A DNA stretch of 38,153 bases from a virus (Duplodnaviria; Caudoviricetes): IMG/VR virus record IMGVR_UViG_3300022853_000046, positions 1 to 38,153 of that record. One strand, given 5' to 3'. The position numbers and the translations under genes are program-made. Below the pieces are notes generated by a model. That model saw only the letters and a list, made by a program, of their open reading frames with translations, was not told where the DNA came from and did not search any database. Numbering within the stretch: the stretch's first letter is position 1; each line of letters begins with the position of its first letter. Below are positions 1-38,153 of this stretch, in pieces.

Positions 1-1
1 A

Positions 2-577
2 AGTTCAGCATCACAAGGTTTATTGATGCCAAAACTTCAGTATAGATTTAGAGTTGTACTGGAGAACTTTGGTGTATCCACACCTCGATCAGAACTTACT
101 AAACAGGTAATGGATGTGACTCGACCAAACTTAACTTTTGATGATATCACACTAGATGTGTACAACTCAAAAGTATATCTACCAGGCAAACACACCTGGG
201 AAGCCATCACTATTAACCTTAGAGATGATGTTAACAACTCAGTTTCTAAACTGGTGGGCGAACAGGTTCAAAAACAATTTGATTTCTTTGAACAAGCCAG
301 TGCCGCATCAGGCATTGATTACAAATTTACAACACGTATTGAGATGTTGGACGGTGGTAATGGAGCCACAGCACCAGGTATATTAGAAACTTGGGAATTG
401 TACGGTTCTTACGTACAATCTGTGAACTACAACTCACTGGCATATGCAACTTCAGAGGTAGCAACCATCACTCTGTCTATCAAATACGACAATGCTATCC
501 AAACACCACAAGGTACAGGTATTGGAAGTGCTGTTACAAGAACAATAGGTACACTATCCACAGGCGGTGGTATCTAA
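2..577 (+). CDS. Tail tube protein (T4 gp19-like), 5'-truncated by window edge
   Basis: Frame is open from base 2 (SSASQGLLMPKLQYRFRV), so the true start is probably upstream. Tube-like motifs RPNLTFD..., YLPGKHTWEAITINLRDD, WELYGSY..., ITLSIKYDNA. Confidence 0.8.
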   Translation, partial: SSASQGLLMPKLQYRFRVVLENFGVSTPRSELTKQVMDVTRPNLTFDDITLDVYNSKVYLPGKHTWEAITINLRDDVNNSVSKLVGEQVQKQFDFFEQASAASGIDYKFTTRIEMLDGGNGATAPGILETWELYGSYVQSVNYNSLAYATSEVATITLSIKYDNAIQTPQGTGIGSAVTRTIGTLSTGGGI

Positions 578-602
578 TTTCGATAACATTTAAAAGTAAA
601 AG

Positions 603-627
603 AAGCGCCTTTAACGGCGCTTTTTTT
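603..627 (+). terminator. Rho-independent terminator after tail tube gene
   Basis: AAGCGCC (603-609), loop TTTAAC, GGCGCTT (616-622), running into a T7 tract (621-627). Confidence 0.85.
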
Positions 628-634
628 ATGGCCA

Positions 635-640
635 TAAATA
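635..640 (+). promoter_or_regulatory. T4-like late promoter core TAAATA
   Basis: cATAAATA 6 nt before ATG 647; resembles the T4 late consensus TATAAATA and recurs before many virion genes. Confidence 0.7.
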
Positions 641-646
641 TGATAT

Positions 647-2053
647 ATGCCAAGTATTAATAATTTTTTAGCAGGTTTCTCAGATGGTCTTCCGGGCATG
701 AAAGACTATGCTCATGCATCGAGATTGTACGTAGACGATAATTTCAAATTGATGCCCAAGCAGAAGTTCATGTTCCACGTGGTCATCAATGTGGACGACT
801 CAAAATTTACAAGAGCATTAACATCCAGTGAAAAATACGAACTCAATATGCTGGTTCGTTCTTGTACATTACCCAAATATAATTTCAATGTGGAAGAGAA
901 AAATCAGTACAACAAGAAAGTGTACATTCCATCCAGGCTCACATACGAACCTGTTAACATCACGTTCCATGACGATCACGCAGACACTGTGAATGCATTC
1001 TGGAAAGCCTACTACGAGTACAACATACAAGATTCATTCGGTATGGCGTTATCCACGCCGGGTATGGAAGAAAAAGATGATTATTATAATGCTACTAGAA
1101 CAAAATCACAATATGGTCTTGATGGTGCACAAAAAAGTGGAGAACCTCTTATAAAAAGCATACAGATATTTGCTCTACACAAACAACAATTTACAAGTTT
1201 CACATTAGTTAATCCTGTTATTACAACATTTGCTCATGACGATTTGGATCAAACAGACGGAACAGGACTTATGGCCAACACCATGCAGATTGTTTATCAA
1301 ACAGTGCTTTACGGTGCTGGCAAAATTGTAAGAAATGGAACACCTGCAGGATTTGCTACCATACATTATGATCTGTCACCATCACCATTGAGTGTGCTGG
1401 GCGGCGGAACTCAATCTATATTTGGAGCAGGTGGTATTGTGGATGGTATAGGATCTGTGTTGGGTGACATTCAAAATGGTAACTTTGGAGTGGGTACGAT
1501 TCTAAAAGGTATCAACACCTACAACAATGCTAAAAAAATCAAAGCCAAAGATGCAGTCAAAGAAGAATTAAAAGGCATAGTCAAAGAGGGTGTGTTAGAT
1601 ATTGGCAAACAAGCAGGCACAAATACAAATCCTGTTGGAGAATTTTCTATAGGAAATGTTGCCACAGCCGCAGTACTTACTGGTGCTGGAGTTGCTGTTG
1701 CTCGAGGACTAACAGACAATGCAGATAATAAAAACAGGAACACAACTGTACAGAGCTATGTGATAGACACCGCTAACTATCTATCACCCACAGAAGCATA
1801 CAATTTAATTAATTCTAATGCCACTTTAAAAGATCAAGTAGCCTCGAGCATTTATTATAAAATAATAGGTTCACGACAGGGCAATACTATTGCAGAGAGT
1901 GATATTAACTATGCCGCACTAACCACCAATCAAAAATTTGTATACCAATCTAGAGCACTCACAGATATTGCAAAATTGGTCACTGAGGGCTATATAAAAA
2001 TTAACAGAAACTCTAAAGATGTTACTATTAATGTAGAAAGGGCAAATCTATAA
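647..2053 (+). CDS. Tail-tube-fold baseplate/tube initiator-like virion protein (gp48/gp54-like N-domain, Gly-rich C-region)
   Basis: 468 aa; LVRSCTLPKYNF...RLTYEPVNITFHDD resembles the gp19/gp54 fold; adjacent to the tube gene and under TAAATA. Confidence 0.55.
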   Translation: MPSINNFLAGFSDGLPGMKDYAHASRLYVDDNFKLMPKQKFMFHVVINVDDSKFTRALTSSEKYELNMLVRSCTLPKYNFNVEEKNQYNKKVYIPSRLTYEPVNITFHDDHADTVNAFWKAYYEYNIQDSFGMALSTPGMEEKDDYYNATRTKSQYGLDGAQKSGEPLIKSIQIFALHKQQFTSFTLVNPVITTFAHDDLDQTDGTGLMANTMQIVYQTVLYGAGKIVRNGTPAGFATIHYDLSPSPLSVLGGGTQSIFGAGGIVDGIGSVLGDIQNGNFGVGTILKGINTYNNAKKIKAKDAVKEELKGIVKEGVLDIGKQAGTNTNPVGEFSIGNVATAAVLTGAGVAVARGLTDNADNKNRNTTVQSYVIDTANYLSPTEAYNLINSNATLKDQVASSIYYKIIGSRQGNTIAESDINYAALTTNQKFVYQSRALTDIAKLVTEGYIKINRNSKDVTINVERANL

Positions 2054-2430
2054 TGGCTGAATTTTATACTAATCTTCCACAAAAAAACAAAGACAATCTA
2101 GATAAAACGATAGATGCATTGACCAACACTCAATACACAGAAAAATTTGAATTCAATCAGAATGATCTAGATGCCGCAATTAGTTTTTTTGTAAAGAGTG
2201 GGTTTGACAGACAACCTGCTGAAGAAACGGCTTATGTAATTTTACAACAGGCTAAAATTGATTCCGTACCGTCACAGCAAATCATCGACAGCTTAACAAA
2301 AGCAACTCCCACACAACTTTCAGAACTAATCACAGTGGTGCTGAACGCCAACAGATATAAATCCAGCAGGGTAGGTGTGCGATCCACTCGCACTGCCAAA
2401 GACTTTGTATCAAGAAATATCGTTTCATAA
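2053..2430 (+). CDS. Hypothetical phage protein (likely virion/assembly)
   Basis: 125 aa; TAATG overlaps with both neighbours. Confidence 0.6.
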   Translation: MAEFYTNLPQKNKDNLDKTIDALTNTQYTEKFEFNQNDLDAAISFFVKSGFDRQPAEETAYVILQQAKIDSVPSQQIIDSLTKATPTQLSELITVVLNANRYKSSRVGVRSTRTAKDFVSRNIVS

Positions 2431-2864
2431 TGCATTTTGCTCGAGGGAAATACACACTCAAGAACCCAGGAAAGTATGTGGGCACAAAAACACCCACCTA
2501 TAGAAGCAGTTGGGAGCACTCTTTTATGCGATTGTGTGATGAACATCCTAATGTGTATCAGTGGGCATCAGAAGCCATACGTATTCCCTATCGTCATCCT
2601 ATCACAGGCAAGCACACAATCTATGTACCTGATTTTTTCATAGTTTACATGGACAAAGAGGGGCGTAAACACGCCGAGATGATCGAAGTTAAGCCTATGA
2701 ACCAGACCACCATGGAAAGAGCTGGTAAAAGCATGGGAAGAAAAACTCAAGTGGTAATTAACCATGCCAAATGGGAAGCCGCAAATGCCTATGCTCGACA
2801 GAGACGTATAACATTCCGTGTTGTGTCAGAAGAACAACTATTCCATCAAGGCAAACGTAAGTAA
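2430..2864 (+). CDS. Head completion nuclease (T4 gp4-like, TnsA-type PD-(D/E)xK fold)
   Basis: KNPGKYVG, YRSSWE, WASE..IPY, YVPDF, EVKP, KWEAA motifs typical of gp4. Confidence 0.85.
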   Translation: MHFARGKYTLKNPGKYVGTKTPTYRSSWEHSFMRLCDEHPNVYQWASEAIRIPYRHPITGKHTIYVPDFFIVYMDKEGRKHAEMIEVKPMNQTTMERAGKSMGRKTQVVINHAKWEAANAYARQRRITFRVVSEEQLFHQGKRK

Positions 2865-2874
2865 ATAAAACACA

Positions 2875-3399
2875 ATGACAAAGAAATTAGAAGACATCCT
2901 CAATCTACCCAACGTCAAAGAAGCATTTAAAAAAGTAGACAGCAAAGAAAAAGAAAAAACAAACAGAGAAGCAGGCAGAGAAATCCCCAAGAATGTGGAT
3001 GCCAAGACGGCCGCGGCACTGAAGGCTACCTATGCAGAATTTGATAAAATCGAAAGAGCACTGCCTCAGGTAAAAGGACTGGGCGAACTGTCAGATTTAG
3101 AAATGGACAAGCTGGCTGTGGAAGCAGAAGAGAGCTACAAGAACCTAATGGATCTAGGTATGAATGTGGACTCACGCTATTCAGGACGTATATTTGAGGT
3201 TGCATCAGGCATGTTGCGTAATGCCATAGACGCTAAGAACAACAAGATTGCGAATAAATTAAGGATGGTGGAACTGCAACTTAAGAAGATGAAATTAGAC
3301 AGCGATACCTCCGGAGAAGGCACAGCGGCAGTAGAATCAGAAGGACACATCATATCTGACCGTAACGAATTAATGAAGAAGTTAATGAAAAAAGACTAA
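2875..3399 (+). CDS. Probable terminase small subunit (gp16-like)
   Basis: Helical 174 aa; GRIFEVASGML...KLRMVELQLKKMK...IISDRNELMKKL parallels the gp16 pattern PRAYEVAxxL...LxxLQ...GSTxEL; upstream of terL; TAAATA at 2862. Confidence 0.5.
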   Translation: MTKKLEDILNLPNVKEAFKKVDSKEKEKTNREAGREIPKNVDAKTAAALKATYAEFDKIERALPQVKGLGELSDLEMDKLAVEAEESYKNLMDLGMNVDSRYSGRIFEVASGMLRNAIDAKNNKIANKLRMVELQLKKMKLDSDTSGEGTAAVESEGHIISDRNELMKKLMKKD

Positions 3400-3409
3400 A
3401 TAACACACT

Positions 3410-4003
3410 ATGAGCGAATTTGCACGGTATCTAACAGAATCTATCAAAGAATACGACTATAAAATTAAAGTCGCAGGTCAAATAAGTGACGATTTTGCTA
3501 ACAGGTTAGAAACTGCCTGCCAAAAGTTTGAGGTTAAAAAACTTTCAGCAGGTAAAAAAACTCCCATCCAGGAGATGCCGTTGGATTTCCCAATGTTGAA
3601 AAACATGGAAGTCACAATATACGAATTAAAAACAGCTTATCCGGTTTCATCACATGAATTAAAAGAATATCTAGCATACTACTTGAACCTTCCAAAGAAT
3701 CAACTTGTGGTTCGTAAACCAGGAGAACCCACAGAAGAGTATCAAGAAAAACCGGCACAGTCAGAATACAAATCAAAATTACAAGACATCGAATATGGTG
3801 ATGCTCCCAAAGTGGAAGCAGATAAAATTTATGGTGATAAAGCGAATGCTTCTCTGTTGAAAGAATTATTAAAAGACAAGAAAAAACAAGAGTTTGCTAA
3901 AACAGAAAAAACTCAAGACACACAGAGCAAGGAATCAGAAAATAATCCTGCTCCATTTACAAAAGTAAACAACCCACACCCTGATCCAAAAAGGAAAAAA
4001 TAA
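3410..4003 (+). CDS. Hypothetical virion (head) protein
   Basis: 197 aa; N-terminal FARYLTES resembles T4-like prohead-protease-processed leaders; TAAATA at 3397. Confidence 0.55.
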   Translation: MSEFARYLTESIKEYDYKIKVAGQISDDFANRLETACQKFEVKKLSAGKKTPIQEMPLDFPMLKNMEVTIYELKTAYPVSSHELKEYLAYYLNLPKNQLVVRKPGEPTEEYQEKPAQSEYKSKLQDIEYGDAPKVEADKIYGDKANASLLKELLKDKKKQEFAKTEKTQDTQSKESENNPAPFTKVNNPHPDPKRKK

Positions 4004-4004
4004 T

Positions 4005-4883
4005 ATGGAAATGCTAGACGTACTAAACAGACTAAAAGAAATTAATGAATCAACTCCAGGATTGGTGGACGATGCTATTGATAATGTTACAAGAACAAAT
4101 CCAAAACAAACTGAAGCGATAGTTTCAGCTGAAGCGATAGTTTCAGAAGACTCGCAAGATTACAGTAAAATGACAGACAAAGAATTAACAGACACGTACA
4201 ACGCTGTCATGGCAAATGCTTATGCAGGTGATGCAGGTGCTATCGAAGACGAAATGAAAAAACGTAATTTAGAAGAAAACAAAAAACCAATCGAAGAGGC
4301 AAAACCAGACTTCTTGGACATGGACAAAGACGGCGACAAGAAAGAGCCCATGAAAAAAGCCATCAAGGATAAAGAAGTCGTAAAAGAAGAAGACGCCTAC
4401 GACAACGATAGATTTATTATCAAAAATGGTAAAGCGACAGTAGATAATTCTAATACAGCTGATAAAAAAGATCACGTACATGCGCCAGACGCTGAGACAG
4501 CTCTACAACTTCATAAACAAGGGAAAAAAGTTTACAAAGAAGCAGTTCAAATATCAGCAGACACCCCACAAGAAGCATCAATGATGATGCAGATATTAAA
4601 ACTAGCAGGCATTGACCCACAACCGGTTGATGATCAAACAATTAACCAACATGAAGAAAATTATGCCAACGAACCAGATGAAAAAACACAAGACACAGAC
4701 ACACTTGTTAATTTCCATTCAGGCGGACTGAACAGACAAAAAGGCACACATCCAAAAGTCGCAGGCGGAGATAATCCAATGCAAAAAGCAACAGAAAATA
4801 TGACTGATTCTTTAAGAAAACAATATGCTGAATTTAAAGCAAATTATTTGAATGCAGTTAACGAGCAAAAGAAGGATAGATAA
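4005..4883 (+). CDS. Acidic/charged head internal (core-like) protein
   Basis: 292 aa, D/E/K-rich, many I/L/V-x-E sites, DxDxDG motif (DFLDMDKDGD). Confidence 0.55.
   Translation: MEMLDVLNRLKEINESTPGLVDDAIDNVTRTNPKQTEAIVSAEAIVSEDSQDYSKMTDKELTDTYNAVMANAYAGDAGAIEDEMKKRNLEENKKPIEEAKPDFLDMDKDGDKKEPMKKAIKDKEVVKEEDAYDNDRFIIKNGKATVDNSNTADKKDHVHAPDAETALQLHKQGKKVYKEAVQISADTPQEASMMMQILKLAGIDPQPVDDQTINQHEENYANEPDEKTQDTDTLVNFHSGGLNRQKGTHPKVAGGDNPMQKATENMTDSLRKQYAEFKANYLNAVNEQKKDR
4111..4146 (+). repeat. Perfect 18-bp tandem duplication (in frame)
   Basis: CTGAAGCGATAGTTTCAG x2 (4111-4128, 4129-4146), encoding EAIVS-A-EAIVS. Confidence 0.95.
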
Positions 4884-4888
4884 TTAGT

Positions 4889-5272
4889 ATGGCAACAGTT
4901 ACTCTAACAGGAAACGGTCGACAAGCTACAGTAGGTACTGTGTATTCTCCTAATGCAACAGCTTGGCTGTTTACAATTAAAAATGAAAGTGCTTCTGCAA
5001 TTGACTTACGAGCAGAAGATGATGCTGTAGATGAAACAGTAGAACAAATAGTAAGAGAATTTAATCCTCTAGCGTATTTTATTACCAACTCAACCGCAGG
5101 CACAATGCACATGATTCTAGATAAAGGTCAAAGCACCGCCGCTGATTTACAGGTTCAATTAAGAAGAATTGGCAAAGATGCAGGAACGGCTACTGTAACA
5201 TCGGTTGGTCCTAATGATATTGATATTAGCGGATCAACAGTAGCGATTGCGGCTACATTTTTGGTAGCATAA
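4889..5272 (+). CDS. Small virion protein, paralog 1 (possible capsid decoration protein)
   Basis: 127 aa, A/T/V-rich; clearly paralogous to the next ORF (VGTxYSPN, LFTIKN, DLRAEDDA, EFNPL, GTMHxILDK). Confidence 0.6.
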   Translation: MATVTLTGNGRQATVGTVYSPNATAWLFTIKNESASAIDLRAEDDAVDETVEQIVREFNPLAYFITNSTAGTMHMILDKGQSTAADLQVQLRRIGKDAGTATVTSVGPNDIDISGSTVAIAATFLVA

Positions 5273-5281
5273 ATAATAGCG

Positions 5282-5671
5282 ATGGCAACACTTACAAGAC
5301 AATTTGCAGGACAAGTACAAACAACAGTGGGAACGATGTATTCTCCCAACTGTAATGCGTATCTTTTCACAATCAAAAATGGCCCTTCAGCTTCTGCTGT
5401 GGTTGATTTACGAGCAGAAGATGATGCTATTAACGAAACAGTAGAAATAATTTTAAAAGAATTTAATCCTCTTCTTTACTTTATTAAAAATGATGCATCG
5501 GGTACAATGCACATAATACTCGATAAAAATCAAAACAACGTTGCAGACTTACAACTTCGATTAAGAGGCATTTCTGAATCAAACGACGACGGATCTACAG
5601 TGGGTGCTAACAATATTGATGTTAGTGGTTCACTAGTTGTTGCGGCTAGTTCAATAGCAATAACTGCATAA
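5282..5671 (+). CDS. Small virion protein, paralog 2
   Basis: 129 aa tandem paralog of 4889..5272; TAAATA at 5270. Confidence 0.6.
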   Translation: MATLTRQFAGQVQTTVGTMYSPNCNAYLFTIKNGPSASAVVDLRAEDDAINETVEIILKEFNPLLYFIKNDASGTMHIILDKNQNNVADLQLRLRGISESNDDGSTVGANNIDVSGSLVVAASSIAITA

Positions 5672-5710
5672 TCAACATATATTATTTTATAATTGGTTAA
5701 GTTTTTAACT

Positions 5711-5716
5711 TAAATA
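5711..5716 (+). promoter_or_regulatory. Late promoter core TAAATA (TAAATACTGT)
   Basis: 5 nt before terminase ATG 5722; the same 10-mer TAAATACTGT occurs at 7319 and 28281. Confidence 0.7.
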
Positions 5717-5721
5717 CTGTT

Positions 5722-7317
5722 ATGGCATACGTATCACTGGATTCTGACCAGATTAAAAAAGCAAATAAGAAGCACAAATACACTCACGAACAAGTAATAA
5801 AACTAGAAAAGTGTATGGATCCTAAAACAGGTCCTCTGTACTTCATGAAAGAATTTATAAAGATTCAGCATCCTACCAAAGGATCAATGGCTTTTATTCC
5901 GTTTCCATACCAAGAGAGATTGATTGAAAGTTACAACAGTCATCGTTTTTCCATTGCTATGCTACCTCGACAAACAGGCAAGACCACCTGTGCGGCTGGC
6001 TACCTTATATGGTATGCAATGTTCAGACCAGATTCTCAAATACTGATCGCGGCACACAAGTATGCAGGAGCATCAGACATTATGTCACGAGTACGTTATG
6101 GATATGAGATGTTGCCTTCGTGGATCAAAGCAGGTGTCACACAGTACAACAGAAACTCTATAGAATTTGACAACGGTTCAAAGATTTCAGCAACCACCAC
6201 AACTGAAAATACAGGACGGGGTATGTCCTTAACACTGGTTTATTGTGATGAGTTTGCATTTGTGCAACCACCGGAGAAAGCAAAAGAATTCTGGACTTCG
6301 TTGTCTCCTACCCTTTCCACAGGAGGAAAATGTTTGATTACTTCTACACCCAATTCGGATGAAGATCAGTTCGCTCTTATTTGGAAAGAAGCACTAAAAA
6401 GAATTGACGAGTTTGGCAATGACACAGTAACAGGTACTAATGGTTTCTATGCCATGAAAGCACACTGGTCGGAACATCCTGATCGAGACGAAGTGTGGGC
6501 CGCGGCTGAGAAATCTAGAATTGGCACAGAACGATTTAGACGAGAGCACGAATGTGAATTTTTAATCTACGACGAAACTCTAATATCCAGTATGAGGCTT
6601 ATTGAAATGGAAGGCAAAGATCCTATTTGGAATCAAGGTCAAGTGCGTTGGTATGCAAAACCCAAACCCAAACACACCTACATGGTGGCGCTGGATCCTT
6701 CGCTGGGCTCTGGAGGCGATTACTCAGCTATACAGATATTTGAATTACCCACATTTAAACAGGTGGGGGAATGGCATCATAACACCACGCCTGCCAATCA
6801 ACAGATAAGAATTCTACAATCCATAACCAAGTATATCCATGACACAATAATGGAACAAGATTCCCAAGCACAACCCAGCATATTCTATTCTATGGAAAAC
6901 AACACACTGGGAGAAGCGGCTCTAAACAGGGTCATGGACATAGGTGAGGAAAACATAATGGGCTCGTTCCTGTCAGAACCTATTAGGAAAGGTCATCGTA
7001 GAAAATTTAGAAGAGGATTTAACACCACTGCCAAGCACAAAATTGATGCTTGTGCCAAGTTTAAAGAGCTGGTTGAAAACAATAAAATGGAAATTAACTC
7101 TAAAGCTCTAATATCAGAGTTAAAGAGTTTTGTTGCTTCGGGGGTATCATTTAAGGGTAAACCCGGTGAACACGATGACCTTGTGTCGTCGGCACTGTTA
7201 ATGACTCGTATGATGAAAGTGTTAGCAGACTTTGATCCTAAGATATTTGAGCAATGGACCAACAGAAGTTCTGAATGGACAGCACCCATGCCAATTTTTG
7301 CTAATCTAGGCGTTTAA
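5722..7317 (+). CDS. terL: Terminase large subunit (T4 gp17-like)
   Basis: PYQERL Q-motif, Walker A PRQTGKTT, Walker B YCDEFAF, ITSTPN, nuclease LDPSLG...DYSA and HDDLV. Confidence 0.95.
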   Translation: MAYVSLDSDQIKKANKKHKYTHEQVIKLEKCMDPKTGPLYFMKEFIKIQHPTKGSMAFIPFPYQERLIESYNSHRFSIAMLPRQTGKTTCAAGYLIWYAMFRPDSQILIAAHKYAGASDIMSRVRYGYEMLPSWIKAGVTQYNRNSIEFDNGSKISATTTTENTGRGMSLTLVYCDEFAFVQPPEKAKEFWTSLSPTLSTGGKCLITSTPNSDEDQFALIWKEALKRIDEFGNDTVTGTNGFYAMKAHWSEHPDRDEVWAAAEKSRIGTERFRREHECEFLIYDETLISSMRLIEMEGKDPIWNQGQVRWYAKPKPKHTYMVALDPSLGSGGDYSAIQIFELPTFKQVGEWHHNTTPANQQIRILQSITKYIHDTIMEQDSQAQPSIFYSMENNTLGEAALNRVMDIGEENIMGSFLSEPIRKGHRRKFRRGFNTTAKHKIDACAKFKELVENNKMEINSKALISELKSFVASGVSFKGKPGEHDDLVSSALLMTRMMKVLADFDPKIFEQWTNRSSEWTAPMPIFANLGV

Positions 7318-7328
7318 ATAAATACTGT

Positions 7329-10094
7329 ATGATTTCATCAAAAACATCCAATGACTTGTTTAACAAAATAAGAAGCAAATTCAGCAACATACAGATAGGT
7401 GATGCTATGGGAGAAGCGTCAGCTGATCCTGGCGATGCTGTGTTTTTTGACTTTGATTTTCAGGAAGAAGGTGATTCATTTGGAAGAGTTTCTATCAGTT
7501 TAGCAGACGGTGAGAGTGTCAAAGTATTCTACAACCAAGGATTGATAGAAAAATTAGAAGAAGACGATAAAACAGAATGGTATGCTTTCCTTAAAGAATT
7601 AAAAGACTTTGCTGTAACACATCAATTGGGCTTCGATGTGCGAGATATTACTAAATCTAGCCTAACAAAACAGGATTTTAAGAATATTGCAGACACGAAT
7701 CAAACGGTAAATACAGCAGATATGTCAGAAGAACTTAATAGAATAGTTAAATTATCAGGTCTAGCAGAAGGGCTAACAGGCACTTCTAAAAGTTCATTTG
7801 AGAATTTAGATAAAACTCGATTGATTATCCGTCACTCCAAAGCAGTGGACGAGAACATACCTGGAGACAGAACAAGAAATATTAATTCTCTATACGTTGA
7901 AAATTCCGATGGTGAGAGATTCAAGTATCCACTAGTACACCTAGCAGGTGCAAGGGCCATGGCTCGACACGTTGCAAACGGTGGCGTACCACATGACGAT
8001 TTTGGTAAGCACATTGTGGGAGTGAGCGAACAAATTGCACAACTAAATTCATTTTCTAGATACACAGCCAACAAGGATCAGTTGAATGATTCAGCTGGTG
8101 ATATCATTGAAAAAGCAAAAATGAAATTAGAAACCATGAGAAAGTATGTTAAAGGACTTTCCAAACAAAAAAATTACGAAGCAATCAAAGAAACTTTCCA
8201 ACCTTCCGCAATAGCAGAACTGGATGATGCTACTAAAGATTCTTTGAGAGAAAAATTCACATTAAAACACATGGATGACAGAGTTGAATCTGCTCTACCA
8301 TTACTACACTCTATCATGCAAGAATTTGACAAACCAGAAGATGAGATACCAGATCCAGAAATGGATGCACCTATTTCAGCCAAGGATGCAGAGATTCCTG
8401 CTCCGGTAAATGCGGCACCTTTGGTACAGCAATATCTGTCTGATCCAGAAAACAAATTGGTACTTAGAAAAGATGATTCAGCAGATGCCATGTTGAAACG
8501 TACAAAATTCACAACAAAAAACGGAATGTTAAGTTCTATCTTAAGCGACATTGCTTCAAGAATGTTAACTAAAACTCCCGACCAAGACAGAGTAGCAAAC
8601 TTTGCTTCTCAAATAGCCAACGACATTGGCAGAGAAGGCACACCGTTCTTTGACGTTACAAAAGATTACATCGCAAATAAAAAAATTGCATTTCAATTGG
8701 CCAAACGATATGTGGACGACTATAAAAAAATTCAACAAGATCCAGAGTATGCAGGTCAAGTGAGACAGGATCCAGCAGAATTTGGCAACCCTAAAAAAGA
8801 CAGACAGGGCAAAGCCAAAGAAGATGTTGAAGCACAATTTGAATCATGGGCCGACAATATTGTAGATTCATCAGAACAACCGGTTGAAGAAAACACAGAT
8901 CAACCAATGATCATTGACGGCAAGGAAGTGGACGAATCCACCATCGAATACGACATGCAGGATTACGGAGATCTTATTGCTCCCATCTCTGACGCTAAAT
9001 TTATCGATGGCACAGACCTAACATCAGAACAGCAGGAAGAATTAGAAAATTCTACTTGGTACGCAGATTGGGTGATGATAGATTATAATAATAGTCGAGT
9101 AGAATCCGCAGAACAACCTGTGGAAGAAGACGCAGGCGACGACGCATTGGCACAGGAATTAGCAAAATATTTCCAAGGTATTGCGGATGGCTATCCTAAA
9201 GACCAGCACGGTGATCAGGAACACGAAGAAATGACTTCCATAGCGGATTCATTCAAGACTGATGGCCTACAGGCAGGCATGAATGACATAAACACATCAA
9301 GATTTGAATTTTCATCCAATCCTTTCGATCAGGATGGGTCAGGAGACATGGATGACGACATGATGATGTTGTTGAAAAAACACGGAGTATCCGCTAAAAT
9401 GAAAGGCGCCCTTGCATACCTAGTGAAAGGTTCAAAAGCAATCACCAATCCGGAAGAAGAAACAGCAACAGAAGGCAATGATTTTGCTCAAGCAGTCAAC
9501 AAGGCCAAAGCGGCTGGAATGCGACCAGGTGATAAGTTCACTGTAGGTGATACAGAATACACTCTTAAAGATGCTATCGAACGAGCAGGAATGCAATTAG
9601 AAACTTTCTTTAACGAAGACTCTGATGATTATCAAGGCTCTTTTGAATACGAATTCACAGGCGATGACGGCGAGACAGCCTATGGTAAGATACATTACAA
9701 AGCGGTAAATGGTCAAGTAGATCCAAACTCACTGCAGGGTGAATCAGAATACGAAGGCAATGCCAAAGTGGATGACGAGTATGCAACTTACGTGATACAA
9801 CCAGGAGGTGCGGAGCACGATGAAGCATTGCTGGCCGCACAGGAAGAGTACGATGCAATTGCAATGAAGATGCAGTCAAAATTCGAACAGCCCGAGTCAG
9901 AAGACAACAATGAACTGGACAGAATCAAAGAACTGTCTAACATTGGAAACGAAGACCATGCTCCAGACATGGTGATCAGAGATCCAGATGATGAAGCAGA
10001 TGACAAAGATCAGGAAATAGCGAAAGACCAAGCAGAAGCAGAGAAGATCAACACAGATTTAGATAGAATCAAACACCTAGCTAACATCCAGTAA
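7329..10094 (+). CDS. Large virion/head protein with a modular, highly acidic C-terminal half
   Basis: 921 aa; TAAATA at 7319; repeated motifs xEQPVEE and (E/D)LxRIxxL(S/A)x(L/I). Confidence 0.6.
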   Translation: MISSKTSNDLFNKIRSKFSNIQIGDAMGEASADPGDAVFFDFDFQEEGDSFGRVSISLADGESVKVFYNQGLIEKLEEDDKTEWYAFLKELKDFAVTHQLGFDVRDITKSSLTKQDFKNIADTNQTVNTADMSEELNRIVKLSGLAEGLTGTSKSSFENLDKTRLIIRHSKAVDENIPGDRTRNINSLYVENSDGERFKYPLVHLAGARAMARHVANGGVPHDDFGKHIVGVSEQIAQLNSFSRYTANKDQLNDSAGDIIEKAKMKLETMRKYVKGLSKQKNYEAIKETFQPSAIAELDDATKDSLREKFTLKHMDDRVESALPLLHSIMQEFDKPEDEIPDPEMDAPISAKDAEIPAPVNAAPLVQQYLSDPENKLVLRKDDSADAMLKRTKFTTKNGMLSSILSDIASRMLTKTPDQDRVANFASQIANDIGREGTPFFDVTKDYIANKKIAFQLAKRYVDDYKKIQQDPEYAGQVRQDPAEFGNPKKDRQGKAKEDVEAQFESWADNIVDSSEQPVEENTDQPMIIDGKEVDESTIEYDMQDYGDLIAPISDAKFIDGTDLTSEQQEELENSTWYADWVMIDYNNSRVESAEQPVEEDAGDDALAQELAKYFQGIADGYPKDQHGDQEHEEMTSIADSFKTDGLQAGMNDINTSRFEFSSNPFDQDGSGDMDDDMMMLLKKHGVSAKMKGALAYLVKGSKAITNPEEETATEGNDFAQAVNKAKAAGMRPGDKFTVGDTEYTLKDAIERAGMQLETFFNEDSDDYQGSFEYEFTGDDGETAYGKIHYKAVNGQVDPNSLQGESEYEGNAKVDDEYATYVIQPGGAEHDEALLAAQEEYDAIAMKMQSKFEQPESEDNNELDRIKELSNIGNEDHAPDMVIRDPDDEADDKDQEIAKDQAEAEKINTDLDRIKHLANIQ

Positions 10095-10109
10095 TAAAAC
10101 TCCACATTA

Positions 10110-10751
10110 ATGTCCATACATCTTGTAACTTCCGCAGATTGGAATTACAGACACTACGTGACCGCCCTGTTACAATCCTTAAAAAATAATTTTGATTGCA
10201 AGAGTGTTATAGCCATAGGACCAGGTGCATGGGAAGAATTCTTTAAAGGACAAGACATACAGATCATACCACAACCTATAGAAGACACCCTTGATTACAC
10301 AACATTTTGTCAGACTATCAGACTAAGACACATACACACATTAATAAAAGGCCACGACAGTGTGCTGTTACAGGACGCTGACACTCGCCAGAATCAACCT
10401 TTTAATTTGTCATCTAAAAATTCTGTGTTGGGTATCTGGAGACACACACATAAAAAAGAGAAGTTCAAAATGTTGGCCGCTTCTGTGCTGTTTAATAATA
10501 ACCCTGACACTGTTAATACTCTAAAAGAGATTGCTGATCTACAACGAGCAGGAGGATATGAGAATGGATGGGATCAACTGATACTGTATCGTAAATTTGG
10601 TAAATCTGGTGATAATTTTCCAAACACCTGGATGGACCATGGCGATAATGCACAGCACAAACCTAATTTTGATCCAAATGCTGTGTGGTGGCACGTTAAG
10701 AACATCAACCGTAAAGAAAAAACCAAACATTGGTGGTTTGATAAATTTTAA
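10110..10751 (+). CDS. Putative GT-A fold nucleotide-diphospho-sugar transferase
   Basis: VTSAD..Y N-terminus, DxD motif LLQDADT, GWDQLIL, WHVK. Confidence 0.5.
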   Translation: MSIHLVTSADWNYRHYVTALLQSLKNNFDCKSVIAIGPGAWEEFFKGQDIQIIPQPIEDTLDYTTFCQTIRLRHIHTLIKGHDSVLLQDADTRQNQPFNLSSKNSVLGIWRHTHKKEKFKMLAASVLFNNNPDTVNTLKEIADLQRAGGYENGWDQLILYRKFGKSGDNFPNTWMDHGDNAQHKPNFDPNAVWWHVKNINRKEKTKHWWFDKF

Positions 10752-10759
10752 TATTTCAT

Positions 10760-10788
10760 TTGACATAAGATAAATAAGTGTGTATATT
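10760..10788 (+). promoter_or_regulatory. Sigma70-type promoter for ssb, with a nested TAAATA
   Basis: TTGACA (10760-10765), 17 nt, TATATT (10783-10788); TAAATA at 10771-10776; SD AAGGAGG at 10849-10855. Confidence 0.75.
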
Positions 10789-10863
10789 ATGTACTATATG
10801 TCTAATATACATTTAGGCAGACAAACAAACAACTAAACATAGGCAAACAAGGAGGCTTACATT

Positions 10864-11871
10864 ATGGCAACACTAGCAGAGATAAGAGCGAAGTTAAAAT
10901 CTACAGAGGTGAATCGCTCCACTTCTAACACAGGCGGAGACAACGCCATCTACCCACATTGGAACATACAAGAAGGACAGGAAGCAGTAGTACGTTTCTT
11001 ACCTGACAAAGATCCAAACAACACTTTTTTCTGGACAGAGAGAGCAATGATCAAATTGCCTTTCGCTGGAATTAAAGGACAGGCAGATTCAAGACCAGTG
11101 CAGGTACAAGTACCGTGTATGGAAATGTACGGAAAAACTTGTCCAGTACTGACTGAAGTAAGACCGTGGTTCAAAGACAAGTCGATGGAAGACATGGGCA
11201 GAAAATATTGGAAAAAGAAATCATACATCTTTCAAGGTTTTGTTCTAAACAATCCACTGGCTGAAGAATCACCAGAGAATCCAATTAGAAGATTTATTAT
11301 TGGACCTCAAATCTTCAACATCATTAGATCAGCATTAATGGATCCAGAAATGGAAGAATTACCAACTGATTCGGTGAGAGGTGTGGATTTCAGAATAACT
11401 AAAACCTCAAAAGGTGGTTATGCTGACTATTCAACTTCCAAATGGTCAAGAAGAGAAAGAGCTTTAGACGAAGCGGAAAGAGCGGCAATTGATAAACACA
11501 GTTTGCATAATCTTAACGACTTTAGACCTAAAGAACCAACAGATGCAGAAGTAAAAATAATCAAAGAATTATTTGAAAAATCTGTTGAAGGTGAAGCATA
11601 TGATTTGGAAAAATACGGACAGTATTACAAACCAGCAGGTATGTTTTATCAACCATCAGCATCTACTAACAGTTCACCCGCAAGTGCATCTAATACAACA
11701 GCGGCTCCTGTAGCACCAGCTACCGCGGCTACTGTAGCACCAGCAGTGAACACAGAAACTACAGCAACACCAGCACCAGCGCCAGCAGAGGCAACTACTG
11801 CACCAGCAGGTGACAGTGCTAAAAGAGCTGAAGATATTCTGAAACTCATTAGATCAAGACAAAGCAAATAA
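10864..11871 (+). CDS. Single-stranded DNA-binding protein (T4 gp32-like)
   Basis: AVVRFLP, CMEMYGKTCPV, WKKKSYI, GVDFRITKTSKGGYADYSTSKW; Ala/Pro/Thr linker near the C-terminus; strong SD. Confidence 0.88.
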   Translation: MATLAEIRAKLKSTEVNRSTSNTGGDNAIYPHWNIQEGQEAVVRFLPDKDPNNTFFWTERAMIKLPFAGIKGQADSRPVQVQVPCMEMYGKTCPVLTEVRPWFKDKSMEDMGRKYWKKKSYIFQGFVLNNPLAEESPENPIRRFIIGPQIFNIIRSALMDPEMEELPTDSVRGVDFRITKTSKGGYADYSTSKWSRRERALDEAERAAIDKHSLHNLNDFRPKEPTDAEVKIIKELFEKSVEGEAYDLEKYGQYYKPAGMFYQPSASTNSSPASASNTTAAPVAPATAATVAPAVNTETTATPAPAPAEATTAPAGDSAKRAEDILKLIRSRQSK

Positions 11872-11880
11872 AAACCCTTT

Positions 11881-11918
11881 ACCAAGTAGTCATTCTATTG
11901 ACAGGGTGACTACTTGGT
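11881..11918. repeat. Perfect 12-bp inverted repeat (hairpin/operator) between ssb and uvsX
   Basis: ACCAAGTAGTCA (11881-11892) / TGACTACTTGGT (11907-11918), enclosing a TTGACA box. Confidence 0.9.
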
Positions 11919-11926
11919 GCTAATAT
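11898..11926 (+). promoter_or_regulatory. Sigma70-type promoter for uvsX
   Basis: TTGACA (11898-11903), 17 nt, TAATAT (11921-11926) preceded by TGc; ATG 9 nt downstream, no SD. Confidence 0.7.
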
Positions 11927-11935
11927 ATACACATT

Positions 11936-13009
11936 ATGACAAAACCATTTGATATATCAAAATTTAGAAAAAGTATTACAAAATCAATCCAAGGCTTAGG
12001 TTTAGGATTCAACGATCCCACAGATTGGATCAGTACAGGCAACTTTGCACTGAACTATCTTATTTCAGGAGACTTCAACAAGGGTATTCCACTAGGCAAA
12101 GTATCAGTCCTAGCAGGTGAATCTGGAGCAGGTAAATCTTATATTGCATCAGGTAATATTATTAAGAATGCTCAAGAACAAGGTATCTATGTGATACTGA
12201 TTGACACAGAGAATGCACTGGACGAAAAATGGTTGCAGGCATTAAAAGTAGATACATCAGAAGATAAGTTGTTAAAACTTAACATGTCTATGATCGATGA
12301 TGTAGCAAAGACTATGTCAGAGTTTATGAAAGGTTACAAGGAAGCACACGCAGACGACAAAGAAAATGCTCCAAAAGTATTATTTGTAATTGATTCATTG
12401 GGCATGATGCTTACACCTACAGATGTAAATCAATTTGAAGCAGGAGACATGAAAGGTGACATGGGTAGAAAACCTAAAGCACTAACTTCATTGGTCCGTA
12501 ACACTGTGAACATGTTTGGATCATATAATGTAGGGTTGATAGCAACCAATCACACATACGCATCTCAAGATATGTTTGATCCGGATGACAAGATATCAGG
12601 CGGACAAGGCTTCATCTATGCAAGTTCTATTGTGATTGCAATGAAGAAATTGAAATTAAAAGAGGACGAAGATGGCAACAAAGTAACTGACGTGAGAGGT
12701 ATTAGAGCCGCTTGTAAAGTTATGAAAACTCGTTATGCCAAACCTTTTGAATCAGTACAGGTTAAGATTCCGTACGAGACTGGAATGAATCCATATAGCG
12801 GACTTGTAGAACTGTTTGAGAAAAAAGGTCTGTTGAAACAAACAGGTAATAGATTAAAATATGTAGACTCTAAAGGCAAAGAAATCGTAGAGTTCCGAAA
12901 AAATTGGACTGGAGATAAATTAGACATAGTTATGGCAGAATTCCATGACGTTGCTAACAAAAAACCAGTAGACGAAAAGGAAATTGAGAAAGATGGAGTC
13001 GATGAATAA
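11936..13009 (+). CDS. uvsX: RecA/UvsX recombinase
   Basis: ISTGNFALN, Walker A GESGAGKS, IDTENALD, VIDSLG, ISGGQG, KTRY. Confidence 0.93.
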   Translation: MTKPFDISKFRKSITKSIQGLGLGFNDPTDWISTGNFALNYLISGDFNKGIPLGKVSVLAGESGAGKSYIASGNIIKNAQEQGIYVILIDTENALDEKWLQALKVDTSEDKLLKLNMSMIDDVAKTMSEFMKGYKEAHADDKENAPKVLFVIDSLGMMLTPTDVNQFEAGDMKGDMGRKPKALTSLVRNTVNMFGSYNVGLIATNHTYASQDMFDPDDKISGGQGFIYASSIVIAMKKLKLKEDEDGNKVTDVRGIRAACKVMKTRYAKPFESVQVKIPYETGMNPYSGLVELFEKKGLLKQTGNRLKYVDSKGKEIVEFRKNWTGDKLDIVMAEFHDVANKKPVDEKEIEKDGVDE

Positions 13010-13235
13010 AGAGCAAATAGAAGAAATTTGGATTACAGTTTCAAACTATCTGCCAGAGAGAATGAAAGTGGATTGTGCTGTGGACTATGTTAAAACACTG
13101 GTTGACATGGACGTTGATCCAGAGGTAATTAAATCGTCAGGTGAATTTGATGAAAAATTACAACAGGCCATAGAAGCAGTTCTAGCCGAAGATGAAGACG
13201 AAGAAACAGCTAACAAATACTACGAGGAAGAATGA
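13002..13235 (+). CDS. Small acidic hypothetical protein
   Basis: Fills the uvsX-uvsY gap with overlaps; start probably ATG 13002 (or 12993) rather than TTG 12984. Confidence 0.6.
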   Translation: MNKEQIEEIWITVSNYLPERMKVDCAVDYVKTLVDMDVDPEVIKSSGEFDEKLQQAIEAVLAEDEDEETANKYYEEE

Positions 13236-13690
13236 GTTGGTACTCCACAGTAAGTTTAAGCATCGCTAAAATACCAGAGTGTATACAACACTATACTGTT
13301 GAGTTAGATCAAGCTAAAAAAGAAATTGGTATATGGGGCAATCTCGAAAAGAACAGTGCCGCAATGCCAGGACAAGTGGAACACCGTTTCAATCAATTAC
13401 AAGAAATAGAAGCTATATTAGAATATCTCCACATAGAAAAGAGACGATTACGGTCTCAAGTATTTAAAAAATTTTTAGAGAACTACCAAAGAGCATTATC
13501 ATCTAGAGATGTAGAGAAATATGTGGACGGCGAAGCAGATGTTGTTGACATGGAAAAAATTGTAAATGAATTTGCTCTACTACGAAATAAATGGCTAGGT
13601 ATTCTAAAAGGATTAGATCAAAAGCAATGGCAACTTACCAACATCGTTAAATTGAGAGTGGCGGGGATGGAAGATGCGTCCATTAGATAG
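13232..13690 (+). CDS. uvsY: Recombination mediator UvsY
   Basis: Helical 152 aa; LSSRDVEKYVDGEAD...LKGLDQKQWQLTNIVKLRVAG fits the UvsY C-terminus; next to uvsX. Confidence 0.78.
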   Translation: MSWYSTVSLSIAKIPECIQHYTVELDQAKKEIGIWGNLEKNSAAMPGQVEHRFNQLQEIEAILEYLHIEKRRLRSQVFKKFLENYQRALSSRDVEKYVDGEADVVDMEKIVNEFALLRNKWLGILKGLDQKQWQLTNIVKLRVAGMEDASIR

Positions 13691-14270
13691 AAGAATCATA
13701 CTCACAGACGTAGACGGTGTACTCCTGGAATGGGAAGAACATTTTGCCAAGTGGATGGCTGGCAAAGGCTATAAACAAAAACCTGGCAAACAAAATCTTT
13801 ACTCCATGGAAAAAAGATACGGGTTACACAAAAATGTTAAAGAATCACTTATAAAAGAATTTAACAACTCAGCATGGATGAGCAACCAAGATCCCATGAC
13901 GGAATCTCAGACCTGGGTCAAACTGTTACACGCAGAAGGATGGACTTTTATCCCTATCACATCACAGACCACAGACAGACCCGCACAGGAGTTAAGGAAA
14001 ACAAGGTTGCGAGAACTGTTTGGAGGTACTGTGTTTGAAAACTTTATTATTCTAGAAACCGGTGCTGACAAAGATTCTGCTCTAGCAGAGTTCCATGGCA
14101 CGAATTTATGGTGGGTGGAAGACAAACCAGAGAATGCACTGCTGGGATTGGACTATGGATTACGGCCATTACTGGTGGATCACAGTTACAATCGTAGATT
14201 TAAACACAGAGAAATTACAAGAGTAAAGAACTGGAAACATATATACAAAGTAATCAACGGAAGAGTATAA
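13674..14270 (+). CDS. HAD-family 5'(3')-deoxyribonucleotidase (T4 30.2-like)
   Basis: Motif I LTDVDGVLLEW, ITS, WVEDKPENA, HSYN, RVKNW. Confidence 0.82.
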   Translation: MRPLDRRIILTDVDGVLLEWEEHFAKWMAGKGYKQKPGKQNLYSMEKRYGLHKNVKESLIKEFNNSAWMSNQDPMTESQTWVKLLHAEGWTFIPITSQTTDRPAQELRKTRLRELFGGTVFENFIILETGADKDSALAEFHGTNLWWVEDKPENALLGLDYGLRPLLVDHSYNRRFKHREITRVKNWKHIYKVINGRV

Positions 14271-14271
14271 C

Positions 14272-14955
14272 ATGAGCTTAAAAGTATATGTAGGATGGGA
14301 TCCAAGAGAAGACATATCATATCAGGTATGTGAACATTCTATTAAACGCAGAGATCCTAATTCAGAAGTAGTTCCACTTAAACAAAAAGATATGCGAGCC
14401 GATGGTATGTATCGCAGAGACATTGATAAACAAGCCACAACAGAATTTACATTTACTCGTTTTTTTGTACCCTATCTAAATGATTATAAAGGATGGGCAG
14501 TGTTCTGTGACTGCGACTTTGTTTGGAAAGTTCCCACCACAGAACTAGAACAATACTGCGATGATTCTAAAGCAGTGGTATGTGTGCAACACGACTACAC
14601 TCCCAAAGAAGGCGATATTAAAATGGACGGACAGGTGCAGACTGTGTATCCAAGAAAGAACTGGTCATCAATGGTACTGTGGAATTGTGCTCATCCTAAA
14701 AATAAAATACTCACACCAGAATTGTTAAACAAAGAAACTCCGCAATTCCTACACAGATTTAGTTGGTTGGAGGACGAGGACATTGGTTCCCTGCCACATG
14801 AATACAACTGGTTGGTAGGCTGGTACAAAGAGCCCAAAGATGGGGCACCTAAAATTCTACACTACACAGAAGGCGGTCCATGGTTTGATGGGTATAGAGA
14901 TTGTGAGTATGCTGATGTGTGGAAAAAAGAAGTTATTAATCTTTTTTCGAGTTAA
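14272..14955 (+). CDS. GT-A glycosyltransferase (GT8-related)
   Basis: VYVGWDPRE, TEFTFTRFFVPYL, DCDF (DxD), YPRKNWSS, LHYTEGGPW. Confidence 0.8.
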   Translation: MSLKVYVGWDPREDISYQVCEHSIKRRDPNSEVVPLKQKDMRADGMYRRDIDKQATTEFTFTRFFVPYLNDYKGWAVFCDCDFVWKVPTTELEQYCDDSKAVVCVQHDYTPKEGDIKMDGQVQTVYPRKNWSSMVLWNCAHPKNKILTPELLNKETPQFLHRFSWLEDEDIGSLPHEYNWLVGWYKEPKDGAPKILHYTEGGPWFDGYRDCEYADVWKKEVINLFSS

Positions 14956-14992
14956 ACTCGTTAATAATTTTTTACTAATTTAATTTAAGATA

Positions 14993-15997
14993 TTATATTA
15001 ACTTATCTTTCCACGTTTTTGGAGTATGCTCATTGATAATTTCTAGAGGTAAATGATATTGAAACTTTTTTGTGCCTCTGGTTCTAATGTATTCAGCAGT
15101 TTTTTTCACTGCTTGTCGCATATTAGTCGTGGTCTTGTAACCCAACAACTGTCTAGCTTTGTCTGACGAACAGGTTGCTAGTTTAACTTCTTTGGGTCTG
15201 TCTTTATGATGTATTGGATCTAGATTAATTCCTGTTTCGTTAGCACAGGCTTCTGCTAGTTCGTTTATGGTAACAGGTTCTTCGTCTGGACCAATGTTAA
15301 CTGTTTCGCCTATTACATTGTCTTGGAAAGCCAGAGCATTCAAACAATACAGACAATCGTCAATATAACTGAAACATCTTTTTTGCTTGCCATCTCCGTA
15401 GATGATAGGCTGTTTGCCTTGTAGCATTCTATTCAACATGATAGACATCACGTTCCTAAATGGATCGTCGTATTTCTGTCTTGGCCCAACAATATTGTGT
15501 GGCACAGCAATAACATATTCTACTCCATGTGTCTCACACAAATTTCTTAGAACATCCTCCCCAGCTTTCTTTGCAATACCGTAAGGATCTTGCGGACGAC
15601 ATTCGTAGGTTTCTTGGTACGGCATTTCTTCATGATGTCCGTATCTTGCCATTGACGAGCAGTACACAATACGTTTAACTTTGTTTCGTATGGCCGCTGT
15701 AATGGTTGTAACAGATGCTTCAAAAATATTTCTTGTGACTAGCACTGGTGAAAAAACAGATAGTCCTTCGTATGCAGTGGCCGCACAATGATACACAATG
15801 TCACAGCCTTCCATTGCTTTGGTTAAATTTTCTAGATCACAGCAGTCTACTTGATGAAACTCTACATCCTGTGGTATATTATCTGTGTAGCCACCGATCA
15901 TATTGTCATTACCCGCAACTGTGTGTCCACCAGCCAACATTAAATCAGCAAGATGTGAGCCTAAAAATCCGGCCACTCCTGTTATAAAAATTTTCAT
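14993..15997 (-). CDS. NAD-dependent nucleotide-sugar epimerase/dehydratase (extended SDR)
   Basis: ITGVAGFLGS (GxxGxxG), HCAA, SSMARYG, YGIAK (YxxxK), HNIVGPRQ, YGDGKQKRCF. Confidence 0.92.
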   Translation of the reverse strand: MKIFITGVAGFLGSHLADLMLAGGHTVAGNDNMIGGYTDNIPQDVEFHQVDCCDLENLTKAMEGCDIVYHCAATAYEGLSVFSPVLVTRNIFEASVTTITAAIRNKVKRIVYCSSMARYGHHEEMPYQETYECRPQDPYGIAKKAGEDVLRNLCETHGVEYVIAVPHNIVGPRQKYDDPFRNVMSIMLNRMLQGKQPIIYGDGKQKRCFSYIDDCLYCLNALAFQDNVIGETVNIGPDEEPVTINELAEACANETGINLDPIHHKDRPKEVKLATCSSDKARQLLGYKTTTNMRQAVKKTAEYIRTRGTKKFQYHLPLEIINEHTPKTWKDKLI

Positions 15998-16004
15998 ATA
16001 CGAG

Positions 16005-16010
16005 TATTTA
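16005..16010 (-). promoter_or_regulatory. Late promoter core TAAATA for the SDR epimerase
   Basis: TATTTA on + strand = TAAATA on - strand, 7 nt before ATG at 15997. Confidence 0.65.
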
Positions 16011-16016
16011 CTATGT

Positions 16017-16829
16017 TCATATTATGCCTATATCTTTCATTATACCCACAGCAGTACCGTTGGCAAATTCTTGTGGTGTAAACTGTTGATAGGCCAGACT
16101 GTTCAACCAACGTGAAGGATCGGTATAAAAAGGATTTTCAATCTCTGACAGATCCGTTGATCCCATAACCTTAGCAAAACTTTTGTAATGACAGAAAACA
16201 GGCACTCCGTTCACTGCGGCTTCCACGGCACTGATGGAGCAACTGGTAACACATGCCCAGGCATTTTCCAAATCCTCTTCTATGGATATATTTGCTACGG
16301 ACGGGCCAGATGTGCCATTGCCTCTGGGTTTTTTCCTTATTCGTATTGGCCTGTCTGTGTGTCTTTCAATATCTGTTATGGTGTTTACCAACCAATTAGT
16401 CTCATGTAGATAATTGTCCACCCCTGCCGAACTAGGACAGATTAAAATATACTCTCCTTTGTAATTAGGACGCTGTTTGATATCAATATTAAATCGTTTA
16501 AATCTATCTTCGGGGCAATCTTTTATGAACTGTGCGTGTATCCTGTTCTTACAAATACGCCAAAAATGATTGGTGTCTGTGAGGTCTGCATTGTTAAATC
16601 TTCCAAAATATGGAGTGTCTGTAAAATAATAATCCTGCTGTGCTAGTTCCAACTGGTGTATCAGTCGAGTGTTGTTGTTGACAAATCCCCAAAACATTGC
16701 AGGGGTGGTTGCTTCAGACGCACTGTTGTCTGCAACTGTTACTGCTTCTGGCCACGACTGTTTAATACCATCAAACACTCTCCAGCACTTGCTCTGTGGT
16801 TTATCTGTGGGTGCGTATATGGTTAACAT
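16017..16829 (-). CDS. KpsS/capsule-biosynthesis-like GT-B protein, paralog A
   Basis: IRIRKKP...AWACVTSCS..AVEA..NGVPVFC...IENP...LAYQQFT..E..NG, shared with three neighbours. Confidence 0.6.
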   Translation of the reverse strand: MLTIYAPTDKPQSKCWRVFDGIKQSWPEAVTVADNSASEATTPAMFWGFVNNNTRLIHQLELAQQDYYFTDTPYFGRFNNADLTDTNHFWRICKNRIHAQFIKDCPEDRFKRFNIDIKQRPNYKGEYILICPSSAGVDNYLHETNWLVNTITDIERHTDRPIRIRKKPRGNGTSGPSVANISIEEDLENAWACVTSCSISAVEAAVNGVPVFCHYKSFAKVMGSTDLSEIENPFYTDPSRWLNSLAYQQFTPQEFANGTAVGIMKDIGII

Positions 16830-16834
16830 AAAGT

Positions 16835-16863
16835 TTGAATATACTGTTATTTTATAGTATAAT
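16835..16863 (+). promoter_or_regulatory. Sigma70-type promoter for paralog B operon
   Basis: TTGAAT (16835-16840), 17 nt, TATAAT (16858-16863) in the divergent intergenic region. Confidence 0.65.
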
Positions 16864-16891
16864 TATAAGAAATACAATAACAAAATAGAAA

Positions 16892-17710
16892 ATGAACATA
16901 GCAGGCATACACACCACTAAACCACGAACACAGAGATATGTGGATGCATTTGTCAGAGGCACTCCTGGTCCTTATAAAATTTATGATTTTAAAACGATGC
17001 AGTCTTTACCAGAAGAGACTCTTGCATTCTATGGCATACTTGCAGGATCTGGAGAGGTATACAAATGGTGTGAGAAAGAAGGTAAAGATTTTTATTTTAT
17101 GGATCATGGATATTTTGGCAATGCTCACGATGCTCCGCACTGGTTAAGGGTCACAAAGAACGGGCACACACAGACCACGTTAAAGAATGTTCCCACAGAC
17201 AGATATGAAAAACATTTTAAAAGAGAACTTAAACCCTGGAACAAAACAGGAAAGGACATATTGTTTCTTCCTCCCACCATTGCTATCAGTAATTTTTTTA
17301 ATGCCACAGACTGGATTGCAGAGACTCTACGAACATTGTCAGCAGTCACGGATAGATTTGTGGACATCAGAGAAAAGCCGTACAATCCCAATATCTCCAC
17401 AGACCAATATGGTGCAACAGTGAAAGTGGACAGACCCACAGAGCAGAAAGGTCCGATCGATTGGTCTAGATATCATGCTGTGGTCACCTTTAACAGTAAT
17501 ACCATGATAGAAGCCCTGCACAACGGTGTGCCTGTGTTCTGTGGCACCCAGGCCAGTGCGGCCCTCCCAATTTCAGAAACTGATTTTACAAAAATAGAAA
17601 CGCCTAAATACGGAGACAGGATGGCACTGTTTTCAAGTCTAGCATACAGTAATTTTACCATGGCAGAAATGGCCAACGGTACAGCATGGAAAGCGTTAAA
17701 TGAAAGTTGA
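16892..17710 (+). CDS. KpsS-like GT-B protein, paralog B
   Basis: FMDHGYF, IREKP, HAVVTFNSNTMIEALHNGVPVFC, IETP..DR, LAYSNFT..E..NG. Confidence 0.6.
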   Translation: MNIAGIHTTKPRTQRYVDAFVRGTPGPYKIYDFKTMQSLPEETLAFYGILAGSGEVYKWCEKEGKDFYFMDHGYFGNAHDAPHWLRVTKNGHTQTTLKNVPTDRYEKHFKRELKPWNKTGKDILFLPPTIAISNFFNATDWIAETLRTLSAVTDRFVDIREKPYNPNISTDQYGATVKVDRPTEQKGPIDWSRYHAVVTFNSNTMIEALHNGVPVFCGTQASAALPISETDFTKIETPKYGDRMALFSSLAYSNFTMAEMANGTAWKALNES

Positions 17711-18683
17711 AATATTTAGAAGAACAGTTAAAGATCGTAAGAGAGGCAACAGTTATGATTTATTATATCAAATGGCTAAAGGAATCAAGGCGGCAGGAGA
17801 CGAACCGGTTATAGTTAATGAGAATAGAACCGGCCCCACAGTTGAGGGAGAAATGGAGCCAACAGCACCTATAGCAGTGATGTTTGGCTACGGAGGAACC
17901 AATCAACGACATCATACCAAAGGTAGAAGATTGGAGTTAGTTGAGAGAGCCAAAGCCAAGGGCACACATGTTATAACATTCGACGGAGGATTATTGTCTA
18001 GTTTTGGCAATGTGTCCACATCACCCGATCACCATTTTAGAGTTGCATTGAATACTCCTATGAACAATGGAGATTTTTTATCTGATAATTCGCCTTCGGA
18101 TAGATGGGAAATGATGAGAAAACTTTTTAAAGTTAGAAATGAAGAATGGAGAGTATCCAATCCTGAAGATCCTATACTGTTTGTTTTACAACCTAAAGAC
18201 AACTGGTCCATGAACGAGCTTGATCCCATTGAATGGTTTAATAATGTGTATAAAGTACTGAGACCGTTAACTAAAAGAAAATTTATTGTGCGGCCACATC
18301 CTAACAATGTAGATAATATATCGCAGAGGTTGCAAGAATTCCCTGCAGATGTGGAAGTGGCTATAGGAAAGAAACATTTTGTAGGCGATGATAAGAAATA
18401 CTATAGGTTTCATTTCCAAGAAGCGATTGCAAACTGCCACGCAGTGGTCAGTCATAATTCCACAGCCACTACAGACAGTTGCGTAAGAGGCATACCTACA
18501 TTTTGTACATCAGATCTTGCACTGTGTTGGCCTGTGGCAAATAAAGATTTAACAAAGATTGAATCTCCAGAGTATCCAGACAGGACTCAATGGTTACATG
18601 ACCTAGGATATAAAATGTGGAGTATTCGGGAAATTGAAGACGGCACTGTTTACAAAAGATTTAAATCAAAGCTAGGTCTTTAA
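17700..18683 (+). CDS. KpsS-like GT-B protein, paralog C
   Basis: FVLQPKDNWS, VRPHP, HAVVSHNST, GIPTFC, IESP..DR..WL. Confidence 0.62.
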   Translation: MKVEIFRRTVKDRKRGNSYDLLYQMAKGIKAAGDEPVIVNENRTGPTVEGEMEPTAPIAVMFGYGGTNQRHHTKGRRLELVERAKAKGTHVITFDGGLLSSFGNVSTSPDHHFRVALNTPMNNGDFLSDNSPSDRWEMMRKLFKVRNEEWRVSNPEDPILFVLQPKDNWSMNELDPIEWFNNVYKVLRPLTKRKFIVRPHPNNVDNISQRLQEFPADVEVAIGKKHFVGDDKKYYRFHFQEAIANCHAVVSHNSTATTDSCVRGIPTFCTSDLALCWPVANKDLTKIESPEYPDRTQWLHDLGYKMWSIREIEDGTVYKRFKSKLGL

Positions 18684-18988
18684 TGTGCGGCATATACGGA
18701 ATAACACAAAACAACGAAAAGTTTATTCAGTCGTATATCAATGCATGTTCTCACAGAGGCCCAGACGGTCAAGGTATATGGTCAAATGATAAAATCACGC
18801 TAGGACATAATTTACTTTCTATCACAGATCATCCAGAGAATTCAAAACAACCGTGGATAACTCCTCGTGGTAATATATTAATTTATAACGGAGAGATATT
18901 TAATTACCCAGAGCTTGTAAAGAAGTATACAGACTTCTGTCCTCGCACAACCTGTGACACAGAGATACTGGCGTGGGGACTGGATTAA
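18683..18988 (+). pseudogene. asnB: Truncated asparagine-synthetase-like (AsnB) Ntn glutamine amidotransferase, N-terminal 101 aa only
   Basis: MCGIYG, HRGPDG, LGHNLLSI, QP, YNGEIFNY, CDTEIL, then TAA; no synthetase domain follows. Confidence 0.75.
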
Positions 18989-19028
18989 AAAGTATAAGAT
19001 GTATTTTTAGATTAAATATAGACAATAA

Positions 19029-19937
19029 ATGAAAATCAAAGTCATAACATCATATAAGCCTGGAACTTGGAGCAAGTACGCACAACGATGTGTACAAAGC
19101 GTATTAGACCATTGGCCAGAAATTGCTGTTAATGTATATCACGAAGGTCCGTGTGAAGAAACTAACAAGTTTCATCCGAGATTAAAATGGATAGATCTAC
19201 ATCAGGTACAACCTGCTCTAATAGACTTTAAAGACAAGCACAAGAACGATCCTGTTGCTAATGGTGAGTTAGAGGAGATAGCAGGTGGGGTACGAAGACT
19301 TCCTGAGTTTAATGGCAATGATAAAAACAAAGGAACCTATCTGTTTGATGCTGTGAGATTTGCAAACAAAGTGTTCTGTGTCGTTCATGCTGTGAGAACA
19401 TCCGTAGAAAAAGAGTATGATTATGTGATTTGGTTAGATGCTGATACCTACTCTTTTCGTCCAATGCCTCGAAACTTTTTAGAATCCTTGTTACCCACAG
19501 ATTCCATGTTGACCTATTTGGGCAGAGAGAATCCTACAAAAAATGATGGTGGCAAATACCCCGAATGTGGATTTGTTGGCTATAATCTACGTCATCCACA
19601 GATACAGAATTTTATCAATGACTGGGAAAATTTATACACAACCAACGGTTTATTTAAATTGTTAGAATGGCACGACTCTTACGTGTTCTGGCATCTATCA
19701 AAAATATACAAACAACAACACAATATAAAAGTAAATGATATTGGTTACCGGAAAGGTGTGAAAGGTCATCACGTTTTTATTAACAGTGAACTTGGACTGT
19801 ACATGGATCACTTCAAAGGCAAAAGAAAAACCATGGGATCGTCAGCAAGAAACGATCTGAGACCTCCTAGAGATGATGCACCCGCAAATGTACTGGATGT
19901 AGACTATTGGAAGAAAGCCCCGAGTACCTGGAGATGA
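19029..19937 (+). CDS. GT-A fold glycosyltransferase
   Basis: DAVRFANKVF, WLDADTY (DxD), ECGFVGYN, WHDSYVF, DHFKGKRK; TAAATA at 19013. Confidence 0.7.
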   Translation: MKIKVITSYKPGTWSKYAQRCVQSVLDHWPEIAVNVYHEGPCEETNKFHPRLKWIDLHQVQPALIDFKDKHKNDPVANGELEEIAGGVRRLPEFNGNDKNKGTYLFDAVRFANKVFCVVHAVRTSVEKEYDYVIWLDADTYSFRPMPRNFLESLLPTDSMLTYLGRENPTKNDGGKYPECGFVGYNLRHPQIQNFINDWENLYTTNGLFKLLEWHDSYVFWHLSKIYKQQHNIKVNDIGYRKGVKGHHVFINSELGLYMDHFKGKRKTMGSSARNDLRPPRDDAPANVLDVDYWKKAPSTWR

Positions 19938-20809
19938 AGATAGCACTGTTTCCAGAGCTTGGCAGTCTTAACTCACAGCCGGTGTTTGCGGCCTTGATAA
20001 AACATCTACAATCCAAAGGTGAAAAAATAGTTCTTAACAAGTATGACAATACCTGTGATGTAGCTGTGATATGGTCTGTGCTATGGCAAGGCAGAATGGC
20101 TGGCAATAAAAAAGTTTGGGATGACTTTCGTTCCCAGGGCAAACCTGTGGTAGTGTTAGAAGTGGGAGGACTGCTGAGAAACACCACGTGGAAGATGGGC
20201 ATCAATGGCATTAACCGAGACGCCGACTTTGCCAATCAATCCTATGATGATAAAAGATGGCCGTTGTTTAAATTAGAGTTGAAGCCGTGGCAGAAGACCG
20301 GAAATGTCATTGTGATATGTGGACAGCACCATACCAGCGAACAGTGGAAAGGATTGCCCCAACCTAAAAACTGGTGCGAACAAAGGATTAAAGAAATAAG
20401 GAAGTACTGCGACAAACCCATAGTGATACGTCCTCATCCTAGAAATGTATTTGATTTTGACGAAACAAAATACCCTCACGTGAGAGTTAACCTTCCCAAG
20501 AAAGACTACAGCACATACGACGATACTGATTTTAAAAAAGTGCTACGTTCCACGTGGGCAGTGGTGAATCATTCCAGCAACCCGGCTATAGAATCAATAT
20601 TAAACGGTATACCTGTGTTTGTATCAGAATCTAGTCTGTGCTATGATGTGGGCAATCACACACTGGCAGACATTGCACAACCAGCTCAGCCAAACAGAGT
20701 AAATTGGGCACACCAATTAGCCTACACAGAGTGGACCACAGAAGAGATTGGTTTGGGGTTACCATGGAAGAGACTCAGAGAAAGACTGTTGGAGAAATAT
20801 ATCAAATGA
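19934..20809 (+). CDS. KpsS-like GT-B protein, paralog D
   Basis: Start at ATGA overlap 19934; LEVGGL.R, ICGQ, IRPHPR, WAVVNHSSNPAIESILNGIPVFV, LAYTEWT..EI. Confidence 0.62.
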   Translation: MKIALFPELGSLNSQPVFAALIKHLQSKGEKIVLNKYDNTCDVAVIWSVLWQGRMAGNKKVWDDFRSQGKPVVVLEVGGLLRNTTWKMGINGINRDADFANQSYDDKRWPLFKLELKPWQKTGNVIVICGQHHTSEQWKGLPQPKNWCEQRIKEIRKYCDKPIVIRPHPRNVFDFDETKYPHVRVNLPKKDYSTYDDTDFKKVLRSTWAVVNHSSNPAIESILNGIPVFVSESSLCYDVGNHTLADIAQPAQPNRVNWAHQLAYTEWTTEEIGLGLPWKRLRERLLEKYIK

Positions 20810-21552
20810 AGACTGTAAATTTATCAAATACAAATGTCGTTGAACCCATAGAGTGGACACCGTACACAGGCGAAACTGTGATAGTAAAAACTATCATACG
20901 TGGAGGTAAGAAAATACAAGAAACAAAATATTTTGAGGACACGGTTAAAGCAGTGCCCAGGGGCAATGCATACTGCATAGGTAATGGCCCATCCAGAAAA
21001 GGATTCGATCTTACATCATTGACAGAGTCTGGACAAACCTATGGATGTAATGCTCTGTACAGAGACTTTGTTCCTGACTATCTGTTCAGTGTGGACGCAC
21101 CAATGAGCAAAAAACTCAGCGAGGATAAAGTGTACGAAAAATGTGTTTGTTACGCTCCAACGTTGGAGGTCAACAGAAACAAAGGACTAACACTGATCCC
21201 TCGTAATCCTCATTACACCAGCGGTAATCAGGCGATATGGACTGCCACTGTGCATGGCCATAAAAACATCTACCTGATAGGATATGATTTTCGAGAGTAT
21301 GGTCCAGGGCAACTGAACAACATGTACCAGGACACAGAAAATTACGGAGAAAGAAACGGCGGTGATATTTTTGAAGCATGGTATTCTACCCTAAGACGAA
21401 TAATCAAACAAAGACCGTACTGTAATTTTACGCTCGTGCATGACAATCCTCCTGAATATTTTAATCATATGCAGACAGGAACAGACCTAAAGAATACTTT
21501 TAAGATGACCTACGCGGAGTTTAATAACAAAGTCCTAAACCAAGCCGGTTAA
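20806..21552 (+). CDS. Maf/DUF115 (MptE-like, GT42-related) putative glycosyltransferase
   Basis: Start at ATGA overlap 20806; CIGNGPSR, YGCNALYR, PDYLFSVD, TSG, IYLIGYDF. Confidence 0.6.
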   Translation: MKTVNLSNTNVVEPIEWTPYTGETVIVKTIIRGGKKIQETKYFEDTVKAVPRGNAYCIGNGPSRKGFDLTSLTESGQTYGCNALYRDFVPDYLFSVDAPMSKKLSEDKVYEKCVCYAPTLEVNRNKGLTLIPRNPHYTSGNQAIWTATVHGHKNIYLIGYDFREYGPGQLNNMYQDTENYGERNGGDIFEAWYSTLRRIIKQRPYCNFTLVHDNPPEYFNHMQTGTDLKNTFKMTYAEFNNKVLNQAG

Positions 21553-22006
21553 ATTTATTTCGCCAGCGATAGAAGTTTGCGTTATGATTGGAATAGATGT
21601 CCCGGTCAATGGTCATTTGATGCAGATGAACCATTTCGTGTGCAAGAGTTTCGATAAAGTCTTTCCAGGTGTCGAAGCGTTTTCTTAATTCAATTTTAAA
21701 TTCAATACCTTTATGAGGCAGTTGATCCACTGGCAATGCTCGCTTGTTAACAGCTTTAATTTTTCTTGCGTCCCATATGCAAAAACATTGTCCCAAACAA
21801 TCTGTTAACTGACGGAGTTCCATGGGAGGCATGTGCAAACGATTTTCAAACAATCCTTTGTTTAATATGCGGAACCAACTCTGTGCCTGTGCTAGTGTGG
21901 GCCTGTAGTTCTTGATGCCAGCACGTTTTACCAATGCCTGCTTGACCTGATAGCGAACTTTCTTCACTGCTTTTACTGAGATTTTTCTTCGTTTCTTAAG
22001 TTTCAT
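21521..22006 (-). CDS. SprT-like zinc metalloprotease
   Basis: TLAHEMVHLHQ (HExxH) followed by HNANFYRW; FRILNKGLFENRL N-region typical of SprT. Confidence 0.8.
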   Translation of the reverse strand: MKLKKRRKISVKAVKKVRYQVKQALVKRAGIKNYRPTLAQAQSWFRILNKGLFENRLHMPPMELRQLTDCLGQCFCIWDARKIKAVNKRALPVDQLPHKGIEFKIELRKRFDTWKDFIETLAHEMVHLHQMTIDRDIYSNHNANFYRWRNKFNRLGLGLCY

Positions 22007-22027
22007 AAAGTATGCACATAACGGTGG

Positions 22028-22055
22028 TTGACAATATTACCATCTATGTTATACT
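22028..22055 (+). promoter_or_regulatory. Sigma70-type promoter
   Basis: TTGACA (22028-22033), 16 nt, extended -10 TGtTATACT (22047-22055); the ORF-track TTG start is the -35 box itself. Confidence 0.7.
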
Positions 22056-22075
22056 GTAATTATCAAGAAACACCT

Positions 22076-23428
22076 ATGTCTAAAACTACACATAAATCAA
22101 TCACCACAATAGAACAAGCAATACAGATTTTAGCGTATAACGAGCACTTTTGGAAAGATTTTAAAGCATTGCCTGCAGATCATAAAACCATGAACAGTCT
22201 AGCAGATGCTCCATATGCCTGGACTGAAAAACAGGGTCGGTTAGGATTATCACTGCTAAAGCGATATCACACACTGTATAAACAGTTTAATATTGATCTG
22301 TCTGACCTGCTACAAAATCCTGTTTATCAACAGCCATTCCGAGTGATTGAGAATGTTAAAACAGTAGAGCAATATCAGCATGCTGACGGCAGAGAGTTGA
22401 TAGACATTAAATTTCCGTACAACGAAAAACTAATATCGTTGTTGAGAATTCTTAAAAATAAAAAAGCAGACAAGTTTGTACCAGCAACATACAACGGCGA
22501 ATCTAAAAAATGGACCATGCAGTACACCGAGCTGACCTGTTACTATGCAACACTGATAGCTGTAAGATATAATTTTAAAATTGTGACCCCTCACATACTC
22601 AACGACTTTGAAGAAATTAAAAAAGAAAAATTAGCATATCGCCCCCCAGTAATCACACAAAAAAATAATAACATCATTATGGAGAATGCCAACGAGAGTT
22701 TAACAGAATGGTGGAACACCAATTATAAAAATAAAAATACACTGCATCAATTTGATGTGCTAAAAAATTTATCTATACCATCTTCAATACCACGTACAGT
22801 AACAGAAAAGAATACGTTAGCAGAACGAATTGCCACATCCATGCACACTAGTTTGTGGATTAATCGGCAACAGCATTCTCGAGTAGAATTCTTGCAAGCT
22901 CTGGAAGAGCTGGATGCATTTCCTGCTATGGTACCCATGAGTGGTATGTTGGAAAAATTTGAAGACATAGAAGAGTTTGAAAGATGGTATCAAGCATTTG
23001 AAGAAATGGGATACTCTCCTGAACAAATTGCTTGGGGAGTAACACTCGAAGACCCGCCAAGCATCAATAACAGTCACACAACCCATGAAGACATGTGGTA
23101 TGCCGGGAACGGCGATTTTACATACGGCAAGGAATCGTCCATGGAGGAAAGAGAACTAATGCAAGAACGTTGGCGGGGGTTGGTTTTACAATCAAAATCA
23201 TTCAAACACATAGACAAAAATACCAAACTAGTAATAATGAGAAACAAAATACCAAAAGGACTACTACAGTCAGACACACAACTGCGTTGTGGTTTTGCTC
23301 TGCAAGACACGCAATATTGGCCTATGCACACAGACTCACTGGCCAGGGTGGTTGATAGTCTTCCAAAAAGACTGTATTATGTTAGTAAGAAACCTGGTTT
23401 CTTAGAAACTAACATTGTACAAATATGA
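22076..23428 (+). CDS. Hypothetical protein coupled to uvsW
   Basis: About 450 aa from ATG 22076 (MSKTTHK); ATGA overlap with uvsW. Confidence 0.7.
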   Translation: MSKTTHKSITTIEQAIQILAYNEHFWKDFKALPADHKTMNSLADAPYAWTEKQGRLGLSLLKRYHTLYKQFNIDLSDLLQNPVYQQPFRVIENVKTVEQYQHADGRELIDIKFPYNEKLISLLRILKNKKADKFVPATYNGESKKWTMQYTELTCYYATLIAVRYNFKIVTPHILNDFEEIKKEKLAYRPPVITQKNNNIIMENANESLTEWWNTNYKNKNTLHQFDVLKNLSIPSSIPRTVTEKNTLAERIATSMHTSLWINRQQHSRVEFLQALEELDAFPAMVPMSGMLEKFEDIEEFERWYQAFEEMGYSPEQIAWGVTLEDPPSINNSHTTHEDMWYAGNGDFTYGKESSMEERELMQERWRGLVLQSKSFKHIDKNTKLVIMRNKIPKGLLQSDTQLRCGFALQDTQYWPMHTDSLARVVDSLPKRLYYVSKKPGFLETNIVQI

Positions 23429-24894
23429 GCTCATGTCGACTGGTAATTAAAGACGAGGTAAATGTCAAGTTTGAAGACTTGTCGTTGGATCATCGTAAAC
23501 GATTACACAATAAATTTAAATTTGAAATACCTTATGCTCGTCATTTGCCTGCAGTAAAGTTGGGTAGATGGGACGGCAAGATCAGTTTCTTTGGACTGGG
23601 AGGAACCACGTATCTTGCTCTAGTGTCTCAGGTATTGCCCATACTGGAAGATGCAGGAGTATATGTGGAACTTGTAGACGAACGCACTCCACACAACTTT
23701 GAATTCAAACGGATAGACAAAGATCATATGTCAGATGTTAACTGGCCAGAGTCTCATCCAATGGCAGGACAACCTATTGAATTGCGAGACTATCAAGTAG
23801 AAACTATTAATAAATTTTTAGAACATCCTCAATGCATACAGGAGATTGCTACAGGAGCAGGTAAAACTATTATCACAGCCACGTTGTGCAAACTTGTTGA
23901 GGACTATGGAAGGACATTAACTATTGTTCCAAACAAAAGTCTTGTAACACAAACAGAGGAAGACTTTATTACTTGTAATCTCGATGTGGGAGTTTACTAT
24001 GGTGATCGAAAAGAGCTAGGCAGACAGAACACCATTGCAACCTGGCAATCATTGAATGTGCTAGAGAAGAAAAGCAAGGACGAAGATTCAGAAGCATTTG
24101 CAGAAGCAATTAAAGATATCAATACAGTTATAATAGACGAAGTGCATATGGCCAAGGCAGATGTTTTGAAAAGAATGTTGACTGGACCATTTGCTCACTG
24201 TGGTATACGTTGGGGATTAACCGGTACGGTGCCCAAGGCAGATTTTGAATTCTTTGGGTTAAAATGTGCTATAGGTGAAGTGGTCAATCGTATTGCCGCT
24301 AAGGAATTACAAGACAAAGGAGTACTGGCACAATGCACAGTTAATATTCTACAAACTCAAGATCATCCTGCATTTAAAAATTATCAAGAAGAATTAAAAT
24401 GGCTCACCACAGATGAAACAAGAATAGAATGGATTGCCGGCACTGCGGAAAATATTTCCACGTCTGGTAACACGTTAATTCTAGTAGACAGAATATCAGC
24501 TGGAGAAATGCTAGAAAAGAAATTAAAAGATTCAATTTTTATTTCAGGATCAACCAAAAACATAGATAGAAAGGAGCACTACGATGAAGTGTCTACTGCA
24601 ACAAATAAAATTATTATTGCCACATATGGAGTTGCCAGTGTGGGTATTAATATTCCTCGTATTTTTAATCTTGTCCTAATAGAGCCCGGCAAGAGCTTTG
24701 TAAGAGTCATCCAGAGCATAGGAAGAGGTATTCGTAAAGCCGAAGACAAAGATTCTGTGCAAATATGGGATATAACCAGTTCGTGTAAATTTGCAAAAAG
24801 ACATCTTACCGAGCGGAAAAAGTTTTACAAAGAGGCCAATTATCCGTATAATATAGATAAGATAAATTATGAAAATCCTTACAATAGAAAATAA
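23425..24894 (+). CDS. uvsW: SF2 DNA helicase (UvsW-like)
   Basis: WDGKI, LRDYQ, ATGAGKT, DEVH, GLTGT, GINIP, QSIGRGIR. Confidence 0.92.
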   Translation: MSSCRLVIKDEVNVKFEDLSLDHRKRLHNKFKFEIPYARHLPAVKLGRWDGKISFFGLGGTTYLALVSQVLPILEDAGVYVELVDERTPHNFEFKRIDKDHMSDVNWPESHPMAGQPIELRDYQVETINKFLEHPQCIQEIATGAGKTIITATLCKLVEDYGRTLTIVPNKSLVTQTEEDFITCNLDVGVYYGDRKELGRQNTIATWQSLNVLEKKSKDEDSEAFAEAIKDINTVIIDEVHMAKADVLKRMLTGPFAHCGIRWGLTGTVPKADFEFFGLKCAIGEVVNRIAAKELQDKGVLAQCTVNILQTQDHPAFKNYQEELKWLTTDETRIEWIAGTAENISTSGNTLILVDRISAGEMLEKKLKDSIFISGSTKNIDRKEHYDEVSTATNKIIIATYGVASVGINIPRIFNLVLIEPGKSFVRVIQSIGRGIRKAEDKDSVQIWDITSSCKFAKRHLTERKKFYKEANYPYNIDKINYENPYNRK

Positions 24895-25372
24895 AACATA
24901 CAAGTTAGAAACAATACCTGAATATGTCGACGACAGTCTAAGATTTTCTGTGTTTGATAATTCTAATCCTACTGATCCAGACCACTTCTTTATACCGTTA
25001 ATATTCCTCGAGAGCTTCAATGCTCCGGCGGCAGTGTTACAGATTGGCAATCGTAAAATTAAAATGCCACTGGATTGGAAAATGATCATCGGCGATGCCG
25101 AGCAGGGAGAGATGTACGTGTTACCTATTACCAGTTTAAACGATCGTGGCTTTGAAGCATTTATTTTTAATCCGTTAACAGGATCTAGACCTGAGTTTGA
25201 AGAAGTAGACATTGTAGATATCTACAACGAAGTAAAATGGTATTTTCCTAAACTCAAATCAGGACAGATACTGGCAGTGCCACTAGAGGATGGAGATAAT
25301 CCGCAATGTGCTTATTTTGTTAAAGATATATCTCGTCAATCAGAAACCATAGATTGGAGTTCTGTATGGTAA
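24869..25372 (+). CDS. Hypothetical beta-rich protein
   Basis: 167 aa, overlaps the end of uvsW. Confidence 0.7.
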   Translation: MKILTIENKTYKLETIPEYVDDSLRFSVFDNSNPTDPDHFFIPLIFLESFNAPAAVLQIGNRKIKMPLDWKMIIGDAEQGEMYVLPITSLNDRGFEAFIFNPLTGSRPEFEEVDIVDIYNEVKWYFPKLKSGQILAVPLEDGDNPQCAYFVKDISRQSETIDWSSVW

Positions 25373-25587
25373 GAAAAAATTGTGTAAAAATCAAAAAACC
25401 TGTGTTAGATTGTGACGGAGTAATGGTTATAATGGATCGTAATTATCTCGAGGAAGTAAACGAACACATTGAAGAAGTAAGCAAACACATTAAAATAAAA
25501 AAAATTCATAACAATGACACACACGTTTTACTCGAGTTTAATTCTCAAAAACATGTTACAATGTATAATTTAAAATATGGCCACTAA
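25366..25587 (+). CDS. Small hypothetical protein
   Basis: ATG 25366 overlaps the previous gene end; overlaps the next gene start. Confidence 0.55.
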   Translation: MVRKNCVKIKKPVLDCDGVMVIMDRNYLEEVNEHIEEVSKHIKIKKIHNNDTHVLLEFNSQKHVTMYNLKYGH

Positions 25588-26032
25588 AAAAGACAACAGA
25601 AAATTCTTTGAATTAAGAAGCGGAATGAAGGCTGTGGATTTTCGTAATAAGGATTACTATGATCGTATTGACGACAAAGAACGAAGTCTATATTCTCCAT
25701 ACATGATTATGAGGTATGCTAGTTCTGTGTCTGGAGACAAGTTTTATCAAGAACACTATGTCGAGATGATCAACGAATGTGTGAACAAACATCTATTCAC
25801 ACTGTCCAGCAAACATAAAAAACTCTGTTGGTTGTTAACTGCTATGTGTGGATCACTGCAACAACAATTTCATCCATGGGTTAAACCAATGAAAAAAACA
25901 GCCAACAAGAGTATGCAAAAGTTATTGGATATTTTTCCATACATGAAAGAAGACGACGTCGAAACGTTGGATAAAATAATCACCGATGGAGAATTAGAAG
26001 AACTGTTAGAGGCACATGGACAACAGTCTTAA
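25577..26032 (+). CDS. Probable clamp loader small subunit (T4 gp62-like)
   Basis: YSPYMIMRYAS...MINECVN...HKKLCW...HPWVK resembles the gp62 pattern YxPFxINR..S...NExN...PWxK. Confidence 0.5.
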   Translation: MATKKDNRKFFELRSGMKAVDFRNKDYYDRIDDKERSLYSPYMIMRYASSVSGDKFYQEHYVEMINECVNKHLFTLSSKHKKLCWLLTAMCGSLQQQFHPWVKPMKKTANKSMQKLLDIFPYMKEDDVETLDKIITDGELEELLEAHGQQS

Positions 26033-26702
26033 GACCTGTACGTACTGCGGCAAGAGTTTTCAAAAAGAACGTACCTTACAAGTCCATGTGTGCGAACCTA
26101 AAAGAAGACATCTACAAAAGAACGAGAAATGGGTACAAAATGGATTCATGGTATTCCAGCGATTTTATCAAGTACATCAAAATAACAGCAAACCAAAGAC
26201 ATACGATCAGTTCTGTGATTCGTCTTACTATAATGCATTTGTTAAGTTTGGTCGATTCATCATGCATATCCACCCACTGTATCCAGAAAAATACATAGAG
26301 TATGTGATACGATCACAAATCAAGTTGGATCATTGGGCCAGAGATGATTTATATGAGACTTATCTTATTGACACCTTAAAATCAGAACCGTTAGAATCTG
26401 CCATGCAACGATCTATTAAAACCATGATGGAATGGGCAGACGAGCAGAATGTGCAATGGTCAGATTATTTTCGATTGGTTAATACTACAAGAGCAGTGGC
26501 ACACATACAGCAAGGCAGTATATCTCCATGGTTAATATTAGGATGTTCGGCAGGAAAAAAAATGTTAAACTCTTTTTCAGATGAACAATTACAAATGGTA
26601 CAGAGATTTATTGATCCCACGTTCTGGAACAACAAGTTTAGAAACTATCCTGCAGATGTGTTGTTTGTACAAGAAACAGCCAAGGAGGCACACATTGAAT
26701 AA
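26016..26702 (+). CDS. Hypothetical protein with N-terminal zinc finger
   Basis: CTYCGKSFQKERTLQVHVC (C2H-C type finger). Confidence 0.7.
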   Translation: MDNSLKTCTYCGKSFQKERTLQVHVCEPKRRHLQKNEKWVQNGFMVFQRFYQVHQNNSKPKTYDQFCDSSYYNAFVKFGRFIMHIHPLYPEKYIEYVIRSQIKLDHWARDDLYETYLIDTLKSEPLESAMQRSIKTMMEWADEQNVQWSDYFRLVNTTRAVAHIQQGSISPWLILGCSAGKKMLNSFSDEQLQMVQRFIDPTFWNNKFRNYPADVLFVQETAKEAHIE

Positions 26703-26913
26703 AAAAGAAATAGACGACAGTTTAGAAATACAACCCGGCGACAGTGTGATTGTTATAAGAGCAGACGGTACTATAGGAAAAGTGATTATGCCTGAAGTTA
26801 AAAATGAATTAGACAAGACCCCAGGATATGACAAGGTAATTGAAGTATTAGAGTTATTCAATCCTGATGCTTCTGTTGAGCTGATACAAAAAACTAAAAA
26901 GAAATTAAACTAA
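26695..26913 (+). CDS. Small hypothetical protein (TTG start)
   Basis: SD AAGGAGG at 26682-26688, 6 nt before TTG 26695; TAATG overlap with the next ORF. Confidence 0.65.
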   Translation: MNKKEIDDSLEIQPGDSVIVIRADGTIGKVIMPEVKNELDKTPGYDKVIEVLELFNPDASVELIQKTKKKLN

Positions 26914-27056
26914 TGCTGAAGTTGAAAACCCCGCTTACTCTTAAAATTTATACAAAGAAACCCAACAAATGGATTTTGCTCGATACAGAAACTGGAGAAA
27001 AATACCAAGGAAGAAACAGTAAAATAAAATTCAAACAGTGGAAGAAAATTAACTAA
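26913..27056 (+). CDS. 47-aa basic microprotein missing from the ORF track
   Basis: MLKLKTPLTLKIYTKKPNKWILLDTETGEKYQGRNSKIKFKQWKKIN; TAATG overlaps at both ends exactly fill the gap. Confidence 0.7.
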   Translation: MLKLKTPLTLKIYTKKPNKWILLDTETGEKYQGRNSKIKFKQWKKIN

Positions 27057-27622
27057 TGCCAGATGTAGATATAGATTTTTTTAACAGAGAACAAGCATTA
27101 AAATTATTTAAGCACACTCCCGCGGCAATTATAAAGGAAGACGAATCTGAAAAACACAAAACTGGTGTGTACTTCCATTCTGCTCCGCAGGATCCAATCA
27201 CAGGACATTGCAGTTTGGATTACAAGAAAGCAGAGGAGCGAGGCTATTTTAAAATTGATTGCCTTAATGTTAACATCTACAAAGATGTAACGTCAGAACA
27301 AGAGCTGGTTGAGCTGATGCTGACAGAACCTAATTGGGATTCGCTGAAAGACAAGAGCACAGTGGATCAACTTTTCCACATAAATGGTCATTATGATATT
27401 GTTTCAAAACTAGAACCTAGAACTATAGAACAACTTGCGGCAGTGCTGGCAATTATACGACCTGCCAAACGAGGACTGATGTATAAAGATTGGTCAGAAA
27501 TATTACAAGACGTATGGGTACGTCCCACAGACGGCTCTTATTTTTTTAAAAAATCACACGCAGTGGCTTATGCTCAAGCAATTGTGGTACAAATGAATCT
27601 CATAGCAAAACAGAAAAACTGA
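27056..27622 (+). CDS. dnaE: Miniature DNA polymerase III alpha (DnaE, family C) catalytic-core homolog
   Basis: MPDVDIDF, KHKTGVY, GYFKIDCLN, LAIIRP, YFFKKSHAVAYA in DnaE order within 188 aa. Confidence 0.8.
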   Translation: MPDVDIDFFNREQALKLFKHTPAAIIKEDESEKHKTGVYFHSAPQDPITGHCSLDYKKAEERGYFKIDCLNVNIYKDVTSEQELVELMLTEPNWDSLKDKSTVDQLFHINGHYDIVSKLEPRTIEQLAAVLAIIRPAKRGLMYKDWSEILQDVWVRPTDGSYFFKKSHAVAYAQAIVVQMNLIAKQKN

Positions 27623-27636
27623 TAAATAGTTTTTTA

Positions 27637-27903
27637 GTGTACAACTCAAAAAACAACAACGCTAAAACTCCTCATCACATCACAGTAAATCTATCTTCGT
27701 CGCCTACTACCATGATGGATATTGAGATGATAAAAATATTTGAACAAAGTATTTCTGAAAATAACCCTTATCTTATACAGCTAGACAACACAGATTGGAC
27801 AGACTGGATCAAACGGAGAAGGGAATATTGGGAACAGGAAAAAGGTGTGAGTATAACATATCACACATTAAGCAACAGTGTGTATGTTGTGCCTATGCAA
27901 TAG
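27637..27903 (+). CDS. Small hypothetical protein (GTG start)
   Basis: 88 aa; TAAATA at 27623, 8 nt before GTG. Confidence 0.45.
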   Translation: MYNSKNNNAKTPHHITVNLSSSPTTMMDIEMIKIFEQSISENNPYLIQLDNTDWTDWIKRRREYWEQEKGVSITYHTLSNSVYVVPMQ

Positions 27904-28270
27904 GCCGGCGCATCAATTGGATAGTTCTTCTTTTAATACGTTTCTTGGCAATATCATCTAATCTTACTATAGGTCCATGCACTATCTGAATATCTTTTGT
28001 AGAAAGAGTTACCAGAGAAGTCTTAAAATATCGAAAGTCTTGCCTTAAGAAAATATTGATGGGTATTTTTCTGTTGGATTCCCACCACCAAGTTTCTCCT
28101 AATTTGAGGAATTGAGCCTTGTCTTGCGGTAGCATCAATCTGCCATAATCATAGAAACTGGTCACTTGATTGTCCTGGTTTTGTATTATACCCACAAATT
28201 CTAGATCACCCTTACGTATTAGGGACAGAAATGGGAATTTTTTACCTAGTGTTTCAAAAACTTCGTTCAT
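27893..28270 (-). CDS. Hypothetical phage protein
   Basis: 125 aa; FPFLS..EFVGIIQN..WWWESNRKIPINIFL; divergent from 28303. Confidence 0.72.
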   Translation of the reverse strand: MNEVFETLGKKFPFLSLIRKGDLEFVGIIQNQDNQVTSFYDYGRLMLPQDKAQFLKLGETWWWESNRKIPINIFLRQDFRYFKTSLVTLSTKDIQIVHGPIVRLDDIAKKRIKRRTIQLMRRPIA

Positions 28271-28302
28271 ATGTTTCCAATAAATACTGTTAAATATGTG
28301 CT

Positions 28303-29082
28303 ATGCAAACAGTGTCAAGGTATTTACTTTCCAACATGGTAATAGCCTACATAAATGGTTATCACGGAAGGAACTCTAAGGTGTACGATCGACAGTTAAA
28401 AATATACAAAGGAGTGTCTAATCCTATCACATTTACGTTTAAAAATGAGGATCAAAAATCGCAATTTGTAGACTCTAAAACTTTTGAATTCAACCTAATA
28501 GACACAGAAACAAACAGATCTGTAATAACACGCAGTTTAACTGTTCTAGACGACGGTTCGAGTACATCGACCAAAGGACAGGCAAGTGTGACGCTTACAG
28601 AGGGGGATTTGTTGCAACTAGACGCCAAATTTTACAATTATAGTATCAGAGAAGTGTCCTCAGATGGCACACGCACAGTGACTTTTACCGACACTGCTTA
28701 TAACTCTGCAGGCACAGCAGAAGTATTAACCGGAGGATATCCTCAGTTTACCAACAGCGAAAACATTACTAATTTTACCAGATCTGGTTCTACTAGTACA
28801 TCGTCTGCTGTGGAGGCAAAGCCCGGAATCAATAACAATTCAGCACTGCACACTGTTGCAGTTTATCCAAAAAACTTTGCAGGTACTTTGGTCATAGAAG
28901 GCACAATGGTTTCTACTGCTCCCGGAGATTCAGATTATTTTACAATTGGTACAAATAATATTACCTCATCAGACACAATCACATACTACAACTTCACAGG
29001 TGTGCTACAAAATGTTCGATTCAAATGGACGAACACTAGTGGTAATACCGGTGTGATTGACAAAATCCTATATAGACAGTAA
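28303..29082 (+). CDS. Virion structural protein (beta-sandwich, BppU-like N-domain)
   Basis: T/S/N-rich; IYKGVSNPITFTFKNEDQK; two TAAATA boxes at 28281 and 28291. Confidence 0.55.
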   Translation: MQTVSRYLLSNMVIAYINGYHGRNSKVYDRQLKIYKGVSNPITFTFKNEDQKSQFVDSKTFEFNLIDTETNRSVITRSLTVLDDGSSTSTKGQASVTLTEGDLLQLDAKFYNYSIREVSSDGTRTVTFTDTAYNSAGTAEVLTGGYPQFTNSENITNFTRSGSTSTSSAVEAKPGINNNSALHTVAVYPKNFAGTLVIEGTMVSTAPGDSDYFTIGTNNITSSDTITYYNFTGVLQNVRFKWTNTSGNTGVIDKILYRQ

Positions 29083-29085
29083 ACT
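29057..29085 (+). promoter_or_regulatory. Sigma70-type promoter giving a leaderless primase mRNA
   Basis: TTGACA (29057-29062), 17 nt, TAAACT (29080-29085), 6 nt before ATG 29092; embedded in the upstream gene end. Confidence 0.72.
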
Positions 29086-29091
29086 AGTACA

Positions 29092-30108
29092 ATGAACTTA
29101 ATCCAGTCAACTATTCTGACTGCTTTGCCTGCAGGTAGAAAGAAAACCCCTTCTGGGTGGACTTCTTTTAATGCTCCCTGTTGCATACACAATGGCACCT
29201 CGGCCGACAAAAGGAAACGTGGTGGTATAATGACATCAGCAGATGGCACTGTGAGTTTCCACTGTTTCAACTGTAGTTTTAAAGCATCGTACATGGTTGG
29301 ACGCAGATTATCTCTTAAACTAAAACAGTTTATGGGATGGTTGGGTATTGCAGATGATGTGATAAAGAAACTGGCTCTAGAAGCCATGCGCCATGAAGAG
29401 ACCGGGACCGCATTTGAAAAGAAAAAATTTGTAGACTTCAAGAAAAAAACACTGCCAAAGAATTCACAACATCTGTCTTATTGGCTGGAAAAATATGTGG
29501 GCAACGATCTCACACAGCCTCAATATGAAAAGATAGATCAACTATTGAACTATCTCAAAAAAAGAGGCATTGGAGCAGAATGGTATGATTTTTACTACTC
29601 GCCTGTGCAAGAAGGAAATTTCAATAGACGATTATTAATACCATTTTACTGGCGAGGAGAAACAGTGGGGTACACAGGAAGACTGTTTGATACTCGCAAT
29701 AAAGAAATGAAATATTGGACAGAGACACAGCCTGGCTATGTGTTCAACATGGATGCTCAGGATTGGTCAAGGAAGTTCGTGATAGTAACAGAAGGACCAT
29801 TTGATGCAATTACCATATCTGGGGTGAGTATACTGGGATCAGAGATAAATGATACACAGCGAGAGCTGATAAACGGATTGAACAGACAAGTGATTGTTGT
29901 GCCGGATCAAGACGAAGCCGGACGGAAATTAATAGATCAAGCCATGGAATTTGGTTGGAGTGTGGCATTTCCAGAATGGGGTGTTGGGGTAACTGATGTG
30001 GCCGAGGCAGTACTAAAATACGGAAGACTGTTTACTATACAATCAATACTGAAAACAACAGAGACTAGTAAATTGAAGATAGGATTGACAAGGAAAATAC
30101 ATGGTTAG
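29092..30108 (+). CDS. DNA primase (DnaG/gp61-like)
   Basis: Zn-binding NAPCC...FHCFNC, YLKKRGI, RLLIPF, GYTGR, TOPRIM EGPFDA and PDQDEAG. Confidence 0.9.
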   Translation: MNLIQSTILTALPAGRKKTPSGWTSFNAPCCIHNGTSADKRKRGGIMTSADGTVSFHCFNCSFKASYMVGRRLSLKLKQFMGWLGIADDVIKKLALEAMRHEETGTAFEKKKFVDFKKKTLPKNSQHLSYWLEKYVGNDLTQPQYEKIDQLLNYLKKRGIGAEWYDFYYSPVQEGNFNRRLLIPFYWRGETVGYTGRLFDTRNKEMKYWTETQPGYVFNMDAQDWSRKFVIVTEGPFDAITISGVSILGSEINDTQRELINGLNRQVIVVPDQDEAGRKLIDQAMEFGWSVAFPEWGVGVTDVAEAVLKYGRLFTIQSILKTTETSKLKIGLTRKIHG

Positions 30109-30988
30109 TTTTCACATAGAACCAACTAGTAAATGTGCTTTAGAATGTACGTTGTGTGACCGAACTTGGTTTTACGAAACATTTAAAAAAAGAAACTTAC
30201 ACGAAATCAATGTGGATAACATTGTAAAGTTTATAGGAGTCAACGCAGATATAAATTTATGCGGCAACAACGGTGATCCAATATATCATTCTAAATTCTT
30301 AGCTAACAATTGTAGCCTGCACATACACACAAACGGGTCGGCAAAAACAAAAGCATGGTGGGAGAAGCTCAATAACATGTTAACAAATGATGATTCCATA
30401 GTATTTGCAATAGATGGATTAGCAGACACCAATCATTTATACAGAAAGAATGCTAAGTGGAATTCAATTATGACTGCTGTAACAGTATTAAAAACTAGAA
30501 ATTTTAAAATGGTATGGCAATTTATTCCTTTCAAACACAACCAACATCAGATAGCAGAAGCTATAAAAATGAGTAAAAAATTATCGTTTGACGAATTTAA
30601 ATTAACGAGAAGTGATAGATGGTTAGGCAATAAAGAATTAATGCCGGATAAACAATATATTGACCATTACTACGAGCATCAAAAAAAAGTATTGGTAGAT
30701 GCAACATATAAATCGAATATGTCTCCGTCTTGTCTAAAAAAAGGTATACCAGCATCTAGCTTATACATTGATGCCGAAGGAGACTTTTATCCGTGTTGTT
30801 GGATGGGTACATATCGATATAGATACAAATCGGTATTCTCACCAAAACAAAAATCATTTAACATAAGAGACAACACATTAACTCAAATACTTGAAAACAA
30901 CAGCATAAAAGAGTTTTTTGCCTCAACAAAACAATTTACTTCTGCTCATGAATGTTGTAAAATACAATGTGGAATAAGAAATGACTGA
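30101..30988 (+). CDS. Radical SAM protein with C-terminal SPASM/twitch domain
   Basis: EPTSKCALECTLC (CxxxCxxC), GNNGDP, HTNGS, FAIDG, IDAEGDFYPCC, CCKIQCG. Confidence 0.88.
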   Translation: MVSFHIEPTSKCALECTLCDRTWFYETFKKRNLHEINVDNIVKFIGVNADINLCGNNGDPIYHSKFLANNCSLHIHTNGSAKTKAWWEKLNNMLTNDDSIVFAIDGLADTNHLYRKNAKWNSIMTAVTVLKTRNFKMVWQFIPFKHNQHQIAEAIKMSKKLSFDEFKLTRSDRWLGNKELMPDKQYIDHYYEHQKKVLVDATYKSNMSPSCLKKGIPASSLYIDAEGDFYPCCWMGTYRYRYKSVFSPKQKSFNIRDNTLTQILENNSIKEFFASTKQFTSAHECCKIQCGIRND

Positions 30989-32420
30989 TTATACATTTGA
31001 CGTACAGAAACTATATTTAGAAATGATGATGGCAGATGCTGAATCATTTGCTCGAGCTCAGAATATATTTGATCCTGCTAGTTTTGACAGGAAATTACAG
31101 CCTATTGCAAAATTTATCAAGGACTATGTAGAAGAGTACAAAGTAATGCCTGAAGTAGATCAGGTTAATGCCCCTCATGATATTAAATTAAAAACTGCTC
31201 GAGAGATTGACCCTGCACACTTTAACTGGTTGTTGGACGAATTTGAAATGTTTTCTCGGCACAAAGCCATGGAGCGAGCAATATTAGAATCAGCTGACCT
31301 ACTAGAGCGTGGTGACTATGCGCCTGTGGAAGACAAGATCAAAGAAGCTGTGGGCATAAGTCTCACACGAGATCTAGGCACAGATTATTTTGAAGATCCT
31401 AAAGGCAGACTGGAACATCTTAAAAACTCCAATGGTCAAATCAGCACAGGCTGGGCATCTGTGGACAAGAAACTGTTTGGCGGATTCAACCGAGGCGAAC
31501 TTAATATTTTTGCAGGAGGATCAGGAGCAGGTAAATCGTTGTTCTTACAGAACCTTGCAGTAAACTGGTCGTTGGCAGGACTAAATGTGTGTTACGTATC
31601 TTTTGAATTAAGTGAAGCACTGGTAGCGATGAGATTAGACGCAATGATGTCCGGCGTGCCCACAAGAAAAATATTTCCAGAAATTGACAATGTAGAAATG
31701 AAAATTAAAATGCTTCATAAAAAATCAGGTAATCTACAGATAAAATATCTACCCAGTGGTAGCAATGTTAATGACATTAAAGCATATATTAAAGAGTTGG
31801 AGCTCAAGAACAAAAAGAAAATTGATTGTATTCTAATAGATTATTTGGATCTTATGATGCCCAAGTCTAAAAAGATTTCACCGGCAGATCTGTTCATCAA
31901 AGACAAGTATGTGTCTGAAGAGTTGAGAAACTACGGAGCAGAATCCAAGATGTTAATGGTCACAGCATCACAGTTGAACAGAGCATCTGTGGAAGAGATT
32001 GAGTTCGATCACTCGCATATATCAGGAGGATTGTCCAAAGTACAAACAGCAGACAACGTGATTGGTATCTTTACAAGTCGAGCAATGAAAGAACGAGGCA
32101 GATATCAAATACAGTTCATGAAGACTAGAAGCAGTTCTGGTGTTGGACAAAAGGTGGATTTGGAATTTGATTTAGACACTTTAAGAATTAGGAATTTAGA
32201 CGAAGAAGCAGATTCTGGACAGCACTATAAAAAAACTGCTACAGCCATGTATGATTCCTTAAAAACAAAGAGTAAGGTTTCCACAGACACACCCAAGGAT
32301 GCTCGCAAAGAAGAAATTGATCCTCGTAAAGGTGACGACTTTGGCAAAGTAAAAGCCACAGTTGAAGGCGGCAAACTACGACAGTTGTTGAACGAATTAC
32401 ACTCAGACGAAGAACAATGA
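30981..32420 (+). CDS. Replicative helicase (DnaB/gp41-like)
   Basis: ISTGW, GGSGAGKS, SFELSE, IDYLDLM, TASQLNR, MKTRS. Confidence 0.93.
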   Translation: MTDYTFDVQKLYLEMMMADAESFARAQNIFDPASFDRKLQPIAKFIKDYVEEYKVMPEVDQVNAPHDIKLKTAREIDPAHFNWLLDEFEMFSRHKAMERAILESADLLERGDYAPVEDKIKEAVGISLTRDLGTDYFEDPKGRLEHLKNSNGQISTGWASVDKKLFGGFNRGELNIFAGGSGAGKSLFLQNLAVNWSLAGLNVCYVSFELSEALVAMRLDAMMSGVPTRKIFPEIDNVEMKIKMLHKKSGNLQIKYLPSGSNVNDIKAYIKELELKNKKKIDCILIDYLDLMMPKSKKISPADLFIKDKYVSEELRNYGAESKMLMVTASQLNRASVEEIEFDHSHISGGLSKVQTADNVIGIFTSRAMKERGRYQIQFMKTRSSSGVGQKVDLEFDLDTLRIRNLDEEADSGQHYKKTATAMYDSLKTKSKVSTDTPKDARKEEIDPRKGDDFGKVKATVEGGKLRQLLNELHSDEEQ

Positions 32421-33055
32421 TGCAGGTTGAACTGGTAGATAAAATGGGGTCAGACCTTTCTGTAGTAAATGCGGCTAGGGTTTCTTATGCAAAATTCAAA
32501 GACGAGTTTGAACCACGAGATGAAAAACTTATTAAGTTTCTAGCAGAACACAATCATTGGTCACCATTTGCTCATGCAAGTCTACAGTTTCGAATCAAAG
32601 CACCTGTGTTCGTTGCTCGACAGCTGGTCAAACATCAAGTGGGTCTTGTGTGGAATGAAGTTTCTAGAAGATATGTTTCCAATGATCCAGAACTGTACGA
32701 GACAAAAGAATGGAGAGGTCGACCAGAAGATTCCAAACAAGGATCCGCAGGCATTGTGGAGTTGGATCTCACAGATCAACACATGTTGGACACAGTAACG
32801 CAACAGTGCTTGATTATCTACAACACAATGATTTCAAAAGGCATTGCACCGGAACAAGCAAGGAGTGTGTTGCCACAAAGCATGATGACTGAATGGATAT
32901 GGTCTGGAACACTATACGCATTTGCTCGAGTGTGCAATCTAAGATGTGCCAAAGACACACAACAAGAAACTCAACAGGTAGCTGATCAGATCAGAGACTT
33001 GTGTGCTGAACAGTTTCCCATCAGTTGGAAATACCTGCATGGCCTACATAGTTAA
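32417..33055 (+). CDS. thyX: Flavin-dependent thymidylate synthase
   Basis: [24 protein letters not shown]...[27 protein letters not shown]. Confidence 0.95.
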
Positions 33056-33353
33056 CGACAAGTGCGTGATGTGCAAACACACATCGTGTGTTGAGGTGTG
33101 TCCTGTTGACTGTTTCTATGAAGGTGAGAACATGCTGGTTATCAATCCTGACGAGTGCATCGACTGTGGCGTGTGTGAACCCGAGTGTCCTGTTGATGCT
33201 ATAGAACCTATGGACGCAGGTGATTGGGTGGACTTCAACAAGAAATATGCTGAACAATGGCCTGTGATCACAAAGAAAAAAGATCCGTTGCCTGACCATG
33301 AACAGCACACAGACGAAGCAGACAAGATAGAGAAGTACTTCAAAGGTCGTTAA
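33039..33353 (+). CDS. fdxA: 7Fe ferredoxin (FdxA type)
   Basis: Start ATG 33039: [55 protein letters not shown]. Confidence 0.93.
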
Positions 33354-33430
33354 CAGCGGAGCGCCAATATTTTTTAGAAAGCGTCAGCGTAAATTTTCTA
33401 AACAGCGATAGCGTACACAGCGTAAGATTT
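33354..33430 (+). repeat. Intergenic array of seven AGCG boxes with about 25-nt periodicity
   Basis: AGCG at 33355, 33360, 33380, 33386, 33404, 33410, 33419, separated by A/T tracts; inverted repeat TTTAGAAA (33373-33380) / TTTCTAAA (33395-33402). Confidence 0.8.
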
Positions 33431-33451
33431 TTGACTCTCACTGGTTAAAGT

Positions 33452-33457
33452 TAAATA
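33452..33457 (+). promoter_or_regulatory. Late promoter core TAAATA heading the RLP operon
   Basis: 8 nt before ATG 33466, no SD. Confidence 0.65.
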
Positions 33458-33465
33458 CACATATA

Positions 33466-33903
33466 ATGATATACATTGCTCACCGAGGGAACACCAGCGG
33501 TATAGACACTGCACAGGAAAACACAGTTTCATACATTACTCAAGCAATTGCAGACGGATTTGATGTGGAAATTGATATTTGCAAATGGGACGGAGAATAT
33601 TTCTATCTAGGACACGATGTGCCAGGAGAAGCAGTAACACCCGGGTGGTTACAGTCTAATCCCTTGTGGGTACACGCAAAGGACCACACAGCACTACATG
33701 AACTCATTAAAAAGAACATACACTGTTTTTGGCATGACAAAGACAGGTACACCATCACAAGTCGTGGGTACATCTGGGCATATCCGGGAGAACCGGGTGG
33801 CGAACGATGCATATGTGTGCATCCGGAACAGAGAGATGACTGGAAACAGTTTGCAGGCATCTGCGGAGATAATGTCAAACAATACAAGGAGCAACCACAA
33901 TGA
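33466..33903 (+). CDS. Short GDPD/PI-PLC-like phosphodiesterase
   Basis: IAHRGN, QENT, GFDVEIDI, LGHD, WVHAK, GYIWAYPG, GICGD. Confidence 0.75.
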   Translation: MIYIAHRGNTSGIDTAQENTVSYITQAIADGFDVEIDICKWDGEYFYLGHDVPGEAVTPGWLQSNPLWVHAKDHTALHELIKKNIHCFWHDKDRYTITSRGYIWAYPGEPGGERCICVHPEQRDDWKQFAGICGDNVKQYKEQPQ

Positions 33904-34619
33904 AAATAATAGTACCAATGGCAGGAGCTGGATCTAGATTTGAAAAGGCCGGCTACACATTTCCCAAACCTTTGATAGAAGTCAAAGGACAACCCATGAT
34001 TGCTAAAGTGGTGGAGAATTTAAACCTACAAGGACAGTACATCTTCCTGGTACAGAAGTCACACTACGAGAAATACGATCTACAACGACTGTTGACGTTG
34101 ATTGCACCTGGCTGTGCTATTGTGCAAATAGACGGCTTAACCGAGGGAGCGGCCTGCACTATATTACAGGCTCGGGAATTGATCGACAACAACGAACCTT
34201 TGATAATCTCAAATTCAGATCAATGGATAGAATGGAACAGCACTGAAACAATTGGTTCATTCAATCACGAAGACTCAGATGGAGGCATATTGACTTTCAA
34301 CAGTGTGCATCCAAAACACAGTTTTGCAAAGATAGACGAGCATGGATATGTCACAGAGGTTGCTGAGAAGAATCCCATATCAAACAATGCCACAGTGGGC
34401 ATCTATCATTGGAAACGAGGATCAGACTTTGTGAAATACGCTGATCAAATGATTGCAAAGGACATCAGAACCAACAATGAATTTTATGTGTGTCCTGTGT
34501 ACAATGAAGCTGTGCAGGATGGTAAAAAAATAAAAGTCAGTCAGGTGGATGCAATGTGGGGTATGGGCACACCGGAGGAACTCAACAACTTCTTGGCCAA
34601 CCACCGGCAAGACAAATAA
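33900..34619 (+). CDS. Sugar-phosphate nucleotidyltransferase (GT-A/NTP transferase)
   Basis: PMAGAGSRF...PKPLIEV, TEGAACT, NSDQ, VAEKNPIS, NEFYVCPVYN, MGTPEEL. Confidence 0.88.
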   Translation: MKIIVPMAGAGSRFEKAGYTFPKPLIEVKGQPMIAKVVENLNLQGQYIFLVQKSHYEKYDLQRLLTLIAPGCAIVQIDGLTEGAACTILQARELIDNNEPLIISNSDQWIEWNSTETIGSFNHEDSDGGILTFNSVHPKHSFAKIDEHGYVTEVAEKNPISNNATVGIYHWKRGSDFVKYADQMIAKDIRTNNEFYVCPVYNEAVQDGKKIKVSQVDAMWGMGTPEELNNFLANHRQDK

Positions 34620-35806
34620 TGTTATTCTACAACACAGATATAGATCGTGAAAAATATTTCATAGCCACCTATGACATGGCCAGCAGTGCCAATCTCAAGG
34701 AGGCCGCGTGGGCACTTGCGATCGGTCAGAGCGTGGGCAATCCGAGTGTGCGTAATAGATGGGAGACAGACGAGCTGTTTGAAAACCACAGTTGTGTGAT
34801 AGTTGGAGAGAAAACAAAACTGGAAAAACAAACACAAGGACTTGTAAAGATTGCATTTCCTGTGGTCAACACAGATTGGGCAACAGACGGAATGGCTCAC
34901 ATGCTGTGCCAGCTGATGGGAGGACACATAGATATTGATATTATCACAAAATGCAGATTGGTAGGATTGGACCTACCTAGAACAGTGACCAAACATTTCC
35001 TTGGACCCAAGTTTGGTCTATCTGGAATAAGAGAATTTACAGGACAGCACGGCAAGCCTTTGCTCGGCGGTATAGTCAAACCCAAGATAGGGATAACTCC
35101 AACTATTTTATTGGAGATGGTCAAACAGATGGTGGACGGAGGAGTGGACTTTATCAAAGAAGACGAGATAATGGTCAACCCTGTGATCTGTCCATTAGAC
35201 CAACGTGTGGAACTGATCGCAAATTATCTGGCCAAACAGAGTCGTAAAATCGTGTTCTGTCACACTATCAACTGTGACCCACACGTGCTGACCGATCGTG
35301 TGAAGCGTGTTCACGAGCTGGGCGGCAACGGAGTACACATCAACGTGTTCAGTGGATATGGCGCTTACAACAGTATCAGGAAATTAGATCTACCATTGTT
35401 CCTGCATTACCAGAGCAGTGGTGCAAAAGTTACAACAGATGTGAATCACCGGTTCAGTATCAGTTGGCCAGTGATGTGTCAGCTAGCCACACTGATGGGT
35501 GTGGACACCATTCAAACCGGAATGGTAGGCGGCTACAGCAACGACAATCCTGAAGAGATACTAAAGTGTTTAGAAATACTGAGAGCCGGAAATACTGCAC
35601 CAGCACTGAGTTGCGGATTTAATCCAGGGCTAGTACAGAAGGTTAATAGTATAGCAGGCGTAGATTATCTAGCGAACGCTGGCGGAGCCATACACGGACA
35701 CCCAGGAGGCACAGTTGCAGGTGCTCGAGCAATGCGACAAGCAGTGGACAAGAATCACGGCATTGAATACGAGCAGGCTATTGCCAAATGGGGTTTCACA
35801 AAATGA
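34619..35806 (+). CDS. RuBisCO-like protein (RLP, form IV-type)
   Basis: Start at TAATG overlap 34619; GPKFG, KPLLGGIVKPKIG, GGVDFIKEDE, PALSCG, GGAIHGHPGG; several carboxylase-essential residues replaced. Confidence 0.9.
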   Translation: MLFYNTDIDREKYFIATYDMASSANLKEAAWALAIGQSVGNPSVRNRWETDELFENHSCVIVGEKTKLEKQTQGLVKIAFPVVNTDWATDGMAHMLCQLMGGHIDIDIITKCRLVGLDLPRTVTKHFLGPKFGLSGIREFTGQHGKPLLGGIVKPKIGITPTILLEMVKQMVDGGVDFIKEDEIMVNPVICPLDQRVELIANYLAKQSRKIVFCHTINCDPHVLTDRVKRVHELGGNGVHINVFSGYGAYNSIRKLDLPLFLHYQSSGAKVTTDVNHRFSISWPVMCQLATLMGVDTIQTGMVGGYSNDNPEEILKCLEILRAGNTAPALSCGFNPGLVQKVNSIAGVDYLANAGGAIHGHPGGTVAGARAMRQAVDKNHGIEYEQAIAKWGFTK

Positions 35807-36516
35807 TTCGTGCAGACGAAGTTGCTGTCTGCGTATCTGGTTTAGCCAGAGAAGGCTACAAAGAAGCAATAGAAAGAGCCAAAAAAGTTTTTCCATACGA
35901 TTTTTTTTATATGCAGTGGACAGGGTATCCGCCGCTTGATGTGACTGACTGTTATTTTTTTAATGAACCACAGTATGACTATCACAATCTACTAGATACA
36001 GAATACAAACCAGATTGTAAGATATGGAGAAGATACACAAAAACCGCAGATGGAAAAATATTTCGAAAACCCGGATTACTAGAAAAAACTAAAAATAATT
36101 CAAAACAAATTTTAGCTCATTATTGGTTAACAAATGCACTGCCTAAAAAATACAAAACCATAATAAAGTTGAGATACGATAGTTTATTATCGACCAAAAT
36201 TGATTTCACTCCATTAATAGAGAAAGCAGTTACGGGAACAGTGATCGGTATAGCCGGAAGTGCGCCGGGCAAAGATGTTGATTCTCCGTTACACACGCAC
36301 ACTTACAAAGATTGTGAAAAATGCACAGGGCCGTACCTGTGGGATCATATTATAATTCATCCTAGATACAAATTAAAAAATGTTGAAAAACTGTTTAAGG
36401 AAAAAAATTTAGTAGGAGCAGAATGGGGGTGGTATCAAATATTACACCACCAATGGGCAGATAACAATTATTTAAATGTCACAGGCGGTAATCTTCTAAT
36501 CGGACATCAAACATGA
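35803..36516 (+). CDS. Putative glycosyltransferase (AxCxSGxxR ... RxD type)
   Basis: Start at ATGA overlap 35803; VAVCVSGLAR, KQILAH, IIKLRYD, LWDH, GAE. Confidence 0.5.
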   Translation: MIRADEVAVCVSGLAREGYKEAIERAKKVFPYDFFYMQWTGYPPLDVTDCYFFNEPQYDYHNLLDTEYKPDCKIWRRYTKTADGKIFRKPGLLEKTKNNSKQILAHYWLTNALPKKYKTIIKLRYDSLLSTKIDFTPLIEKAVTGTVIGIAGSAPGKDVDSPLHTHTYKDCEKCTGPYLWDHIIIHPRYKLKNVEKLFKEKNLVGAEWGWYQILHHQWADNNYLNVTGGNLLIGHQT

Positions 36517-37154
36517 AAACAAAAGATTATCAAGGATGGAACATATTAGAAACTGAAAAAAACTTCTATAATAATTTTAATGAGTACAGTAAACTAGGTG
36601 AAATAATAGAAACACATGTCAAACAAAAAGACTGTGTTTTACAAGTTGGCGCTAATTATGGATTTGAGACTAAATTTCTCGCAGAAAAATTCAACACAGT
36701 ACATACTTTTGATTTTGATAATGATGTATCTACCTGTTTCACAGCAAATATAAAAAAACACAATATTGAAAATATTGTACAACATCTTTACGGATTAGGA
36801 AATACTGAACAACTAGTGGCTATTTCTAAAAACGAGAACTCTGTAGCAACACATATTGACCTATTAGGAAATGATAAAAAATATCAAATCAAAAGACTCG
36901 ACGATTTGAATGTTGAAAAGGTTGATATGATAATTATTGATACTGAAGGATATGAATACTTTGTGTTATCAGGGGGAGAACATACTATAAAAAAACACAT
37001 GCCTGTGATGATTGTCGAGTTCCATAAGCGAGAGTTGACAGAAAAATTTTTTAATTACGAAAGTAAAAAAACAGACAAATACTTAAAAAAACTAGGATAC
37101 AAATATATTTGTAACACAACTAAAAATGACAGACTATACGTTCCGGCAGACTAA
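36513..37154 (+). CDS. FkbM-family SAM-dependent methyltransferase
   Basis: QVGANYG, YGLGN, RLDDL, IDTEGYE..VLSG, PVMIVE, LGY. Confidence 0.8.
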   Translation: MKTKDYQGWNILETEKNFYNNFNEYSKLGEIIETHVKQKDCVLQVGANYGFETKFLAEKFNTVHTFDFDNDVSTCFTANIKKHNIENIVQHLYGLGNTEQLVAISKNENSVATHIDLLGNDKKYQIKRLDDLNVEKVDMIIIDTEGYEYFVLSGGEHTIKKHMPVMIVEFHKRELTEKFFNYESKKTDKYLKKLGYKYICNTTKNDRLYVPAD

Positions 37155-37886
37155 ATGAGAAATTGCATCGTTCAATATTTTATAGATCCGAGATTATATT
37201 CAGATCCCGAGTACAACAATCTCAGCAACGAGCAGGATAATTTTGCCAAACTCAGCGAGCAGAGTTTTAGAGCATATGCTGAAAGGTACAATTGTGACTA
37301 CCAATTAATAACCCAACCAAAATTAAAATATAGACATCCAACATTTGAAAGATTTGATCTGTGGCTGGATGCCACGTGGTGGGAACGTTATGATCAGATA
37401 CTGTATGTAGACTCAGATGTTTTTGCCATGCCCGGTGCACCGGATGTGTTTGCACAGTATAATAATATAGAAACTCTTAAAGTGTGCGAATCAAATAAAT
37501 TCCAAAATGCTTCTTGCCAAGAACACTACGACCAACTACAGCAAGGATTGGTTACCAACACCGACATTGAAATTATTAAGCAACGAGGATTCCAGCCTGG
37601 AGTGTTTATACTAAACAAGCACGTGGTTGAGAAAACTAAAAAGTGGATTGAACAATATCAAACGTTTGACACACACGACGGAGATATATTGTTGTGGGCA
37701 GTGTGTAACAGTGCTGTGGGGATTGAACGACTGAGCTGGAAGTTTAATTATAAAAGAGCTTACTTTAGCGACGCACCAAAAATATATTTTTTTCATGCCG
37801 CGGGCAGAAAAAAAACTGTGGATCATACAAAACAACGAATATTAAGTTTCCTTAAACGCAACGGTATCGAGCTATCTAACAAATAG
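37155..37886 (+). CDS. GT8-like glycosyltransferase
   Basis: YAERYNCDY, YDQILYVDSDVF (DxD), FQPGVFILN, KFN, FFHAAG. Confidence 0.72.
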   Translation: MRNCIVQYFIDPRLYSDPEYNNLSNEQDNFAKLSEQSFRAYAERYNCDYQLITQPKLKYRHPTFERFDLWLDATWWERYDQILYVDSDVFAMPGAPDVFAQYNNIETLKVCESNKFQNASCQEHYDQLQQGLVTNTDIEIIKQRGFQPGVFILNKHVVEKTKKWIEQYQTFDTHDGDILLWAVCNSAVGIERLSWKFNYKRAYFSDAPKIYFFHAAGRKKTVDHTKQRILSFLKRNGIELSNK

Positions 37887-38153
37887 ATAATCGTGTGGCT
37901 GTCCTAATTTGTAATAGACGTCAACACATTTATAACCAATGTTTTCTAATAAGTCTTTGGCCGTAAAATCTCCACGGTTTATTTCACATAATATAACTGG
38001 ATTATTTTTTTCTATAGTTTGCATGCCGCCTAGTATAACCTTGGGCTCGTATCCTTCCACATCCATCTTAATAAAGTCAATGCCTTCAAAGAGACCAAAA
38101 GAGTCTAGTGTATTAATTGGAACTTTCATTGTAGAGTTTCCGTGCGGCACATC
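37872..38153 (-). CDS. FkbM-family methyltransferase, C-terminal part (5'-truncated by window edge)
   Basis: TLDSF..IDFIKMDVEGYEPKVILG...PVILCE...IGY; convergent with the RLP operon. Confidence 0.8.
   Translation of the reverse strand, partial: DVPHGNSTMKVPINTLDSFGLFEGIDFIKMDVEGYEPKVILGGMQTIEKNNPVILCEINRGDFTAKDLLENIGYKCVDVYYKLGQPHDYLFVR

Follow-up and report, generated by a model that had tools for sequence, protein, structure and literature searches.

A phage-rich clade of RuBisCO-like proteins tied to a sugar nucleotidyltransferase, and a possible ribulose 1-phosphate route to activated ketopentoses

What does a RuBisCO-like protein (RLP) do in a phage operon, among genes for glycan synthesis? 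To our knowledge, the RLPs whose function can be named all act in salvage or catabolism. We here analyse an RLP gene from a PA5oct-like phage record in IMG/VR, of which the stretch of 38,153 nt is called the window. The gene lies in a run of six coupled genes downstream of a TAAATA box (33452..37886, Table 1). A first-pass annotation had proposed that the RLP rearranges a sugar phosphate into a branched or keto sugar, which is then activated by a nucleotidyltransferase (NT), transferred and O-methylated on a phage glycan.

The cassette and its genes

All five gene junctions that had been read from the sequence are present (ATGA at 33900, TAATG at 34619, ATGA at 35803, ATGA at 36513 and TAA-ATG at 37155). 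The claimed box ahead of the operon is likewise confirmed, as TAAATA is found 4–13 nt 5' of 11 of the 51 ORF starts compared to 0.16 expected. These ORFs include tail-tube, terminase and virion genes. The overall count of the motif is not raised (24 found, 38 expected), and scans for sigma-70 promoters and terminators gave only matches at chance level. Among the 14 related loci printed, TAAATA precedes the phosphodiesterase in nine, one being a near-identical copy. The box is probably a late promoter that yields a near-leaderless transcript. The IMG/VR record is about 10% complete, thus other pathway partners may lie elsewhere. Pieces that are 93–98% alike to the three core genes were also observed in two marine RNA-library runs; the contigs come from relatives and are no evidence of transcription.

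Table 1. Promoter box and genes of the cassette (positions in the window)
Feature	Position	Strand	Description
TAAATA box	33452..33457	+	8 nt upstream of first ATG
Miniature GDPD-fold phosphodiesterase	33466..33903	+	145 aa; core partner
Sugar-phosphate nucleotidyltransferase (NT), 4EVW-like family	33900..34619	+	239 aa; PF00483 E 3.8e-11; core partner
Form IV-like RuBisCO-like protein (RLP)	34619..35806	+	395 aa, no internal stops; PF00016 E 1.3e-35
237-aa protein, DUF7796-like lead, possible transferase	35803..36516	+	variable partner
FkbM-family methyltransferase	36513..37154	+	213 aa, 29% GC; PF05050 E 7.6e-14, TIGR01444 above cutoff; variable partner
Putative GT-A glycosyltransferase with DxD	37155..37886	+	243 aa; phrog_28746; variable partner

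Profiles and models agree with the earlier labels of the phosphodiesterase, NT, RLP and FkbM genes, whereas the transferase labels of the two remaining ORFs are weak. The phosphodiesterase has no Pfam match and no Foldseek match at E 0.001; a wide structure search succeeded, with the top 22 rows being mostly GDPD or phospholipase D (GDPD 1O1Z: Z 10.2, rmsd 3.2, 136 aligned), and a profile match was found to GDPD 7E0V (E 3.2e-5). Residues H6-R7, E35-x-D37 and H50-D51 are invariant in 25/25 aligned relatives. The protein thus has the barrel fold, the two histidines and the ExD of GDPDs, but neither their full length (~230 aa) nor their PF03009 score. The NT matches PDB 4EVW (E 6.5e-20). For ORF 35803, which matches neither Pfam nor NCBIfam, the sole lead is an Atlas cluster that is 27% DUF7796. 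ORF 37155 has no Pfam match and one spurious PDB match; its DxD and HxxGxxK motifs, which we take to be GT8-like, are found in 5/5 aligned sequences.

An intact RLP without the CO2-fixing residues

The RLP is an intact RuBisCO-like protein that lacks the residues for CO2 fixation. Along its entire length, the predicted model (pLDDT 87.1) matches RuBisCO and RLP structures (Foldseek TMq 0.86 to type III), and the best match is the enolase MtnW (2OEM: Z 42.0, rmsd 2.8, 367 aligned), with which others are tied within about 2 Z units. It comprises the N-terminal domain and the alpha/beta barrel of the large-subunit superfamily, with equivalents of K175, K201, D203 and E204 (spinach numbering). Retained residues are K154, K156, K180, D182, E183, H263, S331, G333, G355 and G356, so that the Mg/carbamate and P1 sites are kept. 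The loop-6 lysine, E60, N123 and the P2 site are lost: compared to the Cupriavidus form I enzyme, the carboxylation marks Lys334, Glu60 and Asn123 of forms I–III are replaced by Y306, G36 and G102, and their P2 phosphate site R295/H298/H327 by Y264, S267 and Q299.

The same pattern holds across the clade to which the protein belongs (50 rows, branch support 100). All retained residues are found in 50/50 rows except H263 (43/50), and an Arg at the R295 position or a Lys at the K334 position occurs in 0/50. Judged from these residues, the active site would suit a monophosphate. Two site variants are found, H103/S266/Q299 (22/50) and Q103/K266/H299 (21/50).

The clade is divergent and phage-rich, stands apart from other RLPs and includes a Beckwithbacteria RLP (L065, 50%). 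In these features, it fits the 'form IV-like' RLPs from phages and Beckwithbacteria, whose function was left open with metabolic augmentation suggested (Jaffe, Castelle, Dupont, Banfield 2019, PMC6389311). Those proteins also form a divergent, phage-dominated clade with partly retained active-site residues. Thus, a phage-encoded RLP as such is already known. As to gene context, neither 'nucleotidyltransferase' nor 'glycosyl' appears in the main text of that paper, nor 'nucleotidyl' or 'glycosyl' in its supplement text, although its gene-context Fig. S1 may show these neighbours. In a search of mainly open-access literature, this study was the only one found on an RLP as a phage auxiliary metabolic gene, and no paper was found that links an RLP to an NT or to glycan or O-antigen synthesis. 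Among 7999 candidates scored, at least 2285 proteins match at E 0.001, a total that includes more distant RLPs; the best 120 of these have 76–96% identity. None of 50,697 cultured phage records contains an RLP match, whereas the NT is found in 22.

Partners of the RLP and alternative front ends

To characterise the gene neighbourhoods, we counted neighbours within 3 kb in 68 clade loci, which had been dereplicated and had at least 2.5 kb of sequence on either side of the RLP. The NT accompanies the RLP in 65/68 loci, compared to 0/62 loci of more distant RLPs. The mini-phosphodiesterase or a longer related one is present in 51/68 and absent in the other 17, and a cupin, which the window's cassette lacks, in 49/68. 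Furthermore, two proteins are RLP-NT-cupin fusions (P0121 and P0122). The conserved unit is thus RLP, NT and mini-phosphodiesterase, usually with the cupin. Cellular members of the clade sit among genes for O-antigen ligase, flippase, GT2/GT4/GT9, WavE and epimerase. This neighbourhood search supports the predicted tie of the RLP to the NT and the HRG phosphodiesterase in glycan loci. Homologs might also have lain mostly in mtn or catabolic operons, but no such link was found: mtn families are absent from 56 recurring-neighbour representatives, except a class II aldolase in 2 loci, and from 88 cellular neighbours.

The last three genes of the cassette are variable. The ORF 35803 subfamily is found in 7/68 loci (30/68 with a broader DUF7796-like model), FkbM in 12/68 and the GT8-like gene of the ORF 37155 type in 3/68. 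O-methylation by FkbM, as first proposed, thus falls outside the conserved pathway.

The NT also occurs with other front ends. Among 80 viral NT-anchored loci, not dereplicated, 16 have only the RLP, 60 only a HAD protein, 4 neither and 0 both. HAD-fused NTs are 58–70% identical to the window's NT. The HAD is nearest to beta-phosphoglucomutases (E 3.5e-26; TIGR02009), a family that shifts phosphate between the ends of a sugar. The exclusion is not absolute, as a HAD lies within 3 kb in 4/68 RLP loci; among five HAD-bearing RLP loci listed, a second NT lies next to the HAD in three, and in one (L046) cupin and RLP occur together with a HAD-NT fusion. The loci are related, and the 16/60/0 split corresponds to 2 changes on the NT tree and thus rests on few events. 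The AU test does not reject a tree in which all RLP-linked NTs form a single clade (p 0.24), so that the swap may have run in either direction. A nested position of the window's NT inside the HAD-linked NTs failed the AU test; by identity, it remains closer to them. The RLPs paired with the window-type NT, a group chosen once both trees were available, do not form one clade (AU p 5e-9). Thus, the NT type that is fed is the same for both site variants.

A third front end is found in five loci, where a distant NT-NT protein and an HR phosphodiesterase occur with genes like phosphoribulokinase (PRK07429, 205.5 bits, below the curated cutoff of 236) and RuBP 5-phosphatase (NF053830, E 2.2e-49, 168.2 bits, below the curated cutoff of 330). 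By their sequence matches, the two would yield ribulose 1-phosphate (Ru1P). Neither gene occurs in 56 viral, 18 cellular or the 68 dereplicated RLP loci. The five PRK-type loci have tandem NT domains, only ~30% identical to the window's NT, alongside GtrA, GT2 and a membrane domain; a class II aldolase-like gene, also present there, could alter the sugar before activation. The haloarchaeal RuBP 5-phosphatase family makes Ru1P (Sato 2022, PMC9700705), the product proposed below for the RLP; a relative accompanies PRK, NT-NT and phosphodiesterase in the five loci. Unlike the RLP, the haloarchaeal enzyme has a HAD fold and serves a catabolic nucleoside pathway.

Proposed pathway and competing readings

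Taken together, the role of the RLP is very probably biosynthetic. The partners, the fusions and the lack of mtn genes support the first-pass proposal of a biosynthetic RLP that feeds an NT; judged from the alternative front ends, a plain ketopentose 1-phosphate is favoured over the branched sugar that it allowed. The RLP likely acts as the first enzyme of a sugar-donor pathway, and its near-exclusion with the HAD and with PRK plus phosphatase suggests that it may make Ru1P. Our preferred reading, which we hold tentatively, is that it is a 1,3-isomerase from pentulose 5-phosphate to Ru1P that supplies an activated ketopentose for a glycan. Xylulose or ribulose 5-phosphate would bind so that its phosphate occupies the P1 site, and Mg on the carbamylated K180 would allow two successive 1,2-proton transfers, so that the carbonyl would end up next to the phosphorylated carbon. 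The NT would convert Ru1P to NDP-1-ribulose and pull the equilibrium. The phosphodiesterase might cut NDP-1-ribulose via a cyclic 1,2-phosphate, so that the anomeric C2 would keep the phosphate and could be re-activated to give a ketofuranosyl donor; we regard this step as doubtful. DUF7796/WavE-like or GT neighbours would then attach the unit to a late-infection glycan, most likely on the virion. The cupin is given no role in this model.

A precedent for this chemistry is the MTRu-1P 1,3-isomerase of R. rubrum (Imker 2008, as summarised in the review PMC6302742). The proposed reaction would be that of the R. rubrum RLP (MTRu-1P to 1-methylthio-xylulose/ribulose 5-P) in reverse, with OH replacing S-methyl. 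Compared by reaction, the R. rubrum enzyme likewise links ketose 1-phosphate and ketose 5-phosphate by carbonyl migration, and a cupin lies downstream. According to the same review, its substrate is a methylthio sugar and its pathway MTA salvage towards isoprenoids, whereas the window's RLP has NT, phosphodiesterase and glycan partners and would carry the reverse flux. The R. rubrum type of context is not found at the RLP loci, where families of MTA phosphorylase or MTR-1P isomerase are absent among recurring neighbours; the cupin found in 49/68 loci is a small one.

The same enediolate chemistry could serve another sugar or step, with the RLP as C3 epimerase or as isomerase of a four- or six-carbon ketose or polyol phosphate and the cupin completing the isomerisation. 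This would explain the frequent cupin, draws on the same partner evidence, and is in line with a Rhizobium plasmid on which a HAD-NT cassette adjoins catabolic genes of erythritol type. The two site variants may also mean different substrates; however, both feed one NT type, and Ru1P is indicated by the only front end whose product can be named. We consider this alternative unlikely.

Rather improbable is a branched or carboxylated sugar acid, made by transcarboxylation or rearrangement as in apiose RLPs and then activated and methylated. RLPs do such chemistry (review PMC6302742), and methyltransferases are common at the loci (Methyltransf_24-like in 26/68 and a C-methyltransferase family in 7 loci, besides FkbM). 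OiaX and the four-carbon-acid RLPs share the carbamate site and a QS after the E60 position with the window's RLP, but they retain R295 and K334, have kinase or reductase neighbours and are catabolic. The window's RLP scores 142.8 of the 700 required for this family, its clade has neither residue, and no kinase, reductase or dehydrogenase recurs as a close neighbour in the 68 loci. Moreover, neither a phosphomutase-type HAD nor PRK plus phosphatase could substitute for a rearrangement of the carbon skeleton.

We give slightly less credence still to a scheme in which the RLP makes a ketose 1-phosphate and the NDP-1-sugar itself donates a phosphodiester-linked unit, in the style of CDP-ribitol, with the phosphodiesterase trimming or recycling. 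A single NT in 60/68 loci and the loci that lack a phosphodiesterase agree with this scheme, whereas the tandem NTs of the PRK-type loci with GtrA, GT2 and membrane domain suggest an anomerically activated donor, and no reductase is among the core partners.

The lysine at the N123 position is the general base of the MtnW enolase (IV-YkrW). It is present in an annotated MtnW (L222) and is Gly in 50/50 clade rows, which argues against an auxiliary metabolic role of the RLP in methionine salvage or sulfur recycling, as MtnW enolase or MTRu-1P isomerase, with its place in a glycan island due to chance. The RLP resembles MtnW in its fold, in the G at the E60 position, in the missing P2 arginine and in the HGHP motif, and R. 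rubrum, as noted, also pairs its isomerase with a cupin. However, it is 28% identical to MtnW, keeps K177, scores far below the MtnW cutoffs (129.9 of 513.6 and 160.3 of 409 bits), and in two proteins an RLP is fused to the NT. Such a role is very improbable.

A host fragment mis-assembled onto the phage contig, which the GC contents could suggest (42.5–46.5% in the three core genes, 29–38% in the last three), can be dismissed, since three IMG/VR contigs match the primase-to-RLP stretch at 99.8%, contigs of two runs not flagged as possible sources span 32330–34974 and 31492–34557, and related phages share the helicase-cassette order. A role in DNA modification was also considered and fits poorly with the late promoter; RuBisCO is not mentioned in passages of a bioRxiv paper on arabinosylated cytosine.

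The proposed route may be a candidate source of ketopentose donors. Xylulofuranose occurs in the E. coli O-antigens O95 and O97, in whose clusters donor genes are not listed (review PMC7685785), and no L-xylulose donor gene is named in the Y. enterocolitica O:10 cluster (PMC11380512). These strains would be candidate users. A related NT gene had no match in the E. coli genomes. The PRK cassette is found in 2/5426 of them, both on plasmids and without a given serotype, thus giving no link to O95 or O97. In the literature search, no paper was found on a route combining xylulose, capsular polysaccharide, NT and phosphodiesterase.

If our preferred reading holds, this widespread clade, whose role was previously unassigned, gains a proposed substrate, product and partner. 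More tentatively still, it may be the first branch of the RuBisCO superfamily with a biosynthetic role. It would then provide a one-enzyme shortcut from ketoses of the pentose phosphate pathway to Ru1P, interchangeable with PRK plus RuBP 5-phosphatase or with a phosphomutase-type HAD, at the head of an undescribed NT/phosphodiesterase route to activated ketopentoses for the virion glycans of phages and the surface glycans of SAR11, CPR bacteria and DPANN archaea. This bears on what the RuBisCO fold did beyond carbon fixation.

Conserved partners of the RLP

The RuBisCO-like protein (RLP) of the window stays below all NCBIfam cutoffs (highest for type III, 172.5 vs 497) and shares 24–33% identity with RLPs and RuBisCOs outside its own clade; its predicted fold is that of a complete RuBisCO large subunit. 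In a quick tree, the 50 clade sequences form one side of a branch with a support of 100, and they stem from phages, SAR11, Beckwithbacteria and other CPR, Nanoarchaeota/Pacearchaeota, Elusimicrobia and Nonomuraea. The clade itself is already published: it agrees with the 'form IV-like' clade in Jaffe et al. 2019 (PMC6389311), a paper that leaves its function open. In one protein (P0123), a 330-aa domain without Pfam match is fused to the RLP. In locus L048, many known genes including RLP and helicase are fragmented under table 11; the locus may belong to a phage in which a stop codon is reassigned.

To describe the gene neighbourhood, we collected 163 clade loci from viral, genome and metagenome scans (20 of 64 parts for the metagenome scan; best 80 matches each for the genome, nucleotidyltransferase (NT) and metagenome scans), reduced these to 127 at 95% identity and retained 68 that are flanked on each side by 2.5 kb or more. 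Partner families were detected within 3 kb of the RLP with HMMs built from the clade loci. We found an NT in 65 of the 68 loci, a phosphodiesterase in 51 and a cupin in 49, followed by DUF7796-like (30), Methyltransf_24-like (26) and FkbM (12) genes, whereas the types of ORF 35803 and ORF 37155 occur in only seven and three loci, respectively. We thus conclude that the core consists of RLP, NT and phosphodiesterase, usually with a cupin, and that the cassette of the window lacks the cupin and ends in three exchangeable genes. RLP, NT and cupin are fused in two proteins, and this NT was found beside none of the more distant RLPs (0/62 loci).

The first-pass annotation had considered that close homologues might lie in mtn operons without a link to NTs; this is not what we observe, given the NT frequency and the absence of any mtn family among 56 scanned representatives of the recurring neighbours (of 110 clusters, core families and obvious phage genes left out). 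Glycosyltransferases, methyltransferases and NDP-sugar enzymes make up most of these neighbours. The cellular RLP loci are O-antigen or surface-glycan clusters, except for the less clear L063 and L074 and for L067, probably a phage contig, which is filed under a Saprospirales MAG and encodes gp32-like and helicase proteins. Within the family of one SAR11 carrier, two of 301 genomes contain the RLP, which agrees with the expectation for a variable surface-glycan gene. Near the RLP cassette of L019, L023 and L035 lies a second module of an APH-like kinase and an NT-phosphatase fusion, which presumably resembles capsule fructosylation genes.

The cassette within the phage record

The window is a linear virus record of 38,153 bases (completeness ~10%, CheckV) that encodes tail-tube, head-closure, terminase, UvsX/UvsY, helicase, primase and ThyX proteins; its terminase is 55% identical to those of the Pseudomonas jumbo phages PA5oct and Paride. 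Among 24 runs listed, 22 that are labelled salt lake metagenome contain half or more of the stretch; eight are possibly the source and the rest possibly one campaign. The six ORFs with five coupled junctions described earlier are present as stated. That the cassette is a host fragment mis-assembled onto the phage, as had also been considered, is excluded by 99.8% matches spanning 9.4–11.5 kb and by contigs from two further runs that bridge the region.

The motif TAAATA is not over-represented in the window (24 observed vs 38 expected); it lies 4–13 nt upstream of 11 of the 51 ORF starts (0.16 expected), virion genes among these. It precedes the phosphodiesterase in nine of 14 related loci listed, and in the remaining five the cassette directly follows the helicase. 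Judged from sequence, the cassette transcript would be late and near-leaderless. As relatives have contigs that skip ~32418–33329, ThyX-ferredoxin is a variable insert ahead of the cassette.

Additional features of the window
Feature	Position	Strand	Remark
Second glycan island	14272–21552		TAAATA boxes ahead of 15997 and 19029
DxD protein	14272		second glycan island
NAD-dependent epimerase	14993–15997	minus	second glycan island
Four unannotated proteins	16017, 16892, 17700, 19907		second glycan island; common C-terminal 'GVPVF'-type motif
Glutamine amidotransferase	18683–18988		101-aa N-terminal domain only, PHROG profile of family 579 long; looks truncated
Weak sialyltransferase-like PHROG match	20704		second glycan island
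Radical SAM/SPASM gene	30101–30988		21 nt fewer than near-identical contigs and runs X9, X11, frame kept
FdxA ferredoxin	33027–33353		NCBIfam score 144 vs cutoff 135
Second FkbM gene	37872–38153	minus	convergent with operon, runs past window end; counterpart in locus L001 followed by GT61 gene

Interchange of the front end

In an NT-anchored viral search (best 80 loci without dereplication), 16 loci contain only the RLP (including three near-copies of the window), 60 only a HAD, none both and four neither. In most cases the HAD forms a fusion with the NT; its nearest family is that of the beta-phosphoglucomutases. This split goes back to few events. The NT of the window is 58–70% identical to HAD-fused NTs vs 33–43% to 29 cupin-type RLP-linked NTs, and it groups among the HAD-linked NTs in the tree, a placement not secured by the AU test (p 0.24). 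Its RLP shares 81% identity with one cupin-type phage RLP and 58% with one that has the same NT type. A single clade of RLPs paired with the window-type NT is rejected (AU p 5e-9); thus, RLP and NT reassort. A complete Pelagibacter chromosome (L059, 2758–11194) has, within 9 kb, a phosphodiesterase-NT-RLP cassette as well as a HAD-NT fusion. On a Rhizobium plasmid (L216, 1–8487), a cassette of HAD, NT-NT and phosphodiesterase directly follows erythritol-type catabolic genes.

A third front end occurs in three plasmids and two IMG/VR records, where NT-NT and HR phosphodiesterase are accompanied by a phosphoribulokinase (PRK)-like domain, a HAD with RuBP 5-phosphatase as best family and a class II aldolase-like gene. 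All three plasmid records with this HAD contain the NT, and GtrA and GT2 are annotated on them. The RuBP 5-phosphatase family produces ribulose 1-phosphate (Ru1P), according to Sato 2022 (PMC9700705). PRK-like and RuBP 5-phosphatase-like genes were found in none of the RLP loci examined.

Residues of the RLP and its proposed reaction

We aligned the 50 dereplicated clade sequences with annotated form I, MtnW, OiaX and four-carbon-acid RLPs; the equivalents are given in spinach numbering. The equivalents of K175, K177, K201, D203, E204, S379, G381, G403 and G404 are kept in all 50 and that of H294 in 43, and the clade substitutes E60 by Gly, N123 by Gly, R295 by Tyr/Phe/Leu, H298 by Ser and K334 by Tyr. 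Invariants peculiar to the clade are a GQSxGNPxxR loop, D105, H240, N242, Q265 and C332; the MtnW base is absent from these 50 sequences. Such a protein is predicted to be incapable of carboxylation by the standard mechanism and appears suited to enediolate chemistry with a polar-tailed sugar monophosphate. In 49 of the 50, a His occupies RLP residue 103 or 299 (103/266/299 combinations: H/S/Q 22, Q/K/H 21, H/K/Q 5, H/K/H 1, Q/S/Q 1), possibly a single acid-base His contributed by either domain.

PRK and 5-phosphatase together would convert Ru5P to Ru1P, and with a mutase-type HAD a single step could suffice. An RLP can achieve the equivalent, as that of R. rubrum turns MTRu-1P into 1-methylthio-xylulose 5-P and -ribulose 5-P (review PMC6302742). 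Reversed and with OH replacing S-methyl, that reaction would be Xu5P/Ru5P to Ru1P; it requires the P1 phosphate site and a metal but no P2 site, and the RLP residues agree. By analogy, the RLP may make Ru1P from Xu5P/Ru5P, which we propose tentatively and at slightly less than an even chance. Several observations speak against Ru1P: the PRK-type NTs are only ~30% identical to that of the window and the PRK-type family scores are below cutoffs, the aldolase-like gene of these loci may change the sugar, the cupin has no explanation, and L046 holds both a HAD-NT fusion and an RLP. A phosphate migration by the phosphodiesterase at a later step is rather unlikely. Irrespective of the product, a biosynthetic role of some kind, as the first-pass annotation had suggested, is very probable.

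Our literature search, which did not extend to Fig. S1 of Jaffe et al. 2019, found no link of the RLP clade to nucleotide-sugar genes. New here are the exchange among three front ends and, tentatively, a substrate and product named for the RLP.
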